This document shows positions 1 to 64,000 of a stretch of 64,000 nt of DNA, one piece after another (within the stretch, counting starts at the first letter, position 1; every line of letters starts with the position of its first letter). A model generated the notes under the pieces. It saw only the letters and a program-made list of their open reading frames with translations. It was not told where the DNA came from and searched no databases. Source of the DNA: Minisyncoccota bacterium (lineage in GTDB: Bacteria > Patescibacteriota > Minisyncoccia > Phycocordibacterales > JACRKE01). The DNA is taken from NCBI GenBank assembly GCA_041660505.1, contig JBAZWG010000001.1, positions 115,979 to 179,978 of the forward strand, given 5' to 3'. Made by a program: the position numbers and the translations under genes.

Positions 1-973
1 CCGGCGTTTCTATCGTGGCAGGGTCTTCCTCCACAGCCTCCTCGAGCGATTCTGCAAGCTTGTCTTCCTGTTTGTCTGCACCCAAGAAGTGATCGGGGTG
101 ATCGAACTTGAGCACTCCGCCAAAATGTTTTTCTAGTGATGTATTTACGAGATCTAAGAAATTGCGTAGGTCGTTGGTAGAAAAGTAATCGATAGTAACT
201 CTCCCGCCGAAATCTTTTGCTTCTATCTGCACGCGTGTACCAAGCTTCTCGGTGAGTCTCTCTTCCAGATCAAGCAATTCTGGATTGTTCACATATTCTT
301 TCTTGCGCGCTTTATCATAAGCAATTTTACGCGAGATGCGTTCTGCCTCGCGCACAGAAAGGCGTTTGACGATAATCTCCTTAAATAGCGTCATCTGCTC
401 TTCCGGCCTGTCGCCCAACATGAGGAGTGGCCGTGTGTGACCCTCATTAATCTTGCCGTCGCGCAAGGCCTGCTTCATCTCGTCGGGAAGCATCAAGAGG
501 CGAATAGTGTTCGATACATATTCTCGGCTCTTACCGATCTTCTTTGCAATCTCGATATGCTTAAGGCCGAACTCGCGGCAGAGTTTGTCAAAAGCCATTG
601 CCCTATCGAGGGCGCTGATGTCCTCGCGTTGGAGATTCTCAATAATAGCGAGCTCTAGTTTGATTTTGTCAGATTCCGCGTCGGCTTTAATAATGACCGG
701 GACCTGTGTGACGCCGGCGATCTTGGAAGCACGCAGACGGCGCTCCCCCGCGATGAGCTCATATTCGGTACTCAAACCATCTTCGTTAAAAATTTCTTTA
801 CGCGTAACCGTAAGCGGCTGCAATATGCCGTAAGCACGGATAGAGTCGGCCATATCCTTAAGCCGCGCTTCGTCGAACTCCCTGCGTGGCTGGAAAGGAT
901 TCGGCCGGATCTTGTTGACATCCACCCAGAATATAGAGTTCCCGAGAAATGGATTTTGTACTTCTTCTGCCAT
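1..973 (-). CDS. parB: Chromosome partitioning protein ParB (Spo0J). The C-terminal end runs off the window start
   Basis: Reverse-strand ORF starting at ATG (rc) 971-973. Translation MAEEVQNPFLGNSIFWVDVNKIRPNPFQPRREFDE...GLSTEYELIAGERRLRASKIAG carries the canonical ParB box and HTH region. Not in the ORF track, presumably because it is open-ended. Confidence 0.8.
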   Translation of the reverse strand, partial: MAEEVQNPFLGNSIFWVDVNKIRPNPFQPRREFDEARLKDMADSIRAYGILQPLTVTRKEIFNEDGLSTEYELIAGERRLRASKIAGVTQVPVIIKADAESDKIKLELAIIENLQREDISALDRAMAFDKLCREFGLKHIEIAKKIGKSREYVSNTIRLLMLPDEMKQALRDGKINEGHTRPLLMLGDRPEEQMTLFKEIIVKRLSVREAERISRKIAYDKARKKEYVNNPELLDLEERLTEKLGTRVQIEAKDFGGRVTIDYFSTNDLRNFLDLVNTSLEKHFGGVLKFDHPDHFLGADKQEDKLAESLEEAVEEDPATIETP

Positions 974-1026
974 AGTGAGACTAATTATACACAAATCATC
1001 TTTTTTCTGCTAGTATTATCCAACAA

Positions 1027-1112
1027 GCCGGGGTGGCGTAATGGTAGCCGCACACGACTCAAAATCGTGTATCCGCAAGGGTGTGGGAGTTCGAGTCTCC
1101 CCCCCGGCACCA
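1027..1112 (+). tRNA. tRNA-Leu (anticodon CAA), type II with long variable arm, CCA encoded
   Basis: GCCGGGG acceptor pairs with CCCCGGC. Anticodon loop is CTCAAAA. Long variable arm and T-loop GTTCGAGTC are present. Confidence 0.85.
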
Positions 1113-1117
1113 GAATC

Positions 1118-1330
1118 ATGACAGAATTACTAATTCCTCAAGAGATTATACCGGAATCTGTTCGACAAGATATTGAGCGGGAATTTCCTGAATTTTCCGG
1201 CGCAAAAATCGAGTATACCGGTAAGCCGCATCTATATAAAGCTTACCAGAGAACTTCCATGAAATATACCGTGCGTATTTCCAAGGATTGTGACAAGTTT
1301 ATTCAATTAGTTAATTTTTATAAGAACTAA
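1118..1330 (+). CDS. Small hypothetical protein (70 aa). The annotated upstream part of ORF 956..1330 overlaps the tRNA and is discounted
   Basis: ATG at 1118 immediately after tRNA-Leu. AT-rich. No recognisable domain. Confidence 0.3.
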   Translation: MTELLIPQEIIPESVRQDIEREFPEFSGAKIEYTGKPHLYKAYQRTSMKYTVRISKDCDKFIQLVNFYKN

Positions 1331-1337
1331 AAATTAT

Positions 1338-1772
1338 ATGGAAAATCTACCGACTGAATCTAAAGATATCGCAAATGAAAGTTATCGAAAAAATGCAGAT
1401 GCTTCAATCGAAAAAACGGGTCTGCATGCTGACGCTTTCAACGCATGGATGGGCATCATGCAGTTTTCAAGAAATCAGAATCCAGACGACAATGCAATAA
1501 AATCGCTAAGAACATACTTCCCCATTCCCAAATACGGAGAACGTTATGGAGTTTATTTAAACGACGACGGTACGGTGAACGAACGACAGTCCTCATTAAA
1601 TCTTTACATCAGAAATAGCAGTAATCCTGAAAAGGTTCGAGAATATAATGATCTCGCCGATGAAGTAAATGCTGATCTCGAGCGCATGATTATGGAGAAG
1701 GACACACGTAAAGCTGCAGAATATTTTCAAAAAATCCACAAGCTACTCTATGGACGGGAGTATGCAAGATAA
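1338..1772 (+). CDS. Hypothetical protein (144 aa)
   Basis: Clean ORF, AT-rich, overlaps the miaA start by about 23 nt. No recognisable motif. Confidence 0.4.
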   Translation: MENLPTESKDIANESYRKNADASIEKTGLHADAFNAWMGIMQFSRNQNPDDNAIKSLRTYFPIPKYGERYGVYLNDDGTVNERQSSLNLYIRNSSNPEKVREYNDLADEVNADLERMIMEKDTRKAAEYFQKIHKLLYGREYAR

Positions 1773-2667
1773 ACTTCTAGTAGTCCTCGGTCCGACAGCG
1801 ACCGGTAAATCCGCTCTCGCTGTTTCGCTCGCCCTCAAATTCAACGGTGAGGTTATTTCGGCCGACTCGCGGCAGGTTTACTGCAGAATGGATATTGGCA
1901 CGGGCAAGATTACTCATGACGAGATGCGAGGCGTAAAACATCATTTGCTTGATGTTGCAGAACCTGACGAAAATTTTAGCGTTGCCACTTATCAAGAACT
2001 TGCGAGGGCTGCAATTACTGATATTCAATCCCTTGGGAAGTTGCCGATACTTTGCGGCGGGACGGGATTATACATTAAGGCAATAACACAGAACAGCTCC
2101 CTGCCGAAGGTGCCGCCGAATTTTGAACTGCGAGAAGAGCTCGAGACCTGGGATACTGCAGATATGGTAGTAGAGCTCGAAAAACTAGACCCCAACCGCG
2201 CCGAGAATATTGATAAAAATAACCGCCGCCGACTTGTGCGGGCGATAGAAATTGCGCGTGCAATCGGCGAGGTGCCAGAACTCATAGAATCCTCTGCATA
2301 TGACACTCTATATATAGGCCTGCAAGTGCACGGCCCGATTTTAAAAAAGCGCATTCATGATCGCCTCATTGCGCGTATGGATGCGAGGATGATCGAAGAG
2401 GTTGAGAGCCTTCACACATCAGGCGTCAGCTGGAAAAAGCTTGAGTCGTTCGGCCTGGAATATAAATACGTCTCGTTATTTTTACAACACACACTAAATA
2501 GAGAGCAGATGATAATAAAGCTTGAATCAGAGATCTGGCAATACGCCAAACGTCAGATGACGTGGTTTAAAAAGTACGCGCCTGATACGAAATGGTTCAA
2601 TCCGGAAGATCGTGAAGAAATCGAGGAAATAGTCTCGCATTGGGTTTCCCTATCTCCCAACTCCTAA
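1750..2667 (+). CDS. miaA: tRNA dimethylallyltransferase MiaA
   Basis: N-terminal P-loop LLVVLGPTATGKSALAVSLA, followed by ISADSRQVYxxMDIGTGK, which is the classic MiaA signature. Confidence 0.9.
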   Translation: MDGSMQDKLLVVLGPTATGKSALAVSLALKFNGEVISADSRQVYCRMDIGTGKITHDEMRGVKHHLLDVAEPDENFSVATYQELARAAITDIQSLGKLPILCGGTGLYIKAITQNSSLPKVPPNFELREELETWDTADMVVELEKLDPNRAENIDKNNRRRLVRAIEIARAIGEVPELIESSAYDTLYIGLQVHGPILKKRIHDRLIARMDARMIEEVESLHTSGVSWKKLESFGLEYKYVSLFLQHTLNREQMIIKLESEIWQYAKRQMTWFKKYAPDTKWFNPEDREEIEEIVSHWVSLSPNS

Positions 2668-2867
2668 CTCCTATCTCCCAACTCCTTCTTCACTTCCTCG
2701 AATTCATTCTCGACATCTTTGAGTCTCGATTTGAGATCTTTGATTAATACGGCAGCCGTCTTCACTTTCTCGAGTCCGGCCTCTACGTCTATATCCTTCT
2801 GCTCCTCGAACCAGCTCGAAATCTTCTCAAGCTTATCAAGTGATTCTTTTATATTCTGCTTTTTCAT
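2664..2867 (-). CDS. xseB: Exodeoxyribonuclease VII small subunit XseB
   Basis: 67-aa helical acidic protein immediately downstream of, and overlapping, xseA. Typical xseAB operon. Confidence 0.75.
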   Translation of the reverse strand: MKKQNIKESLDKLEKISSWFEEQKDIDVEAGLEKVKTAAVLIKDLKSRLKDVENEFEEVKKELGDRS

Positions 2868-3982
2868 ATTTTTATAACTTTACTGATAATTTCCCCGTCA
2901 CCAAGTTCTATATTTAATTCCGCGCCAAGTTTAGCTTGCTTAACACTCTTTAGCACCTTTCCCCCGCTCCTCACTATACTATATCCCAGCCTCAAATTCC
3001 TGGCCGGGTCAAGCAGTGTCACGAGCTGCGCGCATCTCTTTAATTCTGTCTGCGCATCTTCTAGCATCTGGCTAAATTGCGCGGAGATAACTTTTCCCAG
3101 ACCTGTTACAGATTCTTTAATTCTACTCATATCCAAATAAGCAAGCGTGTTGCGTTCATATATTGGCAGTAAACTTTCAAGCCTGTTCCATGACTCGTTC
3201 ACAGCATGTGCGGCGCCGGTCGGCGTCGACTCTTCTCTATCCGCCACGAGCGAGGCAATAGGCACATCCACATCATGACCGATACCGGCGATTATAGGAA
3301 TGTTCGAGGCGAATATCGCCCGCGCCACAGCTTCGTTATTAAATGCCTGCATACTCTCGAGACTCCCACCACCTCTGATTATTACCAGTATATCAAGATT
3401 GTACTTTTTATTTTGAAGCTCGTGTATCGCCTCTACAATTTGGCCGACAGCATCGGCGCCCTCGACTCGCGCATCTTTAAAAATAATCTTATATCCGCGC
3501 TTATCGAGATTCTGTTTGAAGTCATGAATAACCACACCATGCTTCGACGATATAACTCCAATGCGCTCGATAAATTCCGGTAGTTCGCGCTTGCGGGTAA
3601 ATAGTCCTTCTTCTCTTAATTTTTTGACGAGCAATTCATACGCTTTTTTTAGCGAGCCCTCGCCCAAGGGTTCTATCGTCTCTACCCAGAAGCCAAACGA
3701 ACCATACGCTTTATTTATACTCGGAGAACCGGAGATCTTTATTTCCATGCCGTCTTCGATCTGTACGCCGATCTGATTATAGAGCCAGGCGCCCATCACG
3801 CATTTGAGCAGAGAATTATCATCTTTGTCTTTAAGCGAGAATGATATCCACTTCCCCTTCTTAAAGTCGGTCACTTCGCCCCTGACCAGTGCCTTGTCGT
3901 GCTTCAATACATAGTTGACCGCATCCAAGAACTCACTGACGGTAAATAATGGCTGTGCGGGGTTGTTTTCGTCGAGTTCCAT
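2864..3982 (-). CDS. xseA: Exodeoxyribonuclease VII large subunit XseA
   Basis: N-terminal OB-fold region, central IIRGGGSLE motif, C-terminal coiled region. Confidence 0.9.
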   Translation of the reverse strand: MELDENNPAQPLFTVSEFLDAVNYVLKHDKALVRGEVTDFKKGKWISFSLKDKDDNSLLKCVMGAWLYNQIGVQIEDGMEIKISGSPSINKAYGSFGFWVETIEPLGEGSLKKAYELLVKKLREEGLFTRKRELPEFIERIGVISSKHGVVIHDFKQNLDKRGYKIIFKDARVEGADAVGQIVEAIHELQNKKYNLDILVIIRGGGSLESMQAFNNEAVARAIFASNIPIIAGIGHDVDVPIASLVADREESTPTGAAHAVNESWNRLESLLPIYERNTLAYLDMSRIKESVTGLGKVISAQFSQMLEDAQTELKRCAQLVTLLDPARNLRLGYSIVRSGGKVLKSVKQAKLGAELNIELGDGEIISKVIKI

Positions 3983-4075
3983 GGGTTAAGCTTACCACCT
4001 GTGACAAAAGTTGCCAAACGACGTATTTTGTAGTATCATCTAATAACTAAAAACTACCAACTAAAAACTATCCCA

Positions 4076-4234
4076 ATGTCCCAAGACCGACTTTTCAAAT
4101 TAGCCTGCAAGACGTGCAAGCACGAGAACTACTTTACGTCCAAGAATAAGAAGAAAGTTGAACGCAAAATTGAGCTCAAGAAGTTTTGCAAGTGGTGCAA
4201 GAAGCAGACCCCGCATAAAGAAAAGAAAATCTAG
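4076..4234 (+). CDS. rpmG: 50S ribosomal protein L33 (bL33), 52 aa. Below the ORF-track length cutoff
   Basis: Translation MSQDRLFKLACKTCKHENYFTSKNKKKVERKIELKKFCKWCKKQTPHKEKKI has the CxxC...CxxC zinc ribbon and the KNK...LELKKYC pattern of bL33. Confidence 0.8.
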   Translation: MSQDRLFKLACKTCKHENYFTSKNKKKVERKIELKKFCKWCKKQTPHKEKKI

Positions 4235-4244
4235 CTCGATTTTC

Positions 4245-4280
4245 GAGGTTCGACCTTAAGCACAAAAAAGGTCGAACCTC
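4245..4280 (+). terminator. Hairpin after rpmG, built from two copies of the 13-bp palindrome (GAGGTTCGACC...GGTCGAACCTC)
   Basis: 11-bp perfect stem with A-rich loop. No strong U-tract. Confidence 0.4.
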
Positions 4281-4345
4281 TGGAATGGTTTCGCATTCTC
4301 TGGTATAGTTAAAAGCGCCGAAAGGCGCTTTGGTGTTTAAATCTT

Positions 4346-4418
4346 GGGGGATTAGTTTAGTGGCAGAACAAGCGTCTCCAAAACGCTAGGCGAAGTTTCG
4401 ATTACTTCATCCCCCGCC
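4346..4418 (+). tRNA. tRNA-Trp (anticodon CCA)
   Basis: GGGGGAT acceptor pairs with ATCCCCC. Anticodon loop CTCCAAA. T-arm GAAGT-TTCGATT-ACTTC. Confidence 0.8.
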
Positions 4419-4429
4419 CTCGAAATTTT

Positions 4430-5434
4430 ATGTTAACCCCGACTAATTGGAAAGATTATGAGCTCATCGACTCCGGTGACGGAATGAAGCTGGAGCGTTG
4501 GGGCAAGTATGTTCTGGCACGGCCTGACCCACAGACTCTATGGCAGAAGGAGCGGCCGGAACTTTGGAATACTGCGGTGGGAGTTTATACGCGTAGTACC
4601 TCCGGTGGCGGCTCTTGGAGGTTTACAAAGGAACTGCCCGAGCGATGGAAGATTTCGTACAAACTAGAAGGCGAGGCCTTCTTGATGCCCAAGGCCTCGC
4701 CTTCTAGTTTGAGTTTCTGGGTGCGCCCGACAGACTTTAAACATACCGGATTATTTCCGGAACAGGCAGTGAATTGGGGCTGGCTGCGCGACACAATAGG
4801 AGCTAGGAGTTTGGAGTTAGGAGTTGGGGCAGAGAAAATTTCCGTGCTTAATCTCTTTGCCTATACGGGGGCGGCAACAGTCGCCTGTGCTTCGGCAGGT
4901 GCTAGGGTGACACACGTGGATGCTTCCAAGGGCGTCGTGACCTGGGCGCGCGAGAACTTAGAGTTAAACCAAGCCTCACCCCTAACCCCTCCCCGAAAGG
5001 GAAGGGAAACTCTCAAGAATCCCCCCTCTCCTTCGGAGAGGGGGCAAGGGGGTGAGGTGAGTGTGCGCTGGATCGTTGATGATGTCTTCAAATTCGTGGA
5101 GCGTGAGGCAAAGCGCGGTGTCAAATACGACGGCATTATTATGGACCCACCATCCTACGGTCGTGGTACCAAGGGAGAGACATGGAAGATAGAGAAAATG
5201 CTCTGGCCACTCGTCAAAGAGTGCGTCACCGTACTTTCTGATAAGCCTCTGTTCTTTTTAATTAACTCATACACATCAGGACTACCCGCAACAGTCATGA
5301 GCAACTTACTTGAGAGCGCGATGAAAGGCAAGGGTGGTAGTGTTCATTCCGAGGAGCTCGGCTTAAAAGGCTCTGCAACGGGAAGAATTTTACCGGCTGG
5401 AGTGACCGCAAGATGGCAGCAAAAGTCCTCGTAG
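4430..5434 (+). CDS. Class I SAM-dependent RNA methyltransferase (RlmI/YccW-like) carrying an in-frame ~84-bp palindromic-element insertion (4974-5057)
   Basis: LNLFAYTGAATVACASAGA...THVDAS SAM-binding motif and IIMDPPSYGRG (DPPxY) motif. The insert encodes SPLTPPRKGRETLKNPPSPSERGQGGEVS. The 3' end overlaps tRNA-Arg by about 10 nt. Confidence 0.7.
   Translation: MLTPTNWKDYELIDSGDGMKLERWGKYVLARPDPQTLWQKERPELWNTAVGVYTRSTSGGGSWRFTKELPERWKISYKLEGEAFLMPKASPSSLSFWVRPTDFKHTGLFPEQAVNWGWLRDTIGARSLELGVGAEKISVLNLFAYTGAATVACASAGARVTHVDASKGVVTWARENLELNQASPLTPPRKGRETLKNPPSPSERGQGGEVSVRWIVDDVFKFVEREAKRGVKYDGIIMDPPSYGRGTKGETWKIEKMLWPLVKECVTVLSDKPLFFLINSYTSGLPATVMSNLLESAMKGKGGSVHSEELGLKGSATGRILPAGVTARWQQKSS
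4974..5057. repeat. Palindromic element family B, copy 1 (inside the RlmI-like gene). 84 bp, a multiple of 3
   Basis: CCTCACCCC...CCCCTCCCCGAAAGGGAAGGG...CCCCCTCTCC-TTCG-GAGAGGGGG-CAAGGGGGTGAGG. The outer arms are complementary. Confidence 0.7.
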
Positions 5435-5496
5435 TCTAATGGATAGAATACTCCCCTCCGAAGGGAGTGATGTGGGTTCGATTCCCGCCGAGGACA
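5425..5496 (+). tRNA. tRNA-Arg (anticodon CCG)
   Basis: GTCCTCG acceptor pairs with CGAGGAC. Anticodon stem CTCCC/GGGAG with loop CTCCGAA. T-loop GGTTCGATTCC. Confidence 0.8.
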
Positions 5497-5498
5497 TA

Positions 5499-5990
5499 TC
5501 AAAGCTTTTTGACGTAAGCAGAAAACTTTTTTTCAGTTCCAGAAACTAGTACAAGTTCATCTGGTTTTTTACCAAGATCGCCCGACGAAAGCTTAAGAAA
5601 AACTCCGTTTGGCTTCAGAACGCGAAAAATTTCACTAAGCATTTCTTCCTGATTCTGATTATATAATCCTTGATGAAAAACGCCGGCCGCAATAATGACG
5701 TCAAAAGAATTTTCAATAAACGGCAGTCTCTCAATTCTTGCTTCTACTATGCCGGCCTTGTTTTCTCCTCGCGAACGTATTTCTACGCCAAATGCATCTA
5801 TACCGTGGCTTCTTAAATCTGAAACCATGGTGCCATCACCCGATCCGACATCAAGAACTTTTGATTTTGATAAGTCTATCTCTGGTAAACCGAATTTCTC
5901 AAGCCAATGATTAATTTCTTCGTAACGCCACGTGAACGCATCCTCAGCAGCATTCGGCACTCTCACTATGTCTCGTGGCGAACCTTCCAT
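5499..5990 (-). CDS. Small class I SAM-dependent methyltransferase
   Basis: VLDVGSGDG motif I, acidic motif II and FDVIIAAGVFH motif. 163 aa. Confidence 0.6.
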   Translation of the reverse strand: MEGSPRDIVRVPNAAEDAFTWRYEEINHWLEKFGLPEIDLSKSKVLDVGSGDGTMVSDLRSHGIDAFGVEIRSRGENKAGIVEARIERLPFIENSFDVIIAAGVFHQGLYNQNQEEMLSEIFRVLKPNGVFLKLSSGDLGKKPDELVLVSGTEKKFSAYVKKL

Positions 5991-6082
5991 AGTAAATACT
6001 ATATCACAATAAAATCGATAACACCAAACAAGCTTTGCTAAAATTTACAGAGTGGCCACCAGAAAACATCGACTAAACTTTA

Positions 6083-6166
6083 TGCGTAGGGAAGGATTCG
6101 AACCTTCGTAGCCCATAGGGCGAGAGATTTACAGTCTCTTGCATTTGACCGCTCTGCCACCTACGC
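6083..6166 (-). tRNA. tRNA-Tyr (anticodon GTA), type II
   Basis: Reverse complement gives GCGTAGG...CCTACGC acceptor, anticodon loop CTGTAAA, long variable arm and T-arm GAAGG-TTCGAAT-CCTTC. Confidence 0.85.
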
Positions 6167-6209
6167 GAGACCAATATACTAACAAATTTTTCTGGCTTTG
6201 TCTTGCTAC

Positions 6210-6497
6210 TTATTTGTTCCCTTCGTTTCGTATCTCGCGTATATCTCTCTTGACGACTTCTGCCACGTCTCCGCCGATTTTAAGACCATTTTTGAGTCCG
6301 GCCTTAAACAGTCTGACTCCTTCCTTGCCGGCCTTCTTGGCGGCCACTTCAAACTCTGCTTGATATTTCTTGCGTTCCGGTTCTGACGCCTTCCATTTTT
6401 TCTGGATTACCTTCGCTGCTTTGTTTGCTTCTTTACCTGCTTTTTTGGCGACGGAACGTATTTTCTTGATTACTTTTTTGCCTTTTGTGTTTTTCAT
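6210..6497 (-). CDS. Lysine-rich basic protein (histone H1-like / nucleic-acid-binding, putative)
   Basis: About 95 aa with roughly 30% Lys/Ala (KKVIKKIRSVAKKAGKEANKAAKVIQKKWK...). Immediately downstream of clpB on the same strand. Could still be a low-complexity artefact. Confidence 0.35.
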   Translation of the reverse strand: MKNTKGKKVIKKIRSVAKKAGKEANKAAKVIQKKWKASEPERKKYQAEFEVAAKKAGKEGVRLFKAGLKNGLKIGGDVAEVVKRDIREIRNEGNK

Positions 6498-6520
6498 GTT
6501 CTTTTTGTTATTACACATTA

Positions 6521-9220
6521 TTATTTTCTTTGTGTCGCGCGCTTCGATTGAATTGGCGACAGTTGAGACGCCTTCATCTCTTTGGCCAGGGTTACGACGA
6601 TCTTGCCGTCTTGCTCGTCTACAAACACGGTTCCCCCGCCGACCAGTTGCTTCTTGATTATGAATTCGGAAATGGGATTGAGAATACTGCTTTGGATGGC
6701 GCGCTTAAGCGGACGTACGCCATAATTCGGGTCGTAACCCTTCTCTGCGAGCGTGGTGACAGCCTTGTCTGACATTTTTATAATAATATTCTGCACAGCC
6801 AAACGTTTCTCGGTAAATGCCATCTGCACGCGCACGATATCTTTGATCGTATTAAGCGAGAGTTTATTGAAGATAATTATCTCATCGAGACGATTTAGGA
6901 ATTCGGGGCGGAAGTGTTCCTTAAGCGAGAGCATTACGCGATCCTTCTGCGCATCATCTACGCCGTCAGAAGTAATATTGCCAAAGCCGATAGTCGGCAG
7001 ACGGTTTAGGAATTCCGAACCGAGATTCGAGGTCAGAATGATTATTGTGTTCTTGAAGTTGACGAAGCGCCCCTTGGAGTCCGTGAGCCTGCCGTTATCC
7101 AAAACTTGGAGAAGAATATTAAATACCTCCGGATGTGCCTTCTCGATCTCATCGAAAAGTACAATAGAATACGGCCGGTGACGCACCGCCTCGGTGAGTG
7201 TCCCCGACTCTTCATAACCCACATAGCCCGGGGGCGAGCCGATAAGCTTCGACACGGAATGGCGCTCCATATACTCCGACATGTCGACACGAATAATTGC
7301 CTTCTCGTCGTTGAACATAAAGTCGGCAAGTGATTTGGCCAGTTCTGTTTTACCAACGCCCGTCGGACCAAGGAAGATGAATGACCCTATCGGTCTGTCC
7401 GGATCGCCGATGCCAGCGCGCGAACGTTTAATCGACTCTGATATTTTTTTGATAGCCTCGTCCTGGCCGATAACACGTTTACGCAGCTCATCCTCTATTC
7501 TGGAGAGCTTCTCGCTTTCTGCCTCAAGCATTCGCTGAACCGGTATCCCTGTCCAACGCGAGACCACGGCCGAAACGTCTTCCTCGCGGATCTCTTCCTT
7601 AAGAACGCGAGTGTCCGACTTTATGAGTTTGAGCTGTTCTTCTTGGATATGCAACTCTTTCTCCTTTGCTGGGATTTTGCCGTAACGAATCTCCGCAGCC
7701 TTGGTCAGGTCAGACTTCATCTCCGCAGCCTCGGCTTCCAGGCGGAGCGACTCGAGTTCCTTGCGAATGGCGCGAATGAGGAGAAGGTTGTCGTGCTCCT
7801 TCTGCCAGCGCGTTTGGAGCTCGGCTGTTGCGTCTTTTTGCGCTTTGATATCCCTCTCGATAACTTTAATGCGTTTCTTGGCCTCTTTGCTCGCGTCTTT
7901 GTTGTCTATTGCGGTCGCTTCTTTGGTCAGCGCTTCTTTCTCTATCTCGAGCCGCATCACCTTACGGTCGGTATCAGAGAGCAAGGCAGGCTTGTCTTCA
8001 AGTTGTAAGCGAATAGATGCGGCCGCCTCGTCAATAAGGTCAATGGCTTTATCAGGCAAGTATCTATCAGTAATATACCTGCTCGAGAGTTCAACTGCGG
8101 CTACAAGCGCTTCGTCGGTTATACGAACGCCATGATGCAACTCGTACTTTTCTTTAAGTCCGCGCAAGATGGAAACCGCGTCTTCTTGGGACGGTTCGCC
8201 TACATAAACCGGCTGGAAGCGCCGTGCCAATGCCGGATCACGTTCGATATACTTCTGATATTCTTTAAGCGTCGTGGCGCCAATCACACGGAGCTCGCCG
8301 CGCGCTAGCGCCGGCTTGAGCATGTTAGATGCGTCCATCGAGCCTTCAGCGGCGCCGGCGCCAACCAAAGTATGTATCTCGTCAACAAAGAGAATTATCT
8401 TCCCGGCCGCCTTCTCCACCTCTTTAATAACACCCTTTAGGCGCTCTTCGAATTCGCCACGATATTTACTGCCGGCAACGAGCAAGCCCAAGTCGAGCGA
8501 AATTATCTCTTTATCCTTCAGTAAATTCGGAATGTCGCCCTTGGCAATTCTATTGGCTAGACCTTCCGCCACAGCCGTTTTGCCGGTACCTGCCTCGCCG
8601 ATTAGTATTGGATTATTTTTCGTTCGGCGCGAGAGGATTTCCATGATCCTGCGCGTCTCCTCATCTCGGCCGATTACCGGGTCGAGCTTGTCTTGAGCGG
8701 CGAGGCGCGTCAGATTGCGCGCATATTTCTCGAGCAGTTTGTTTTTCTTGGTCGGTGAAGTGGCATCGGTTATTTTGGTCTGTTTGAGTTCGTTTACGAC
8801 ACGGTAGGCATCTTCTTTTTGTATTCTGAAACGCGAGAGCAGTTCCTTAGCCTGGCTCGGGATTTCAAGAAGGGCGAGGAATAAATGTTCGAGACCGATA
8901 AAATCATCTTTAAGATATGCGGCAATTTTGCCGGCGGCATCCAACACTCTTACCAATTCCGGAGTCAAATATATTTGGTATGCGGGCGATACGGTTGTGG
9001 CTGTCTCTGGCGACTCCATCGCCTCCATTACATGGTCGCCGAACAAGAGCGGGTCAACGCCCAACTTCTCAATTAGTGCGAAGATGAACGGATCTTCTTG
9101 CGTTACGATAGAAGCCAACAGATGAATAGGCGCAACCTGGTTCTGCCCGCGTTCAATAATAACCTCGTGAGCCTTACGGATCGCCTCCTTGGCTTTAGTT
9201 GTGAAATTCCCAAATGGCAT
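6521..9220 (-). CDS. clpB: Chaperone ClpB (AAA+ disaggregase)
   Basis: 899 aa. N-domain, two AAA+ modules ([30 protein letters not shown]) and an M-domain coiled coil between them. Confidence 0.95.
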
Positions 9221-9230
9221 AATCGTGGGT

Positions 9231-9272
9231 GCCGAGGTTCAACCTTGAGCATCTTAAAGGTTGAACCTCGGC
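9231..9272 (-). terminator. Bidirectional hairpin (GCCGAGGTTCAACCTT...AAGGTTGAACCTCGGC) between the 9300..10229 gene end and the clpB start
   Basis: 15-bp stem made of two 13-bp palindrome copies. Located 3' of the minus-strand gene ending at 9300. Confidence 0.4.
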
Positions 9273-9299
9273 AGTCATTAATTGCTCAAACAATCTATT

Positions 9300-10229
9300 T
9301 TACTGCCCCTTGGTGGCCTTGTCAACTTGTGGTGAAAAACCTTTATTTAGAGCCAGCTTTATACCATCAAAAGGGGTGACCTTGCCTGTTTTCTTTAAGA
9401 ACCCGGCGAATGAGCCGTTCGTGTCAATAAGCGGGTCGCCGAGCGTTTTTGCCGTAGCATCAAGATTGATACTTGCAACCGGCGATGACGAAGCATTTAT
9501 TACTCGCAAATCCGTTATGCGCCCAACGGCAACAGATGGTGTCTGGCCGCTGGTAAAATCAAGGAGGACCAGTGTTTGCCCGAGCGAGAGACTGCCCGTC
9601 GGGAACGGCGTAGAAGCGAACTTGGTATCAGTCTTGGTCGTCACAATGTCGAGCACAACCAAATTATCTTCGTCGCTTGCCGAAATAAGTTTAGCCTTAC
9701 GCTCGTCTGTCGTACCCTGGATGAGGATGGAAAATTCCTTGCCCACGTCGGTAGCCGACAAGAGTCCCGCGGGTGATGCAATGATTCGCCCCGTGTCGGA
9801 CACTATAAGGCCTGTCAGGAATGTGTCAGCGGGCGTCTCGACAGGAGCGACATCGACAACTGCGACCGAGGCCAGATTTGAAGACGCGGTAGATGTCGCA
9901 ACGGCGGTGGCCACGCCGGGGATGCGAATGCGAACCAATGTCGGTGATGATTTATGAACCGCCTGAATTATCAAATCATCTTCCGAGACAACTACTTGTG
10001 TCGTTGTATTGATCGTCTTGGTCTCGCCGGGGCCGGGGACGACTCTTTCTACTGTCCTCTCAACGACGCGATTGATCTGCTGGGTAACCGACTTGGGAGC
10101 CTGTTCAAGCAGAGTCACGGTCACAATCCCCGTCGCAATGGATGTGACGAAGCTGACGAAGAGCATCAGGAGCACGAGTTGAGTTTTATTGAGTTCTTCC
10201 ATTTGCCGCCAGTATAGCAGAAATTTCAC
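9300..10229 (-). CDS. Membrane-anchored trypsin-like (HtrA/S1C-like) domain protein, possibly catalytically degenerate
   Basis: N-terminal TM (LVLLMLFVSFVTSIATGIV). C-terminal region ends ...GDPLIDTNGSFAGF, resembling the GDSGGPL oxyanion/Ser motif but without the Ser. Confidence 0.45.
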   Translation of the reverse strand: MKFLLYWRQMEELNKTQLVLLMLFVSFVTSIATGIVTVTLLEQAPKSVTQQINRVVERTVERVVPGPGETKTINTTTQVVVSEDDLIIQAVHKSSPTLVRIRIPGVATAVATSTASSNLASVAVVDVAPVETPADTFLTGLIVSDTGRIIASPAGLLSATDVGKEFSILIQGTTDERKAKLISASDEDNLVVLDIVTTKTDTKFASTPFPTGSLSLGQTLVLLDFTSGQTPSVAVGRITDLRVINASSSPVASINLDATAKTLGDPLIDTNGSFAGFLKKTGKVTPFDGIKLALNKGFSPQVDKATKGQ

Positions 10230-11346
10230 TCACAACAATATTTACATTTTTCTTGTCAGTATTCCTGCCGAGGCTAAAGCGGATCGCATGTTTGGCTACC
10301 CCTTCTCCCTTCATATTCGCGATAACTTGCGAAAAAGCCGAGTTGCCGGCCTGCCCGCCATTACTGCGCCCAGGCGCTGGCAGGCGGGCATGACAAGCGC
10401 TCCCGGCGGAGACAGCTATCCCCTTCGCATCAAGTTCCAACACCATTCTGTCGCTCTCGATACTCATGAAAGAGACATTTACAATGTTCGGCAATTGATG
10501 ACCCTTCGATCCATTATACACAAGACCGCCTTGTGTGCTGAGTTCTTTGAGAAAAAAGTGCCGTACTTCTTCCAGCCTTTTTGATTCCTCTTGCCTGTTT
10601 TTCTGAACCTCAAGAAATGCTTCCGCAAATTTAATTTGACCTTCAACATTCTCTGTCCCCGGGCGCAATCCGCGTTCCTGACCGCCGCCAAAAAATAACG
10701 GTTCAATATCCGTTCCGTTTTTTACGAATAAAAGTCCTGTCCCCTTCGGGCCATAAACCTTATGCCCGCTTATGGTCAACAGATCCGCAAAAAATGCATG
10801 TGGCTCTATGGATCTATGCCCCGCGGTTTGACTTGCATCAGTATGGAAGTAAGGATATTCCTTTCTACTTTCCTGCCTGCCGGCAGGCACGGCAACTTTC
10901 AACTTTTTAACTATAATTCCCACTTCGCGGACAGGTTGTAATGTCCCCGTTTCGTTATTCGCGTGCATGAGTGAGACGAGAACTGTTTCAGCCTTTATTA
11001 AAGACTCTAGTTTCGAAATATCAACAATGCCGTCTTCACGAACAGGCAGGTACGAAACTTCCGCGCCTTCGCGTTCGGCCTGCTTCACCGCCTCTAGGAC
11101 TGACGCATGCTCTATATTCGAGGTAATGATATGTGGCTTATTTATCTTCTTTTTTGCGGTGCGGAAAGTGCCCAGGATTGCGAGATTATTCGCCTCCGTC
11201 CCACCGCTTGTGAAGATAAGTTCGTTTGCTTGTGTTGCAAGAGCTTTAGCAAGCTTCTTTCTTGCATTTTCGAATTCACGTCGTAGCGTCACACCGTCCG
11301 CGTGAATCGAGCTCGGATTAGGCTCCGTACCGGCTGCATAATCCAT
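10186..11346 (-). CDS. Cysteine desulfurase (class V aminotransferase, IscS/NifS-like). Likely start is at the internal Met (MDYAAG...)
   Basis: LMHANNETGTLQPVRE, HTDASQTAG, SGHKVYGPKGTGLLF (PLP-Lys) and RPGTENV motifs. Confidence 0.85.
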   Translation of the reverse strand: MDYAAGTEPNPSSIHADGVTLRREFENARKKLAKALATQANELIFTSGGTEANNLAILGTFRTAKKKINKPHIITSNIEHASVLEAVKQAEREGAEVSYLPVREDGIVDISKLESLIKAETVLVSLMHANNETGTLQPVREVGIIVKKLKVAVPAGRQESRKEYPYFHTDASQTAGHRSIEPHAFFADLLTISGHKVYGPKGTGLLFVKNGTDIEPLFFGGGQERGLRPGTENVEGQIKFAEAFLEVQKNRQEESKRLEEVRHFFLKELSTQGGLVYNGSKGHQLPNIVNVSFMSIESDRMVLELDAKGIAVSAGSACHARLPAPGRSNGGQAGNSAFSQVIANMKGEGVAKHAIRFSLGRNTDKKNVNIVVSEISAILAANGRTQ

Positions 11347-11398
11347 GAATATCCTGCGTTGCGAAAAGCGGCCAAATAGCATATACTCTCTATATTAT

Positions 11399-11860
11399 AT
11401 GCAAGACTCCATATTGTACATAGCCCTTGCGGGTCTGGCCTTGTCGCTCATTGCAGTGGGCCTTTTAATACGGCTTGAATTCAAACTCAAGAAGCTTTTC
11501 GCCGGCACAAAAGCCGACACTCTGGAAGATGTTATTGGTGCTCTTCATAAGGAGTTGCGCGCGCAGCAAGAAGCAGCCGGGCAAGCCGATGCTCGCATCG
11601 ATGATTTACACAATAGGGTCAAGCGCAGTGTTCAGTCTATCCGCACCATACGTTTCAACCCCTTTCAAGATTCCGGCAGTAACCAGAGCTTCTCGATGGT
11701 GTTCGCCGACGAGGAGGGCAACGGCGTCGTACTCTCATCTCTTTATGCGCGCGATAGAATGAGCGTCTATGCCAAACCTCTAGAAGAATTTTCTTCGGTA
11801 CACGAGCTTACGGACGAAGAACAGCATGTCATAGATGAGCGCAAAAAATTACATGAATAA
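11399..11860 (+). CDS. DUF4446-family membrane protein
   Basis: N-terminal TM, then RFNPFQDSGSNQSFSMVFADEEGNGVVLSSLYARDRMSVYAKP, which matches the DUF4446 core as I remember it. Confidence 0.45.
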   Translation: MQDSILYIALAGLALSLIAVGLLIRLEFKLKKLFAGTKADTLEDVIGALHKELRAQQEAAGQADARIDDLHNRVKRSVQSIRTIRFNPFQDSGSNQSFSMVFADEEGNGVVLSSLYARDRMSVYAKPLEEFSSVHELTDEEQHVIDERKKLHE

Positions 11861-13361
11861 ATCAGAGACCTCACAAACCATAGAACGTCCACCCGTGATT
11901 GTAATAATGGGCCACATTGACCACGGCAAGTCAACGCTTTTAGACTATGTTCGCAAAAGCAATATCGTTGCCGGCGAGGCGGGCGGCATCACCCAACACA
12001 CCGGTTCGTATGAAGTGATTCACGAAACGCCGAAGGGCGAGAAGAAAAAGATTACCTTCATCGATACGCCGGGCCACGCGGCATTCTCCGAGATGCGCGT
12101 TCGCGGAGCGATCGCCGCCGATATCGCTATATTAATTATTTCCGCAGAAGAAGGCGTAAAGGCTCAAACCCTCGAGGCCCTCAAGGCCATCATGGAGGCG
12201 AAGATCCCCTACATTGTCGCTATCACCAAAATAGACAAGCCGAATGCCAATGTCGACCGCGTCCGCCAGGACTTAGCAACCAATGACGTATATGTAGAAG
12301 GTTACGGCGGCACCATCCCCTGCGTACCAATATCGTCTAAATCAGGTGAAGGCATCCCAGAATTGCTTGATATGATTTTACTTGTTGCAGAGCTTGGAGA
12401 GTTCAAAGCAGATCCTACACTACCCGCCTCTGGTGTTGTGCTAGAAGCAAGCCTTGATGCCAAACGCGGCGCGTCGGCTACTTTGCTCATTCGTGAGGGC
12501 ACGCTTCATCAAGGCGACTTCCTCGCTATCGGCAACGAGGCAACACCGGTGCGCTCGATGCAAGACTTCAATGGCGCTCGAATAGAATCAGCGACAGTTT
12601 GTGCGCCGGTTCAAATCATGGGATTCAAGACGCCGCCGAAAGCAGGTGCCGTGTTTATGGCAGCGAAGTCGAAGAAAGAAGCGGAGGCTTATGCCGAGAC
12701 TCAAGCGAAGGTGGCGGCAACCGCAAGATTAAGCGCAACAGGCGGCGAGTCTGGTGTAGTGCTCCCCATCATCCTTAAGGCAGACTTCCTCGGCACGCTT
12801 GAAGCGATCGAGGGCGAGCTCAAGAAGCTGACGACCCCGGAAGTGACTATCAAGTTAGTTCACACCGGTATCGGTAATGTGAGCGAAGCCGACATGAAGG
12901 TCGCCGAGAGCAGTGAGCACCCGATTATTATCGGCTTCAATGTCAAAGTCGACAACAGCGCGCAAGGTATTGCCGAAAAGATTGGTGTCCAACCTCGATT
13001 GTTCTCGATCATCTACGAGATAACCGACATGCTTAAAGAAGAAATAGCCAAGCTCACACCCAAGGTGGTCGTCGAGCAAGCGGTTGGCAAAGTCAAGATT
13101 CTTAAGACATTCGGCGGGACGAAGGACAAGCAGATTGTCGGCGGAGCGGTAACCGAAGGCATGATCATAGACGGTAAGCAGGTCAAGGTCATCCGCCAGA
13201 ACACCGAAGTCGCCCGCGGACTCATCGTCGGCTTGCAACAGCAGAAGATCAAAGTTAAAGAAGTCCCGGCCGATACCCAGTTCGGCGCCATGATAGAGTG
13301 CAAGCTCGAGATCGCTCCGGGCGATATTTTAGAAGTGTTCGATATCATCGAAAATTCTTAA
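11835..13361 (+). CDS. infB: Translation initiation factor IF-2 (short form)
   Basis: G-domain IMGHIDHGKSTLLD...DTPGHAAF...TKIDK, followed by beta-barrel domains. rbfA is immediately downstream. Confidence 0.9.
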   Translation: MSAKNYMNKSETSQTIERPPVIVIMGHIDHGKSTLLDYVRKSNIVAGEAGGITQHTGSYEVIHETPKGEKKKITFIDTPGHAAFSEMRVRGAIAADIAILIISAEEGVKAQTLEALKAIMEAKIPYIVAITKIDKPNANVDRVRQDLATNDVYVEGYGGTIPCVPISSKSGEGIPELLDMILLVAELGEFKADPTLPASGVVLEASLDAKRGASATLLIREGTLHQGDFLAIGNEATPVRSMQDFNGARIESATVCAPVQIMGFKTPPKAGAVFMAAKSKKEAEAYAETQAKVAATARLSATGGESGVVLPIILKADFLGTLEAIEGELKKLTTPEVTIKLVHTGIGNVSEADMKVAESSEHPIIIGFNVKVDNSAQGIAEKIGVQPRLFSIIYEITDMLKEEIAKLTPKVVVEQAVGKVKILKTFGGTKDKQIVGGAVTEGMIIDGKQVKVIRQNTEVARGLIVGLQQQKIKVKEVPADTQFGAMIECKLEIAPGDILEVFDIIENS

Positions 13362-13383
13362 ATTCTTTAATTCTGTCCAAAAT

Positions 13384-13728
13384 ATGACCTTCCGCAAAGC
13401 ACGAGTACAGGATCAAATGCGCGACTGGTGCGCAGAATATTTTAAAGACCATCCGAGTCCGACAGGTTTGCTGACCTTAACCGGCTTCGACATGTCGCCC
13501 GACATGAAGTATGCCACGATACTTATTTCAGTACTCCCTGAGTCCGCCGAGCAAACAGTGTTTGATTATGCCGTGCGCGAACTCCACAACCTCCGCGAAT
13601 TTGTAAAATCCCAAGCGCACATGCGCGTCTTCCCCTTCTTCAAAATTGAGCTTGATATAGGCGAAAAAAGGCGCCAGGCGTTCGACGAAGTTTTGCGCCA
13701 GGCCAAAGAGGCGGATAAGAACCGATAG
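13384..13728 (+). CDS. rbfA: Ribosome-binding factor A
   Basis: 114 aa directly after infB. Contains KH-like RbfA motif ...LLTLTGFDMSPDMKYATI. Confidence 0.8.
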   Translation: MTFRKARVQDQMRDWCAEYFKDHPSPTGLLTLTGFDMSPDMKYATILISVLPESAEQTVFDYAVRELHNLREFVKSQAHMRVFPFFKIELDIGEKRRQAFDEVLRQAKEADKNR

Positions 13729-13733
13729 ATTTA

Positions 13734-13816
13734 TGCCCGGGGTGGGACTCGGACCCACACGACCTTGCGGTCAAAAGATTTTAAGTCTTTCGCGTATACC
13801 ATTCCGCCACCCGGGC
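13734..13816 (-). tRNA. tRNA-Leu (anticodon TAA), type II
   Basis: Reverse complement gives GCCCGGG...CCCGGGC acceptor, loop CTTAAAA, long variable arm and T-arm GTGGG-TCCGAGT-CCCAC. Confidence 0.85.
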
Positions 13817-13840
13817 AATTCGATTTTCAATACCACACAG

Positions 13841-13936
13841 AGGCCGCGGGGAGAATCGAACTCCCGTATAAAGGTTTTGTCCCCCCTACGGGGGATCTCC
13901 CGCAGGGAGACGGACCTTACCTTTTACTGCCTCGTG
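13841..13936 (-). other. tRNA-like element or degenerate tRNA between tRNA-Cys and tRNA-Leu
   Basis: Reverse complement contains a perfect T-arm (GGGAG-TTCGATT-CTCCC) and two GC hairpins. I could not pair a 7-bp acceptor stem or identify an anticodon arm. It needs tRNAscan or Infernal. Confidence 0.2.
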
Positions 13937-14008
13937 AGGCCTGGGCGGGAATCGAACCCGCGCATAAGAGTTTTGCAGACTCTCGACTTACCACTTGTCT
14001 ACCAGGCC
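13937..14008 (-). tRNA. tRNA-Cys (anticodon GCA)
   Basis: Reverse complement gives GGCCTGG...CCAGGCC acceptor, anticodon stem AGAGT/ACTCT with loop CTGCAAA, and T-arm GCGGG-TTCGATT-CCCGC. Confidence 0.8.
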
Positions 14009-14017
14009 TTTAAATTT

Positions 14018-14272
14018 TCAACAGTACAAATTTCTTAGTATCTCCTTTTGTTGTCCGGTCTTGAGGAACATTTCTCGCCGAAACGCTTCGGCTCTCGTTG
14101 CGTATTCTTCGACTCGCTTAAGTTCCCATGGTTTGTAAAACTGTGTCGATTTAACTTTACCACTATTATGCAGATGAAGTCTATTAGTAACATCCGCTGT
14201 ACTTCCTACATAAAGTCTGTGCTCTTTTTTACTTAACAATACATAGACATAATACATACTTCGCTTTACCAC
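14018..14272 (-). CDS. GIY-YIG nuclease superfamily protein (small, URI-domain only)
   Basis: YYVYVLLS...LYVGSTADVTNRLHLHNSG plus a downstream conserved Arg/Glu. Embedded inside the tRNA cluster. Confidence 0.7.
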   Translation of the reverse strand: MVKRSMYYVYVLLSKKEHRLYVGSTADVTNRLHLHNSGKVKSTQFYKPWELKRVEEYATRAEAFRREMFLKTGQQKEILRNLYC

Positions 14273-14363
14273 TTAGTGTCCCCTCGGGACATCTACCGAA
14301 GGTATGACAACGCGGCCGTAGCGGTTATAGTAGCAGTTTTTCGACACGAAATAAAGCACGATT

Positions 14364-14447
14364 TGGTGGGCGGGAGAGGACTTGAACCTCCATGCCTTGC
14401 GGCACCAGCTCCTAAGGCTGGCGTGTCTGCCATTTCACCACCCGCCC
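14364..14447 (-). tRNA. tRNA-Leu (anticodon TAG), type II, CCA encoded
   Basis: Reverse complement gives GGGCGGG...CCCGCCC-A-CCA, anticodon stem CCAGC/GCTGG with loop CTTAGGA, and a long variable arm. Confidence 0.85.
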
Positions 14448-14464
14448 TGCTTTCGCGAACACTG

Positions 14465-14537
14465 TCCGCCCAGTAGGATTCGAACCTACGACCTTCTCGT
14501 TAAGAGCGAGCAGCTCTACCAACTGAGCTATGGGCGG
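14465..14537 (-). tRNA. tRNA-Lys (anticodon CTT)
   Basis: Reverse complement gives CCGCCCA...TGGGCGG acceptor, D-arm GCTCAGTTGGTAGAGC, loop CTCTTAA and T-arm GTAGG-TTCGAAT-CCTAC. One mismatch at the top of the anticodon stem. Confidence 0.75.
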
Positions 14538-14568
14538 AAATACGTTACGTATTTATACCACAAAAGAG

Positions 14569-15465
14569 CTACAGACTCAAATTCCGGATGACCTCTGCTG
14601 TGATGGTCGTGGTGGCCGCTTCGCTTGTCGCACCATACAATCTTATCTCGTCACCTTCTACGAATCTCTTGAACGAGATCGTGCTTCTATTTTTATTCAA
14701 GAGTTTTGTGTTTCCATCCAGAACGACGTCATATTCTTTTCTATCCAATACCGCCCTGATCTTAGACTGATTTGTTATCGATAATATCTTGCCGGAATAA
14801 TTTCTCGGCTCAAACTGCTTCAGATCGATGAAGACATTCACTGCCGTTGCGGCGAGCGAATTGTCGGCATGATTATATTCGCCGGATACAGAAATAACTT
14901 TGTCTCCAGCTTGCAACCACGGTGTAGTTATTGTAAGCGTTCCTTTATATATCGGCGCGGAGCCCACGTTCACGCGTACCGGGCCATACTTGGTTGAGTA
15001 CAACGTAAAGGCGTTTTGGTCGGCCATGACTGCCCCGATATTTCCCGAGAAAGCGCTCGTCTCTTTAAGCACCATTAGGTCGACGACATTCCTGGCCGCC
15101 ATAGTGAAGGTATTGCCATTAGCCTCAAGTGTGCCGTCTATATTGAGATAGTCACCTTCTTTTAATTCTTTAAGTGTTGTAGCCTCACCGTATCTGCGGT
15201 AGAACTTGGTATCACCATTAGTCTTTATTGTAACCCGCAAGAACATGTCGCCCCAGACAAGCCGGGCAAAGAACGTGGTGCCGGCAAATTGAGCAATCTT
15301 TACATTACGTAAAGTCATCGCTCCATCCCTAGTCACTGTAATCTCCGGCCGCCTATCAGTACCGACTATATTTTGTAAAATAGAAATCTGCGTTGGCGTC
15401 GTTGTATCGACCTGTGCAAATGCAAACGACGGAACAGTGAGTAATACGAGTAAAAGTTTCTTCAT
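14569..15465 (-). CDS. Secreted hypothetical protein (signal peptide, internally repetitive beta-rich)
   Basis: MKKLLLVLLTVPSFAFA signal peptide. About 3 repeats of a ~90-aa module. No catalytic motif. Confidence 0.55.
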   Translation of the reverse strand: MKKLLLVLLTVPSFAFAQVDTTTPTQISILQNIVGTDRRPEITVTRDGAMTLRNVKIAQFAGTTFFARLVWGDMFLRVTIKTNGDTKFYRRYGEATTLKELKEGDYLNIDGTLEANGNTFTMAARNVVDLMVLKETSAFSGNIGAVMADQNAFTLYSTKYGPVRVNVGSAPIYKGTLTITTPWLQAGDKVISVSGEYNHADNSLAATAVNVFIDLKQFEPRNYSGKILSITNQSKIRAVLDRKEYDVVLDGNTKLLNKNRSTISFKRFVEGDEIRLYGATSEAATTTITAEVIRNLSL

Positions 15466-15472
15466 AATTTTT

Positions 15473-17272
15473 TTACATTTTTTCTAAAGTTTCGATTCCT
15501 AACAACTTCAGACCATTTCTAATAACCTGCGCAGTGGCGGCGGCAATCGCAACTCGATGCGGCGATTCTGCATCATCAGCGCTAACAATCTGTGTACTGC
15601 CATAAAAGCTATTGAACTCCTGCGCAAGCTGGAGCAAGTAACTTGCAAGATGGTTCGGTGCATAGTCAAGCCCGGCTCGCTCGATAATTTCTGGATAGCG
15701 CGCGATGAGCCGAGCGAGCGAGCTTCCGGGTAAGGTTTCGCCTTCCCCTACAGGGTAAGGCGAAACCTTACCCGAGATTCCTGCCGACTCGGCCTTTCGC
15801 AATAGTGACTGAATTCGGGCATACACATATTGCAAATACGGCCCAGAGTCCCCTTCGAAACTTAGGGATGTGTCGAAATCAAAAGTCGTGTCGGTCGTCC
15901 TGCCAGTGCGCAGAATGCTATATTTAATAGCACCGAGCGCGATGATTTCCAGGGCTTCGTCCTCATTCTCAAACATAAATTTCTCCGCCGGTATCCTAGC
16001 CTTGAGCTCTTTCTTTGTAAGTTCTATCAAGTCGTCAACATATACAATATTCCCGGTGCGCGAACTCATTTTGCCGGAGCCCTTGATGCTCACCAGGCCG
16101 TATGGCAGATGTGTAAAATCCGAAATCTTACCGATACCAAGTTGCTCGCATATCGCGAACACCTGTCGTAATGCCAGCGACTGCTCCGGCCCAACGACCC
16201 AGAACATTTTATCAGCGCGCGTCTTTTCTTTCTTAAGTTTCGTTAAAGCGATATCTTGCGTAATATATAAAGATGTACCGTCGCGCTTCATTAATATAGT
16301 ATCGGGAATCTTGTACGACTCAAGTTTCGAGAGGACTGCGCCGTCTTCAAGCTTAGTAAACACGCTTTTTGCCAATCCCTCTTCTATGTATTTCTTACCT
16401 TCTGCGTAATGCTCGCTCTCTTTCCAGAAGATATCTACACTGCTTCCAAGTCGCTTCATCGTTGCCATTTGCCCATCAAGCACCCAGCCCACAAGTAATG
16501 ACGTTAGTTCTCGAACATATGGTCCGTCCGCATCCCACGCCAAAGTTAGCTCTCTTACTAGTGCTTCGGTTTCAAGATTTTTGAAATCATCAGTGCCAAG
16601 CGTATAATACTGTTCTACGAAACGATCCGGCTTGATGCCCACAGATTCAGGCGTGAGCCACTCTGATTTATTTTCTGCCCAGCCAGCCACAGTCGCCTTC
16701 GTCTCGTCTTTATCATTTCTGCCAAATTTGAGATAGCCCCAGACAAGCTTCATAATGGCTATCCCTCTGTCATTTAAAACGTAGTCTCGCACAACGTTAA
16801 TACCCATAGCTTGCCACAGATTAGAAACCGCCATACCGGTGATGTTGTTGCGCAAATGGCCAAGGTGTAGCGCCTTCGTCGGATTGGCTGAAGTGTGCTC
16901 GATGAGCCAAGTCTTGCCCTTGCCCCAGTCACTTTTGCCATATGCCTCTTTCTCATCAAGAATAGTCTTCAAACTTCCTGCAAAAAACTCCGGTTTGAGA
17001 AATATATTCACGAATCCAGGCCCAGCCACTTCAGCCTTCGCAACAAGCGCGTGCTTCTCGAGTTCGGCTGCAATCTGCTCGCCGATATCCTTAGGTTTTT
17101 TACCCAGCTCTTTAGAAAGTTGCAAAGCAACGTTGGTCGTGTAATCACCGTGCTCGAAAGATTCCGGGTGCGTCAAGGCAACATTCACCTCCCCATCAAA
17201 TCTAGGGAATATCCTGCGTACAATATCCAGCACCTCCCGCGCGAGTTTTTCTCTAATATTTTCCGTCATCAC
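15473..17272 (-). CDS. argS: Arginine--tRNA ligase ArgS, with an in-frame insertion of a palindromic-repeat pair at 15727-15776
   Basis: HLGHLRNNITG (HIGH-type motif), the DALR anticodon-binding C-terminus and MSSRTG (KMSK-like). The insertion encodes GKVSPYPVGEGETLPGS in the C-terminal domain. Confidence 0.9.
   Translation of the reverse strand: MMTENIREKLAREVLDIVRRIFPRFDGEVNVALTHPESFEHGDYTTNVALQLSKELGKKPKDIGEQIAAELEKHALVAKAEVAGPGFVNIFLKPEFFAGSLKTILDEKEAYGKSDWGKGKTWLIEHTSANPTKALHLGHLRNNITGMAVSNLWQAMGINVVRDYVLNDRGIAIMKLVWGYLKFGRNDKDETKATVAGWAENKSEWLTPESVGIKPDRFVEQYYTLGTDDFKNLETEALVRELTLAWDADGPYVRELTSLLVGWVLDGQMATMKRLGSSVDIFWKESEHYAEGKKYIEEGLAKSVFTKLEDGAVLSKLESYKIPDTILMKRDGTSLYITQDIALTKLKKEKTRADKMFWVVGPEQSLALRQVFAICEQLGIGKISDFTHLPYGLVSIKGSGKMSSRTGNIVYVDDLIELTKKELKARIPAEKFMFENEDEALEIIALGAIKYSILRTGRTTDTTFDFDTSLSFEGDSGPYLQYVYARIQSLLRKAESAGISGKVSPYPVGEGETLPGSSLARLIARYPEIIERAGLDYAPNHLASYLLQLAQEFNSFYGSTQIVSADDAESPHRVAIAAATAQVIRNGLKLLGIETLEKM
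15727..15776. repeat. REP family A, tandem pair of hairpin copies (inside argS)
   Basis: CGGGTAAGGTTTCGCCTTCCCC followed by AGGGTAAGGCGAAACCTTACCCG. Confidence 0.7.
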
Positions 17273-17320
17273 ACCATAGTAGCAATACCGAGGTCAGTTA
17301 TCAAACGTGGATATCAATTC

Positions 17321-17363
17321 GGGGTAAGGTTTCGCCTTACCCCGAAGGGCTAAAGCCCGAAAG
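17321..17363. repeat. REP family A copy (intergenic), followed by a small GGGCTAAAGCCC hairpin
   Basis: GGGGTAAGGTTTCGCCTTACCCCG, a perfect 9-bp stem with TTTCG loop. Confidence 0.7.
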
Positions 17364-17427
17364 AAAATTCAAAAACCCAAAGTATCAAAGGGTCAAAGAT
17401 TCAAAGGAAGGCAAAAAGAATAACGAA

Positions 17428-18591
17428 CTAAGCATCCAACTTGCGGGATCGGAAGACCAGCCTGCTGCCAGCACTCCACCTGCTGTCAGGAGAGGCGTAG
17501 CCGTAGCTGAGCCAGCGCCTGCCACCGTCCGCGCTGACGCTCCAGACGCGCGGATCGTCGCCACGATCGGTAATCTGCTTCATGGCCATATAGAGATATT
17601 CTCCCATAGGTTGGTCGGAATATTGGAGACGCAGGTAAACACCTGCTTCAGCGGGTACGAGCTCGAAACCGAGTTCCGCTGCTCTTGTGTAGATTTCATC
17701 AGTCGTTGCACCGTTCGGGAAGCCCAGAGATTCCACTGAAAAGCTAACCAGATTGTATTGTTCTTGTGTGCCGGTAAACTCTGTTTTTGCGAGCATGTCT
17801 TTGGCGTAGTCGCCGACTTCAAAACCCTTCGCCTTGAGTGCTCGCTTCGCCTCTTCTGCATTTGTGATAGTTGGGTCGCCTTCGACGGTTTTCAGGAATA
17901 TACTTTGGTCGGGGAAGCGTTCATAGGCGTGTTTGATTGATGGTGGAAACTTTGCATATACTTCGGGATTCCACGGGCCGATATAGGCGACGGTTTCTGA
18001 AGTAATGGCACTCGGTTCGTAGGCGATTTGTGCAGGAGTACAGTCAAAGAGTACGGGAAGGTCATCCTTTTGGTTGCGCTTCGCCTGTATTTCTTTGATC
18101 CGCGGGTCGCGGTCGTAGCCAAAACCCTCAATTTTTGACTCGATCTCGTAGAGAAAGATAAGGTCTTCTCGGGGTAAGGTTTCGCCTTCCCCCGCCTTGC
18201 GCTCGATGTCGGTGAGGCGCTTCATGTCTGCAGACTTCTTTTTGTACTTGTCTGCTTCGGGGCCGAAGTCTTTTAGTTTCTCGTCGAGCTTTGGAGCAAT
18301 ATGCGGGTCGAAGTTTTGGTCATGGGCAATACCGCGGATTTCACCGATGTGCTCGCCCTGCATGCGGATAGCTAGGCGTGGGACAATCGCTTCGCCCGCC
18401 TCATTGATTGAGTAGTAGAGGTGCATGTCTCCGCCATCTAGGTAGTTTTGCGCAGTGGTAAGATCGGCGATGCACCATTCTAGCGGGTGGCCTTCTAGAG
18501 ATTGTACCAGCTCTGTTGCATCGCCGCCTTGCTTATAGGTAATCCATTTTCCTCGTGTCTCCTGCAAGCCTTCGGTAGAATACTCCGGCAT
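17428..18591 (-). CDS. Hypothetical protein. This is the C-terminal part of a longer reading frame that continues upstream, in frame, to 19347 across a single TAG
   Basis: No internal stops in 17428..18729. The 138 nt upstream of the annotated ATG also translate cleanly (RLEQKAKPKDERTALKNESIKLSDEEFQALLSTENFSKIYAQFLIE-MPEY...). Contains an in-frame REP copy (GEGETLPRED). Confidence 0.5.
   Translation of the reverse strand: MPEYSTEGLQETRGKWITYKQGGDATELVQSLEGHPLEWCIADLTTAQNYLDGGDMHLYYSINEAGEAIVPRLAIRMQGEHIGEIRGIAHDQNFDPHIAPKLDEKLKDFGPEADKYKKKSADMKRLTDIERKAGEGETLPREDLIFLYEIESKIEGFGYDRDPRIKEIQAKRNQKDDLPVLFDCTPAQIAYEPSAITSETVAYIGPWNPEVYAKFPPSIKHAYERFPDQSIFLKTVEGDPTITNAEEAKRALKAKGFEVGDYAKDMLAKTEFTGTQEQYNLVSFSVESLGFPNGATTDEIYTRAAELGFELVPAEAGVYLRLQYSDQPMGEYLYMAMKQITDRGDDPRVWSVSADGGRRWLSYGYASPDSRWSAGSRLVFRSRKLDA
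18171..18196. repeat. REP family A copy (in-frame inside ORF 17428..18591)
   Basis: GGGGTAAGGTTTCGCCTTCCCCCGCC. Confidence 0.65.
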
Positions 18592-18729
18592 TTCAATCAG
18601 AAATTGCGCGTATATTTTGGAGAAGTTCTCGGTGGAGAGAAGGGCTTGGAACTCCTCATCGGAGAGCTTAATGCTTTCGTTTTTGAGGGCTGTTCGCTCG
18701 TCTTTGGGCTTTGCCTTTTGCTCGAGACG

Positions 18730-19347
18730 CTAGCGCAGCATGCCAATTGTAAGAGCAAGTGCTCGTGGGTTGAGCGGGGGGAACGAAGCTACGGAGTCTT
18801 TGGTTCGTTTCTGGAAACGGGCGGTCTCTTTGCCATTTTCACCTTCCTCTTTCTTGAGCTTGCCCATTTCAAGCATAGAGCGGAAGGCCCAGTATTTCGC
18901 CCAGTCGGGGTACTGTGCATCAGACGAGGAAAGGTAGTCGATCCACTTGTTGAGGCTGTGTGTTTGGTTGTTGACGATCTGTTCCGTCTTCTGCTTTTTA
19001 AACTCTTCCGTAATCTCGACATCTCCGTGCCCTAAGTCTCGAGCAATACGTTGTTCTAGCAGAAAAGCTTCTTCGGGAACTTCTTCGGGCTTGATGACGA
19101 ATTTGTCGTTGAGGACGCGCTTCAAGGCCTCGATACCGCGCTCTTTGCCTTCGGGTTCTTCACGATTTAGAATTTCATTGAAACGGTCAAGGTAGTTTTG
19201 AATGCGTTTAAGGGGCTTTTGTGAGACTTTTTCACCCGTTCGTATTTCTGTGCGCTTGGCAGCAGAAGCCACCTCTCCGCTGCTGTGGAGAGCGCTATAT
19301 TTTTCTTTGAGAAAGGCTGGGTTTTCTTCGGTAGGGAATTTTTCCAT
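18730..19347 (-). CDS. Hypothetical protein. This is the N-terminal part of the same frame, ending at an in-frame TAG at 18730-18732
   Basis: Same reading frame as 17428..18591 (both lower bounds give the same remainder modulo 3). Possibly a pseudogene, a read-through gene, or a sequencing error. Confidence 0.45.
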   Translation of the reverse strand: MEKFPTEENPAFLKEKYSALHSSGEVASAAKRTEIRTGEKVSQKPLKRIQNYLDRFNEILNREEPEGKERGIEALKRVLNDKFVIKPEEVPEEAFLLEQRIARDLGHGDVEITEEFKKQKTEQIVNNQTHSLNKWIDYLSSSDAQYPDWAKYWAFRSMLEMGKLKKEEGENGKETARFQKRTKDSVASFPPLNPRALALTIGMLR

Positions 19348-19392
19348 GAGAAGAGTATATCAAACGCCAAAATTGACGCAAATTTATCTATC

Positions 19393-19416
19393 GGAGTAAG
19401 GCGAAACCTTACCCCG
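19393..19416. repeat. REP family A copy at the 3' flank of the RAYT gene
   Basis: GGAGTAAGGCGAAACCTTACCCCG, with the loop in opposite orientation. Confidence 0.7.
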
Positions 19417-20089
19417 AATATGGATATTTTGGCTTTTTCTCTTTTTCGCCTATTAGCATTGTGGCGACTTCGCTGAAGTCTCCCTGCTCTATAAGCCATT
19501 TAAAATAGTTATTTGGAATCTTGGTATAATCTTTCAGAACCTCCGGATTTAGGATCTTATTTTTTACAAACTTATTGTCGTACGCTTTAGCACTTGAGTA
19601 TTGATACGTTTGTAGCACAGACTCTCTTGGTAAGAAATTCTTCATCTCACAGGGATTTAGGTGGATGTAATCTATAATTTTCAGCAAGTATTCTTCATCG
19701 GTTATCAGCTTACTTTTAAATACTCCTTGAAAAAGTGCGCCGCTCCGCCCATACTTTTCGTTAAAATACATTGTGTAGGCAGTGCCGAGCCGTTGCATAA
19801 ACTTACTGATACCTCCCTCATAAATTTCGTGGAGGAGTAAATGAAAATGATTCGGCATAAGGCAGTATGCCATTACCGCAACAAGTGGTTTATGGTCAAT
19901 ATCTTTTTCTGCTTCTTCTCCTTGCGATTTTATCAGACGACTTGGACTTTCCACTTCACGATCATTGAGCAAATACAGATACTTTAAAAACAACTTGCGG
20001 TCAGCATTGGACAGAAAAATATCGCGCTTCTCGGTTCCGCGATTATAAACATGGTGAAAAGATTCTAATTCAATAGGTACACGCTCCAT
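19409..20089 (-). CDS. IS200/IS605-family Y1 (HUH) transposase of the REP-associated tyrosine transposase (RAYT) type
   Basis: FHHVYNRGTEKRDIF, CLMPNHFHLLL (HUH) and YIHLNPCE (catalytic Tyr region) motifs. Flanked at 19393-19416 and 20108-20137 by the GGGGTAAGG-TTTCG-CCTTACCCC hairpin repeat. Confidence 0.75.
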   Translation of the reverse strand: MERVPIELESFHHVYNRGTEKRDIFLSNADRKLFLKYLYLLNDREVESPSRLIKSQGEEAEKDIDHKPLVAVMAYCLMPNHFHLLLHEIYEGGISKFMQRLGTAYTMYFNEKYGRSGALFQGVFKSKLITDEEYLLKIIDYIHLNPCEMKNFLPRESVLQTYQYSSAKAYDNKFVKNKILNPEVLKDYTKIPNNYFKWLIEQGDFSEVATMLIGEKEKKPKYPYSG

Positions 20090-20107
20090 TTCCCCATTAT
20101 ACCCTTA

Positions 20108-20137
20108 TTCGGGGTAAGGTTTCGCCTTACTCTGGGG
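20108..20137. repeat. REP family A copy at the 5' flank of the RAYT gene
   Basis: TTCGGGGTAAGGTTTCGCCTTACTCTGGGG. Confidence 0.7.
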
Positions 20138-20142
20138 ATAAG

Positions 20143-21936
20143 TTAGACTGTTTGGGTGCGGGTTGCTTTGATTCTTTCGTTCTCGGTCAGGTACTGCTTG
20201 CGTAGGCGAACACTTGTGGGGGTGATTTCTAAATATTCGTCTTCATTCATTACTTCGAGTCCGCGTTCAATGGTGAGCAAATATGGTGGGACGAGGTCGA
20301 TTGCTTCATCGGATGACTTGGACCGCATGTTGGTCAGCTGTTTACCCTTGGTCGGGTTGACGGCCATCTCCTCGCCTTTCGACGTATTGCCGATCACCAT
20401 GCCTTCATACACCTCTGTCCCCGCTCCTATATACAGAGCACCGCGATCCTGCAAGTTCCAAAGGGCGAAGCCGAGGGCCTTGCCGGACTCCATCGAGATC
20501 ATTGAGCCAACGGGCTTCTTGCGGATCTCACCGGCGTAGGGCTTAAAGCCAATAACGCGCGAGGATAAAATCCCTTCGCCTTTGGTATCGACGATAAATT
20601 GAGAACGATAACCAAGCAAGCCGCGGGTGGGACCTTCGAAAATAATGCGGGTCAACTCGCCAACTTGTTTGAGCTCGCTCATTACAAATGCGCGCGAACC
20701 CAAGCGCTCGATTATGACGCCTTGGAATTCTGCCGGTGTGTCAACAATGACCTCCTCGAATGGTTCATGTTTATTGCCGTCGACATTATGGAAGATAACT
20801 TGTGGTTGAGAAACTTGCAGCTCATAGCCTTCACGGCGCATGTTCTCGAGCAATATGGAAATATGCATTTCTCCTCGGCCGGAAACTTGGAATCTTTCCG
20901 CTTCTGTAAAGTCTACGCGGAGCCCCACGTTGACCTCGAGTTCGCGTTCAAGCCTCTCACGAATCTGACGCGTCGTCACGAACTTGCCTTCTCTGCCGGC
21001 AAAAGGGCTTGAGTTCGGCATGAAGTTAAGCGTGATGGTCGGCTCGTCTACCGATATTGCCTTGAGCGGTTCGGCTGAGGCATCAGAGGTAACCGTCTCG
21101 CCGATGTCGATATCCGCCAAGCCGGCAATCATCACGATGTCTCCGGCCTCGGCTTCTGTTGCTTCTACTTTCTGCATTCCCTTGAAGGTGAAGATTTTAG
21201 TTAGCTTTCCACTGCGCGTATCGCCGTTTGGCTTGCGGACGAAGACGTTCTGCCCGGCCTTGATAATACCCTCATAGACACGGCCGACGGCCATGCGACC
21301 GAGGAAGTTGTCGTAAGCGAGATTGAACGACTGGAAGCGAAGAGGTACATCATGCTTGGCATTCGAGGCCGGCGGTACGTAAGCGAGAATAGTATCAAGA
21401 AGCGGTGTCAGATCACTCGACTCGTCGGTCAATTTTTTCTTCGCCACGCCGGCGCGGCCGTTGGCATAAACGACGGGGAAGTTTATTTGCGCGTCGTCGG
21501 CACCAAGCTCCATGAAGAGTTCGAGGACTTGTTCCTCGCACCGCGCCGGATCAGCGGCAGGCTTGTCTATTTTATTGATGACGACAATCGGCTCAAGGCC
21601 AAGCTCGAGCGATTTCTTTAGTACGAATCTGGTTTGTGGCATTGGCCCTTCCTGCGCGTCAACGATAAGTAATACCGAATCGATGGCAGAGAGCACGCGC
21701 TCCACCTCGGAGCCGAAGTCAGCATGGCCCGGTGTGTCTACTATATTAATCTTAGTATCTTTGTAATATATCGCAGCGTTTTTGGAATATATAGTAATAC
21801 CGCGCTCTTGCTCGAGAGCATTGGTGTCCATCGTAACCCCCTCGCCACCCACGCCTGTCTGCTTCAAAAGAGCGTCGGTCAAGGTGGTCTTGCCGTGGTC
21901 CACGTGTGCGATAATTGCGATATTGCGGATTTCCAT
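20143..21936 (-). CDS. typA: Translational GTPase BipA/TypA. Start placed at the internal Met ([19 protein letters not shown])
   Basis: G1 [22 protein letters not shown] and EF-G-like domains, with BipA-type C-terminus. The upstream 32 codons of the ORF look like non-coding read-through. Confidence 0.9.
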
Positions 21937-22018
21937 AAAGAAACTATAATAACACAAAATCACGTCCATTGGAAGTGATTTTGTGTTTATCTTAAATTCT
22001 CTAATTCTGCAATTCTGC

Positions 22019-22276
22019 CTATTTGCACCCACCCGCTCCTACCGTATTACAGACGACGTTCAGTATCCCGAAGACGGAAATCATTATAGCCAAGCCGATG
22101 ACGCCATAAAGCATGTGCTGTCTGCCCTTGCTCCGCTCTGCCTCGTTATCAACATGATAGATGAACTCCGCAACACCCCAGATAAAGTAAGCAAGCGCAG
22201 CCGCTCCCAAGAGACCAATGATTGGATTAAGTATCGCGGACTCTATCTTACCGATAAGGGCTACGGCGGCGTTCAT
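22019..22276 (-). CDS. Small two-TM hairpin membrane protein, divergent member of the pilin-like paralog array
   Basis: TM1, short charged loop (HVDNEAERSKGRQHM) and TM2. Same architecture as its neighbours. Confidence 0.4.
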   Translation of the reverse strand: MNAAVALIGKIESAILNPIIGLLGAAALAYFIWGVAEFIYHVDNEAERSKGRQHMLYGVIGLAIMISVFGILNVVCNTVGAGGCK

Positions 22277-22295
22277 GTATTAAGCGCTAGCCAGT

Positions 22296-22667
22296 TTACT
22301 GAACAGATTGTACAACTCCGGGAGCCGGAAGAACCTGAACACGCTGTATTCCCAAAGTATCCTGCAAGAAGTAAACAAGCCCCCAGACCGAGGCAATAAC
22401 GAACATGGCGATAGTGCCATAAATCATGCGCGCGCGACCCTCTTCTTTCTTACCCGTGTCACCTGACTCCAAAATGTACTCTGCCAAGCCGTAGATGAAA
22501 TAGATAAGCGCCAGAGCAACCATAATAGGCACAATGGCGTTGAATACCTTCTGCAAGGTAACCATAAAGCCCAAAATATTCGACGGGTTACCACTCACCT
22601 GTGCTCCAGCAATGAACGGCGCGAACGCCATCATCCCGAGAACCGCTGCTTTTATGTTTCGTGACAT
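22296..22667 (-). CDS. TrbC/VirB2-pilin-like small membrane protein, paralog 1
   Basis: Signal peptide, then conserved core LALIYFIYGLAEYIL-SG-GKKEEGR-RMI-GTIAMFV--SVWGLV. Confidence 0.5.
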   Translation of the reverse strand: MSRNIKAAVLGMMAFAPFIAGAQVSGNPSNILGFMVTLQKVFNAIVPIMVALALIYFIYGLAEYILESGDTGKKEEGRARMIYGTIAMFVIASVWGLVYFLQDTLGIQRVQVLPAPGVVQSVQ

Positions 22668-22776
22668 ATACTAATATTAATTAATTCTAAATAATTTTCG
22701 ACTTAATAAATTTTCTTGATAAACTTTATAATGTGTATATTGTACCGTGCCTATCGCAACCTGTACAGTGGAAAGC

Positions 22777-23130
22777 TTATCGATTGGCTGGGAGTAGTGG
22801 CGCGTTTATAGTACTTTTGTCTCCTACGCCTGTCGTCGTTTGTATAAACGCCACTAATCCCCACACCGACACTAGCACGAACATCGCGATAGTACCCCAG
22901 ATCATTCTGGTTCGACCTTCTTCTTTCTTGCCTGATTCACCGGATATTAAGATGTATTCCGCTAAGCCGTAGATAAAGTAGATGAGCGCGAGGCCAACGA
23001 AGATAGGCACGAGTGCGTTCATGGCAGACTTAACAGTACCGAGGAAACCGAGCAAGTCAGCGGCGAATGCCACCATTGGTAATGTAGTAATCACCCCCAC
23101 TATCCCGATTTTTGTTTTTATATGCTTCAT
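22777..23130 (-). CDS. TrbC/VirB2-pilin-like small membrane protein, paralog 2
   Basis: Same conserved core (GLALIYFIYGLAEYILISGESGKKEEGRTRMIWGTIAMFVLVSVWGLVAF), with variable N- and C-termini. Confidence 0.5.
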   Translation of the reverse strand: MKHIKTKIGIVGVITTLPMVAFAADLLGFLGTVKSAMNALVPIFVGLALIYFIYGLAEYILISGESGKKEEGRTRMIWGTIAMFVLVSVWGLVAFIQTTTGVGDKSTINAPLLPANR

Positions 23131-23159
23131 GTTAAATAACTCATTATAATTAATTTTGA

Positions 23160-23555
23160 TTAAATCGTTGGAAGCCCCGGCGAGACCACCTGCACATTAG
23201 CATCAATGCCGACAGTCTTTTGTAAAAACGCCACCAATCCCCACACCGACACTAGCACGAACATCGCTATCGTGCCCCAGATCATACGCGTCCTGCCTTC
23301 TTCTTTCTTGCCCGACTCACCGGAGATTAATATGTATTCTGCCAGGCCGTAGATAAAATAAATCAAAGCCAGACCGACCATAATTGGGACCAACAGATTC
23401 ATTACACTTTTAACCGTTTGCAAAAAACTAAATGCGCTTCCTCCTCCGTTCCCTACCCGCCCGCCCACAGCTGCGTCTGCTTGCGCATATATCGTCGTCG
23501 GGATTAATAATAATACAGGAACAGCTAACCGCAATAAATTCTTTGTTCTATTCAC
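23160..23555 (-). CDS. TrbC/VirB2-pilin-like small membrane protein, paralog 3
   Basis: Core identical to paralog 2 at protein level and near-identical at nucleotide level. Distinct N- and C-termini. Confidence 0.5.
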   Translation of the reverse strand: MNRTKNLLRLAVPVLLLIPTTIYAQADAAVGGRVGNGGGSAFSFLQTVKSVMNLLVPIMVGLALIYFIYGLAEYILISGESGKKEEGRTRMIWGTIAMFVLVSVWGLVAFLQKTVGIDANVQVVSPGLPTI

Positions 23556-23573
23556 GATTATTTTTAATTTCTA

Positions 23574-23867
23574 TTACTTATTAAATTGAGGTGCGGGAGG
23601 AGCATTTAACGAGGAACTTTGTGTATTTCCCCAGACCGTTGCTTGCAGAAGATTCACCAGCCCCCAGACAGAAATTATCACGAACATGGCTATCGTACCC
23701 CAGACCATGCGCATTCTGCCTTCTTCTTTTTTAGATGCCTCGCCGGAGACCAGAATATATTCTGCAAGTCCATAGATAAAGTAGATGAGTGCGAGGCCAA
23801 CGCAGAGCGGGACGATTATACTGAAAATACCGCGAATGTTGTTTAAGATAGATTTTACGTCGGTCAT
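23574..23867 (-). CDS. TrbC/VirB2-pilin-like small membrane protein, paralog 4
   Basis: Core GLALIYFIYGLAEYILVSGEASKKEEGRMRMVWGTIAMFVIISVWGLV. Confidence 0.5.
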   Translation of the reverse strand: MTDVKSILNNIRGIFSIIVPLCVGLALIYFIYGLAEYILVSGEASKKEEGRMRMVWGTIAMFVIISVWGLVNLLQATVWGNTQSSSLNAPPAPQFNK

Positions 23868-23872
23868 TATTT

Positions 23873-24208
23873 TTATTTTAATTTATCGACAGTGGCCTTT
23901 AGTGCCTCGCTTATAACCTTGGCACCGAGCACGACACCGGCGCCGATGACCGTCCAGAGGAAGGCGTTATTCGCCGTCTTAATCTCCTCCGGCTTGCCCT
24001 GCGCCTTTACGAACATGAAGCCGACCCAGATGATAGCCATCACCAAGACCGGCACGCCGATATCAATAACGACTTGGAGAATATCTTTAAGCAGTGTCTG
24101 AATGTCTGGCGCACTGATAGGATTGCTAAGTGGTGCTGAAGCCGCAGTTACCAACGCGATCGGCATGAAGGCAAGAGAAATCGCGATTAATTTTTTTAGT
24201 GTTCTCAT
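23873..24208 (-). CDS. TrbC/VirB2-pilin-like small membrane protein, subfamily 2 member a
   Basis: Signal peptide, TM1, loop VKAQGKPEEIKTANNAF, then TM2 WTVIGAGVVLGAKV. Confidence 0.5.
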   Translation of the reverse strand: MRTLKKLIAISLAFMPIALVTAASAPLSNPISAPDIQTLLKDILQVVIDIGVPVLVMAIIWVGFMFVKAQGKPEEIKTANNAFLWTVIGAGVVLGAKVISEALKATVDKLK

Positions 24209-24265
24209 TATTTTAAATTCTATAATTCTTCAATTCCTTAATTCTGTTCGTGTTATATTGTACAC

Positions 24266-24688
24266 CTACTGGCCCAAAAAGTTAATCTTCGCGCCGAGTC
24301 CTTTAAGAATAGCATTGACGATAAGCCATGCGCCAAGAGCGATTATCATCCCGATAACGACGTAATAAAAAATATTATGCGCTTCTGTAATCTTAGACGG
24401 ATTCCCCTGCGCGGTTACGTACTTAAATCCCGCGAACATTATGGCAATAACCGCAACAGGAGCGAGAATCTTTAATATCAAAAAATTCCAAATGTTGCTG
24501 ATGAGAGTATACAACTGCTGGAAGTCGCATTCGTTTGGATCACCGCCTTTACCGCATGGCACAAGATTTGTGGCGGCACCCGGCTCAGGCTGTACGCCTC
24601 CTAATCCTTCTGCGAAGACAGTTGCGCTTGCACCGAACATAAGCAACAGGAAAGATATGACTATAAACTTTTTACTGTGATGTAGCAT
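24266..24688 (-). CDS. TrbC/VirB2-pilin-like small membrane protein, subfamily 2 member b
   Basis: Paralog of 23873..24208 (AIMFAGFKYVTAQGNPSKITEAHNIFYYVVIGMIIALGAWLIV). Longer N-terminus with a Cys pair. Confidence 0.5.
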   Translation of the reverse strand: MLHHSKKFIVISFLLLMFGASATVFAEGLGGVQPEPGAATNLVPCGKGGDPNECDFQQLYTLISNIWNFLILKILAPVAVIAIMFAGFKYVTAQGNPSKITEAHNIFYYVVIGMIIALGAWLIVNAILKGLGAKINFLGQ

Positions 24689-25958
24689 TTTTGGGCATTA
24701 GTCTTTGTAATTGGCCTGATATATACGTTGCTGCTTCGTTATCTTTAGACTGGCCAGAGAGCATACTTTCTAAAGCGTCTCTAAAGACTTTATCCGAGGC
24801 GGACGGGCTAGGGTCCAGCCAACCCTTAGAAATGAGCGCCGCACGATTAAAGATGGTTAAGACCGGATCAATAGTCCCCGCCGAGAGCAAATCGCGCCGT
24901 GCTGGCGCAAGGCGTGCGCCCACTGCAATACTCTGGAGCACGGCAGAGCCAGACAATATCGAGCCGGCCGTGAAGGCGTTCGTCTTCTTGGGGCTCGCTT
25001 GGAGTACTGCGAAGGCATAGAGCTTGCCGTAAACCGCCGGTGCGGTAGCAAGTGCACGTTGAGGCATCACGGCTACGTCGAAATTAAGGTGAGGATTCTT
25101 CTGTCGTATATCATCATACTCGCTCGCGTGGCCGAAGTAGACAGCAAGCTTGCCAGCCTCGAACATCTGCCTGGATGAATCAAGTGCGCTGTTCCACGTA
25201 TAAACCGTCTTGGACGGATCGGAGAACTGCGTATAGAACGAAAGGGCGCCGGGTGCGTTGTCACCGAGCCTGGCCTGGATACTCCCATCGTTCGTCCAGG
25301 TTGCGATAGTTTCTCCCGATTGCAAAAGTAATGTAGAAATAATATCTTTAGCATTCGTAATATTGGCATAACCGCCCAAGGCCACCGCAGACTGCGATAC
25401 GCCTCCGCGCGCATCCTTAACCGTGAGCGAAGGCACATACTTAATCAAATCATCCCAAGTCTTGGGGAATACCGCGATGCCGGCGCTTGAGAACATATCT
25501 TTGTTCCAATACGCGACCATCGGGTCTACCACGAGCGGTATACCCACTATCCCCTGGCCCGATATAAATACGGGCGCCTCATCAATGAACGTGTCATAAA
25601 TATAACGCGCTGGGTAACTCGATGTCGGTATGGCGTAAATTTTATCCTGATAGTGAGCGATAAGATCCTGCGAGAGCATTATCGCATCCGGCCCTTTGCC
25701 GGAAGCCAAAGCTTCTATAAGAGACTGGTCGAATTCCGACTCGCTGAATCCTTTATATTTAACTGTAAAGTTTATTGTCTTGTTAACCTGTAACTGGGCA
25801 AAAGTATTGGAAATCTGCGTCTCGGGTAATGTGCCCCAGATCTCGATACTGCCAATGCCTGTCGCCGCACGATTATCAAAGAGGCCGGAGAATGCAAGCA
25901 CCCCCGCAATACCCAGGAATCCGAATATGAAAAGTGAAATTATTTGAAATCGGGTCAT
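24672..25958 (-). CDS. Membrane-anchored extracellular solute-binding-like protein (putative)
   Basis: N-terminal TM anchor and a ~400-aa periplasmic-type alpha/beta domain. My recognition of this family is weak. Confidence 0.4.
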   Translation of the reverse strand: MTRFQIISLFIFGFLGIAGVLAFSGLFDNRAATGIGSIEIWGTLPETQISNTFAQLQVNKTINFTVKYKGFSESEFDQSLIEALASGKGPDAIMLSQDLIAHYQDKIYAIPTSSYPARYIYDTFIDEAPVFISGQGIVGIPLVVDPMVAYWNKDMFSSAGIAVFPKTWDDLIKYVPSLTVKDARGGVSQSAVALGGYANITNAKDIISTLLLQSGETIATWTNDGSIQARLGDNAPGALSFYTQFSDPSKTVYTWNSALDSSRQMFEAGKLAVYFGHASEYDDIRQKNPHLNFDVAVMPQRALATAPAVYGKLYAFAVLQASPKKTNAFTAGSILSGSAVLQSIAVGARLAPARRDLLSAGTIDPVLTIFNRAALISKGWLDPSPSASDKVFRDALESMLSGQSKDNEAATYISGQLQRLMPKNATSQ

Positions 25959-26497
25959 TATTCTGTTTTCTTAGCGATAAATCCGTAATGATGCGCACCG
26001 GCATGGAATGGGGGCATGACTCTGAAGCCCGCTTCTTCAAACATCTTGCGCGCGCTCGGCTCCGATATCACTTGAGCCTGCGTGGGCCCCAGATTTTTAA
26101 ACGAATCTGACCATTCTATATATAAGACCTTGCCGGCCGGCTTGAGCACACGATGAGCCTCGCGTATCATGGCACCGCGATTCTCGGACTGGAACAAAAC
26201 ATTAGATATCACTACTGCATCCATACTGCTATCTTTCAGTTTGGATCCGCCGCCGACATCCAAGTCGCCCCACACTACTTCTATCGTGCCAATGTGCTTC
26301 TCCTTGGCCTCTCGCTTGAGCTTCTCAAGCAAATCCTTCTGTACCTCTACGGCATACACATGCCCCGTACCGCCCACACGGCGTGCCGAGGCAAAGCTAT
26401 AGGCGCCAGCTCCGGCGCCGAAGTCTGCCACGCTCATCCCGGGATGGAGTTCCAAGTGCCCAATATTTTGTTCCGGATCTGCAAACGAGCCCAACAT
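25958..26497 (-). CDS. Class I SAM-dependent methyltransferase
   Basis: VADFGAGAGAYSF motif I and acidic motif II. 179 aa. Confidence 0.65.
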   Translation of the reverse strand: MLGSFADPEQNIGHLELHPGMSVADFGAGAGAYSFASARRVGGTGHVYAVEVQKDLLEKLKREAKEKHIGTIEVVWGDLDVGGGSKLKDSSMDAVVISNVLFQSENRGAMIREAHRVLKPAGKVLYIEWSDSFKNLGPTQAQVISEPSARKMFEEAGFRVMPPFHAGAHHYGFIAKKTE

Positions 26498-26746
26498 GCT
26501 TATATTCTATCGTAGAAGCGTTGTAATACAATGGGATAACTTGCTTGACATTATATACTCTATGTGCTATTATTAGACGTTTCGTTCTTTGAGAATCGTA
26601 TATAGAATCACTCAATATAAGTAGAAGAACTCGAAGTTCACCATTTGGGATTCGCGAATAATGCATAGTTCGCGGATCCTAGTTTGTGAACTTCGAGACA
26701 TTCCGTCTCATCAGAATTGACGCCGCACTGTGGCGATGGGAGAAAC

Positions 26747-27661
26747 ATGGGTATCTTTATCGTGGCAATCATCACCCTCATCATTGTAAACCTTCTAGTT
26801 AATGGCTGGGAGGTTGTCAATGAGCCAGAGGTTGCAATCAAACAGCGACTTGGAAAGTATGTGGGTACGGAAGCACGAGCAGGTTTTCATTTCTGTTTCC
26901 TACAAGGCCTTCTGACCACGCTCGTCCGATTCAAGGTTGAGAGGGTCGAGAAAACAATTGCTATCGAGGACGTTAAAACTCCTGATAACATTATCAGTGT
27001 TGTAGCGAGCAGCTACCGCTATAGCCCTGACCCAAGTAATGCCGCCAATTTCATTTTGAGCAAGATGCACACCGGTGTTGAAGAATCGTTCGAGAGGGCG
27101 ATTAAAACGAATGTACGCGAGCTGGCTCGAAGGCAAGGTGAAAAACCGGAAACATGGAAAGAGCTCATGGACTCAACCGAGATGATTTCACGCGAAGTCA
27201 TCAGGAAAATCTGCAACGGTGCTACCAATGAGGACATCGATGCGATCTACAACGATCGCGCGAACCACAAGGTGGCGCCTTGGGGGGTTATCGTCCACAA
27301 GATTGATGTCACAAGGGTAGTCTCCGACATTAAACAAACCGAAGCCGAATCTGATAAGGCGGCAGAGGAGCCTCAACAGCAAGGCCAGGTCAAGAACATG
27401 GAGACTATCATCCTGATGGCAGCCAAAATAAAGGAGAAGTTCCCAGGTCAGTCAGATGACTGGTGCTTCAGTCAGGCACGGTTTGTCCAGATGTCGATCG
27501 ACAAGGGCACGAAGGGTATGCCCCAGATACTTGACCCTGTCTGGGCATCGCTTGGCAACAACCTCATGTCTGTACTGATGGAGTTCGCAAGGTCTAGACA
27601 GAGTAGTAACCCTAAGATCATCTACTTGCCAACAGGTTCAAACACGGGAAAGGAGGAGTAG
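26747..27661 (+). CDS. SPFH/band-7 (stomatin/prohibitin-like) domain membrane protein
   Basis: N-terminal TM (MGIFIVAIITLIIVNLLV), then a VVNEPEVAIKQRLGKY...GFHF...YRY SPFH core. The C-terminal half is diverged. Start taken at the internal Met of ORF 26717..27661. Confidence 0.55.
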   Translation: MGIFIVAIITLIIVNLLVNGWEVVNEPEVAIKQRLGKYVGTEARAGFHFCFLQGLLTTLVRFKVERVEKTIAIEDVKTPDNIISVVASSYRYSPDPSNAANFILSKMHTGVEESFERAIKTNVRELARRQGEKPETWKELMDSTEMISREVIRKICNGATNEDIDAIYNDRANHKVAPWGVIVHKIDVTRVVSDIKQTEAESDKAAEEPQQQGQVKNMETIILMAAKIKEKFPGQSDDWCFSQARFVQMSIDKGTKGMPQILDPVWASLGNNLMSVLMEFARSRQSSNPKIIYLPTGSNTGKEE

Positions 27662-27665
27662 TGTT

Positions 27666-28226
27666 ATGAACAGAACAATTGGAAACCTATTGATAACTCC
27701 TTTCCTGATCCTAATCTTGATCTTGGGGGTGACGCAGTGCGGAAGGACTCCGGCTTCGCCCGCCAGTATAACCACCCAGGCTCCGGCCGTCCCCGTCCAG
27801 ATCTGGGCCGGGCACGAAGTCTGGAAGGCCACTAGGACTTTCATACCGACCACACCCAGATTCGTCTGGGGAAAGGATGGTAAGTCCTTCCGTGGCTGGG
27901 AGAAATCAAGAGACAGCGAGTACATCGCCCGCTACTGGTCGACGAGAATGACTCGTGACACCACCACCCATCGCGCATTCGAATATGTCAGCGAAGGGAA
28001 TTGTGTCACGACTGGTGTAATTGACTTCCACAAGTCTTGTGGCAAGTCAAGAGAGACCACGCCGGAATTCATAACGGCTCGAGTGGTCGCCAGAGTAGAC
28101 GCGGCGTACACCTACGAGCCGGAGAACGCGGAAGAAGGCGGGTGTAAAATCACCCTCAACTTCCGCAACGTCGAGCTCTGGCGACCCGAGGACATCCCAC
28201 CACGTGTCCTCGACCAGATGCCTTGA
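27666..28226 (+). CDS. Putative lipoprotein (hypothetical), GC-rich
   Basis: Signal peptide with lipobox-like LGVTQC. Four Cys. Noticeably higher GC than flanking DNA. 5 nt downstream of the SPFH gene. Confidence 0.5.
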   Translation: MNRTIGNLLITPFLILILILGVTQCGRTPASPASITTQAPAVPVQIWAGHEVWKATRTFIPTTPRFVWGKDGKSFRGWEKSRDSEYIARYWSTRMTRDTTTHRAFEYVSEGNCVTTGVIDFHKSCGKSRETTPEFITARVVARVDAAYTYEPENAEEGGCKITLNFRNVELWRPEDIPPRVLDQMP

Positions 28227-28328
28227 TGTCATCGTCTAACTAAAGGAGAGTGATTCTATAGATTTTCACGAGCCCCGGAGGTTACATTCATAAGAATGGA
28301 CACCGGGGTTTTGTGCTTCTTGCCACTT

Positions 28329-30803
28329 TTACAAACAGGTAAGAGAAGCGATCGAGTCCCCTTCGCGGAGCTTCATTATTCTCACGCCTTGGGTTTGGCG
28401 ACCTAATGTCGGGATTTGCTTGATTTCTGTTCTTATCACTTGGCCGTTCTTGGAGATGGCGATAATTTCATTCTCTACGTCCGGCGTTATTATGCGGGCC
28501 ACCATTACCTTCCCCGTCTTCGGCGTAACTTTCGATGTCTTAATACCGGAACCGCCTCTGTGTTGAGTTTTATATTCCTTGGCCGCCGTCATCTTGCCAT
28601 AGCCGTTCTCGCTCATGATGAGGAACTTCACTTCTTTATTGGATTTCTTGACTACATCCGCGCCGACGATAAAATCATTTTTCTTGAATTTCATTGCGCG
28701 CACACCTGTTGCATTCCTGCCCATCTCGCGCACATCTGATTCTTTAAATCGTATCGATTGGCCGAGCGAAGTTGAGAGAATTATATCGTCACCTTTCTCG
28801 ACGAATAGTGCGCCCATGAGCTGGTCACCATCATCAAGCTTAATTGCGATAAGCCCGCTCCGGCGCACGTCTTTGAAGTTCTCGGCCGCCACTTTCTTGA
28901 TTGTCCCCTGCTTCGTAATAAGTGCGAGTGAAAGCGAGGCTTGCTCCTTGGCCGCCTTGGGCATGGCGAGCACAGATGTAACTCGCTCGCTCTCGCCTAG
29001 CGAGACGAAGTTCATAATTGATTTGCCGCGCGTAGCACGCTTGCCTTCCGGTAACTCGAACATCTTGAGCTGATAGGCCTTGCCTTTGTCGGAGAAGAAC
29101 AAAATGTCACTATGAGTATTCGCGGTAACGAAGTTGGTGATGAAGTCTTCTTCTTTCGTATCCAGATCAATGACGCCGACGCCACCTCTGCGTTGGACGC
29201 GGTACTCGGCCGGGTCGGTGCGCTTAACGTATCCGCCGGAAGTAAGGACCAGTACGTTGTCTGCCTCGGGCACCAAGTCCTCATCGCGAATCTCCTTGAC
29301 TCCGCCCTTGACCACGCGCGTTCTGCGCTCGTCGCCGTATTTGATTATCAATTCTTCAAATTCTTTCTTGATGACGCCGAGCATTTTCTTGGTGCTCGCG
29401 AGAATTTCTTTGAGCTCGGCAATGAGTAGCTGGAGTGCTCCAAGCTCGTCTTCTATTTTCTTACGTTCGAGGCCGGCAAGTCTTTGCAATTTCATTTCGA
29501 GAATCGCCGTCGCCTGGAGTGCAGAGAATTTGAATCTGGCGATAAGTGCCGCGTGCGCCTCGGGACCGTCTTTGGACTTTCTGATTATTTTTATTACTTC
29601 ATCAATGAAATCAAGTGCCTTTTTCAAACCAAGCAAAATGTGTTCGCGCTCCTCCGCCTTGCGCAGGTCGAAAGCCGTGCGACGCTTGACCACCTCTTGA
29701 CGGTGCTTGAGGAACTCTTCGAGGATAGTGCGGAGCGAGAGTATCTTCGGCACGCCATTCACCAAGGCGAGCATGTTGTAGTTGAAGGCCTGCTCGAGGT
29801 CGGTGTGCTTGTATAAAAAGTTAAGAACCTTCTGCGGATAAGTCGCGTTTTTGAGGTCTATCACGATGCGCGTGTCGTTCGTCGATTCATTGCGGATGTC
29901 CTTGATACCTTCCAATTTTTTCTCATGCACGAGGTCGGCGATCTTCACAATAAGCTCCGAACGATTGACCTGATACGGTATCGAGGTGATGACAATCTGG
30001 AAGGTACCGGCTTTATTCTCGACTATCTCGGCCTCACCGCGCACAATGACACCGCCGCGGCCGGTCGCATAAGCGTGATTAATGTCTGCCTGATTGAAAA
30101 TGACTCCGCCCGTCGGGAAGTCGGGGCCCTTCACGAACTTAAGCAAATCTTCCGTCGTCGCGTCTTTGTTCTCAATAAGATGAATCAGTGCCTCGAGAAC
30201 TTCTTTAAGATTGTGTGGCGGGATCTTGGTTGCCATGCCCACGGCAATACCAAGCGTACCGTTCAAGAGCAGGTTTGGCAGAGTGGTCGGGAAGACTGTG
30301 GGCTCTTTGCGCGTCGCATCGTAGTTCGGTATCCATTCCACAGTCTCCTTCTCGATGTCTCGCAAGAGTTCCTCGGTAATCTTCGACATCTTGGCCTCGG
30401 TATAACGGTGCGCCGCTGCCGAGTCACCTTCGATAGAGCCGAAGTTACCTTGGCCGGCCACGAGCGGGTAGCGCATGTAGAATTCCTGCTTCAGCTTGAC
30501 CATCGCGTCATATACCGCCACGTCGCCGTGAGGGTGATACTTCGCCAGCACATCGCCGACGACAGCTGCCGACTTGCGGAATTTGGCGGAGGTGGTGAGC
30601 CCGAGCTCATGCATCACAAATAAAATTCTGCGGTGCACAGGCTTCAAACCGTCTCTAACGTCAGGAAGTGCGCGTGAGACAATAACAGACATCGCGTAGT
30701 CGAGGTACGACACGCGCATCTCCGGCACGATGTTCATCTTAATGACGTTCACATGCGGAGTGACCGGCTGGTTATTCTCTTTGTTTTTATTTTTGTCCGC
30801 CAT
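28329..30803 (-). CDS. gyrA: DNA gyrase subunit A
   Basis: [25 protein letters not shown] (active-site Tyr region) and C-terminal beta-pinwheel repeats. Confidence 0.95.
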
Positions 30804-31017
30804 TCTGTAAGTTATTGATTACATTCTTTATATAGTCTATCGGGCTCATCGAAGTGGCGGGTTGGCTATTGGAGCCGTTGTTAAGGGTATAACTGAAGTT
30901 GACAGCCCAGATCGCGAAGACTACTGCCATGCATAATCCGAGCACCACATACATAATCTGCCGGCGGGTATGTTCCGGCTTGGCCTGCACCTTTTCTATT
31001 GTATCTAAAATACTCAT
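30787..31017 (-). CDS. Small membrane protein (hypothetical), overlaps the gyrA start
   Basis: Single TM ([19 protein letters not shown]). 76 aa. Confidence 0.35.
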
Positions 31018-31044
31018 TTCCTTTCAACTTTTAAACTTTCAACT

Positions 31045-31689
31045 TTATGAACTTACGGGATCTATAATAACAACGTCTCCCTCTTTGCCCTCCAAGTCTT
31101 TCTTGCGTAAAGTGAGCTTATCGATAGGCTTGGCACCCTCATCACCGTAGGCTTTTAAAAATTGCTGGAGTAGCGCCTTGTCAATTCCCTTCACACCGGC
31201 GTGCATCGGGATGACAAGCTTGGGTTCGAGCGTTGTTGCCACATCGGCCGCCATCGCTGGCGTCAAAACTTCTCCGCCCGTTATCGGTACAAACAAGAGG
31301 TCAATCTCGCCAAGTTGCTCGATAACGTCTGCAGAAATATCTTTTACGTTAAGTGCGCCCAAATGACAAAGTCTGGCCCCTTCGAACAATACAGAATATA
31401 TTGTGTTGAACTTTTTCTCATTATTTACCACCTGCTCTATCCCAACGCCTTTTATATAGATATCTTTAGTCTCATATTCACCCGGACCGTCGACGACAAA
31501 AGGCACTTTACTGCCGAAGGTGCATTCCGAAATGCCATTGTAGTCCGGATGATGCATCGAGACCATAACGAGGTCGGCACCGAATTTACTGCCTTTATAG
31601 GCTGACTCTTTAGAGACCGGATTGAAGGCAATAATAGTGTCGCCGAATTGGATCTTGTACGAGGCGAGTCCGTAATAGGTAATAACCAT
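31045..31689 (-). CDS. MBL-fold metallo-hydrolase
   Basis: HxHxDH-type motif (SMHHPDYNG) and a downstream His/Asp. 214 aa. Confidence 0.7.
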   Translation of the reverse strand: MVITYYGLASYKIQFGDTIIAFNPVSKESAYKGSKFGADLVMVSMHHPDYNGISECTFGSKVPFVVDGPGEYETKDIYIKGVGIEQVVNNEKKFNTIYSVLFEGARLCHLGALNVKDISADVIEQLGEIDLLFVPITGGEVLTPAMAADVATTLEPKLVIPMHAGVKGIDKALLQQFLKAYGDEGAKPIDKLTLRKKDLEGKEGDVVIIDPVSS

Positions 31690-31720
31690 AGGGCTATATT
31701 ATAGCAAAAAATAGGCTCTT

Positions 31721-32179
31721 CTACAAGCCGGAAATTAGATCGCCGACACGTACGCCGTGCCTGTCCGCCCAGCCGGCGGAGAGCTCTATAACGCCGTTAA
31801 CGTGAGCCGGGGATTCATAAATTTTCGGAACGTCGGCAGGCAAAGGAATGTTGCGCTCGATGCCAAGCACTCGGCCGTTCGCCACCCAGACAAGATCAAA
31901 AGGCATAAGCATTCCTTTGTTCCAGAACTTCGTATTTATAGGCTTGGGGAATGTGAAAATCATTCCTTCATCATCATCAAGAGACGCTACCCCCATCAGC
32001 CCGCGTTCCTGATCCGCTGGTGTCTCGGCCATTCGTGCATTAATAGTCTCGCCTGCAAGCTCTATCTCTGTAACGCGCATCTCGGCGTAGGCCTTAGGCT
32101 GATAATATTTCTGCGTGAAGAAAATAATAACTCCCGCGACAATAAGCACGAGCAAAAAATAAAGTTGTTTTTTATGCAT
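31721..32179 (-). CDS. DUF192 (COG1430) domain protein, secreted/membrane-anchored
   Basis: TM, then GLMGV...DDEGMIFTF...FWNKGMLMPFDLVWV motifs typical of DUF192. Start at the internal Met (MHKKQLYFLL). Confidence 0.6.
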   Translation of the reverse strand: MHKKQLYFLLVLIVAGVIIFFTQKYYQPKAYAEMRVTEIELAGETINARMAETPADQERGLMGVASLDDDEGMIFTFPKPINTKFWNKGMLMPFDLVWVANGRVLGIERNIPLPADVPKIYESPAHVNGVIELSAGWADRHGVRVGDLISGL

Positions 32180-32378
32180 GGAGTAATCGTAACATGCCGA
32201 GCTTAGACATCTTGTGGATAACACTGTCGCCTCGCCGGCGACCCGCCGTAGAGGCGGGTGGACAAATGAATGAAAATACTGTAATATCTTGCCATTAGTA
32301 ATTAAAAAGCCGGTAGACCCCCGGCACTGCCACATAGATGGCTAGCTCGAAAGAGTAATTAACGGGTCTTTTGTATTT

Positions 32379-33554
32379 ATGGCTATGAACGCAGTTGCAG
32401 ACATTATCCAGGCAGAAGAGGAGCAGGGATTGCTCCCATCTTCGCAGATGACAGAGGTTTTGAATAAAACACGCGGGCTCCCGAATGTCGGCGAGCTTAT
32501 CGAAGGCGAAGTTTTGGGTCACGGCAAACTTACTCTATATATAGACTTGGGCGTACTGGGCACGGGCATTATCTACGGTCGCGAATATTTGAACGCGCGC
32601 GATGTAATCAAGAAGATTAATCCCGGCGACAAAATTACGGCGAAGGTTGTTGGTCTCGAAGACGAGGTGAGCGGTTATATAGAGCTCTCGCTTAAAGAAG
32701 CGCGCCAAGCGGCCATCTGGAAGGAAGCAGAAGCGGCTATCACCAACAAAACTCCGCTCGAGATTGCAGTGAAGGACGCGAACAAAGGCGGGCTCATTAT
32801 GGACTGGCAAGGTATCATGGGCTTCTTGCCGGCATCTCAACTCAAGAGCGAGCACTACCCGCGCGTAGCCGACGGCGACAAGGACAAGATCATGGGCGAG
32901 CTCAAGAACTTGATAGGCAAGAAACTGACGGTTGCGATAATCGCCGCCGACCCCAAGGAAGGCAAGCTCATCTTCTCCGAGAAGGGCGCATCGCAGAAAG
33001 AAAAAATCGAGATGATCAGCAAGTATCACGTGGGCGACGTTGTGACCGGCGAGGTGACCGGCGCCGTTGACTTCGGCATCTTTATGAAAGTTGAAGATGG
33101 ACTCGAAGGCTTGGTACACATCTCTGAAATAGACTGGGCACTTGTCGAGAATCCTCGCGCGCTTTACAAAGTCGGCGACAAGATCGAGGTTAAGATAATC
33201 GAAATCAAGGACGGCAAACTCTCGCTCTCTATTAAATCCCTCAAAGAAAATCCGTGGAAAAAATCGGAGGCAAAATATAAGAAGGGCACTGAAGTTAAGG
33301 GTGTACTTATTCGTTACAACAAACACGGCGCATTGGTCTCTATCGAAGAGGGTATCGCCGGCTTGGTGCATGTCTCGGAATTCGAATCGCTCGAGAAGAT
33401 GAAGGCCAAGCTCGAGCTCGGCAAGTCGTACAACTTCTTCATCACTATGTTCGACGCCAAGGATCAACGCATGGCACTCTCGCTTAACGATCCATCGAAG
33501 GCGAAGAAAGTGGAGGAGAAACCGGCCGAGACGACAGAAGCAAAAGCAGAATAA
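32379..33554 (+). CDS. rpsA: 30S ribosomal protein S1 (four S1 domains)
   Basis: Repeated S1/OB modules (GEVLGHGKLTLYIDLG, GDVVTGEVTGAVDFGIFMKV, GTEVKGVLIRYNKHGALVSI). Confidence 0.8.
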   Translation: MAMNAVADIIQAEEEQGLLPSSQMTEVLNKTRGLPNVGELIEGEVLGHGKLTLYIDLGVLGTGIIYGREYLNARDVIKKINPGDKITAKVVGLEDEVSGYIELSLKEARQAAIWKEAEAAITNKTPLEIAVKDANKGGLIMDWQGIMGFLPASQLKSEHYPRVADGDKDKIMGELKNLIGKKLTVAIIAADPKEGKLIFSEKGASQKEKIEMISKYHVGDVVTGEVTGAVDFGIFMKVEDGLEGLVHISEIDWALVENPRALYKVGDKIEVKIIEIKDGKLSLSIKSLKENPWKKSEAKYKKGTEVKGVLIRYNKHGALVSIEEGIAGLVHVSEFESLEKMKAKLELGKSYNFFITMFDAKDQRMALSLNDPSKAKKVEEKPAETTEAKAE

Positions 33555-33595
33555 TTCAAATTATTCACAGCCTCCCAACTTCCAACTCCTATCTC

Positions 33596-34225
33596 CTAAC
33601 TCCTATTATATTCCCCCATTGCTCTATCACGGCCTTCGGTGATTATTGCCGTAAGTGCTTCTGCCGCTCTCTTGGCGATTTTCTTGAACTCTTCGGATTC
33701 AGCTTTAGAAAATTTGCCTAATATAAGATCAATGACCGCATCCTCGCCTATCGGCTTTTTGAGTTTGCCGGACGGCGTTACCTTCGACACGCCAACACGC
33801 ACGCGAGTGAATGCTTCAGATCCTAGAACCTTCACTACAGACTTGAGCCCGTTATGCCCGCCGGGACCACGATTGTACGAAACTCGTAAAGTACCAATCG
33901 GCAGGTCAATGTCATCGTGCACGATAATTAAATTCTCGTAAAACTTTTTACCTTTCGTGATCTTGCGTCCGAGCAAAGTCGGACTTACTGCCCCGACGCT
34001 CTTTCCGGAATTATTCATGAACGTCTCTGGTTGCATGAGCAGTACACCGATCCTTTCAACTTTCCCCTTTGTAACTTTCGACTGTGTCTTTTTATCACTC
34101 TCCCATTCAGCCAGCTCATAAACTTTCCTAAATTGCTCAAGCACAATCCGCCCGACATTATGCCGCGTCTGTTCGTACTCTTCCCCCGGATTCCCCAAAC
34201 CCACGATTACAAAGTTTTTTGCCAT
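33596..34225 (-). CDS. pth: Peptidyl-tRNA hydrolase
   Basis: VIVGLGNPGEEYEQTRHNVG, IIVHDDIDLPIGTLR, GGHNGLKS. Confidence 0.9.
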   Translation of the reverse strand: MAKNFVIVGLGNPGEEYEQTRHNVGRIVLEQFRKVYELAEWESDKKTQSKVTKGKVERIGVLLMQPETFMNNSGKSVGAVSPTLLGRKITKGKKFYENLIIVHDDIDLPIGTLRVSYNRGPGGHNGLKSVVKVLGSEAFTRVRVGVSKVTPSGKLKKPIGEDAVIDLILGKFSKAESEEFKKIAKRAAEALTAIITEGRDRAMGEYNRS

Positions 34226-34311
34226 AAATTTAGAGTTGACTTTTTATTTTTATTTCTGCTATAATACAACTGTTCATTAGAAAGCGCCGGCCTGTACGGC
34301 GTTTTCCTTTT

Positions 34312-34917
34312 TTACAGATCTTTTTTGATTCTATACTTCCAGTCATTAAGGTCAATAAAATTGACTTTTCCTCGTTTTTCTTTAATCAACTCTCGTAACT
34401 TTGACGAAAATCTTGAGGTAAAATACCTTGGACCAATTCTGCTCTTCCTAGCACTAGAAGCAATGTAGATTTTAACCCCTTTTTCCACTAAGTCTCGCAT
34501 TAAGTATTCAAAGTCTCCGTCACCTGTAAAAATAAGAAATTCTGTGTGTGGACTTGCGTACTTTTCTGCATCAACAGTCAGTTCAACATCGCAATTTGAT
34601 TTCCATTTTACACCCCCTTCTATGGTATGATTAATGCCAGTTGAACAATTAGGGCATTTTATATTGATGACAGAGTCTTTGTTTTTATATATAAAAAATG
34701 GTTTTGCGCGCATGGCATAACCAAGCTTTGCTAGCTCTTCATATTCCTGGATGAGTGAATCATTTCCTTGTTGTATACCGGAGTAAAAGAAAATCTTTTC
34801 GCACTGCCATTTGTCGGCAAGATAGGCATGCATCTTTCTCCAGTCGATAACAAAGCCAAGCAACTTGTTCGCTGTGGTTTCTGTGTTTTGAACGTCGATA
34901 AAGGCGACGCGAGACAT
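34312..34917 (-). CDS. NYN/LabA-like (PIN-fold) domain protein
   Basis: VAFIDVQN...DVELTVDA...FTGDGDFEYLMRDLVEKGVKIYIASS plus a CPNC zinc-ribbon-like insert. Start at the internal Met. Confidence 0.6.
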   Translation of the reverse strand: MSRVAFIDVQNTETTANKLLGFVIDWRKMHAYLADKWQCEKIFFYSGIQQGNDSLIQEYEELAKLGYAMRAKPFFIYKNKDSVINIKCPNCSTGINHTIEGGVKWKSNCDVELTVDAEKYASPHTEFLIFTGDGDFEYLMRDLVEKGVKIYIASSARKSRIGPRYFTSRFSSKLRELIKEKRGKVNFIDLNDWKYRIKKDL

Positions 34918-35117
34918 GCTTTTGCATTGTACCAAATCAAGGCCTACAATAAGGCCTTTTTCGTGTTCATACCCAATACTTGACAAAACTGTCAATAGTG
35001 TGCTACTGTTATAGGTAGCTTTTTGACATTCTTACCAACCTCAAACCGCACGGGGTCTTCGGGCGCGCGACAAACGCTTGCGCGCAAATAAGCTGCCATC
35101 TTTGGCAGAAAGGAGAC

Positions 35118-35635
35118 CTGTGTTAGAAACCATCCCGGAACTCGAGTCCCGGCGGGTTGAGGTAGAAGAGGGGACGATTTTCGTCTCCTTCGGCGGCATG
35201 GCTGGGTCACTCCTCGACTCTGAGTCGTGGATCGGGATCAGCGGCATGGCCCATGAGGTGAGTTTCAGGGTCATGAGCGATGGGGAAGTCCAGCTGGGGG
35301 AATGGTTCGACGCTGATCCGTTCAGCGACGATGTCTCCGGTTGGCAACGTTGGGTAGGTTACCAAACAACGCCGCTGAATAAGGCGGTCTACTGTTTGGG
35401 TAACACCCGAGAAGTTTCCTACGGGAGACTTTTCGGAGTAACAACCCACGAGTGGCTCTTTGGGGAAGATAAGGGTCTCCCGGCCATTCGAGCGGAATTC
35501 CCAGGCGCAAGGGTCCTGTACCTCACGGCCGAGGGAGTGTTCGTCGAGGGGGCGAAGTCGTTGGTCACGAAGTGCGACAACGACGACAGCGTCGGGTGCG
35601 TGGAAATCCACGTACAAGCCGACTTTCCCTGGTAA
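35118..35635 (+). CDS. Hypothetical protein in a GC-rich islet (GTG start after AGGAGA)
   Basis: Strong GC3 bias, unlike its neighbours. AGGAGA RBS 5 nt upstream of GTG. Followed by a hairpin plus T-run terminator at 35645-35685. Confidence 0.4.
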
Positions 35636-35644
35636 GACTTTTTT

Positions 35645-35685
35645 AAGCGCTCTGGTTCGTCCGGAGCGCTTTTCTGTTTTTATCC
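35645..35685 (+). terminator. Intrinsic terminator (AAGCGCTC-loop-GAGCGCTT followed by TTTTCTGTTTTT)
   Basis: 8-bp GC-rich stem followed by a U-tract. Confidence 0.5.
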
Positions 35686-35720
35686 GTCCCTACCGACGAG
35701 GTTCAACCTCGGCGGTAAAA

Positions 35721-35786
35721 GATTGGCGGCAAGGAGAGACCTCTTCCCTTTTTCTTCGCAAAATTCCTTAAGGACTCACCTTACCG
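35721..35786. repeat. Repeat family C related copy
   Basis: GATTGGCGGCAAGGAGAGACCTCTTCCC and TTAAGGACTCACCTTACCG. Confidence 0.4.
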
Positions 35787-35868
35787 TCAAAAAATATTTT
35801 TTATCCCCTTTTTCGTTCATTTCTCACGGTATCAGAAGTGTGCTATAATGCACAGATAATCCTCAATT

Positions 35869-36471
35869 TTGTCAAAAATGCCTGAAGAAAAGCCTAAAGA
35901 AAACGTGAATACGGAATCTGACACAATGACCATAAAAGACTTTATCATCGAAGTGATAAAGTTCTTCGTCTTGGCGCTTGTTATTGTCCTCCCCATCCGC
36001 GCCTATGTGGCCCAGCCGTTCATTGTGAGCGGGACATCGATGGTGCCAACTTTCGAAGACGGCCAATATCTGATTATAGACGAACTTTCTTATCGCTTTC
36101 ATGAGCCGGCGCGGGGGGACGTCATTATCTTTAAATATCCGCTCGACCCTTCCAAGTTCTTCATCAAGCGCGTTATTGGCTTACCTGGCGAGACTGTAAC
36201 AATCAAGAATGGCGACGTCAGTATCACAGAGGCTGGTGGCAAGACTATCACGCTCGACCAATCGTATGTGAAATTTCCGCGTGTTGATTCAGAAATTAGC
36301 ATCCTAGGCAAAGATGAATATTGGGTAATGGGCGACAATCGCTCCGCGTCATCAGACTCACGAAGCTGGGGAGCCATCACACGAGAGCATATTGTGGGGG
36401 TTGCGGCTCTGCGCCTCTTCCCCCTTTCCGGAATTTCCGTATTACCAGGTAAAGTAACTTACAAAAATTAA
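35869..36471 (+). CDS. lepB: Signal peptidase I
   Basis: SGTSMVPT (Ser box), KRVIGLPGE (Lys box) and GDNRSASSDSR (box E). Confidence 0.85.
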   Translation: MSKMPEEKPKENVNTESDTMTIKDFIIEVIKFFVLALVIVLPIRAYVAQPFIVSGTSMVPTFEDGQYLIIDELSYRFHEPARGDVIIFKYPLDPSKFFIKRVIGLPGETVTIKNGDVSITEAGGKTITLDQSYVKFPRVDSEISILGKDEYWVMGDNRSASSDSRSWGAITREHIVGVAALRLFPLSGISVLPGKVTYKN

Positions 36472-36474
36472 ATT

Positions 36475-37797
36475 ATGAAAAAAGAATTAAAGAAAATTGG
36501 TGGCGCGCTGAAGGATCCGGCGCAAACCGCGAAGGGTATGCGCGACTTGATCGGCGAGGAGCTCTTCGGCTTCCAAGGATTCTTCGAGAAAGCGGCCGAG
36601 GTCGCGCTCTACTACGGCTTCAAGCCGATCGAGACGCCGATCATGGAGGACATTCGCATCTATCTCTCCGGCCTGGGCGAAGGCACCGACGTTATCGACA
36701 AGCAATTATATTCGCTCAAGACGAAGGGTGGCGACTTGCTCGCCCTGCGCCCGGAGTTCACTGCCGGCGTCATGCGCAGTTATATCGAGCAAGGCATGCA
36801 ATCTTGGCCGCAACCGGTCCAGCTCTACAGCTACGGCGCCTGCTTCCGTCATGACAAACCGCAGAAGGGCCGCTACCGTCAGTTCTATCAATTCAATATG
36901 GAGATACTCGGCACCGACAAGAGTATAGCCGACGCCACCATCATTCGCTTGACCACGCTCATCTTGCAAGAGGCCGGCCTCGAGAACCTAACGCTCGAAA
37001 TAAATTCCATCGGCGACAAAGAATGCCGCCCAGCCTATCGCAAGGAATTGGTGAATTATTACAAGAAACATGTCGGTGAAATCTGTGCGGATTGTAAAGA
37101 GCGTTTGAAGACCAATCCTCTCCGTCTCCTCGATTGTAAAGAGGAGAAATGCCAGCCGATCAAAGCCGGTGCACCCACCTCTGTCTCTTTCCTTTGCGCC
37201 AACTGCAAACATCAGTTCAAAGAAGTGCTCGAATATCTCGAGACTTTGGGTGTCGAGTACACCATCAACAATCATCTCGTGCGCGGATTGGATTACTACA
37301 CCAAGACGGTGTTCGAGATTAAATTGCCGGACGCGACGAACGAAGACGGCTCAAAGACCGAGGGACTTTCCGTCGCCTCTGGTGGCCGCTACGACTACTT
37401 GGCCAAGGCGCTCGGCAGTAAAAAAGACGTGCCGGGCGTCGGTGTCGGCATCGGGACAGACCGCGTGCTGATGGACAAGCATGCAGACCTCGCTCCGCGC
37501 ATCGTGAAGAAGCCTAAGATGTACTTCATCCAGCTTGGCTTCGACGCGAAATTGAAGAGTTTGCTCGTTACCGAGATCTTGCGCAAGTGCAGGATTCCAG
37601 TTTCGCATTCTTTATCCAAGGACAGCTTGGGTGTTCAGCTCGGCATGGCGGAGAAGCTCGGCGTGCCATACGCCCTTATCTTGGGTCAACGCGAGGTCTT
37701 CGACAACACTATCATCGTCCGCAACATGACGAACAGGTCGCAAGAGATCGTCAAAATTGACAAACTGGCCGAATACTTGAAGAAAATCAAGTTTTAG
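36475..37797 (+). CDS. hisS: Histidine--tRNA ligase
   Basis: Class II motifs GMRDLIGEE, FRHDKPQKGRYRQFYQFNMEILG and GGRYD. C-terminal anticodon-binding domain. Confidence 0.9.
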   Translation: MKKELKKIGGALKDPAQTAKGMRDLIGEELFGFQGFFEKAAEVALYYGFKPIETPIMEDIRIYLSGLGEGTDVIDKQLYSLKTKGGDLLALRPEFTAGVMRSYIEQGMQSWPQPVQLYSYGACFRHDKPQKGRYRQFYQFNMEILGTDKSIADATIIRLTTLILQEAGLENLTLEINSIGDKECRPAYRKELVNYYKKHVGEICADCKERLKTNPLRLLDCKEEKCQPIKAGAPTSVSFLCANCKHQFKEVLEYLETLGVEYTINNHLVRGLDYYTKTVFEIKLPDATNEDGSKTEGLSVASGGRYDYLAKALGSKKDVPGVGVGIGTDRVLMDKHADLAPRIVKKPKMYFIQLGFDAKLKSLLVTEILRKCRIPVSHSLSKDSLGVQLGMAEKLGVPYALILGQREVFDNTIIVRNMTNRSQEIVKIDKLAEYLKKIKF

Positions 37798-37813
37798 GCT
37801 ATACTGCTCTCCT

Positions 37814-38062
37814 ATGATACAAGTAGAAGTCAAGAAAAACAGCAACGAAACTAATGCCTCGATTATTCGTCGCTTTACGAAGCGCGTTCAGGAATCCACG
37901 ATTCTGTCGACCGCTCGTTCACATCGCTACAAAGAACGCGATCCGTCATCCTACACAATGAAGAAGAAAGCTCTTAAGCGCATCAATCGCCATGTAGAAG
38001 TGACCCGCCTCAAGAAACTTGGGCTCATGGCGGAGCGTAAGCCGATGCAAGGCCATAAGTAG
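37814..38062 (+). CDS. rpsU: 30S ribosomal protein S21 (putative)
   Basis: 82-aa basic protein, IRRFTKRVQES...Y.KP...KKKALKR pattern. Confidence 0.5.
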   Translation: MIQVEVKKNSNETNASIIRRFTKRVQESTILSTARSHRYKERDPSSYTMKKKALKRINRHVEVTRLKKLGLMAERKPMQGHK

Positions 38063-38063
38063 A

Positions 38064-38456
38064 ATGACCGAAATAAAAAATCTCGCGACACCAAAGATCC
38101 CTGATATCCCCTTCGATGAGATTAAAAACAGCGCTTTGGGAAAAGAATATTCCTTGAGCGTTGTTTTCGTTCCGCACGGAGAATCCAATAGAATTAATAA
38201 AGAATACAGGAAGAAGAACAAGCCCACGAATATCCTAAGCTTCCCTTACACCTTCGAATCCGGCGAGATAGTGCTTTGCGCCGAGATGATAAAAGATGAG
38301 GCAGAGGAACACAAACTTTCGTACAAAGATTATCTGACTTACTTATATATTCACGGTCTGGTACACCTCGCCGGCTTCGACCATTCATTGCTTATGGAAA
38401 GGCGCGAAATAGAATTGCGCAAGAAATATCTGCCAGCAGATTTCGTCCGACCGTAA
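38064..38456 (+). CDS. ybeY: Endoribonuclease YbeY
   Basis: HGLVHLAGFDH zinc-binding motif. About 130 aa. Confidence 0.8.
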   Translation: MTEIKNLATPKIPDIPFDEIKNSALGKEYSLSVVFVPHGESNRINKEYRKKNKPTNILSFPYTFESGEIVLCAEMIKDEAEEHKLSYKDYLTYLYIHGLVHLAGFDHSLLMERREIELRKKYLPADFVRP

Positions 38457-38517
38457 CAGGGCGGTTTTGCACAGGTTTTTCTTTGTTGTTATTGTTTTGA
38501 GTGCTAAAATACGGAAC

Positions 38518-39723
38518 ATGAGACAGAATGTCGTCACCGGAATTGACGTGGGTACTTCCGCCGTTCGCGTGGTGGTCGCCATCGGCGCGCAGGATGATGT
38601 GAACCCGCGCGTTATCGCCGCCGTATCACGAGAATCGCACGGCTTGCGACATGGCTATATTGTAAATATCGAAGAGGCGACAGAGAGTATCAAAGAAGCG
38701 ATAAAAGCCGCGGAACAAGCTGCGAGCGTCAAGATCGGCCGCGCGTTCGTGAGTATCGGTGGGATGAGTCTGACCTCTCTTAACGGCGAGGCGTCTGTTA
38801 ATATCCCCGAAGGCAAAGAGGTGGAGGCGTCGGACGTTGACCGCGCGATGAAATCCGCAGAAGAAAATTTAAAGCGTGCAGAGAATTTCAAGATCATTCA
38901 CGTCGTTCCTCTTTCCTACAAGCTCGATGGTAAAAAAGTCTTGGGTAAACCGAACGGCATGATGGGCAAGACGCTCGAGGTGCGAGCTCTGTTCGTCGTT
39001 TGTCTTGAGCAACATTTCAAGAATATGATGAACGCTGTTTCCGCCGCGGGAATAGACATAGAAGACGTCGTCGCCTCCCCCTTAGCCGCCGGCCTCGTAA
39101 CTCTTACCAAGCTCCAACGCATGGCCGGCTGCGTCCTAGCCAACATCGGCGCCGAGACAGTATCTATCGCAGTGTACGAAAATAATAATCCGGTCTATGT
39201 TCACGCCTTCCCCATCGGCTCGGTTGATATCACGAATGACATCGCGCTCGGCTTCCGCATCCCGATAGAAGATGCCGAAAAGGTTAAGACTCATAGGCAA
39301 GATAATCAATATCCCAAGAAAAAATTGGATGAAATAATTATGGCGCGTTTATCCGATATTTTCGAGCTCATCGAAGCACATTTAAAAAAGATTGGGCGCA
39401 ACGGACTTCTGCCGGCAGGTATCGTCATCACGGGTGGCGGCTCGAGCCTCGAGATGATAGAGGCGCTTGCCAAAAGCTCGCTTAAAATCCCGGCGAAGAT
39501 CGCTACCATCCTCTTTCCCAAAGGTACGGAGACGGCGCGCTCGGTCGCGTCGTCGCCATCGGTACCCAAGTCCCCCTTCCCGGTGCGCGATTCATCTTGG
39601 GCGGTTGCCTATGGGCTCTGTATAATCGGGCTCAAAACCGAGGCGGAAGAAGTGATGAGTTTGAAGACCCTTAAACAAACGAAGAATTTTATTTTAGAGT
39701 GGCTTAAGCAGTTTCTTCCTTAG
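38518..39723 (+). CDS. ftsA: Cell division protein FtsA
   Basis: VVTGIDVGTSAVRVVVA actin-fold phosphate-1, IVITGGGS phosphate-2. Immediately upstream of ftsZ. Confidence 0.85.
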   Translation: MRQNVVTGIDVGTSAVRVVVAIGAQDDVNPRVIAAVSRESHGLRHGYIVNIEEATESIKEAIKAAEQAASVKIGRAFVSIGGMSLTSLNGEASVNIPEGKEVEASDVDRAMKSAEENLKRAENFKIIHVVPLSYKLDGKKVLGKPNGMMGKTLEVRALFVVCLEQHFKNMMNAVSAAGIDIEDVVASPLAAGLVTLTKLQRMAGCVLANIGAETVSIAVYENNNPVYVHAFPIGSVDITNDIALGFRIPIEDAEKVKTHRQDNQYPKKKLDEIIMARLSDIFELIEAHLKKIGRNGLLPAGIVITGGGSSLEMIEALAKSSLKIPAKIATILFPKGTETARSVASSPSVPKSPFPVRDSSWAVAYGLCIIGLKTEAEEVMSLKTLKQTKNFILEWLKQFLP

Positions 39724-39726
39724 CGC

Positions 39727-39860
39727 GGTCACCAAGGACTCACCTCTTCCCTCCGCCTTTGGCGGATTCCTGGAGGAGAGACCTTGGTGACTGAATAAGA
39801 AAAAACTGGAATGTTTAAGGTCTCTCCTCCAGAGGGAGGTGAGACCTTGTGAGGTCAAAC
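39727..39860. repeat. Repeat family C. Structured inverted-repeat element(s) in the ftsA-ftsZ intergenic region. A related copy lies at 35721-35786
   Basis: GGTCACCAAGG...CCTTGGTGAC terminal IR encloses CCGCCTTTGGCGG. A second, partial inverted copy is AAGGTCTCTCCTCCAGAGGGAGGTGAGACC. It shares 12-19-mers (AAGGACTCACCT, GGAGAGACCT, CTCTTCCC) with 35.7 kb. Confidence 0.5.
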
Positions 39861-39943
39861 ATCCCAGTTTTTTCCTTAAATTTGTCGGTTTGACTTCTCT
39901 AAAAAATCGCGTAGAATGAGGCATTACGAACAAAAATCATCGT

Positions 39944-41107
39944 ATGCCTAAAATAAATCCGGAAATAGAAGCATTCGCCAGAATAAAAGTCATCGGTGTC
40001 GGCGGTTCGGGCGGTAACGCTATCAACCACATGATCAACTGCAAGGTGCGAGGCGTTGAGTTTATCGCCATGAACACCGACGCGCAAGACCTACATCATT
40101 CGCTCGCACCGAAGAAAATTCATATCGGCAAGAACGTCACACGCGGGAACGGCGCCGGCATGGACCCGAGTATCGGCCGGAAAGCGGCAGAAGAAACCTT
40201 AGAAGAAATCCAGGCAGTCATCAAGGGTGCGGACATGGTCTTCATCGCCGGCGGTATGGGCGGTGGCACAGGCACAGGCGCCGCACCAGTAATCGCCAAG
40301 GTTGCCAAGGAGCAAGGTTCGCTCACCGTCGGCGTCGTCACCAAACCGTTCATGTTCGAGGGCGCCCAGCGTGGCAGACTGGCCCAAGAAGGGCTCGATG
40401 AACTTTCGAAAGAAGTTGACGCATTAATTTTAGTGCAAAACGACCGTCTCTCCGGAATCATAGACAAGAACACAACACTCGCCGCCGCCTTCGCGCTCTG
40501 TGACGACGTACTGCGACAAGCTGTTGAAGGTATCTCCGACCTTATCACGACCCAGGGCATCATCAACCTCGACTTCGCCGACATCCGCGCCGTCATGCAG
40601 AACGCCGGCTCGGCCCTCATGGGTATCGGTGCGGCCGTAGGCGAGAATCGCGCGACAGAGGCTGCCCGCATGGCCATCAATTCTCCGCTCCTCGACCTAT
40701 CGATCGAAGGCGCCAAGGGTGTACTCTTCGCTATCGCCGGTGGTGACGACATGACGATGTTCGAGATCCAAGAGGCAGCCAAGGTCATTACCGAGTCTAT
40801 CGACAAAGATGCCAAGGTCATCTTCGGCGCCATCAGAGATGAGAAACTTAAGAAGAACGAGTTGCGCGTTACCGTCATCGCCTCCGGCTTCCCAAGCCAG
40901 AATTACAGCAAAGGCTTGCCGATAGTCGGCCAGCACACAGAATCCAAACCGCGCGAGCAGAAAGAAGAGAAGCAGTCCTTCATGTCACGCATTACAAAGA
41001 CTGCTCCGGCCCCAGAGCCAGAACCCGAGCCGGAGCCGGAGGCAATAGAACCAGAACAAGAAGACTGGTCATCAGTCCCCGCCTTCCTGCGAAGAAACAA
41101 GAAATAA
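39944..41107 (+). CDS. ftsZ: Cell division protein FtsZ
   Basis: GVGGSGGNA, GGGTGTGAAPV tubulin signature. C-terminal Pro/Glu-rich linker and conserved tail. Confidence 0.95.
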   Translation: MPKINPEIEAFARIKVIGVGGSGGNAINHMINCKVRGVEFIAMNTDAQDLHHSLAPKKIHIGKNVTRGNGAGMDPSIGRKAAEETLEEIQAVIKGADMVFIAGGMGGGTGTGAAPVIAKVAKEQGSLTVGVVTKPFMFEGAQRGRLAQEGLDELSKEVDALILVQNDRLSGIIDKNTTLAAAFALCDDVLRQAVEGISDLITTQGIINLDFADIRAVMQNAGSALMGIGAAVGENRATEAARMAINSPLLDLSIEGAKGVLFAIAGGDDMTMFEIQEAAKVITESIDKDAKVIFGAIRDEKLKKNELRVTVIASGFPSQNYSKGLPIVGQHTESKPREQKEEKQSFMSRITKTAPAPEPEPEPEPEAIEPEQEDWSSVPAFLRRNKK

Positions 41108-41108
41108 C

Positions 41109-41145
41109 AAAAAACAACCCGCCTCATCGGCGGGTTGTTTTTTGT
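41109..41145. terminator. Bidirectional intrinsic terminator between ftsZ and the RRM-protein gene
   Basis: AACAACCCGCC-TCAT-CGGCGGGTTGTT, flanked by A-run and T-run. Confidence 0.6.
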
Positions 41146-41157
41146 TCTGCGAAGGGT

Positions 41158-41460
41158 TTAGTTTCGAGGACCGAATGAGCGCGGAGCGCCACCCATACCG
41201 CCTGTTCGAGGCTGCATCGGGCGAGCTTCGTTAACCGTCAAGCGACGGCCTTCTAGCTCCTTGCCATTCCACATCTCGATAGCTTTGTCTGCATCTGCAT
41301 CATTGTCGAACTCGACGAACCCGAAGCCTTTTGAGCGACCGGTCATCTTGTCCATAATGATCGTTGCTGACGATACCGCACCCGCCTGAGCGAAGGCAGC
41401 TTTGAGGCTGTCATCATTCATCGAGTAAGGAATGCCACCGACGTACAATTTCTTTGCCAT
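41158..41460 (-). CDS. RRM-domain RNA-binding protein (glycine-rich tail)
   Basis: RNP2 LYVGGI and RNP1 KGFGFVEF. Start at MAKKLYVGG. The upstream ~180 nt form a long structured 5' UTR. Confidence 0.75.
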   Translation of the reverse strand: MAKKLYVGGIPYSMNDDSLKAAFAQAGAVSSATIIMDKMTGRSKGFGFVEFDNDADADKAIEMWNGKELEGRRLTVNEARPMQPRTGGMGGAPRSFGPRN

Positions 41461-41705
41461 TATGTGAGATTCTTTTTTTCCTCCGACGCCCGTCTTGCGG
41501 GGTACGGAGAGCCGACTGTAACGTCGGCTTTGCTGTAAGGCGACCTGTCTCTTTGGTCCTACTCTTTGTTTTAGCTTCTTTCTTGTGAAAAGGAGCTCAC
41601 ATAAGGGCACGGAAACCTACGAGTTCACTTACTATGCCTACAAGTCTAGCATGACCTTGAGCTTTGTCAAACGAGTATATTTTTGCTATAGTGTGCAGGC
41701 GCAAA

Positions 41706-41779
41706 AGCGCGATTAGCTCATCTGGTTAGAGCGCGACATTGACATTGTCGAGGTAACAGGTTCGACCCCTGTATCGCGC
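41706..41779 (+). tRNA. tRNA-Val (anticodon GAC)
   Basis: GCGCGAT acceptor pairs with ATCGCGC. D-arm GCTCATCTGGTTAGAGC. Anticodon stem CGACA/TGTCG with loop TTGACAT. Confidence 0.85.
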
Positions 41780-41784
41780 ACAAA

Positions 41785-42387
41785 TTAGCTTTTCCATTCT
41801 GTGAGCTTACCCGCTTCTCGCTCAAGCGCGTCGGCTTTGCGTAAATTTTTCAGCACGATTTCGGGCGCTATCGCATAGTGTTTTATTTCTTCCATAGCTT
41901 CATCAATCCCCCACAAGTTTTCTTCTTCACACTCCCAGCCTTTTTCGAAGCTATTCAAATTAAGCGGGCGCGAATAACTTCGCAATGTCTTGCGCCCGTC
42001 GTCGGTAAAATATTCATGAAAGTATGATAGTGCCAGCTCGCGCAGTGTTCGGTAAACTGGCTCGCGATATCTTAAAACTGCGTGATTAGTCTTGGATAAA
42101 GCCCCCCAATGATCAGAAACTTTAAACGGCGCGATAATATGATTCCAGTCATTACTCGTATCAAGATGCATTAAGAGCGGCTTGTGTCCGTGAAGCGAGA
42201 GTATATACGCGCCGAGCATTGCGCCTTCGAGGCAATGAGCGCTATGCGTGCGCATCACCATTAAAGGCGACTTGGCGGTATCAATACCGTCTGGCTCGAA
42301 ATTAATCGGGATAGTATTTAAGAAGTCTTGCACCTTTGCTGGCGTGTTTAAACTGCGAAATAATTTCTGCCCAGAAGCGCTAAACAT
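41785..42387 (-). CDS. Hypothetical protein (possible Cys/His hydrolase fold)
   Basis: 200 aa. Conserved-looking HSAHCLEGAMLGAYIL segment. No confident family assignment. Confidence 0.45.
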   Translation of the reverse strand: MFSASGQKLFRSLNTPAKVQDFLNTIPINFEPDGIDTAKSPLMVMRTHSAHCLEGAMLGAYILSLHGHKPLLMHLDTSNDWNHIIAPFKVSDHWGALSKTNHAVLRYREPVYRTLRELALSYFHEYFTDDGRKTLRSYSRPLNLNSFEKGWECEEENLWGIDEAMEEIKHYAIAPEIVLKNLRKADALEREAGKLTEWKS

Positions 42388-42398
42388 GAGGCTATTCT

Positions 42399-42433
42399 AA
42401 CAGAGCTTGACAAAATAAATCAAGCATGATACA
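42399..42433 (+). promoter_or_regulatory. Sigma-70-like promoter of cspA (TTGACA-17 nt-TACACT) with ~80-nt 5' UTR
   Basis: CTTGACAAAATAAATCAAGCATGATACACTATACAG. Confidence 0.45.
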
Positions 42434-42515
42434 CTATACAGACATAAGAAGTCTCTAAGAAACGTCGTCGAAGTTCGAAAAGCTACTTACATTAGAAACT
42501 AGAAACAAGTCTTAC

Positions 42516-42716
42516 ATGACAGGAACAATCAAGACCTTAGTACGAGATCGCGGATTCGGCTTCATTGCCGCTGAAGGACTCGCTAAGGACATTTTCTTCC
42601 ACAGCAAATCTCTCGTCGGTGTCGATTTTATGACACTTAACGAAGGCGATGCGGTCTCATTCGACCAGGAAGAGTCCCCGAAGGGCCCGAATGCCGTGAA
42701 CGTGCAGAAGGCATAA
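42516..42716 (+). CDS. cspA: Cold-shock protein (CspA family)
   Basis: GTIKTLVRDRGFGFI...DIFFHSKS. RNP motifs of the cold-shock domain. Confidence 0.85.
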   Translation: MTGTIKTLVRDRGFGFIAAEGLAKDIFFHSKSLVGVDFMTLNEGDAVSFDQEESPKGPNAVNVQKA

Positions 42717-42737
42717 ATCACGCCGTATTCCAAAAAA

Positions 42738-42768
42738 ACAGTCCGATTAACTTCGGGCTGTTTTTTTG
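42738..42768 (+). terminator. Intrinsic terminator after cspA
   Basis: AACAGTCCG...CGGGCTGTT stem followed by TTTTTTT. Confidence 0.55.
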
Positions 42769-42817
42769 TCGCACAAGGCAGTCTTCTGCGAGCCCAAGAA
42801 GACTGCCTTGTGCGACT
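42769..42817. repeat. 19-bp perfect inverted repeat (GTCGCACAAGGCAGTCTTC-N11-GAAGACTGCCTTGTGCGAC) at the left border of the GC-rich island
   Basis: Read directly from the sequence. No other copy in the window. Confidence 0.6.
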
Positions 42818-42903
42818 TTACAAAAAGCCGGTTCGCGTATACCATAGACATCTGTACTGCATGAGTCGTGTGGACTTGTGCTTGAAAGGGAAAAGGAGGA
42901 GTC

Positions 42904-43263
42904 TTGCCCACTTCACTCGGAGTCGAGATTGAACTGTTGCCGCCTCATTTGGCGGCGGATGAATTGCTCGTGTTTCTCCAGCACTGGTGGATGGACCGGC
43001 ACGATGAGCCCGGCCCACTTCTGCGTGATGGAGAGATCCGAGCCGAGGGTCGCAAGGCCCTGCGCCAGGTCATCGAGCACGGCGTGCCCGATGACCGCTG
43101 GAAGGTGAAGGATGTGCTCCAGCGCGCAGGGGTCACCGGCTTTTCGCCGGACGGCAACTGGCTCGAGAACGACTGGGTCGTTCTCGAAACCTTCGTCTCG
43201 ACCAACTGGCCCGCCGAGCCGAGCCACGAAGGCCAGCCCGAGTCGGCAAATCTCACCTTCTAG
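42904..43263 (+). CDS. Hypothetical protein (GC-rich island). TTG start after AAGGAGGA
   Basis: Strong GC3 bias. A competing antisense ORF (42913..43356) is also open, so the strand is uncertain. Confidence 0.3.
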   Translation: MPTSLGVEIELLPPHLAADELLVFLQHWWMDRHDEPGPLLRDGEIRAEGRKALRQVIEHGVPDDRWKVKDVLQRAGVTGFSPDGNWLENDWVVLETFVSTNWPAEPSHEGQPESANLTF

Positions 43264-43546
43264 CCGATTCCTCTCCAGCGCCACACAACTCTCACTAAGC
43301 CGCTCAAGATCCCAGGATCGCGAGCGGCTTCGAACTTTCTGCCAAACCCTTTCCAAATTTTTTTCTAAATAAATCAGCGACCGCTTATTTATTTAGAATT
43401 GTGTTTTTCATTTTTTTAAAATGTGGGAACGTAAAAGGCCGGCGTCTCAAAAAGACAACGCCGGCCCTGGTTACACACGTATTAGTGAATCTGCTGTGAT
43501 CAAACGCTCACGACCGGCGCATTCTTCTTCTTAGCGGGCAAGGGTT

Positions 43547-45013
43547 TTAGTTCTTACCCTTCTCCGACGAGTTGAACCAGCCCGGGAAGTACTGCTGGCG
43601 GAGCTTGTCGATGAGGTTGTCTGCCTTATCCATTCTGTCGTCTCCCATGTTTCGCAGAAAGCTCTTCAAAGCTTTGCGATAACGAGCGACCGAGAACCTC
43701 CAGTCCTTGATTGCTGACTTGAGGCTTTCTTTCTCGACGGCGTTGAGCATGTCAGACATGGATAGGACCACGATGGCCTCTTCCTTGTCGAGGAGGTCTT
43801 CGAGAGACCACCTCGTGAGATCGAGCCGATCCATGTAGGACCAACCCTCGAACCCACCGTACCCGAACAACACCGGGTAGTTCTGACGATACAGCTGATC
43901 ATATCCTTGTCGGATTGATGCTCCGATGAGGACGATGACGGCCTCGCCAGCCGTCATCTTGTTTGCCACGGACTCGACTTTAGAGGCGTCGAGCTTCTTC
44001 TTGAGTCCCGCGAGGAACGGAAACTTCTTCAAGAGCTTGGTCTCCTGCTCTGGCGTGAGTGGCCTCGGTTGGGCCTTCAGCTTCCTCGCCGGAGCCTTCA
44101 ACTTCTCGATGGCTGCGGGTACCCTTGCTGGCGCTTGCAAGGCAAGCATGGCGGCCAGAACATCCTGCTCGCCGTCGATGACGACGTCGTGCTCGGTCCC
44201 AAAATCCTGTCCACGATCCCAACCCTCCGCGAACTGGCAAAGCTGGTAGATGCCAGATCGTGGCCCGCCTCCCATCTGCAGAGCGGCGACCAGTTTCTTG
44301 GCGATCTCCGTGTCCAAAGCCCCATTGACGTCAGGGGCACTGTCGAGGACCTCGTCGAGTATCTTCTCGGCCTCGAGAACCCGCTCGAAGTAGTCGAGAG
44401 GCCCAGTGAGAACATGCCGCTTGAATACCGAAGTGGTAGCAATCTGGGCGCCCATTCGCGCCCATGTATCACTCATGTTGACGAGCCTCGTGGCGCGGTC
44501 AATCCGCTCCTGAAGTGGCGCAGGTGTCCGGAACGGGTCAACTGCCGTCATACCAGAAACTTCCCACTGTACTACGTAGGCCGTGTCTGGTGAAAGGCCA
44601 TCGATAGTGACGCTCCCGTAGCCGTTGTTGTTTGAGGATACAAACATGTTCGTGTAGTCCTGGCCGTTCAAACGGACCGTGACATTAGCGAGCTGTTCGA
44701 TTGCTGGCATTTCCTCCGGCTGAGCGGGGAAAACTACTCGCACCCACCCAACCGCGGAGTGGTCTGACATCACGTTGACTCCGTGTGTGTCGATCATTCC
44801 GGACGACACAGGAACGGCTGTCGTTGTGGGAGTCGGCGGCAGGTCGCGTGACGCTGCCGTGGCCGTGTTGGCCGCGCGGGCCTTCACGACGTCCTTGGCT
44901 GTCGCCGGCGTGGGGTCGAACCCCATGCCATTGACGCCTGCTCCGCACCCGAACGAACCGAAAACGAGTCCTGCGACCAGGAAGGTCGCGATGATGATCC
45001 GAATGGCGTGCAT
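43547..45013 (-). CDS. Secreted/lipoprotein, hypothetical (GC-rich island)
   Basis: Signal peptide with FGCGAG lipobox-like motif. 488 aa. Thr/Pro-rich linker, then a helical domain. Confidence 0.5.
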   Translation of the reverse strand: MHAIRIIIATFLVAGLVFGSFGCGAGVNGMGFDPTPATAKDVVKARAANTATAASRDLPPTPTTTAVPVSSGMIDTHGVNVMSDHSAVGWVRVVFPAQPEEMPAIEQLANVTVRLNGQDYTNMFVSSNNNGYGSVTIDGLSPDTAYVVQWEVSGMTAVDPFRTPAPLQERIDRATRLVNMSDTWARMGAQIATTSVFKRHVLTGPLDYFERVLEAEKILDEVLDSAPDVNGALDTEIAKKLVAALQMGGGPRSGIYQLCQFAEGWDRGQDFGTEHDVVIDGEQDVLAAMLALQAPARVPAAIEKLKAPARKLKAQPRPLTPEQETKLLKKFPFLAGLKKKLDASKVESVANKMTAGEAVIVLIGASIRQGYDQLYRQNYPVLFGYGGFEGWSYMDRLDLTRWSLEDLLDKEEAIVVLSMSDMLNAVEKESLKSAIKDWRFSVARYRKALKSFLRNMGDDRMDKADNLIDKLRQQYFPGWFNSSEKGKN

Positions 45014-45213
45014 TTGCCACTCTCCTTTCTTTGCCCTGCTGTGTGATACAGACGGGGCGGTAATGGTCCTTTGAGACCGTTGCGCTTAGGCAAAGCAATG
45101 CTTAACCCAAGAATAACGGCCCCAAATAACCTTACTTTGCTTGTTTATTTTGATTCACTAAACGTATGTCAAAGATCGAAATAACCCGTACATAGTAGCA
45201 CACCTATTGACAT

Positions 45214-45290
45214 TCTGTCAAGGAGTTAAATATTATTTAAATAGGCCATTGATTGACATTATGTCAAATATAGTGTAGTATTTAAAGGAT
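45214..45290. promoter_or_regulatory. Divergent promoter region with two TTGACA-N3-TGTCAA palindromic operator-like sites
   Basis: TATTGACATTCTGTCAAGGAG at ~45213-45230. TTGACATTATGTCAA at ~45251-45265, followed 17 nt later by TAGTAT (-10-like). Confidence 0.4.
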
Positions 45291-45346
45291 TTCTTCGTTG
45301 ACAACGCCCATACCGGGCATCATAGTTTTATCCACGGAGGTGGATT

Positions 45347-46957
45347 ATGGTTCTCTTTATCGTAGCGATGATTCTGGTTTGCGGTCTCGGCAACATCGGC
45401 TGTGACCCTGCGGACTTCCCGCAGGCGCAGTCTGGCATCCAGCCCGCTTCGACCAGCTCGTGCTGGCCGTCGCAGGTTATGACAGCCACGGTGGCCGAGG
45501 TCGTTGCCCACAACAATCCTGCGACGGTCAGCCAGACCATCGCAGGGAGAATCGGGCAGGACTTCGGTGGTATCGTCGTCGACGCGACCGCAGCACGACG
45601 AGACATTGAGGTGTGGTCGTTGGTTCAAGTTATTGAGACGACCAACGGCGCCATGCCGACGATGCTTACAAACCTGCAGATGTTCAAGGGCACAGCGCCG
45701 TTGAACACAGGATCGGCGATTGCGAACCCTAGCACCTCCGCAGTGCTTGTGGTCTTCGACCAGCCGGTCTATGTCCCCCATGGGACGGTCGCGACATTCG
45801 CGACCAAGGCCAACGTTTCGGCGGCGGCACCTGTCGGTGCGAAGTTCTCACTTCGCAATGCCGGTGTTGTCGCATTCGAGGCCGGTGGTGGCCCACTCGT
45901 TCCAGTTGCGATTGACCGAACCACTGCGGGAAATACGGTCACAGTCGTTCGCTCTGGCCTTGCGCTAGGTACCGACACGTCCTCGCCTAGCTACCAACAA
46001 GTGGCTGGCGGGACGGTGAACGTCCTTGCGACGGTCGTGAAGTTCCGGGCAACAAGCGAGAACGTGAGGCTTCAGCGCCTCTATCTCGCTCTGGTTTCCG
46101 GGAGCACGTCCAGTATCGTGCAGGGTACAGTCTGGTTGGGCTCCGCGCAAGTTGGGTCGGTAACGTGGACGGGCGTGAGCACGCGTGCAACTTGCACGCT
46201 TGACTCACCCGTGGACATCCCCGACGGTCAGGATGTGCCGATGATTGTCCGAGTTGACGTGGCACCAATCGGCGTCAACCAACCCGGCCGGTCCGGCGAG
46301 CTCATCAGGCTCACCGTAATCGGCGCCGACGCCATTGGCCTCGAGTCCGGCGAGTCGGTCACAGCAACTGGCTCGGCAGAATCGATGGGCTTTCGCACGT
46401 ACAAGTCCGTGTCCACCATCTCGCTCGACTCGCTCCCCACGCAGGGAGCAACGGACGGGCGGTTGATGCGGTTCAAGGTCGCGGCCAACCCGCTTGGCAG
46501 CATCGGACTTGCGAAATTGAGCTTCCGGGTCAATACGACCGGTTGCTCGACTTCGGGTTTTAGTCTGACAATGTATGGGGATCCTGGTTACGCTATTACG
46601 GTGGGTAGCGGTGTGTTCAAGGCCACCGGTGCAACGCCAACGAGTTCCGGCCTCGTCGAGATTCTCGGCGAGCCAACCATCAATGCCGCCGCCGGAACTC
46701 AAATGTTCTTCGAGCTCCGAGCAAATGTGGCACCGAGTGGAGTGGATTACTCGGTGGTCACGACCTTGCTCGGAGAGACTGCGCCCCTGCCGCCAGCAGG
46801 GATGTCTTCGGCTCCGGAGGTCGACGGCCACGGCGGGCGCTTCATCTGGACGCCGAACAGCCTCTTCCAGTCCGGTCTCGTAGACCTCGACTGGACGAAC
46901 GGGTTCGGGGTACTGGGTCTGCCCTCGAGCGGGCTCGCCCAAGTCCGTACTAACTAA
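45347..46957 (+). CDS. Secreted surface/adhesin-like protein (lipoprotein signal, Ala/Thr/Gly/Val-rich beta-rich), GC-rich island
   Basis: Signal peptide with VCGLGNIGC. 536 aa, low complexity, beta-strand-like. No enzymatic motif. Confidence 0.5.
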   Translation: MVLFIVAMILVCGLGNIGCDPADFPQAQSGIQPASTSSCWPSQVMTATVAEVVAHNNPATVSQTIAGRIGQDFGGIVVDATAARRDIEVWSLVQVIETTNGAMPTMLTNLQMFKGTAPLNTGSAIANPSTSAVLVVFDQPVYVPHGTVATFATKANVSAAAPVGAKFSLRNAGVVAFEAGGGPLVPVAIDRTTAGNTVTVVRSGLALGTDTSSPSYQQVAGGTVNVLATVVKFRATSENVRLQRLYLALVSGSTSSIVQGTVWLGSAQVGSVTWTGVSTRATCTLDSPVDIPDGQDVPMIVRVDVAPIGVNQPGRSGELIRLTVIGADAIGLESGESVTATGSAESMGFRTYKSVSTISLDSLPTQGATDGRLMRFKVAANPLGSIGLAKLSFRVNTTGCSTSGFSLTMYGDPGYAITVGSGVFKATGATPTSSGLVEILGEPTINAAAGTQMFFELRANVAPSGVDYSVVTTLLGETAPLPPAGMSSAPEVDGHGGRFIWTPNSLFQSGLVDLDWTNGFGVLGLPSSGLAQVRTN

Positions 46958-46987
46958 ACTGTGCGAGGTTGAACCTCGCACAGTTTG
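46957..46987. terminator. Hairpin (AAACTGTGCGAGGTTGAACCTCGCACAGTTT) at the right border of the island. Contains the 13-bp palindrome
   Basis: 12-bp stem around a self-complementary core. Confidence 0.45.
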
Positions 46988-47051
46988 ATTCAGCTCTTTC
47001 TCGCAACCCGGCTTCCATGTGGAAGTCCGGGTTGCTTTGTTTTTATACTGC

Positions 47052-47816
47052 TTATTTCGCAGAGGTTTCGGACGCTATGAATTTCTTGACATCGGCCAAT
47101 GTGTTCATGAACTGCGCCGGGAAGATGATGGTCGAATTTTTCTCTACGCTTATCTCGGCCATCGTCTGTAAATTGCGGAGTTGGAGGGCAATCGGGTGCG
47201 CTTGCATCACGTCGGCGGTATCGGCCAACTTCTGCGCGGCGAGGAACTCACCTTCGGCGGCGATAACCTTGGCGCGCTTCTCGCGTTCGGCCTCGGCTTG
47301 TTTGGCCATTGCCCTTTGCATGTTGTCGGGGAGCTGAATGTCTTTTATTTCCACCACCGAGACGACGACACCCCACTGTTCGGTGTGCCCGTCCAATACT
47401 CCGCGAATCTCGGTATTAATAGTATCGCGAGAGGAAAGTATCGTGTCGAGCTCGAAGCGCCCGACGATATTCCTCACTGTTGTTTGGGCAATCTGATTGA
47501 TGGCGTTCATCACGTTCTCGATTGCTATCAAGCTCTTGGTTGCATCCACAACTTTGTAATAGGCTACGGCTGAAATGTCTACCGAGACGTTATCCTTCGT
47601 AATTATTTTCTGCGGAGGGATAGGTAATGTTATCGTGCGCAAGTCGACTTTGTATAAAATATCAACGTACGGGATTATCCAGTTCAGACCCGGGTTGCGC
47701 TCCCCCACAATCTTACCGAAGCGGAAGACGACACCTTTTTGATATTGCTGGACGATGCGCACGCCCGGCAAGACGACGAACACTATGACGAACACGAGAA
47801 TGTAAACTATGTCCAT
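47052..47816 (-). CDS. SPFH/band-7 protein (stomatin/QmcA-like)
   Basis: N-terminal TM, then RIVQQYQKGVVFRFGK...ITKDNVSVDISAVAYYKV..., a canonical stomatin-family core. Confidence 0.85.
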   Translation of the reverse strand: MDIVYILVFVIVFVVLPGVRIVQQYQKGVVFRFGKIVGERNPGLNWIIPYVDILYKVDLRTITLPIPPQKIITKDNVSVDISAVAYYKVVDATKSLIAIENVMNAINQIAQTTVRNIVGRFELDTILSSRDTINTEIRGVLDGHTEQWGVVVSVVEIKDIQLPDNMQRAMAKQAEAEREKRAKVIAAEGEFLAAQKLADTADVMQAHPIALQLRNLQTMAEISVEKNSTIIFPAQFMNTLADVKKFIASETSAK

Positions 47817-47848
47817 ACGAAAAAATTATTAAATAATTTCTTACTTTT

Positions 47849-49174
47849 TTATTTACGTCTCCAAGAGGGCTTAAAGCCGCCATGCCCGCCACCACGTCCG
47901 CCATGTCCGCCAAATTTTTGTGATTCATAAGGGCGTTCTTTGATAGTGCTCTGGCGTGCCGGCGGGAGATCTTGCGGCTTGGATTTCTCCGGCAGGCGCT
48001 TCTTGGTCAAACGTTCGATGGTCTGTATGTCACGGCGCTCATGATGCTCGGCGAATGAGATTGCCTTGCCCTCTTTACCCGCGCGGCCGGTACGGCCGAT
48101 GCGATGGACGTAATCCTCGGCCGAGTCCGGTAGGTCATAATTAATAACAAGGCCGATGTCGGAGACATCGATACCGCGCGCAGCAATGTCTGTCGCCACC
48201 AAGACGCGATATTTACCTTTCTTAAATCCGAGCAAGGCCTCTGTGCGCTGTGAGAGAGATTTATTGGAATGAATATCCGTCGCCGTATGACCCATGTCTT
48301 GGATATGTTTGGCGAGTCTCTTGGCACCGTGCTTGGTGCGTGAGAAAACGAGTATCGTGCCCGGGTTGTCGGCAATGAGCTTCTCGAGCAAGCGCGATTT
48401 CTCTTCTTTCGTAACGAAATAAATTTCTTCAGAAATTTTTGCAACAGTCGTGCCCGATGTGGCAACCTGTACCGTTTGCGGTGCGTGCAGATAGGCCTTC
48501 GCCATTTGAGCAATCTTGTCCGGCATCGTGGCCGAGAAAAGAAGCGTCTGATGTACCTTCGGGATCATCGCGATGACGGTGCGAATCTGCGGCTCGAATC
48601 CCATATCAAGCATTCTGTCGGCTTCATCGAGAATTAATATCGAGACTTGGGATAGGTCAATCGTCTTCTGGCGAATGTGGTCATTGATACGGCCGGGGGT
48701 AGCGACTATCACGTGCGGATTCTCGCGGAGCTTGCGCATCTGGGCACCCATGTTGGCACCGCCGACGAGCATGGCGGTTTTAATTCCTAAATCTTTTCCG
48801 ATAGCAACAAGCTTCTCGTCCACCTGGGCGGCGAGCTCGCGCGTGGGCAAGAGCACTAGGCCAGTGCCCTTGGTCAAGGCTAGGCGCTGGAGCATCGGCA
48901 GACCGAAGGCGAGCGTTTTGCCTGTGCCGGTCTGGGCGATACCGATGATGTCCTTGCCAGTTAACACAACCGGTATGGCCTGCGCCTGGATAGGTGTCGG
49001 GTTGGTAATATTGAGCTTAGCTAGAGTATTGGTGAATACCGGAGCGAGGCCGAGGTCGGTGAAGGTTACTGAACCAACCGTAGAAGGTTCAACCTTTTGG
49101 ACCTGCCCGACAGTGCCAGTCATTGGCAGGCGGGTGCCTAAGGTTGAACCTTGGGAAGTGGTGTTTTGTGGCAC
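47849..49174 (-). CDS. DEAD-box ATP-dependent RNA helicase with Gly/Arg-rich C-terminal tail
   Basis: Q-motif FTDLGL...PTPIQ, AQTGTGKT, DEAD, SAT, HRIGRTGRAG. The real start may be the Met at ~49123. Confidence 0.9.
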   Translation of the reverse strand: MPQNTTSQGSTLGTRLPMTGTVGQVQKVEPSTVGSVTFTDLGLAPVFTNTLAKLNITNPTPIQAQAIPVVLTGKDIIGIAQTGTGKTLAFGLPMLQRLALTKGTGLVLLPTRELAAQVDEKLVAIGKDLGIKTAMLVGGANMGAQMRKLRENPHVIVATPGRINDHIRQKTIDLSQVSILILDEADRMLDMGFEPQIRTVIAMIPKVHQTLLFSATMPDKIAQMAKAYLHAPQTVQVATSGTTVAKISEEIYFVTKEEKSRLLEKLIADNPGTILVFSRTKHGAKRLAKHIQDMGHTATDIHSNKSLSQRTEALLGFKKGKYRVLVATDIAARGIDVSDIGLVINYDLPDSAEDYVHRIGRTGRAGKEGKAISFAEHHERRDIQTIERLTKKRLPEKSKPQDLPPARQSTIKERPYESQKFGGHGGRGGGHGGFKPSWRRK

Positions 49175-49242
49175 AAATTAGCAGTTAGAATAAGCCTATA
49201 TTATATAGTAAGAGTTGCCGATTGTCAATCAGAATTTTGAAC

Positions 49243-51480
49243 CTATTCTTTACACTTGTTGCAGATGTCGCGGACGTTCTCCGGTACATAATCGCAAGAT
49301 GGTGCCATTTTGAAGCCTGCGCAGACTTGGTCGTTCGGTACGAAGCCTGCCGGAGGTGTGCCTCCTGATGATTCGCTACTCTGGGAAGATGATTCTCCTT
49401 GTCCAGAGATGCCCATACTCTCCGGCACCCCCTCTGGAATATATCCCTTCGGGATGCCGCCTTTCGGAATACCGGCCGGGATACTCCCCGCTTCAGGGAT
49501 TCCTGCCGGGCGGAAGTTCTTCATACAAGCGGCGATGTCGCCTTGGACGTCCTCTGGGCCTTTGACCTCGCCTTTCTGTGCGCGCTCGGCGATATTACTT
49601 AAGCGATCTTTAAGACATGCCTGAATTTCCGGTGGGGCTTGCTTCAACTGCTCATCCATCATCTTCTGCATTACTGCGCCGATATTACCGACACAACTCT
49701 GGATTGCTGCGCCTGCCTCGGGGCCGATTTCTACATCTTCGCCCGCCTCGATTTTGGCCACCTTATCTTTACCCAATTTATGTTCGATACAAGTGCGAAT
49801 TTCCTCCGGCATCTGCTTTAATCCATCGCGCATTTTCTTTAAGCCTTCTGTCTTCATTTTGCCGAAGCAGTTCTTAATCTTATCGCCCGCGTCCGGTGAT
49901 GGCGGAGCATCGCCCTTAAGCATCCCTTCGAGCCCACCCTCACCCATCGCTTGCTCGACACATTGCTTGGTCGCCGAGTCTGCTTGATCCATGGCGCCCT
50001 TGAGCTTACTCATCATCTGCGGGAGATACTTGGCAAAGCAGGCTTTGATCTTGCCGCCAGCCTCCGGCCCCGGCATATATGTACCGCCTTCTACACTTGA
50101 GATGATGTTCGGGTCAACTTCTGACTTCAAACAATCCACCACTTCTTGCGGTGCTTGTTGTAAGCCGGCGCGGAGCTGGCTCATGCCGTCCTTAATCTCC
50201 TTCAGTTTATCTGCGGGAATGAGGTCATGCTCTTTAGCAAATTCGAAGCAGGCGGTCTGATTCTTTGCGTCATTACAATAGGCATCACATGACGCCTTCG
50301 ACGTACAGCCACCGGGGCCCTTGCCCCCTGTCTTGCGCACGAGATCAGCCTCTTCTTTACTGATGAAGCCGGCCTTCTCGCCGAAAGCCACGCATTCCAT
50401 TACATTGTTATTATCGGCGCAGTATTTCTCGCACTGGTCTTTCGTCGTGCATTTGCCGGGCGACTGGCCGCTCTCGATAAGCGGGAGAACTTTGCGCGCC
50501 ATCTCCGACTCTTCTTTACTTACAAAGCCGGCCTTCTCTGCGAAGTCGAGACATTCACCGCCGTGGCCTGATGCAGTGCAATAAGTGTTGCAAGACTTCT
50601 GATCAGTACAGCCACCGGGCAATTTCGCACCGGCCTTCAAAGCTTGGGCGACTTGCTTGCCCTGCTTGAGCACGTCGGCACTAATGAAGTTATGCTTCTC
50701 GGCGAAGGTGAGGCACGAATCGATATTTTTTATATCAGAACAATATGTCGTACACGATGCTTGGTCTTTGCACGAGCCGGGGCCGTCGCCCTTCAATACA
50801 TCGGCGAACTCTTTCGCCTTGGCGGCGTCCTCTTTGGAAATTAAACCTGTTTTAGCGCCGAAGTCAGCACAAGCTCCGTAATTCTCTTGTTTATCGCAAT
50901 AAGTTTTACATTCCTTGTCACTCGCGCAGTTGCCGAGAGCGACTATGGGATAAGTGCTGATGACTTTCACGACGATAGGTTTGCCTACCGTGTTGCCGTT
51001 GTTCACGAGCTTAAGATCCATCGTTGCCGCACTGCCGACTATCGATGCGATGTTCCATTTGTAGATGTAAGCCTGACCCGGGTCTGTCGTAACTTGATAA
51101 CCGCCACCAGCACTTGAGTTGTTCGCTGATAGGTCTGCGCTGTAAAACAGCATCCAAGCTTTGCCGGAGAGATATGGGAAGTTTCTGCCGTCTTTATAAG
51201 TGAAGCTTGCACCTTTGTTCATGAGCGCGGACGTTACCACTTTACCGTTCACGTAAACCTCTAATGGATAGTTGGCGCCAGCAGGCTTATTGTAGTCGAT
51301 ACGGCCGAGCAAGCTCAAGACGCTCGTTGCCGGCACTGTCCCGGACCATGAGTCATTGGCCGCAATGCGGATCTCGTCAGGGATGGTAACCGCCTGTGCG
51401 GTTTGCACCGTTCCTAACATAATGAGCAACATTGGCACGATGCCGGTAAATCGCAAAAGTTTTTTTATTGTCATATTCAT
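49243..51480 (-). CDS. Secreted cysteine-rich tandem-repeat protein (hypothetical)
   Basis: Signal peptide. About 6 copies of a ~44-aa unit (C..K..C..YC......C..F[AG]EKAGFISKEE...), then a second repeat type, a GIP-rich tract and C-terminal CxxC. Confidence 0.55.
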   Translation of the reverse strand: MNMTIKKLLRFTGIVPMLLIMLGTVQTAQAVTIPDEIRIAANDSWSGTVPATSVLSLLGRIDYNKPAGANYPLEVYVNGKVVTSALMNKGASFTYKDGRNFPYLSGKAWMLFYSADLSANNSSAGGGYQVTTDPGQAYIYKWNIASIVGSAATMDLKLVNNGNTVGKPIVVKVISTYPIVALGNCASDKECKTYCDKQENYGACADFGAKTGLISKEDAAKAKEFADVLKGDGPGSCKDQASCTTYCSDIKNIDSCLTFAEKHNFISADVLKQGKQVAQALKAGAKLPGGCTDQKSCNTYCTASGHGGECLDFAEKAGFVSKEESEMARKVLPLIESGQSPGKCTTKDQCEKYCADNNNVMECVAFGEKAGFISKEEADLVRKTGGKGPGGCTSKASCDAYCNDAKNQTACFEFAKEHDLIPADKLKEIKDGMSQLRAGLQQAPQEVVDCLKSEVDPNIISSVEGGTYMPGPEAGGKIKACFAKYLPQMMSKLKGAMDQADSATKQCVEQAMGEGGLEGMLKGDAPPSPDAGDKIKNCFGKMKTEGLKKMRDGLKQMPEEIRTCIEHKLGKDKVAKIEAGEDVEIGPEAGAAIQSCVGNIGAVMQKMMDEQLKQAPPEIQACLKDRLSNIAERAQKGEVKGPEDVQGDIAACMKNFRPAGIPEAGSIPAGIPKGGIPKGYIPEGVPESMGISGQGESSSQSSESSGGTPPAGFVPNDQVCAGFKMAPSCDYVPENVRDICNKCKE

Positions 51481-51483
51481 AAA

Positions 51484-51753
51484 TTATTTGCCGAATGGAT
51501 TAGTGTAAGCCTGCGTGTATGGGTTGACTGCCGGCTCCGAGAAAGGATTAGTGTTCGGCATTTGCTCTACTGCACTACTGCCGGAACCAACCTTGTCATA
51601 TAATGTCGCACCCAAAGCGCCTCCTTCTGCAGAGGTTACGTCGGAGGCTTGCCCGCCATACGGCTCTGTCGAGGATGCGTTACGAGACACGAAGTACCAT
51701 CCTGCGGCGACAATAATCGCAAGCACGACGATATAAGTAATATATTTTTTCAT
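51484..51753 (-). CDS. Small secreted/membrane protein (hypothetical)
   Basis: N-terminal TM or signal (YIVVLAIIVAAGWYF). 89 aa. Confidence 0.35.
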   Translation of the reverse strand: MKKYITYIVVLAIIVAAGWYFVSRNASSTEPYGGQASDVTSAEGGALGATLYDKVGSGSSAVEQMPNTNPFSEPAVNPYTQAYTNPFGK

Positions 51754-52676
51754 AGGGCCAGTATACTCTTGTCTAGCATCTCTTTCAACCCTTGTTCCAT
51801 CGTGTGCGAAGGCTTCCAGCCCAGCTCCTTTTGCGCGAGCGTGGTGTCGAGCATAATGTCACGCACTTCACCTTTTACCGCCTCTATGTGCTTGGCTTCG
51901 CCTTTGAACTTTAGAAGATTCTTGAGAATAGTAAAAACTTGATTCACGCTCACTTGAGAGCCGTTCGCAAGATGGAAGAGTTTATGCGCCGGATTTTTCT
52001 CCATCGCGTTCACGATAAATTCCGCGATGTCGAGCACGTAAATAAAGTCGCGCGTCTGCTCACCGTCGCCGAAGATGGTCGGCGACTCACCCTTCATCAT
52101 CGCCTCAATGAATATCGCCGTGACCCTGCGGAACTTGGGGTCGTCCCCCGGCCCATAAACATTACCGAAGCAGAAGATCAAATAATCTAAGCCGTAGAGC
52201 TCGTGATACATCCAGACATAATGCTCCGCCGTATGCTTAGAGATACCGTAGGGCGACATCGGCTTGATAGGATGTTTCTCGTCTACGGGCAAATATTCCG
52301 GCTCGCCGACTCTAGCCCCGCCGGTCGAAGTATAAATAACTCTCTTAACCCCGCTCTTCTTGCAAGCTTCGAGCACATTTATGGTGCCGATAATATTCTG
52401 CAGAGCATCAAAGACCGGCTCCTCCAGGGACCGGCGCAACATCACCTGCGCCGCCGTGTGAATAACGATGTCTGGCTTCTCTATATTGAATATATCCTGA
52501 ATATCTTTCGTAATATCGCGCTCGTAAAACTTCACACCGGCCGGCAACTTTTCTCGCTTCCCCGTACTCAAGTTATCCAGCACCACAACGTCATACCCCG
52601 CTTTTTGTAAAACGATAACGATATGCGACCCAATGAACCCTGCCCCGCCGGTAACCAAAACTTTTTTGTATTTCAT
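51750..52676 (-). CDS. NAD-dependent epimerase/dehydratase (UDP-glucose 4-epimerase-like)
   Basis: VLVTGGAGFIGSH Rossmann motif. YxxxK catalytic dyad region. Confidence 0.85.
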   Translation of the reverse strand: MKYKKVLVTGGAGFIGSHIVIVLQKAGYDVVVLDNLSTGKREKLPAGVKFYERDITKDIQDIFNIEKPDIVIHTAAQVMLRRSLEEPVFDALQNIIGTINVLEACKKSGVKRVIYTSTGGARVGEPEYLPVDEKHPIKPMSPYGISKHTAEHYVWMYHELYGLDYLIFCFGNVYGPGDDPKFRRVTAIFIEAMMKGESPTIFGDGEQTRDFIYVLDIAEFIVNAMEKNPAHKLFHLANGSQVSVNQVFTILKNLLKFKGEAKHIEAVKGEVRDIMLDTTLAQKELGWKPSHTMEQGLKEMLDKSILAL

Positions 52677-52739
52677 ATGATGGGTATAACCAACGCGATA
52701 AGCAAAAAAGTTAGATTGTCCGGGGTCTCGCCTCGAAGG

Positions 52740-53072
52740 TCAACGTTTCATTTTAACGAAAGTATAATAAATAACTGAAGCAAGAATAGTCCAGTAAAAA
52801 ATTAGATAGATACCAATAAATGGAGGCGGCGGGTCATCTCGCAAAAAGTCGGTAGAAAGCAACAAGGGTCCTATTAAAACAATTTTGATAGGCGATATAA
52901 TTGTAGATACGGTATTTTTCCAAGCTATTGGTGACGCCGTTCCAAGGAAAGAGTCCGGGTGCTTGGGGAAGCCTCGGGGGCCTGTTGACCCCAAAAGCGT
53001 GGTAGTGATAAACATAAAAGCGAACCCAAAAATGATGAAAAGAATAACGAATTTTTTTCTTGAAATATTCAT
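52740..53072 (-). CDS. Small multi-TM membrane protein (hypothetical), flanked by family D hairpins
   Basis: 3 predicted TMs. Hairpins with the shared GGTCTCGCCTCG core at ~52720-52745 and ~53080-53102. Confidence 0.4.
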   Translation of the reverse strand: MNISRKKFVILFIIFGFAFMFITTTLLGSTGPRGFPKHPDSFLGTASPIAWKNTVSTIISPIKIVLIGPLLLSTDFLRDDPPPPFIGIYLIFYWTILASVIYYTFVKMKR

Positions 53073-53108
53073 GTATGCTTGTCCGAGGTCTCGCCTCGGA
53101 CATTAGTT

Positions 53109-53462
53109 TTATAAATACTCGTCGTTCAGATCAAGAAAGTTTGTGACTTTTTCTGAAATGTCTTTATAATATTTCGGTTCAAGCGTGCCTAGAGTTTTAC
53201 TGATTCTTCGACGATCGATCATGCGCAGTTGAGAAATTTCTAGGCGAGAATCGCTTTTCAAACCGTTTTCTTTGCTTGCAATAATCCAGACGGCAGAGGG
53301 AACATCTTTGGGTGTGTTGGTAAGGGGCACGACAATAACGGTCTCTATTTTAGACTGGTTAACCTTATTGTTCTGGAGTATCAATGCCGGACGGACACCG
53401 CGCTTTTCTGCGCCGCGTGCGGGGTCGAAGTTAACAACAACAATATCGTATTTCTTTACCAT
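53109..53462 (-). CDS. Type II toxin, MazF/PemK family endoribonuclease
   Basis: KKYDIVVVNFDPARGAEKRGVRPALIL...TVIVVPLTN matches the PemK/MazF fold signature. Confidence 0.75.
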   Translation of the reverse strand: MVKKYDIVVVNFDPARGAEKRGVRPALILQNNKVNQSKIETVIVVPLTNTPKDVPSAVWIIASKENGLKSDSRLEISQLRMIDRRRISKTLGTLEPKYYKDISEKVTNFLDLNDEYL

Positions 53463-53698
53463 TCCAAGTTCACGGGATTATTTGCGATCGAAAACCACAT
53501 ATCCATTTCTTCTTTGTCCTCCGCCATGCGGTTATATGACTCCGTAATCGCGCGACCTTTCGCCTCGCGTTCTAGTTTCTTTATAGAATCTTCGATGACT
53601 TCACGACGGGTAACTTCGCGTTCTTTAGCCATCTTATCGACGAACATAAGCAACTGCGAATTGATATTAGTAGTGATACGTGTTTGATGCTTTATCAT
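53456..53698 (-). CDS. Putative antitoxin (RHH/CopG-like) partner of MazF
   Basis: Small acidic protein overlapping the toxin start by 7 nt. The start codon is uncertain. Confidence 0.45.
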   Translation of the reverse strand: MIKHQTRITTNINSQLLMFVDKMAKEREVTRREVIEDSIKKLEREAKGRAITESYNRMAEDKEEMDMWFSIANNPVNLEW

Positions 53699-53738
53699 AT
53701 GCATCATGATATGCCTGTCAGTATGTATTGTCAAGCTA

Positions 53739-53825
53739 CGGAGAGAGTGGGATTTGAACCCACGATACGGTTGCCCGTATGCCGGTTTTCGAAACCGGTG
53801 CCTTCAACCACTCAGCCATCTCTCC
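53739..53825 (-). tRNA. tRNA-Ser (anticodon CGA), type II
   Basis: Reverse complement gives GGAGAGA...TCTCTCC acceptor, anticodon stem CCGGT/ACCGG with loop TTCGAAA, long variable arm and T-arm GTGGG-TTCAAAT-CCCAC. Confidence 0.85.
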
Positions 53826-53902
53826 AAAACCTTTATACTCTAGCAATTTTTTGCCATTTTGACAAAAATGCGTTATTATAGCGGGACAATTTTAGTGCGT
53901 AA

Positions 53903-53974
53903 GGCCCTATCGTCTAACGGTTAGGACAGAAGCTTTTCAAGCTTTAAACCAGGGTTCGACTCCCTGTAGGGTCA
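53903..53974 (+). tRNA. tRNA-Glu (anticodon TTC)
   Basis: GGCCCTA acceptor pairs with TAGGGTC (one G-U). Loop TTTTCAA. T-arm CAGGG-TTCGACT-CCCTG. Confidence 0.8.
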
Positions 53975-53977
53975 CAG

Positions 53978-55654
53978 ATGCCAACGCGGATACTAAGTTA
54001 TTTACATAAAGAATTCACCGGCTTGCATGAAGCGGCTTTTCTCTTGGGCGCTTCGGCTTTTCTCTCGCAAGTGCTCGCTTTATTTCGCGATCGTTTACTC
54101 GCCTCCACTTTCGGCTCGGGGAGCGCTCTGGATATTTATTATGCCGCTTTCAAGATTCCTGATTTTATTTACGCTTCTATCGCCTCTGTCGTTTCTGTCA
54201 CCGTACTCATCCCATTCATAATAGAACGCTTGGCAGATGGCCGAGATGCGGAAGCTAAGAAATTTTTAAACACTGTCTTCACGGCATTTTCTGTGGTGAT
54301 GGTCGGCGTCTGTGGATTGAGCTGGATATTCATTCCCGCACTCGCACCTATCGTCGTTCCTGGCTTCTCTCCTGCACAGCAGGCGGAGTTCATCACTCTC
54401 TCGCGCATTCTCCTGCTCTCGCCATTCCTACTTGGCCTCTCCGCCCTGCTCGGCAGTGCGACGCAGGCATTCAGAAAGTTTTTTGTCTTCGCTATCACGC
54501 CCATCGTCTACAACATAGGGATAATTATTGGCATCGTCTTCTTTTATCCCACATTCGGTTTGCCAGGCCTCGCCTATGGCGTCGCGCTCGGCGCTTTTCT
54601 GCACTTGAGCATTCAGCTACCAGTACTTTACAAGCTGGACTTCTTCCCAAAATTCACTTCATCTCTTGATTTCAAAACTTTGCGCGAAGTCATAATGATA
54701 TCCCTCCCCCGCACAGTTGCGCTCGCGACGGATAAAATTTCGCTTGCCGTCCTTGCCGCCCTTGGTTCTCTTATGGCCACCGGCACTATCACTATATTTA
54801 ATCTCGCCCTAAACTTGCAATCAGTCCCACTTGCGGTCGTTGGCGTTAGCTACTCCATTGCCGCCTTCCCCGCGCTGGCACAGATATTCAGCAAGGGCGA
54901 TATGGCGGAATTCAGAAGCAAGGTAGAGACGGCGATAAGACACATCGTCTTTTGGTCCGTCCCGGCAACGGTACTCTTCATCGTCTTGCGCGCCCAAATC
55001 ATCCGCGTAATTTATGGTGCCGGCAGATTCGATTGGAGCGATACGAGGCTTACCGCCGCGGCCTTGGCGATATTCGCTGTTTCTGTCGTTGCCCAGAGCT
55101 TGATATTGCTCTTCGTCCGTGCATATTATGCGGGAGGCAAGACCATGAGACCGCTTATGGTGAACGCCGGTACTTCGATACTCACTATAATTTTCGCTTT
55201 CGTATTTATAAAGTGGTTCGAAGTTTCAGAAATGTTCAGACAAATTATCGGCATCACCGTCAGAGTTTCTGACGTGTCCGATACTGTCATGCTCACGCTC
55301 CCGCTTGCCTACTCTCTTGGATATATTGTGAATGCGATACTGCTTTGGATCTACTTCGTCAAAGACTTCGGTAATTTTTCCTCGCCTGTTATCAAGTCTT
55401 GTATGCAAGTGCTGGGGGCATCTCTTGCCGGCGGATTCGTGACGTATCTCGCCCTCAATGCCTCGCAAGGATTCCTTTCTTTGCACACAACATTCGGCGT
55501 CTTCAGCCAAGGGTTCGTCTCCGGCATTATCGGTATCTTGGTCATCATCGCCATCTTGCGCGCAATAAAAAATAAAGAACTCAATGTCGTCGCCGACACA
55601 CTTCATCACAAATTCTGGAAGGAAAAGGTTGTGGTCGCCGAACAAAATTTGTAA
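53978..55654 (+). CDS. murJ: Lipid II flippase MurJ (MviN family)
   Basis: 558 aa, about 14 TM segments. N-terminal LGASAFLSQVLALFRDRLLA...YYAAFKIPDF pattern of MurJ. Confidence 0.85.
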   Translation: MPTRILSYLHKEFTGLHEAAFLLGASAFLSQVLALFRDRLLASTFGSGSALDIYYAAFKIPDFIYASIASVVSVTVLIPFIIERLADGRDAEAKKFLNTVFTAFSVVMVGVCGLSWIFIPALAPIVVPGFSPAQQAEFITLSRILLLSPFLLGLSALLGSATQAFRKFFVFAITPIVYNIGIIIGIVFFYPTFGLPGLAYGVALGAFLHLSIQLPVLYKLDFFPKFTSSLDFKTLREVIMISLPRTVALATDKISLAVLAALGSLMATGTITIFNLALNLQSVPLAVVGVSYSIAAFPALAQIFSKGDMAEFRSKVETAIRHIVFWSVPATVLFIVLRAQIIRVIYGAGRFDWSDTRLTAAALAIFAVSVVAQSLILLFVRAYYAGGKTMRPLMVNAGTSILTIIFAFVFIKWFEVSEMFRQIIGITVRVSDVSDTVMLTLPLAYSLGYIVNAILLWIYFVKDFGNFSSPVIKSCMQVLGASLAGGFVTYLALNASQGFLSLHTTFGVFSQGFVSGIIGILVIIAILRAIKNKELNVVADTLHHKFWKEKVVVAEQNL

Positions 55655-55712
55655 AGCAAACTTCCTCCCCGTGAATTTCAGGGAGGAAGTTTTTGCTCCT
55701 TTCTGCGCCTAG

Positions 55713-56297
55713 TCATAGCAACCTAAGCGCAATAGACACGAACACTGGGATGAACAGGTTATCATCCTGCCACCACGGTTCGTGCTTGCCGATGATCTCG
55801 CCGATTGCGGCAACGAAGCCGATGACGGTAGAGAGCGGCAAGACGCATCCGCTTGCCGATGCAGCGAATGCCCCGGCAATCCAGGCACCTAAGAAGCCCT
55901 CGCATGTCTTCTTGCCGGCACCCGGGAACGGCGTGAGGCCGTAGTGGATACCAACGAGCCTGGCCGCCGGATCAACGCACGCGACGCAGATAACACAGAG
56001 CCAGAATGTCCCAGCCGGGGCGATCCACCAGGCCAGCACAAGCCCGGTGACCATCGCCGGTGCGGCCGTTGGCCTACCATCCCTCTCGTCATCGCGGATA
56101 ATCCCGTTCATGACGGCGAGGAAAGCGTTGCGTACATACTCCACACGCGTGCGTAAAAACTCGACTCCCACGACAATCATCCAGAGCAGATACATACCGT
56201 ACTCCGGTGAGACGCGCAATGCCAGTCCGACAGCGAACGGTGTCGATAAGACATGCCAGATTGCCCGCCACCCCTCATAATTCCTGTTCAAGAGCAA
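55713..56297 (-). CDS. CTP-transferase-1 family membrane protein (CdsA / dolichol-kinase-like), GC-rich
   Basis: Polytopic protein with a GKKTCEGFLGAWIAG signature near the C-terminus. Elevated GC relative to neighbours. Confidence 0.5.
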   Translation of the reverse strand: MLLNRNYEGWRAIWHVLSTPFAVGLALRVSPEYGMYLLWMIVVGVEFLRTRVEYVRNAFLAVMNGIIRDDERDGRPTAAPAMVTGLVLAWWIAPAGTFWLCVICVACVDPAARLVGIHYGLTPFPGAGKKTCEGFLGAWIAGAFAASASGCVLPLSTVIGFVAAIGEIIGKHEPWWQDDNLFIPVFVSIALRLL

Positions 56298-56381
56298 TCA
56301 CCTCCGGCAACACCCTACCACTCTTCAATATATAGTCAACTCTCTATTATATGTGTATACTGAATAATCATTAAGATTTAT

Positions 56382-57641
56382 ATGATTATTTTAGCTATCG
56401 AAACATCTTGCGATGATACTGCGATAAGCGTGGTTGAGGCCACGGGCGGTATTGACGCGCCTGATTTTAAAATACTTTGCTCTTTGGTATCATCGCAAAC
56501 TGCCTTGCACGCCGAGTGGGGCGGGGTCGTGCCGATGCTTGCCAAACGGGAGCATGAACGAAACCTGCCTCTTTTGTTAATTAGGGCTCTTGAAGAATTT
56601 GGACATGAGATGTCCAAGAATCAGACATCTCATGTCTTAGACCCCGAACTCAAAGCAGAAATAGAGAAGATTCTTGTACGAGAGCCTGATTTACTTAAGT
56701 CGGTTTTCGATTCTGTTGTTCAAATTCAGAGGCCGAAGATAGATGCTATCGCCGTGACTTATGGCCCAGGGCTGGAACCCGCGCTCTGGAGCGGGATAAA
56801 TTTTGCAAAAGTGCTTGGCTTACTCTGGGACGTGCCGGTCATCCCGACAAATCATATGGAGGGACATGTCGTTTCCGCCTTACTGGGCGGAAACGAATTT
56901 TCAAGTTCCAATTTTCAATTTCCAACATTGGCACTGCTTGTCTCTGGGGGCCACACAGAACTCGCGCAAATTAACAACTGGACCGATTATAAAATCCTGG
57001 CACAGACGCGCGATGATGCAGCGGGTGAGGCATTTGATAAAGTCGCGCGTATTTTAGGATTACCCTACCCCGGCGGCCCGGAGATTGCCAAACTTGCGTT
57101 ACAAGGTGTCGCCGATGATGAGGTGAAGCTCCCCCGACCGATGATACATTCGAAAGATTTAGATTTTTCTTTTTCCGGCCTTAAGACTGCAGTGCTGTAT
57201 TTAGTGCAAAAGATTAACCCCTCCCCGACCCTCCCCGAAGGAGAGGGAGAAAACACAGAAACTTCTGGTTTGAGTTCCCCCTCTCCTTCGGGGAGGGGGC
57301 AAGGGGGTGGGGCTGAATTATCTTTGCAAAAAAAAGCGAATATCGCGCGCGAGTTTCAGAATTCTGTCGCAGAGGTACTCGTGCATAAAGTTGATAAGGC
57401 ACTTGGCGCCCAGGGCGCCAAGTCATTCATCATGGGTGGCGGGGTGACAGCCAACGCGCACATCAGATCGGAGATTACGAAAATGCTCGAGTCTAAGTAT
57501 CCTGACATGAGAATTTTCATCCCCGATAAAAAATATACGACCGACAACGCAGCAATGATAGCCGGTGCCGCCTACTTCCGGATCATCACAAAAACCGTGC
57601 CGAAACTGGAAAAAGCTGAAGGCAATTTGAAGTGGGAGTAG
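56382..57641 (+). CDS. tsaD: tRNA N6-adenosine threonylcarbamoyltransferase TsaD, with an in-frame ~96-bp palindromic-element insertion at ~57217-57312
   Basis: ILAIETSCDDTAISVV, HMEGH and SGGVTAN motifs. The insert encodes NPSPTLPEGEGENTETSGLSSPSPSGRGQGGGAELS. Confidence 0.9.
   Translation: MIILAIETSCDDTAISVVEATGGIDAPDFKILCSLVSSQTALHAEWGGVVPMLAKREHERNLPLLLIRALEEFGHEMSKNQTSHVLDPELKAEIEKILVREPDLLKSVFDSVVQIQRPKIDAIAVTYGPGLEPALWSGINFAKVLGLLWDVPVIPTNHMEGHVVSALLGGNEFSSSNFQFPTLALLVSGGHTELAQINNWTDYKILAQTRDDAAGEAFDKVARILGLPYPGGPEIAKLALQGVADDEVKLPRPMIHSKDLDFSFSGLKTAVLYLVQKINPSPTLPEGEGENTETSGLSSPSPSGRGQGGGAELSLQKKANIAREFQNSVAEVLVHKVDKALGAQGAKSFIMGGGVTANAHIRSEITKMLESKYPDMRIFIPDKKYTTDNAAMIAGAAYFRIITKTVPKLEKAEGNLKWE
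57217..57312. repeat. Palindromic element family B, copy 2 (inside tsaD)
   Basis: CCCCTCCCCGACCCTCCCCGAAGGAGAGGGAG...CCCCCTCTCC-TTCG-GGGAGGGGG-CAAGGGGGTGGGG. Same orientation as copy 1. Confidence 0.7.
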
Positions 57642-57663
57642 CCTTCTGATACTATAGGAAGAT

Positions 57664-59889
57664 ATGGATATAAACGACAAATTGCTCAAGCCTTACGACC
57701 CCAAAGAGACCGAGGGACGGATTTATAAAAAATGGGAAGATTCTGGATTTTTTAATCCGGATGTTTGCGTGAAAAAAGGCGTAACCAAGCCCGATGCCGA
57801 AGTATTCAATATAGTTCTCCCCCCGCCGAACGTAACCGGTATATTACACATGGGTAGTGCACTCATGCTCGTTATCGAGGATATTCTTATCCGCCAAGCA
57901 CGTATGGCAGGCAAGCGGACGCTTTGGCTCCCCGGCACAGACTCGGCAGCCATCGCCACGCAGTCAAAAGTCGAGAAAGATATTCAGAAGAAAGAAGGAA
58001 AAAGTCGTTATGACCTTGGACGTGAGGAACTTCTAAAAAGAATTGATGTCTTCGTAGAAGAAAGTAAAACAACAATTCTGGCACAGATGCGCGCAGCAGG
58101 AGCGTCGCTCGATTGGAGTCGGTATGCCTACACAATGGACGAGAAGCGCTACAACGCGGTGATGGAGGCGTTCGTACGCATGTACAACGCCGGACTTATT
58201 TATCGCGGTAATAGAATCGTGATCTGGGACCCAAAGGGTCAAACAACTATTTCCGACGACGAGATAGTGTACAAAGAAGAAAAAACTAAATTTTACTATT
58301 TGAAGTACGGGCCATTTACAATCGGTACCACCCGCCCAGAAACAAAGTTCGGCGATAAGTATGTCGTAATGCATCCGGATGACAAGCGATATAAAGAATA
58401 TGAAGACGGACAAAAAATAGACCTTGAGTGGATTAACGGCCCGATTACCGCGACCATTGTTAAAGACGACAAGATGGACATGGAATTCGGCAGCGGTGTC
58501 ATGACGATTACCCCGGCGCACTCTGTCGTAGACTTCGAGATGGCCGAGCGGCACAAGCTTGATTACGAGCAGATTATTGATCTTAAGGGTATTCTTTTGC
58601 CTGTTGCCGGAGAATTCGCCGGTCAACATATAAAGAAAGCGCGTGAGGCAATTATTGAGAAGCTGCAAAAGAAGGGTCTTGTTGAAAAGATCGATGAAAA
58701 TTATGTTCATAATATTGCCACCGCCGAACGCACAGACGGTATCGTTGAGCCGCAAATAATGTTGCAGTGGTTCATTGATGTTGATAAAAAGTTCAAAATT
58801 CCCTATTCAGAAATCCCTGGTATCGCGACAGGCACAGAAACAACACTCAAAGAAATTATGCGCCGTGCGGTGGACTCCGGCGATGTAAAGATAACACCGA
58901 ATAACTTCGAAAATGTTTACTATAACTGGATAAATAATCTGCGCCCGTGGTGCATTAGCCGGCAAATTTGGTTCGGCCACAGAATACCCGTATGGTATAA
59001 AGGAAGCGAAATCTATTGCGACAAAGAAGCACCAAAAGAATCTGGCCCCTCCTCGTCGGCGGGCAAGTGGGAACAAGATCCGGATGTTTTAGACACATGG
59101 TTTTCTTCGGCACTTTGGACATTCTCAACACTTGGCTGGCCGGATAATACTGTTGATTTGAAAATGTATCACCCGACGTCAGTATTAGAAACGGGTTACG
59201 ACATTATTTTCTTCTGGGTTGCGCGCATGATACTCGCGAGCGGATTCTTGCTCGGCCAAGTACCGTTTAAGAACGTTTATTTACACGGCTTGGTGCGCGA
59301 CGGGCAGGGGCGCAAAATATCGAAGTCTCTTGGCAATAACATCGACCCAATGGAGATGGCGGCCAAGTACGGCATGGACGCGGTGCGCATGTCGCTTATT
59401 GTCGGCACAAGCATGGGTGCCGACAGCAGAATATCGGAAGATAAAATAAAAGCTTATAAACACTTTTCCAATAAGCTCTGGAATATCACGAGATTCGTTA
59501 CCAGTTCCCAAAAAGACGATGATGAGAGAGTGGCGCCGAAGGCCAGTACTCGCGATACAGAAATTCTTGCAGAATTTAACAAACTTATTGCTGAAATCAC
59601 GGCCTGTATGGACCGCGGGCAATTCCATCTTGCGGCCGAAACTCTCTATGCTTACGTCTGGCACACGTTCGCCGATAAAATTATCGAAGAGTCTAAAGAA
59701 ATCTTGGCGGGTGATGCCACAGCAGATGCCGGCGTACGCGAAAGCCGACGGCAATTACTCATGCACATACTCGAAACGTCGCTCAAACTTCTCCACCCGT
59801 TTATGCCCTTTGTGACAGAAGAACTCTGGGGTATAATTGAACCGAATGAGCAGATGCTCATGGTTCAAAAATGGCCGACTCAACGCTAA
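57664..59889 (+). CDS. valS: Valine--tRNA ligase (short form, no C-terminal coiled coil)
   Basis: PPPNVTGILHMGSAL (HIGH-type) and KISKSLGNNIDP (KMSKS). Editing-domain and anticodon-binding regions present. Confidence 0.7.
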   Translation: MDINDKLLKPYDPKETEGRIYKKWEDSGFFNPDVCVKKGVTKPDAEVFNIVLPPPNVTGILHMGSALMLVIEDILIRQARMAGKRTLWLPGTDSAAIATQSKVEKDIQKKEGKSRYDLGREELLKRIDVFVEESKTTILAQMRAAGASLDWSRYAYTMDEKRYNAVMEAFVRMYNAGLIYRGNRIVIWDPKGQTTISDDEIVYKEEKTKFYYLKYGPFTIGTTRPETKFGDKYVVMHPDDKRYKEYEDGQKIDLEWINGPITATIVKDDKMDMEFGSGVMTITPAHSVVDFEMAERHKLDYEQIIDLKGILLPVAGEFAGQHIKKAREAIIEKLQKKGLVEKIDENYVHNIATAERTDGIVEPQIMLQWFIDVDKKFKIPYSEIPGIATGTETTLKEIMRRAVDSGDVKITPNNFENVYYNWINNLRPWCISRQIWFGHRIPVWYKGSEIYCDKEAPKESGPSSSAGKWEQDPDVLDTWFSSALWTFSTLGWPDNTVDLKMYHPTSVLETGYDIIFFWVARMILASGFLLGQVPFKNVYLHGLVRDGQGRKISKSLGNNIDPMEMAAKYGMDAVRMSLIVGTSMGADSRISEDKIKAYKHFSNKLWNITRFVTSSQKDDDERVAPKASTRDTEILAEFNKLIAEITACMDRGQFHLAAETLYAYVWHTFADKIIEESKEILAGDATADAGVRESRRQLLMHILETSLKLLHPFMPFVTEELWGIIEPNEQMLMVQKWPTQR

Positions 59890-60605
59890 ACATTTTTCTC
59901 ATTTCACTTCTTGCCGGCATCTTGCCACCTCTTTTGTGGCTTTTACTCTTTTGGCTTCGTGAAGACAAGGCCCAGCCCGAGCCAAAGAAGACAATCGCGC
60001 TTGTCTTCGTACTCGGAATGCTCTCCATCTTCCCCGCCGAGGTGCTGGCCCAGTTCGTGGCAGACCACCTGCCGGCGGGAACGTTCATTCTTATTGCCAC
60101 GCAAGCATTCGTAGAAGAATTAGTTAAATTCTTTGCCGCTTTCATGGGCGCAATGTGGCACAACAAAGCCTTCGACGAGCCCATTGATGCCATGGTATAT
60201 CTCATCACCGCGGCCATCGGATTCTCGGCACTCGAAAATGCGCTCTTTATGTTCAGCACGGTCAAAGCCGGCGGGATTCTCGTAGGGATTGCATCCAACG
60301 CAATGCGCTTCATTGGCGCAACAATGTTGCACACGCTTTCTTCTGCGACGCTCGGTGCATTCATCGGCTTCGCATTCTATAGAAGCAAATTTATAAAAGA
60401 TAAACGCCTCGTCTTCGGACTTATCCTCGCCACGATGTTGCATACGCTCTACAATGAGCTTATACTAATGAATGTAAATAATTCCGGTTCGCATTATTTG
60501 GCGGTCTTCGGCATGATGTGGGTCGGTATTATCGTCATTCTGTTTTTCTTCGAGAAGATAAAAAGTATTTTTGTAAACAAAAAAGAGATTAACTTGATTA
60601 ACTAA
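59871..60605 (+). CDS. PrsW-family intramembrane protease
   Basis: EELVK (EExxK), FSALENALF (FxxxE) and MLHTLYNE (HxxxN) motifs in a polytopic protein. Confidence 0.65.
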   Translation: MADSTLNIFLISLLAGILPPLLWLLLFWLREDKAQPEPKKTIALVFVLGMLSIFPAEVLAQFVADHLPAGTFILIATQAFVEELVKFFAAFMGAMWHNKAFDEPIDAMVYLITAAIGFSALENALFMFSTVKAGGILVGIASNAMRFIGATMLHTLSSATLGAFIGFAFYRSKFIKDKRLVFGLILATMLHTLYNELILMNVNNSGSHYLAVFGMMWVGIIVILFFFEKIKSIFVNKKEINLIN

Positions 60606-60620
60606 TTTAATAATCAACAG

Positions 60621-61076
60621 ATGACACACAAAAACAAGCGATCATTCTTTGAGAGGCTAACCGGCGCCAAGAAAAATGATTGGGACGATGTAGACAATCG
60701 TCCTCTGACCGAAACGGGCACTTCTGCCGGCGCAGATGATGAGACCGAGGGCCAGCTTGCCGTGGATGTGCATCAAGACGAGAGCGAGATAATAGTTCGC
60801 GCCTTTATTGCCGGGGTAAAGCCCGAGAATCTGGATATTGTCATCACTCGCGAGATGGTTACCGTGAAGGGCAAGCGCGAACGTCCGGAAGAGATCAGCA
60901 ATAAAGATTATTTCATTCAGGAGCTCTATTGGGGCTCATTCGCGCGTACTATTATGCTTCCTCAAGAAATAGATGCTGACGGCGCAGAGGCGGTGGAGCG
61001 CCACGGCCTCCTCACCATCCGCCTGCCCAAGCTAGATAAACACAAGACCAAGAGCGTCCGAGTGAAAAGTATTTAG
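60621..61076 (+). CDS. Hsp20/alpha-crystallin small heat-shock protein
   Basis: Alpha-crystallin domain ...VDVHQDESEIIVRAFIAGVKPENLDIVI...GLLTIRLPK. Confidence 0.85.
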   Translation: MTHKNKRSFFERLTGAKKNDWDDVDNRPLTETGTSAGADDETEGQLAVDVHQDESEIIVRAFIAGVKPENLDIVITREMVTVKGKRERPEEISNKDYFIQELYWGSFARTIMLPQEIDADGAEAVERHGLLTIRLPKLDKHKTKSVRVKSI

Positions 61077-61119
61077 CTCTGGAAAGTTGATATAAGAAAT
61101 GATATACTAGCACCCAATT

Positions 61120-61192
61120 GCTGGGATAGCTCAGTTGGTAGAGCGCTACTCTGAAGAAGTAGATGTCCCCAGTTCGAACCTGGGTCCCAGCA
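61120..61192 (+). tRNA. tRNA-Phe (anticodon GAA)
   Basis: GCTGGGA acceptor pairs with TCCCAGC. Loop CTGAAGA. T-arm CCCAG-TTCGAAC-CTGGG. Confidence 0.85.
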
Positions 61193-61208
61193 CAAATATC
61201 CACGATAA

Positions 61209-61463
61209 TTATCGCCCGAATTGGCCGAGATTGCCTAGCTGGCCGATTTGGCTTTGGACTTGCGAATAAAGCTTGATCGCCTGATTGAGATAAGGCTGGA
61301 CATAGTAATACCCCGCCGCGAGACCGCCGAGTATAAGGACCCAGTACATGATTCTGAACACCATTGACCAACGATTAGACCGGCGCATGGCGTGAAGAAT
61401 CTTATTATTATCCCGCGCAAGCTCGGCTGTCTCTTGAAGCAATTTTTTTTCTTCTGGTGTCAT
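61209..61463 (-). CDS. Small membrane protein (hypothetical)
   Basis: One or two TM helices (VFRIMYWVLILGGLAAGYYY). Start at the internal Met. Confidence 0.35.
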   Translation of the reverse strand: MTPEEKKLLQETAELARDNNKILHAMRRSNRWSMVFRIMYWVLILGGLAAGYYYVQPYLNQAIKLYSQVQSQIGQLGNLGQFGR

Positions 61464-61569
61464 ATTGGTAGTATAGCAAAGTATTAGGAAAAAGTTATCC
61501 ACGCCTGTTTTTAGTCTCTAGATGCATCCAAGGTGTATACTTATAGTACAGAATTAATTAACAAAACGT

Positions 61570-63114
61570 ATGAAGTTTAAAAAGAGTTCACTAATAATTG
61601 CGGGAGTATTTTCTTTAGCAGTTGGTGGTATGGGTGTAAGTGTTGTGCTTGCTGCAACGACCATTAATCTTGGTAGCGCTAATACATACGCGGTGCTTGG
61701 TGGTTCGGCTATTACCAATACGGGCGCCAGTGTTATTAACGGCGACCTGGGTTTGAGCCCGGGTTCTGCGGTCACAGGCATCCCACCGGCGACGTTGAAC
61801 GGCACGCAACATATAGGTGACGCAGGAGCAGTCCAAGCAGAATCAGATCTGACGACGGCGTACAATGCCGCAGCAGGACAATCAACGCTTTCCACTATCT
61901 CCACAGAGCTCGGTGGCTCGACAAAAACCGCCGGTGTCTATGATTCTGCGGCGGGGACCTTTGGTATCACCGGCACGTTGACCCTCGATGCGCAGGGTGA
62001 CCCCAATGCTGTCTTTATATTCAAAACAGCTTCAACGCTAATAACTGCCGGTGCCAGCAACGTGGTGCTCGCTAACGGCGCCCAGGCCTGTAATGTCTTT
62101 TGGCAAGTGGGCAGTTCAGCGACGCTCGGGACAAACTCGACATTCAAAGGCAATATCCTTGCCTTGCAATCTGCGACGTTGACGACCGGGGCGAATGTCG
62201 AAGGTCGCGTGCTCGCACGGAACGGAGCCGTCACTCTGGACTCGAACATGATAACCAAAGCAACTTGTGCGGTTGTGCCACCTGCGGTAGTAATACCACC
62301 ACCTGCCTCTACCCCTGTAGTTGTTGCTCCATTGATGCCGCCGCTTATCAGCGTTAAAAAAGTCCCCTCGCTGGTTGCAACATTACCCGCTGGTGGCGGG
62401 ACTGTTGCCTTCGATTATGCAGTCTCGAATGTCGGCACAGTCGCCATGAGCAACATCACGATCAACGACGATAAGTGTTCCCCTGTAACGTTCATTTCGG
62501 GCGATACGAACGGAGATTTAAAATTGGACGTAACAGAAACATGGAACTATCGTTGTACCCAGAACATCACGCAGACCACGACCAACAGCGTCGTCGTGAC
62601 CGGCCAAGCGAACGGCTTCACCGCCACCGACAGTGCGAATGCGATCGTCAACGTTGGCGTTGCAACACAGGCGCCTTTAATCCATCTTATAAAAACGCCT
62701 AATCTATTTGTACTGCCAAGGAGTGGGCCGGTGACATACACCTATACGGTAACTAACCCCGGCACAGTTCCTCTAAATAATGTAAGTGTGGTTGATGATA
62801 AGTGTAGCCCGGTCTCCGGCTATACTGGTGACGTTAATAACGACAATTTGCTTGATCTGTCGGAAACCTGGGCATATTCCTGCCAGATGAATTTAACGTC
62901 CAACACAGTAAACACCGCGACGGCAGAAGGTAGCGCCAGTGGTCTCACCGCGATCGATTACGCACTTGCAACAGTCCTCGTCACTCCCCCTACGTTGCCA
63001 AAATCAGGATTTGGACCAGACTATACCACCGCTTCAGAAAGCTTATTCATTACGGCCGGAGTTTTTGCGACAATACTAACCCTCTTTGCAATTCGAAAGA
63101 AGCAAGTTATTTGA
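61570..63114 (+). CDS. DUF3494 (ice-binding-like fold) surface protein with two DUF11/CARDB-like repeats and a C-terminal LPKSG sorting signal
   Basis: Signal peptide. [38 protein letters not shown] (DUF3494 hallmark). Two ~70-aa DDKCSPV...GD.N.D..LD..ETW.Y.C repeats. LPKSG plus hydrophobic stretch plus RKKQ tail. Confidence 0.6.
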   Translation: [514 protein letters not shown]

Positions 63115-63117
63115 TTC

Positions 63118-63720
63118 ATGCTACGATGGAAGCTTTTTAGAGCGGGGATGCTGGGAATCGCCGGTGTCTTTATAACTATTCTCTGCGTAGATATAAGTCT
63201 AATCGTACAAACCACCGACGCTAAGATGGTTGCGTCGGTCAGTGTTCTGCCTGCAATACCCGCAGAACAGCCAGATACCGGGATTCCAGTTCGTCTACAG
63301 ATTCCTGCGATACATATTGATGCGCCTATTATAAGTGTAGGATTAAGTTCCGATGGAACAATGGAGATGCCGAAGGGTCCCACTGATGCAGCATGGTTTG
63401 ATATTGGTCCGCGTCCGGGAGAGAAAGGCAGCGCAGTAATCTCGGGGCATTATGGGTGGAAGGACGGCGTAGCCGCCTTATTTGACAATTTACACATGCT
63501 TAAGAAGGGGGATGTCATATACGTCGAAAACGAACAAGGGGTGACTAACAATTTTATCGTCCGCGAACTCCGAACCTACGGCGAAAATGATGATTCTTCA
63601 GACGTGTTCGGTTCAAATGATACAAAGGCTCATCTGAATCTCATAACCTGCGAAGGAACATGGAACAAGGCGAAGAAAAGTTATTCCGACCGTCTAATCG
63701 TCTTTACCGACAAAAAATAG
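63118..63720 (+). CDS. Sortase (class E/F-like transpeptidase)
   Basis: N-terminal TM. His region (ISGHYGWK), TLITC catalytic Cys motif (NLITCEG) and conserved Arg. Immediately downstream of the LPKSG substrate. Confidence 0.7.
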   Translation: MLRWKLFRAGMLGIAGVFITILCVDISLIVQTTDAKMVASVSVLPAIPAEQPDTGIPVRLQIPAIHIDAPIISVGLSSDGTMEMPKGPTDAAWFDIGPRPGEKGSAVISGHYGWKDGVAALFDNLHMLKKGDVIYVENEQGVTNNFIVRELRTYGENDDSSDVFGSNDTKAHLNLITCEGTWNKAKKSYSDRLIVFTDKK

Positions 63721-63792
63721 TGCCCCCGGGTGGAATTGAACCATCAACTACCCCTTAGGACGGGGCTGTTATATCCGTTTAACTACGGGGGC
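63721..63792 (-). tRNA. tRNA-Arg (anticodon CCT)
   Basis: Reverse complement gives GCCCCCG...CGGGGGC acceptor, anticodon stem GCCCC/GGGGT with loop GTCCTAA. One A.C mismatch in the T-stem. Confidence 0.7.
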
Positions 63793-64000
63793 TCGCAAGC
63801 CCTACTATAGCATCTCTCGAGTCTTCGGGCGAGACTTTGTTCGGACGTTCATGAGCACACTTTTTGCAGCGTAATACGATACGTTCTTCGCCTACGAGAT
63901 TCTCGTACCCTATCGGTTCCATCATACCGCCGCAATCTGATGCGCGATCGCCCGGGTCTATGTCTACATGCTTGCTCCAGAGACATTTGGAGCAGTGATT
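63781..64000 (-). CDS. C-terminal fragment of a protein ending in a Cys-rich zinc-ribbon (gene continues beyond the window end)
   Basis: Open minus-strand frame ...NHCSKCLWSKHVDIDPGDRASDCGGMMEPIGYENLVGEERIVLRCKKCAHERPNKV.... Identity unknown. The frame appears to run about 12 nt into the tRNA. Confidence 0.25.

What the first reader, a model, noticed from the sequence alone, without database searches (positions are those of the whole stretch)
22019..24688. Tandem array of seven paralogous small two-TM (TrbC/VirB2-pilin-like) genes with a conserved core and hypervariable ends
Seven consecutive minus-strand genes encode 85-140-aa proteins with signal peptide or TM1, a short charged loop and TM2. 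Five share an almost identical core (LALIYFIYGLAEYILxSGExGKKEEGRxRMIWGTIAMFVxxSVWGLV), also near-identical at the DNA level. Their N-terminal and C-terminal regions differ completely. Two more (23873, 24266) form a second subfamily (VKAQGKPEEIK / VTAQGNPSKIT loop). This architecture is that of type IV secretion/conjugative pilins. Diversified termini on a constant membrane core suggest a variable surface-exposed structure (pilus subunit variants, host attachment or immune evasion), or a family of holin or bacteriocin-like peptides. Such arrays are poorly characterised.
Basis: partly seen in the sequence, partly recalled or inferred. Interest (0 to 1): 0.6.

Follow-up and report, generated by a model that had tools for sequence, protein, structure and literature searches.

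The report
VirB2-like pilin gene array, Patescibacteria
Seven adjacent small membrane-protein genes in an ultrasmall (CPR/Patescibacteria) bacterium are type IV secretion "VirB2-like" pilins, a kind of tandem array already catalogued in this phylum; this copy sits in an ordered, conserved operon with a solute-binding-fold protein, far from any secretion ATPase gene.

Summary
The seven minus-strand ORFs at 22019-24688 are real. All seven score above Pfam's threshold for PF18895 (T4SS_pilin), and g6 and g7 also pass PF04956 (TrbC/VirB2).

Two details are wrong. Only four genes (g2-g5) share the near-identical core; g1 is about 30% identical. The DNA is not near-identical: it is 64-79% identical with saturated synonymous sites, so these are old paralogs under strong purifying selection.

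The source is a Candidatus Paceibacterota MAG. Tandem arrays of 2-11 VirB2-like pilins are already described in Patescibacteria (441 arrays; one is essential in Southlakia), so this is a new member of a known kind.

Beyond that:
- The array has a fixed order, A (g7), B (g6), C×4 (g5-g2), D (g1), conserved in more than 12 related loci.
- It is translationally coupled to a membrane-anchored SBP-fold protein and a methyltransferase.
- It lies in a vertically inherited housekeeping neighbourhood.
- No VirB4 or VirB6 occurs in the 64-kb window or the roughly 7 kb read beyond it.

Most likely the genes encode co-assembling subunits of one heteromeric T4SS filament or conduit. VirB4 elsewhere in the genome could not be tested.

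The parts
24266..24688 (-). g7, class A pilin (140 aa). It has a signal peptide and an extracellular N-segment with a conserved Cys pair (C45, C54), followed by the two-helix hairpin. It is the first pilin of the array, and its start overlaps the SBP gene's 3' end by 17 nt.
   Evidence: PF18895 scores 39.3 bits and PF04956 30.0 bits, both above cut-off. Orthologs occupy the first position in every related array. The Cys pair is conserved in the 8 class A orthologs examined. In relatives the same position carries IPT/TIG, Ig or FN3-like N-terminal domains.
23873..24208 (-). g6, class B pilin (111 aa), with a signal peptide and a TrbC-like hairpin (loop KAQGKPEEIK).
   Evidence: PF18895 scores 39.2 bits and PF04956 33.1 bits, both above cut-off. 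NCBI names it 'TrbC/VirB2 family protein'. It holds the second position in related arrays.
23574..23867 (-). g5, class C pilin (97 aa). It is leaderless and carries the conserved core LALIYFIYGLAEYIL...WGTIAMFV..SVWGLV.
   Evidence: PF18895 scores 43.2 bits. Its core is 71-73% identical to g2-g4.
23160..23555 (-). g4, class C pilin (131 aa, GTG start), with a signal peptide, a Gly-rich N-segment and the conserved core.
   Evidence: PF18895 scores 39.2 bits. Its core is 92% identical to g3 in protein but only 79% in DNA, with dN/dS 0.04.
22777..23130 (-). g3, class C pilin (117 aa), with a signal peptide and the conserved core.
   Evidence: PF18895 scores 36.2 bits. The AF2 model has pLDDT 81, with a signal-peptide helix at residues 4-21 and a helical hairpin at 26-61 and 66-100.
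22296..22667 (-). g2, class C pilin (123 aa), with a signal peptide and the conserved core.
   Evidence: PF18895 scores 45.4 bits. Against its ortholog in L002, the core is 56/61 identical but the N-terminus only 14/54 and the C-terminus 7/24.
22019..22276 (-). g1, class D pilin (85 aa). It is leaderless, has a C-terminal Cys pair (C76, C84), and is the last gene of the array.
   Evidence: PF18895 scores 32.9 bits. The best NCBIfam match is the Mbov_0395 pilin-like conjugal transfer protein, at 39 bits against a cut-off of 40. It is the terminal position in related arrays. The Cys pair is conserved in the closest orthologs.
24672..25958 (-). A solute-binding-fold protein (428 aa) with an N-terminal transmembrane anchor. 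It lies immediately upstream of the array and overlaps g7, and no ABC permease or ATPase gene is nearby.
   Evidence: PF01547 SBP_bac_1 has E 6e-20 and PF13416 E 3e-18. An SBP-fold gene precedes the pilins in L001-L009, L011-L013, L015, L016, L019 and L020, adjacent to the first pilin in nearly all (in L005 a 61-nt gap, per the ORF calls). The start/stop overlap was checked in the window, L001 and L002. No polytopic permease occurs in the window.
25958..26497 (-). A small SAM-dependent methyltransferase (179 aa). Its stop overlaps the SBP start by 1 nt, making it the first gene of the conserved MT-SBP-pilin block.
   Evidence: Methyltransf_31, Methyltransf_25 and Methyltransf_11 have E 1e-14 to 1e-15. 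The synteny is conserved in relatives.
21952..21986 (-). A terminator-like hairpin (12-bp perfect inverted repeat, 13-bp stem as folded) followed by a U-rich tract. It lies between the g1 stop (22019) and the bipA start (21936) and is the probable 3' end of the operon.
   Evidence: The 82-nt intergenic region folds at -26.9 kcal/mol with z = -6.5, and 0 of 200 shuffles fold as well. The hairpin alone folds at -19.6 kcal/mol. The consensus terminator scan did not call it.

Best explanation
The locus is a chromosomal operon of a Candidatus Paceibacterota (Patescibacteria/CPR) bacterium. It runs methyltransferase, then a membrane-anchored SBP-fold protein, then seven VirB2-like type IV secretion pilins.

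Shown:
- The seven proteins belong to the T4SS_pilin / TrbC-VirB2 superfamily.
- They fall into four classes in a fixed order: A = g7, B = g6, C = g5, g4, g3 and g2, D = g1.
- That order is conserved across many Paceibacteria genomes. Only the number of class C copies changes, and this window has the most copies seen here (four).
- The class C hairpin core is about as conserved as GyrA. The termini evolve faster than average proteins.

Inferred:
- Each subunit inserts into the cytoplasmic membrane with the N- and C-termini outside and the basic loop (SGESGKKEEGRTR) inside.
- A VirB4-powered, monoderm-type T4SS encoded elsewhere in the genome extracts and polymerises the subunits. The product would be one heteromeric pilus-like filament or conduit, with the conserved helices forming the wall and lumen and the variable termini forming the outer surface.
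- Class A acts as a display or adhesin subunit, class C as the bulk subunit with diversified surface, and class D as a leaderless base or channel subunit.
- By analogy with the essential array of Southlakia, the structure serves contact with, or exchange with, a host cell.
- The role of the SBP-fold protein is unknown. A ligand- or host-binding partner is one possibility.
For: Family membership:
- All seven proteins pass PF18895, and g6 and g7 also pass PF04956.
- hhalign links class C to classes A/B at 96.6% probability, E 6e-10, over the full hairpin.
- The AF2 model is a helical hairpin with pLDDT 81.
- Weak but on-target PDB hits are the pKM101 TraM pilin (E 0.068) and the Aeropyrum conjugation pilus (rank 7).

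Source organism:
- The proteins carry tags WC764_00790-00810 from a Candidatus Paceibacterota MAG, on a 719,008-bp contig.

Known kind:
- 441 arrays of 2-11 VirB2-like pilins are reported in Patescibacteria (PMC12102498).
- A pilin array is essential in Southlakia (PMC10633639; review PMC12857230).

Ordered classes and conserved synteny:
- Searches show the same class order and gene neighbourhood in related loci.

Operon structure:
- Same-strand gaps run from -17 to 109 nt, and MT/SBP and SBP/g7 overlap.
- A strong hairpin follows g1.

Topology:
- Cys pairs occur only in the termini.
- IPT/TIG, Ig or FN3-like domains are inserted between the signal peptide and the hairpin of class A in relatives.

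Co-assembly:
- Single ORFs with 2-8 fused pilin hairpins exist in the wider family.

Selection:
- Synonymous sites are saturated while the core is 71-92% identical in protein, with dN/dS 0.04 for g3/g4.
- The g2 core matches its L002 ortholog at 56/61. Across the same two genomes GyrA is 93% identical, ArgRS 63% and SBP 66%.
Against: - No VirB4, VirB6, VirB3, VirB8 or VirD4 homolog was seen in the 64-kb window or the roughly 7 kb read beyond it. The rest of the 719-kb genome could not be searched.
- No pilus has ever been observed for any Patescibacteria T4SS.
- The Foldseek and PDB matches are not significant, as expected for a bare helical hairpin.
- The class roles (tip, bulk, base) are inference only.
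- The consensus promoter and terminator scans were at chance level.
Confidence: 0.6

Rival explanations
1. Alternative-variant model. The class C paralogs, and perhaps all seven genes, are interchangeable major pilins used one at a time or in shifting ratios. This would change the pilus surface for different host strains or to escape phage or host recognition, as proposed for the VirB2 paralogs of Bartonella and Anaplasma.
For: - Class C copy number varies from 1 to 4 between genomes.
- The termini diverge much faster than the core and faster than average proteins.
- A 5-gene version of the 6-gene L002 array has two neighbouring class C genes fused through a 35-nt exact repeat in the core, which is compatible with unequal crossover that reshuffles termini.
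- The 2025 survey suggests host-strain adaptation.
Against: - The genes are tightly packed on one strand with no sign of separate promoters or invertible elements.
- Classes A, B and D are single-copy and positionally conserved across distant genomes.
- Fused multi-hairpin proteins imply joint use in one structure.
- The paralogs are ancient, with saturated dS, not recently diversified.
- The chimeric contig has 2.3x coverage and may be an assembly collapse.
Confidence: 0.2
2. T4SS-independent membrane module. The SBP-fold protein and the small two-helix proteins form their own envelope complex, for example a ligand-capture, uptake or sensing device. It would use the VirB2 fold only as a membrane or oligomerisation scaffold and would not depend on VirB4.
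For: - An SBP-fold gene precedes the first pilin in every related locus examined, and their coding sequences overlap where this was checked.
- The block sits in a stable housekeeping neighbourhood (HisRS-LepB-Pth-S1-GyrA), not in a T4SS cluster.
- No T4SS genes were found in the 64-kb window or the roughly 7 kb read beyond it.
- The SBP has no cognate ABC permease nearby.
Against: - Sequence membership in the T4SS pilin families is above curated thresholds.
- VirB4 is present in 2,417 of 3,035 Patescibacteria assemblies, and in about 40% of VirB4+/pilin+ genomes the pilin is not near virB4. Distance from virB4 is therefore common and not diagnostic.
- No precedent is known to me for VirB2-like proteins working without a T4SS.
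Confidence: 0.15
3. The genes encode holins, bacteriocin-like peptides or immunity proteins, or they are spurious ORFs.
For: They are small two-TM proteins arranged in tandem, which is all this reading rests on.
Against: - No holin or lysis family was hit in PHROGs at E<0.1; only weak unknown-function or membrane-protein matches appeared.
- No lysin, phage or bacteriocin-processing genes are nearby.
- Strong purifying selection, with orthologs in many genomes, shows these are real genes.
- All seven pass PF18895.
Confidence: 0.02

Closest known systems
Patescibacteria VirB2-like pilin arrays (Quinonero-Coronel et al. 2025, PMC12102498; essential six-pilin array of Ca. Southlakia epibionticum, Wang et al. 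2023, PMC10633639)
   Same: The phylum is the same and the Pfam families are the same (PF18895/PF04956). The layout is a tandem array within the reported 2-11 gene range. The location is chromosomal, with no relaxase or coupling protein nearby. The proteins are structurally conserved but divergent in sequence.
   Different: - This array is not inside or beside a virB4 cluster, unlike in Southlakia.
[quoted passage not shown]
- Within-array identity reaches 79% overall and 92% in the core (g3/g4), above the reported maximum of 54%.
- The array has a fixed A-B-Cn-D order and is coupled to an SBP-fold protein and a methyltransferase. Neither paper mentions this; no occurrence of 'solute' or 'substrate-binding' was found.
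TrbC/VirB2 conjugative pilins of diderm T4SS (RP4 TrbC, Agrobacterium VirB2, pKM101 TraM, F TraA)
   Same: The architecture is a signal peptide followed by two hydrophobic helices joined by a short basic loop. g6 and g7 pass PF04956. The predicted topology, termini out and loop in, matches the solved pili, where the loop lines the lumen (established knowledge; not tested here).
   Different: - The host is a monoderm.
- There are seven genes in four classes instead of one major pilin.
- g1-g5 match only PF18895.
- No VirB5, VirB1 or cyclase/TraF-type maturation genes are linked.
- Processing such as cyclisation or acetylation is unknown.
Mbov_0395 / ICE_MMCAP2_0565 pilin-like conjugal transfer protein of Mycoplasma ICEs (NF045849)
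   Same: Both are leaderless two-helix proteins of about 80 aa from a monoderm T4SS. g1 aligns over the whole 80-residue profile (7-79) with E 5e-10.
   Different: The score of 39.0 bits is just below the 40-bit cut-off. The locus is not on an ICE, and the other six genes score much lower (23-29 bits).
Minor-pilin / pseudopilin operons of type IV pili and T2SS (e.g. FimU-PilVWXE, GspG-K)
   Same: This is a functional analogy only. In both cases an ordered operon encodes several distinct, co-assembling pilin classes, including one that carries an adhesin-like domain.
   Different: The fold and the machinery are unrelated: class III signal peptide and PilD processing there, against a VirB2-type hairpin here. 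There is no sequence relationship.
Tandem VirB2 paralogs in Bartonella / Anaplasma virulence T4SS
   Same: virB2-like genes are amplified in tandem with divergent surface parts.
   Different: Those are diderm intracellular pathogens of animals, and their variation is linked to immune evasion. Here the paralogs are ancient, ordered classes in a core-genome operon.

Membership tests
Pfam PF18895 T4SS_pilin | HMM score at or above the gathering threshold (26.6 bits) over most of the 71-position profile | tested here: met
   All seven proteins score 32.9-45.4 bits and cover profile positions about 4-12 to 70-71.
Pfam PF04956 TrbC/VirB2 pilin | HMM score at or above the gathering threshold (27.9 bits) | tested here: met
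   Met for g6 (33.1 bits) and g7 (30.0 bits) only. g1-g5 gave no PF04956 hit at E<=1. g1-g5 are linked to the g6/g7 group by hhalign at 96.6% probability, E 6e-10.
VirB2-type T4SS pilin (functional family) | Signal peptide or N-tail, two transmembrane helices, and a short basic connecting loop | tested here: met
   Hydropathy shows 2 TM helices in all seven proteins, plus a signal peptide in g2, g3, g4, g6 and g7. The loop is SGESGKKEEGRTR in g3 and g4, and g2 and g5 carry close variants. AF2 predicts a hairpin at H26-61/H66-100.
VirB2-type T4SS pilin (functional family) | Genome encodes the cognate T4SS (VirB4 ATPase, VirB6/VirB3-like channel parts) | not testable with these tools
   None were found in the 64-kb window or about 7 kb of flanks. 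The remaining ~650 kb of the contig could not be read. The prior is that VirB4 occurs in 2,417 of 3,035 Patescibacteria assemblies.
VirB2-type T4SS pilin (functional family) | Polymerises into an extracellular pilus or is required for substrate transfer | not testable with these tools
   This needs microscopy or genetics. Only indirect support exists: extracytoplasmic markers in the termini.
Patescibacteria VirB2 pilin array (PMC12102498) | At least 2 PF04956/PF18895 genes in tandem (or separated by one gene) in a Patescibacteria genome | tested here: met
   Seven adjacent genes are present. The source is annotated as a Candidatus Paceibacterota bacterium.
Patescibacteria VirB2 pilin array (PMC12102498) | High within-array divergence (reported mean 25%, maximum 54% identity) | tested here: not met
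   Cross-class identities are 18-33%, which is typical. The class C pairs exceed the reported maximum: g3/g4 are 79% identical over 74% of the length and 92% in the core. This is a descriptive statistic rather than a defining criterion.
NCBIfam NF045849 Mbov_0395 pilin-like conjugal transfer protein | Score at or above the 40-bit cut-off | tested here: not met
   g1 scores 39.0 bits, just below the cut-off. The others score 23-29 bits.
Phage holins | Match to a holin family, and linkage to an endolysin | tested here: not met
   PHROGs gave no holin hit at E<=0.1. No lysin was found among the neighbours.

The most novel reading that the evidence does not exclude
The MT-SBP-pilin(A-B-Cn-D) block may be a distinct, vertically inherited apparatus of Paceibacteria. 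It is conserved from this genome to Nomurabacteria-like relatives and sits away from the virB4 cluster. In this reading, a membrane-anchored solute-binding-fold protein works together with a heteromeric VirB2-type filament, whose first subunit can carry adhesin-like domains. Together they would capture or import host-derived molecules. That would be a nutrient-scavenging or host-docking use of T4SS pilins rather than secretion or conjugation. Unequal recombination through the ultra-conserved class C core would reshuffle the surface-exposed termini.
Probability: 0.15. Interest if true: 0.7.

Novelty: new member of a known kind. Interest (0 to 1): 0.35.

Why it matters
Patescibacteria make up a large share of uncultured bacterial diversity and live attached to host cells. 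Their T4SS and its pilin array are among the few systems shown to be essential for that lifestyle, in Southlakia. Nobody knows what structure the pilins build or what passes through it.

This locus does not change that picture, but it adds usable detail:
- The array is an ordered set of four ancient classes, which argues for one heteromeric structure rather than interchangeable variants.
- The hairpin core is under extreme constraint while the termini are free to vary, which marks the termini as the outward-facing, host-interacting surface.
- The array is locked to an SBP-fold protein in a core-genome operon across Paceibacteria, which gives a concrete candidate partner to test.

These points could guide construct design for structural work and for pull-downs in the few cultivable Paceibacteria.

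Tried and rejected
1. Finding VirB4/VirB6 in the same genome.
- I scanned all large ORFs of the window with Pfam and NCBIfam.
- I checked Walker A motifs and transmembrane counts.
- I extended both window ends through exact-protein look-ups, which reached about 5 kb upstream and about 1 kb downstream.
- I searched for further WC764 pilins that might mark the T4SS cluster, with g7 alone and with a 40-sequence profile. Only the array's own genes came back.
- The rest of the 719-kb contig is out of reach with these tools.

2. GTDB genome scan. It gave only 6 loci. The source genome was not returned, and one hit (L010, Anaerolineales) is a chance motif match in a 509-aa protein.

3. Structure-based confirmation. 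Foldseek against the PDB gave no significant hit, with best E 0.45 to unrelated channels. The PDB profile search gave only a marginal TraM hit. A bare helical hairpin is not discriminating, so the family assignment rests on HMMs.

4. Consensus promoter and terminator scan. Results were at chance level. The g1-bipA hairpin was found by eye and then tested.

5. Holin hypothesis. PHROGs gave nothing, so I rejected it.

6. Recent gene conversion as the cause of the identical core. I rejected this because synonymous sites are saturated.

I re-ran it with A1.


Full report
**What is there**

ORF listing confirms seven consecutive minus-strand ORFs at exactly the stated coordinates:

| Gene | Coordinates | Length |
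|---|---|---|
| g1 | 22019-22276 | 85 aa |
| g2 | 22296-22667 | 123 aa |
| g3 | 22777-23130 | 117 aa |
| g4 | 23160-23555 | 131 aa, GTG start |
| g5 | 23574-23867 | 97 aa |
| g6 | 23873-24208 | 111 aa |
| g7 | 24266-24688 | 140 aa |

- Each protein has two hydrophobic helices around a short charged loop.
- g2, g3, g4, g6 and g7 also have a signal peptide ending in an AxA-type site.
- g1 and g5 are leaderless.
- Gaps between the genes are 5-109 nt.

**Corrections to the observation**

- Only four genes (g2-g5) share the near-identical core, at 71-92% identity over 63 residues. g1 is only 29-35% identical over the same stretch.
- The DNA is not near-identical. Core nucleotide identity is 64-79% and third-position identity 32-54%. 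The repeat finder sees 67-78% over 203 nt.
- Nei-Gojobori pS is 0.68-0.93, which is saturated. dN/dS is 0.04 for the closest pair, g3/g4.
- The identical protein core therefore reflects long-standing purifying selection on old duplicates. It does not reflect recent duplication or gene conversion.
- The termini really are unrelated between paralogs. The N-terminus has 2-14 identical out of 37-52 columns and the C-terminus 4-6 out of about 20, against 45-57 out of 61 in the core.

**Family**

- All seven proteins exceed the Pfam gathering score for PF18895 (T4SS_pilin; 32.9-45.4 bits against 26.6).
- g6 and g7 also exceed it for PF04956 (TrbC/VirB2; 33.1 and 30.0 bits against 27.9).
- g1 nearly reaches the NCBIfam cut-off for the Mycoplasma-ICE pilin-like protein Mbov_0395 (39 against 40 bits).
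- A profile of the conserved-core group aligns with a profile of the g6/g7 group over the whole hairpin at 96.6% probability, E 6e-10.
- AlphaFold2 on g3 with 24 homologs gives a signal-peptide helix and a long helical hairpin at residues 26-61 and 66-100, with mean pLDDT 81.
- Fold and sequence searches against solved structures are not significant, as expected for a bare hairpin. The on-target hits are weak: pKM101 TraM at E 0.068 and the Aeropyrum conjugation pilus at rank 7.
- PHROGs shows no holin family.
- With the seven-sequence profile, 46,788 clusters at 50% identity match at E<=1e-3 and 7,852 at E<=1e-10. The family is very large.

**Source and context**

- The proteins are WC764_00790 to WC764_00810 and onwards, from a 'Candidatus Paceibacterota bacterium' MAG on a 719,008-bp contig. 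NCBI already names g6 'TrbC/VirB2 family protein'.
- The surroundings are housekeeping genes. They include BipA/TypA (true start 21936), ArgRS, IF-2, ClpB, GyrA, Pth, S1, LepB, HisRS, FtsA/FtsZ and 13 tRNAs.
- No VirB4, VirB6, VirB3, VirB8, VirD4 or relaxase is present in the window. None is present in the about 5 kb upstream or about 1 kb downstream that exact-protein look-ups could reach.
- The only polytopic membrane protein in the window is MurJ.

**A conserved, ordered operon**

- Immediately upstream are a membrane-anchored SBP_bac_1-fold protein (24672-25958) and a small SAM methyltransferase (25958-26497).
- MT/SBP overlap by 1 nt and SBP/g7 by 17 nt.
- After g1 there is a strong hairpin at 21952-21986 followed by a U-rich tract, before bipA. 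The intergenic fold has z = -6.5, and 0 of 200 shuffles fold as well.
- The same MT-SBP-pilin block recurs in every related locus examined: L001-L004, L011-L013, L015, L016, L019 and L020 from metagenomes, and L005-L009 from GTDB species.
- It usually lies downstream of GyrA. Where more flank was visible (L015, L016), it sits within the wider string HisRS-LepB-Pth-S1-MBL-GyrA.
- Best-match classification shows a fixed gene order everywhere:
  - class A is g7-like, with an N-terminal Cys pair;
  - class B is g6-like;
  - class C carries the LALIYFIYGLAEY core, in one to four copies;
  - class D is g1-like, leaderless, and carries a C-terminal Cys pair in the closest relatives.
- Arrays have 5-7 genes. 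This window has the most class C copies seen here (four).

**Rates**

| Comparison, window vs L002 | Identity |
|---|---|
| GyrA | 93% |
| ArgRS | 63% |
| SBP | 66% |
| Methyltransferase | 69% |
| Class C core, g2 vs its ortholog | 56/61 |
| N-terminus, g2 vs its ortholog | 14/54 |
| C-terminus, g2 vs its ortholog | 7/24 |

- The core is as constrained as gyrase. The termini evolve faster than average proteins.

**Topology and exposure (inference from sequence)**

- The basic loop (SGESGKKEEGRTR) fits a cytoplasmic location, with both termini outside.
- Paired cysteines occur only in the termini.
- In relatives, class A carries an IPT/TIG domain (L007) or an insert of about 130 to 480 residues that is Ig- or FN3-like in L019 (L016, L019). 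The insert sits between the signal peptide and the hairpin.
- In L006 and L008 the class D position appears fused to a 250-400-aa C-terminal extension. The Pfam evidence for this is weak.
- In a VirB2-type pilus the termini form the outer surface and the loop lines the lumen. This is established knowledge for the F, T and pKM101 pili and was not tested here.

**Co-assembly versus alternatives**

- Many top hits in the representative library are single ORFs with 2-8 fused pilin hairpins. Examples are P0155 (501 aa, six hairpins) and P0166 (820 aa, eight).
- Such fusions are topologically compatible only if neighbouring hairpins sit side by side in one structure.
- Together with the conserved class order and the tight operon, this favours one heteromeric assembly over mutually exclusive variants.
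- The variant model keeps some support. Class C copy number varies.
- One contig (L011) also carries a 5-gene version of the 6-gene L002 array, in which two neighbouring class C genes are joined at a 35-nt exact repeat in the core. Its flanks are 100% identical to L002 over 3,131 + 755 nt.
- At 2.3x coverage this may be an assembly collapse rather than a real unequal crossover.

**Comparison with what is known**

- Quinonero-Coronel et al. 2025 (PMC12102498) found VirB4 in 2,417 of 3,035 Patescibacteria assemblies and VirB2-like pilins in 1,948 VirB4-positive assemblies.
- In those assemblies the pilin is near virB4 in 1,135. They counted 441 arrays of 2-11 pilin genes, with mean within-array identity of 25% and a maximum of 54%.
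- In Paceibacteria, virB4 tends to lie near dnaA.
- Wang et al. 2023 (PMC10633639) showed that the pilin series within the Southlakia T4SS cluster is essential.
- A 2025 review proposes a pilus-like conduit (PMC12857230).
- The present array is therefore a new member of a known kind.
- It differs in four ways:
  - it is remote from any virB4;
  - it has much more similar class C paralogs;
  - it has a conserved four-class order;
  - it is coupled to an SBP-fold protein and a methyltransferase.
- The survey does not mention this coupling, and I did not find it in the literature searched.

**Verdict**

- The pilin interpretation is supported at family level.
- The claim that such arrays are 'poorly characterised' is outdated.
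- The most likely mechanism is co-assembling subunits of a T4SS-dependent surface filament or conduit with a variable outer surface. This is an inference.
- The key missing test is the presence of VirB4 elsewhere in this genome, which I could not run.

Noticed in passing
P0155, P0156, P0166 and many other hits (not in the window): Single ORFs contain 2-8 tandem VirB2-like hairpins ('polypilins'), for example 820 aa with eight hairpins. They look like real fusions rather than gene-calling read-through, since eight in-frame units are unlikely by chance. I did not find them described in the literature I searched.
   Followed up: partly
L011:7084-7494 versus L002:9512-10420: Protein P0021 is a chimera of two adjacent class C pilins. 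The junction lies in a 35-nt exact repeat within the conserved core, and the flanks are otherwise 100% identical to L002. It is either an unequal-crossover deletion or an assembly collapse; the contig has 2.3x coverage.
   Followed up: partly
L007:8198-8980; L016:9084-9911; L019:6715-8607: In relatives the class A pilin carries a large extracellular N-terminal insert: IPT/TIG in L007, an unclassified insert of about 130 aa in L016, and about 480 aa with Ig/FN3-like hits in L019. This suggests an adhesin-displaying pilin.
   Followed up: partly
L006:10336-11370; L008:2632-4095: In these relatives the last (class D) position appears fused to a 250-400-aa C-terminal extension with no Pfam match. 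Only a weak, sub-threshold PF18895 hit covers the N-terminal hairpin.
   Followed up: no
window 17428-20089 (-): Compared with L002, about 2.8 kb is inserted between bipA and argS. It holds an IS200-like Y1 transposase (19409-20089) and two ORFs with no family match (18730-19347 and 17428-18591).
   Followed up: no
window 49243-51480 (-): A 745-aa secreted protein has no Pfam or NCBIfam match. It contains a run of Cys-rich repeats of about 45 aa (C..D..C..YC......C..F..K.G.ISKE).
   Followed up: no
window 43547-45013 (-) and 45347-46957 (+): Two divergently oriented genes encode secreted or anchored proteins of about 500 aa with no family match. They lie in a locally GC-rich stretch (0.56-0.57, against about 0.49 for the window).
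   Followed up: no
window 61570-63720 (+): An ice-binding-like (PF11999) surface protein with a C-terminal TM segment is followed directly by a sortase gene. This is probably a sortase-anchored surface protein pair.
   Followed up: no
window 24266-24688 (-): One database copy of g7 is annotated as 124 aa, starting at an internal Met. The 140-aa ORF restores a proper signal peptide, and its overlap with the SBP gene matches the overlaps seen in L001 and L002, so the longer start is more plausible.
   Followed up: partly
L017 (about 5 kb upstream of the window start): ParB, RelA/SpoT, TopA and DprA lie just upstream of the window. Cumulative GC skew falls steadily across the whole window with no switch, so the window lies on a single replichore.
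   Followed up: no

Follow-up and report, generated by a model that had tools for sequence, protein, structure and literature searches.

Known surface-protein loci, genomic islands and operators

The variable surface-protein and adhesin loci of host-associated bacteria include those of the Gram-positive MSCRAMM and antigen I/II adhesins, which are secreted, all-beta, multi-domain proteins made of tandem Ig-like domains, and the strain-variable S-layer and surface-antigen cassettes. Loci that encode variable surface proteins diverge much faster than the genes that flank them while keeping a fixed chromosomal neighbourhood, and surface genes that vary or are horizontally exchanged are usually AT-rich relative to their own genome. 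In Paceibacteria, a surface protein of ~1160 amino acids combines an N-terminal PG_binding_1 domain with a C-terminal module that has no Pfam model, and its gene is found adjoining recA-ftsK and rplJ-rplL. The operators of dimeric helix-turn-helix repressors that act by promoter occlusion are inverted repeats of 5-6-bp half-sites which lie over the -35 box and the promoter spacer. The genomic islands of Patescibacteria are compositionally atypical gene clusters in ultra-small genomes, and transfers are reported to be mostly between Patescibacteria (Gios et al. 2025, PMC12455944).

The segment described here occupies positions 42769-46987 of the window, the whole 64-kb stretch of DNA that was analysed, and encodes three proteins of 119, 488 and 536 amino acids (p119, p488 and p536). 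Like variable surface-protein loci, p536 has diverged much faster than its flanking genes in a fixed neighbourhood, but its composition is the opposite of that usual for such genes, being GC-rich. The segment shares with the Patescibacteria islands an atypical composition in an ultra-small genome but has no mobility genes, and its central gene occurs in related genomes with the same composition. The window is from Candidatus Paceibacterota, within the candidate phyla radiation (CPR), and the segment is probably a locus of this lineage that encodes variable components of the cell envelope, fast-evolving, GC-rich and equipped with a conserved palindromic promoter element, rather than a recent import.

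The three proteins of the segment

The p536 gene (45347-46957, plus strand; WC764_00945) has a strong Shine-Dalgarno sequence and encodes a secreted, multi-domain protein with a high content of V, G, A, T and S that is likely to be a lipid-anchored all-beta surface protein. Its structure model is all-beta at low confidence (pLDDT 49). Foldseek matches it, weakly (TM ~0.15), to strings of Ig-like domains such as those of integrin legs, of PrgB and of the antigen I/II and MSCRAMM adhesins, with Cna, SdrD and ClfB among the matches. Unlike the Gram-positive adhesins, p536 has no LPXTG sorting signal and shares no sequence homology with them.

By sequence comparison p536 is a paralogue of the peptidoglycan-binding surface proteins of Paceibacteria, a short lipoprotein that corresponds to their C-terminal part. 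Residues ~65-536 match the C-terminal 470-480 or so residues of the ~1160-amino acid core proteins at 27-39% identity, and both carry the motifs DGRLMRFKV and DWTNGFGVxGLP and a C-terminal R-T-N end. p536 has neither the PG_binding_1 domain nor the ~650 N-terminal residues of the core proteins; it has a lipoprotein signal peptide instead and lies at a different locus, whereas the core genes keep the context recA-ftsK-HTH-X-TPR-rplJ-rplL across Paceibacteria. The nearest homologues of p536 are three lipoproteins of ~535 amino acids (P0002, P0006 and P0009) which are about 40% identical to it and have a canonical L-P-G-C lipobox where that of p536 is the non-canonical G-N-I-G-C. These four proteins, here called the subfamily, are mutual best matches, with 37-41% identity among themselves compared with 30-37% to core members.

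Among 185,579 species genomes the p536 family was found at 56 genome loci, all 56 of them in Patescibacteria, and a full HMMER profile search of 1.8 billion cluster representatives found it in 1148 protein clusters, of which the few that are named are all CPR or unclassified 'bacterium'; non-CPR homologues of p536 numbered zero in the two collections. An earlier note on this DNA had proposed a horizontally acquired island, possibly transferred from a high-GC host to its symbiont. A recent import from a donor outside the CPR (for example an actinobacterium hosting an episymbiotic CPR cell) would account for the raised GC and GC3 and fits a general argument from lifestyle, and nothing more speaks for it. 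It is highly improbable, as every p536 homologue is a CPR protein and the nearest lie in the same neighbourhood of two close relatives with the same composition, an outcome that the note itself had named as speaking against its idea; p488 and p119 lack any match, and the promoter element is conserved within CPR.

The p488 gene (43547-45013, minus strand; WC764_00940), which also has a strong Shine-Dalgarno sequence, encodes a putative lipoprotein with a lipobox, its signal peptide ending in GSFGC, and a Pro/Thr-rich linker after it. Its predicted layout, in a low-confidence model (pLDDT 36), is a beta domain spanning residues ~88-152, FN3-like by eye only, followed by a helical region of ~300 amino acids. 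The small, acidic p119 (42904-43263, plus strand; pI 4.7) has no signal peptide and starts at a TTG codon with a strong Shine-Dalgarno sequence, AAGGAGG, upstream, and NCBI calls the protein as 104 amino acids (WC764_00935); a promoter-like site, TTTACA-17-TACCAT, lies upstream at 42817..42845 on the plus strand. The earlier note had listed the same three reading frames, the longer two on opposite strands and likely to encode lipoproteins or surface proteins. A word-indexed search, which also missed P0006 and P0009 for p536, found no homologues of p488 or p119, and no counterparts of either were detected in the related genomes L142 and L143, the latter of which has a GC-rich 464-amino acid lipoprotein of a build similar to p488. 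Both genes are either genome-specific or diverged beyond recognition, and they could have been acquired laterally.

GC excess and codon usage

The higher GC and third-position bias that first drew attention to the segment are borne out by windowed statistics, and long antisense reading frames are present as had been stated. GC is 0.572 in the segment, compared with a mean of 0.488 in 514 non-overlapping windows of the same size (sd 0.014, max 0.522). GC and GC3 are 0.628 and 0.775 in p119, 0.581 and 0.718 in p488 and 0.612 and 0.708 in p536, against 0.497 ± 0.041 and 0.557 ± 0.081 in the 45 other genes of the window, where hisS (0.714) and the reading frame at 55713..56297 (0.708) come near the GC3 of the segment. 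At purine-ending two-fold codons the ratio G/(G+A) is 0.80-0.84 in the three genes and 0.514 ± 0.106 in the 45 others, and p488 has the most deviant codon usage of all genes in the window.

This composition recurs in the homologues of p536. GC and GC3 are 0.622 and 0.779 for P0006 on a contig of GC 0.494, 0.609 and 0.703 for P0009 at a locus of GC 0.501, and 0.640 and 0.779 for P0002 at a locus of GC 0.549. Of these three homologues, the two that lie on the contigs of L142 and L143 have a GC3 of 0.70-0.78 where their neighbours have about 0.5. All four subfamily genes have a GC of ~0.61-0.64 and a GC3 of 0.70-0.78 and strongly prefer G-ending Gln, Lys, Glu, Leu and Arg codons, alike on genomic backgrounds of GC 0.49 and 0.55; for the three homologues G/(G+A) is 0.84, 0.70 and 0.86, and the 464-amino acid lipoprotein of L143 has 0.86. 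Because the genes of relatives show the same GC excess and codon bias, this class of gene maintains its composition, which is not the mark of a recent import; judged from these genes, it is kept up in the subfamily and is no fading foreign signature. The core family differs, in that 61 of its genes, from the 56 genome loci together with L002 and L003, have GC1+2 raised by +0.074 relative to their neighbour genes but no raised GC3 (+0.004 ± 0.074).

An unlikely explanation of these values is that the genes are ordinary native ones, with a GC that follows from amino-acid composition and expression-linked codons only, and palindromes that are the coincident, back-to-back -35 hexamers of a bidirectional promoter to which no regulator binds. 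The family-wide GC1+2 excess does mirror proteins rich in Ala, Gly, Thr, Val and Pro, the genes have strong promoters, Shine-Dalgarno sequences and terminators, and hisS, ftsZ, S1 and gyrA share a high GC3 with a preference for C-ending codons. However, the G-ending bias of such native high-GC3 genes is at most 0.63, and hisS and ftsZ, which are also deviant in codon usage, are without it; cspA, presumably highly expressed, has an average GC3, and core-family genes elsewhere have no GC3 excess.

Neighbourhood in related genomes

L142 is 91% identical to the window in FtsZ, 86% in FtsA, 88% in RRM, 77% in p200 and 98% in CspA, and L143 is 86% identical in FtsZ, 73% in p200 and 80% in DEAD. In both relatives a subfamily gene lies between p200 and the DEAD side, in the neighbourhood ftsZ-RRM-p200-(cspA)...DEAD that is also found in the window, and its identity is down to about 40% in a setting where adjoining genes share 73-98%. 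The genes directly beside it are unlike in all three genomes, so that positional orthology applies at the level of the neighbourhood, and the context of P0002 differs, as it adjoins the S10 operon. A cassette of promoter, gene and terminator may have been inserted independently into a plastic zone.

The sharp change in composition would also be expected of a chimera of assembly or binning in which a fragment of a GC-rich organism was joined into a CPR contig. The independent Logan assembly of SRR18595301 (L060) is 100% identical over 15.7 kb including both segment junctions, which shows that the segment is not an assembly chimera, and as relatives carry the gene in this neighbourhood too, the chance of any such artefact is negligible.

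A possible though doubtful alternative is lateral gain from Patescibacteria of higher GC, either of the whole segment, of p119 and p488 only, or through repeated replacement of alleles of the lipoprotein gene, drawn from a shared pool, at a plastic site downstream of ftsZ. Three adjacent genes have the GC3 and codon deviation in common, DNA homology with L142 stops at 42712, just upstream of the cspA terminator and exactly where cspA ends, and the gene content of the p200...DEAD interval differs among the three relatives. The four subfamily proteins are about equidistant (~40%) irrespective of organismal distance, which is also compatible with replacement from an external allele pool, and the promoter moves with the gene even in L002. 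Some Paceibacteria genomes have a GC of 0.53-0.58, with a GC3 of 0.70-0.76 in the related core gene, and transfers detected in Patescibacteria are reported to come mostly from other Patescibacteria (PMC12455944). Against this, there is no donor-like close homologue, the best match to p536 being about 41% identical, and the gene is above background GC even in its highest-GC carrier (L002). Both close relatives already have the gene in the same neighbourhood and with the same composition, and the segment showed no integrase or other mobility gene, no direct repeats at its flanks and no junction next to a tRNA gene. In a variable locus of the lineage itself, the GC excess would arise either from GC-biased gene conversion tied to recombination, with the locus under diversifying selection, or from repeated replacement of alleles from a pool common to Patescibacteria.

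Hairpins and terminators at the segment edges

The intrinsic terminator of cspA (42731..42768) has a stem flanked by A7 and T7 runs and should thus be able to work in both directions. Right after it lies a perfect inverted repeat whose arms, of 20 bp rather than the 19 bp first reported (42768-42787 and 42797-42816), enclose a 9-nt loop. This repeat occurs once in the window and in none of the relatives, is without a U-tract and may insulate the transcription of p119 from that of cspA or act as a back-up terminator between the two. Two hairpins follow p119 (43297-43330 and 43363-43398), and the predicted terminator of p488 (43437..43466, minus strand) is a GC-rich hairpin, GGCCGGCG...CGCCGGCC, followed by UUUUAC on the minus strand. 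The hairpin at the right edge (46956-46970 and 46972-46986) begins at the p536 stop codon and is perfect, with 15-nt arms, a 3-nt loop and a stem of 14 bp instead of the 12 bp given before. At its core is GAGGTTGAACCTC, a palindrome that is over-represented and scattered across the window, and the hairpin is missing from the p536 orthologues, which do have an equivalent of the intrinsic terminator of p536 (47003..47045, plus strand; hairpin at 47003-47035 and a T-run). The two edge hairpins were considered as the ends of a mobile element and rejected, as they differ in sequence and the right one belongs to the scattered palindrome family.

Divergent promoters and the palindromic element

The genes of p488 and p536 diverge from an AT-rich spacer of 333 bp (45014-45346), close to the ~330 bp noted earlier. 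The spacer does contain two TTGACA palindromes, which lie about 7 and 2 nt away from where they had been placed, at 45207-45221 (palindrome 1, TTGACATTCTGTCAA) and 45253-45267 (palindrome 2, TTGACATTATGTCAA). These copies, 46 bp apart, are the sole exact matches in 64 kb, for an estimated chance expectation of ~0.004-0.008 with 12 specified bases. Palindrome 2 overlaps, as claimed, a promoter, the predicted one of p536 (TTGACA-17-TAGTAT, 45253..45281, plus strand), which can be aligned with those of P0006, P0009 and P0002 so that the palindrome is at the orthologous promoter position. Palindrome 1, the second, upstream copy (P1), consists of back-to-back -35 hexamers on both strands, and its minus-strand half is the -35 TTGACA (45221->45216) of the predicted p488 promoter (45192..45221, minus strand), followed by an 18-nt spacer and the extended -10 TGcTACTAT (45197->45192). 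These strong sigma-70-type promoters would transcribe the two genes divergently. Promoter-like sites number 11 where 2.2 are expected.

Upstream of each of the four subfamily genes, which lie on four contigs, the -35 box is overlapped by the element TTGAC-N4/5-GTC(A/T)A, which is absent elsewhere on these contigs (64, 10, 21.6 and 21 kb); other CPR loci, 1.74 Mb in all, give a background of 14 matches. The element is thus a conserved cis-element, and it plausibly acts as an operator. The palindromes could instead be a feature of promoter architecture, such as back-to-back -35 boxes, since the left half-site equals the -35 consensus and recognition by RNA polymerase and by a regulator are inseparable from the sequence alone. 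Palindrome 1 yields a good promoter on either strand, as coincident hexamers in ordinary native genes would. However, the spacer of sigma-70 promoters is normally unconstrained, and the GTC(A/T)A half-site within it is conserved at the other three subfamily promoters; a good divergent promoter is also not evident in the two upstream sequences read among the other subfamily genes.

In its half-sites and its position over the -35 box and spacer, the element resembles the operators of dimeric helix-turn-helix repressors, from which it differs in the 1-nt change of half-site spacing in one homologue (L002) and in that no cognate regulator was found. The earlier suggestion of a dimeric repressor encoded outside the segment holds to the extent that the cis-element is real and no regulator gene is encoded within. 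As an operator, the element would most likely be bound by a dimeric regulator encoded elsewhere, and this binding would couple the expression of the p488 and p536 lipoproteins.

Composition and codon usage of the segment

No other stretch of the window is as GC-rich, at the 4.2-kb scale, as the segment at 42769-46987, which has a GC content of 0.572 against a mean of 0.488 (sd 0.014, maximum 0.522) for non-overlapping windows of the same size and 0.494 for the window as a whole. It holds three genes, named here by the length of their products: p119 (42904-43263, + strand; GC 0.628, GC3 0.775), p488 (43547-45013, - strand; GC 0.581, GC3 0.718) and p536 (45347-46957, + strand; GC 0.612, GC3 0.708), compared to a GC of 0.497 ± 0.041 and a GC3 of 0.557 ± 0.081 for the 45 other genes of the window. 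The compositional distinctness that the earlier note ascribed to this segment is borne out by these values, and the sequence features described with it are confirmed with small coordinate corrections. What sets the three genes apart most sharply is how often two-fold codons that end in a purine end in G; this ratio, G/(G+A), is 0.80-0.84 in p119, p488 and p536 and 0.514 ± 0.106 in the 45 others. Native genes with high GC3 (hisS, ftsZ, S1 and gyrA) favour C-ending codons and have G/(G+A) values of 0.49-0.63. An ORF at 55713-56297 (- strand), which encodes a multi-pass membrane protein without a Pfam match (GC 0.588, GC3 0.708), has an island-like value of 0.83, but on 24 codons only.

Family of p536

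The window derives from a metagenome-assembled genome of Candidatus Paceibacterota, a member of the CPR, where it is part of a contig of 719 kb. NCBI lists p119, p488 and p536 as hypothetical proteins (WC764_00935, WC764_00940 and WC764_00945), and none of them has a significant match in Pfam, NCBIfam, PHROGs or PDB sequences. The p536 protein is rich in V, G, A, T and S and is all-beta in a low-confidence model built on a 3-sequence alignment (pLDDT 49), for which Foldseek returns only generic tandem Ig-like matches (TM ~0.15). Searching one genome per species (185,579 species) by tblastn yields relatives of p536 at 56 loci, with E-values of 6e-78 to 2e-11, all of which belong to Patescibacteria including Paceibacterota, Zambryski-, Adler- and Kaiserbacteria and others. 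An exhaustive HMMER profile search retrieves 1148 clusters, of which 365 have E <= 1e-30, with no non-CPR names among the top matches. This distribution (56/56 loci) speaks against the transfer from a high-GC host to its symbiont that had been considered for the segment.

p536 carries the conserved C-terminal module of about 350-480 aa of a PG_binding_1 surface-protein family of Paceibacteria, a module without a Pfam model. The core relative in those genomes is a protein of ~1160 aa with an N-terminal PG_binding_1 domain, encoded in the conserved order recA, small protein, ftsK, HTH protein, surface protein, TPR protein, rplJ and rplL. The counterpart of p536 is the C-terminal stretch of ~470 residues in this protein, which in p536 is placed behind a lipoprotein signal peptide; p536 has no Pfam match, the recA-ftsK...rplJ-rplL context is not found around it, and the core-family context in the 56 genomes is unrelated to that of the window. 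Judged by sequence and gene order, p536 is a short paralogue and not an orthologue of the core protein. In the core block (L004-L059, for example L004 6680-12336), the HTH gene encodes a protein of ~250 aa with a DeoR-like HTH at its C-terminus. The intergenic region 5' of the core surface gene is unusually long (450-790 bp) and contains hairpins common to related genomes, such as GAAACCGAGAGGTTTC, shared by L003 and L045, and TCCGCCTWAGGCGGA, shared by L054 and L055.

The nearest relatives of p536 are three proteins of 532-542 aa: P0006 and P0009, which come from two close relatives (contigs L142 and L143, respectively), and P0002 from a further CPR locus (L002). All four are mutual best matches at 37-41% identity. 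The three homologues have the canonical lipobox L-P-G-C, and the variant boxes of p536 (...G-N-I-G-C) and p488 (...G-S-F-G-C) align with it on the Cys. With an N-terminal signal peptide and a lipobox containing an invariant Cys, called by inspection and not by a predictor, these proteins are putative lipoproteins of the Lgt/LspA type, in support of the surface or lipoprotein character proposed earlier for p536 and p488. Neither an Lgt nor an LspA gene lies within the 64-kb window. Directly 3' of the P0002 gene, L002 encodes a nucleotidyltransferase/HEPN toxin-antitoxin pair (11758-12478), and GC at this locus spans 0.435-0.640 from gene to gene, which suggests that it is also a variable region.

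Neighbourhood and composition in close relatives

In the window the gene order is ybeY, ftsA, ftsZ, RRM, tRNA-Val, p200, cspA, p119, p488, p536, SPFH and DEAD. L142 reads ybeY, ftsA, ftsZ, RRM, a 231-aa gene, p200, cspA, a 421-aa gene, a 35-aa gene, P0006 and HhH-GPD, and L143 reads ftsA, ftsZ, ..., RRM, ..., p200, YgjP, P0009, a 421-aa gene, ..., a 464-aa lipoprotein, HhH-GPD, patatin and DEAD. A p536-type gene therefore occupies the same ftsZ-p200...DEAD neighbourhood in all three, with different immediate neighbours. Protein identities to the window are 91% for FtsZ, 86% for FtsA, 88% for RRM, 77% for p200 and 98% for CspA in L142, where the DEAD helicase lies beyond the contig, and 86% for FtsZ, 79% for FtsA, 87% for RRM, 73% for p200 and 80% for the DEAD helicase in L143, where CspA is absent. 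The p536 type is the most diverged gene of the neighbourhood, at 40-41% identity versus 73-98% for the other shared genes; the only value below that range, 46%, is for a Band_7 protein that lies at a different site of L143 and is possibly a paralogue. P0006 and P0009 were missed by a word-indexed search, which gave two homologues of p536, and were found by the full HMMER search. A metagenome scan anchored on FtsZ gave 80 loci, with FtsZ at most 76% identical throughout, in which the hisS-ftsA-ftsZ order is kept and no genes 3' of ftsZ are shared with the window. Exact-protein look-ups of CspA and SPFH returned the same organism only, and a second, independent assembly is identical to the window across both junctions of the segment.

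The composition of the segment recurs in the homologues. P0006 has a GC of 0.622 and a GC3 of 0.779 on a contig of GC 0.494, P0009 has 0.609 and 0.703 at a locus of 0.501, and P0002 has 0.640 and 0.779 at a locus of 0.549; their G/(G+A) values are 0.84, 0.70 and 0.86, respectively, and the L143 464-aa lipoprotein reaches 0.86. Neighbouring genes are mostly at 0.35-0.58 on L142 and L143, and a handful of short ORFs reach values as high as 0.81. Among 61 genes of the family, taken from L002, L003 and the 56 genome loci and each set against its neighbours, the core family is raised in GC1+2 by 0.074, which is an amino-acid effect, and is not raised in GC3 (+0.004 ± 0.074), so that the GC3 excess is specific to the short lipoprotein subfamily. 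Since the flanking genes are 71-79% identical to those of the relatives at the DNA level and the lipoproteins are only ~40% identical as proteins, synonymous sites would have been fully turned over and a foreign signature should have decayed. This would imply that the GC-rich composition of the subfamily genes is maintained and is not a fading foreign mark. The excess might come from gene conversion with a GC bias, at a diversifying locus that is prone to recombination, or else alleles might be replaced repeatedly from a shared pool.

These observations do not support the proposal that the segment is a horizontally acquired island. The best homologues of p536 are all CPR proteins, and P0006 and P0009 lie in the same neighbourhood, an outcome that the earlier note had itself named as refuting, so the absence from the relatives' site expected of an island does not hold for p536. 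Integrase or transposase genes are not present in or beside the segment, convincing direct repeats are not found at its edges, and the nearby tRNA-Val is 1 kb away with p200 and cspA in between. Lateral exchange within Patescibacteria is still a serious possibility, above all for p119 and p488, for which no counterparts are detected in the L142 and L143 loci, and published surveys are consistent with such exchange (PMC12455944). DNA homology between the window and L142 stops at the cspA stop codon (42712) and L142 has the 421-aa gene in place of p119 and p488, which identifies this interval as a plastic zone. Judged by composition, two low-GC genes make a stronger case for recent acquisition than this segment does: 19409-20089 (- strand; IS200-like Y1 transposase, GC 0.386) and 34312-34995 (- strand; NYN-domain protein, GC 0.377).

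p488 and p119

p488 has a signal peptide ending in GSFGC that is followed by a Pro/Thr-rich linker. Its single-sequence model shows a small beta domain and then a helical region of ~300 residues, but at a pLDDT of 36 is unusable. p119 is small and acidic and has no signal peptide. The word-indexed search returned no homologues of either protein, and because the same search also missed P0006 and P0009 for p536, their status as orphans is provisional. The L143 464-aa lipoprotein, encoded 3 kb from P0009 (GC 0.60, GC3 0.75), is similar to p488 in build, a likeness of architecture only: it has the lipobox ...NIGCEP (...NIGCDP in p536), a Pro/Thr-rich linker and, after the linker, what look by eye like an FN3-type domain and a long helical stretch. 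p488 has no significant sequence similarity to this protein or to p536. It may be a hyper-diverged counterpart or a separate acquisition.

Control region of the divergent genes

p488 and p536 are separated by a spacer of 333 bp which contains the palindromes TTGACATTCTGTCAA (45207-45221) and TTGACATTATGTCAA (45253-45267), and no further exact match occurs in the 64 kb. Promoter-like sites are enriched between 42.3 and 47.4 kb (11 versus 2.2 expected), with most of them in the spacer region, and an Rfam scan of this interval at a permissive threshold gave sub-threshold noise only. When the promoters of the subfamily are aligned, the p536 promoter copy of the window reads ATTGACATTATGTCAAATATAGTGTAGTAT, L142 reads ATTGACTTTATGTCTATTTTAATGTATTAT, L143 reads ATTGACATAGTGTCTATTATAATGTATTAT and L002 reads GTTGACT-ATAGTCAACTATTATTGTACTAT. 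The inverted repeat TTGAC-N4/5-GTC(A/T)A is thus present at 4/4 subfamily promoters and nowhere else on those four contigs, with a background of 14 matches in 1.74 Mb of other CPR loci, which lends support to the palindromic control element proposed earlier.

At the subfamily promoters the inverted repeat overlaps core promoter elements (the -35 box), and this overlap is kept. It is possible that the palindromes reflect a plain bidirectional -35 arrangement; the minus-strand half of the upstream copy in the window (45207-45221) gives TTGACA-18-TGcTACTAT toward p488. The spacer of sigma-70 promoters is not normally constrained. The right half-site lies in this normally unconstrained spacer and is nevertheless conserved, which argues for a conserved cis-element. 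Most simply, TTGAC-N4/5-GTC(A/T)A would be a putative site for a dimeric regulator over the -35 box. The palindrome is absent upstream of the L143 464-aa lipoprotein, though a strong promoter is present there, and no helix-turn-helix regulator is found among the ORFs of the window.

Edges of the segment

The left edge is marked by an inverted repeat with perfect 20-bp arms (42768-42816) directly 3' of the cspA terminator; this repeat occurs once in the window and is missing from the relatives. The right hairpin (46956-46986) has a 14-bp stem, a 3-nt loop and 15-nt arms, carries GAGGTTGAACCTC and is followed by a separate hairpin and T-run terminator at 47003-47045; in the orthologues an ordinary hairpin and T-run terminator stands alone 3' of the gene. 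The sequences of the two edge hairpins show no relationship, further intergenic sites of the window likewise have long perfect hairpins, and the edge hairpins, spacer and intergenic DNA have no matches in any of the retrieved comparison loci. The palindrome of the right hairpin, GAGGTTSRACCTY or GAGGTT(C/G)(A/G)ACCT(C/T), is scattered over the window with 14 matches (at most one mismatch) versus 0.5 expected, and the stricter palindrome RAGGTTSAACCTY is absent from L142 and L143. The edge hairpins come without a recombinase, direct repeats or a tRNA junction, and they are not island boundaries in a mechanistic sense.

Further element types were rejected. An integron cassette or an IS200/IS605- or REP-type element does not fit edge hairpins that are unrelated and lack matching attC or LE/RE ends, and the sole Y1 transposase-like ORF lies 23 kb from the segment. 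A diversity-generating retroelement target is discounted since no part of the island is repeated at another site within the 64 kb and no reverse-transcriptase domain was found.

The GAGGTT(C/G)(A/G)ACCT(C/T) motif occurs at 4245-4280, 9230-9273, 35698-35710, 46965-46977, 49084-49096 and 49140-49152. Its copies are often paired, making perfect hairpins of 13-17 bp; one copy precedes the clpB start codon by 10 nt, and another two are situated in the leader or 5' end of the gene for the DEAD-box helicase. The motif may represent either a regulator site or a REP/MITE-like repeat specific to this genome. Very long perfect hairpins within ORFs include a 21-bp stem (4660-4711) in ORF 4430..5434, which has an odd codon-position GC and may not be a real protein gene, and an 18-bp stem internal to argS (15727-15774), the arm of which, GGGTAAGGTTTCGCCTT, recurs 1.5 kb away in an intergenic hairpin with a 12-bp stem (17318-17346).

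Other genes of the window

A tandem array of small paralogous membrane proteins at 22019-24688 (- strand) fills a stretch without ORFs of at least 150 aa. Six of its members match T4SS_pilin / TrbC-VirB2 (E 1e-9 to 1e-12), and a seventh ORF of similar sequence (22019-22276) fell outside the domain scan. A PemK/MazF-like toxin (53109-53734, - strand) is overlapped upstream by a 92-aa ORF, a putative antitoxin, in a patch of GC 0.39-0.44 (52.7-53.7 kb) that adjoins tRNA-Ser and tRNA-Glu. The gene at 49243-51480 (- strand) encodes a secreted protein of 745 aa without a Pfam match, composed in part of repeated Cys-rich units of ~50 aa (C..C..YC........C..F....G); a 322-aa relative is encoded on the contig of P0002 (L002 14321-15289). 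An ice-binding-like / DUF7507 surface protein (61570-63720, + strand) is directly followed by a sortase, and the two look like a sortase-substrate pair.

A probable variable surface-lipoprotein locus

The segment is best described as a fast-evolving, GC-rich variable surface-lipoprotein locus with synteny at the level of the neighbourhood in a Paceibacteria clade. It shows that, where a reduced genome contains a GC-rich patch of orphan-like genes, recent horizontal transfer is not necessarily the reason. Decisive here are the synteny and the matching composition in relatives, which were revealed by the exhaustive profile search alone. Variable surface genes are usually AT-rich, and the gene-specific, persistent GC excess of this locus is the opposite of that pattern. 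A more far-reaching reading, which we consider rather unlikely when taken as a whole, is that CPR surface lipoproteins of this class are held at a compositional equilibrium of their own (GC3 ~0.7-0.8 and G-ending codons in at least three related species with a background of ~0.5, and in the L002 carrier) despite a protein identity of ~40%; the locus would then be a hotspot, under diversifying selection, at which recombination drives allele exchange or gene conversion with a GC bias, and a candidate host-recognition determinant of these episymbionts, the members of which would be switched by a dedicated regulator via TTGAC-N4/5-GTC(A/T)A as a conserved operator.

To our knowledge, the molecular basis of the attachment of CPR bacteria to host cells is largely unknown outside Saccharibacteria. 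The locus points to a pair of rapidly evolving lipoproteins and a control element that is conserved, and p536 derives from a Paceibacteria-wide family of peptidoglycan-binding surface proteins without a Pfam model (>1100 clusters). Such surface proteins are natural candidates for host-cell attachment, and the locus is a candidate determinant of host interaction with a predicted function and mechanism.
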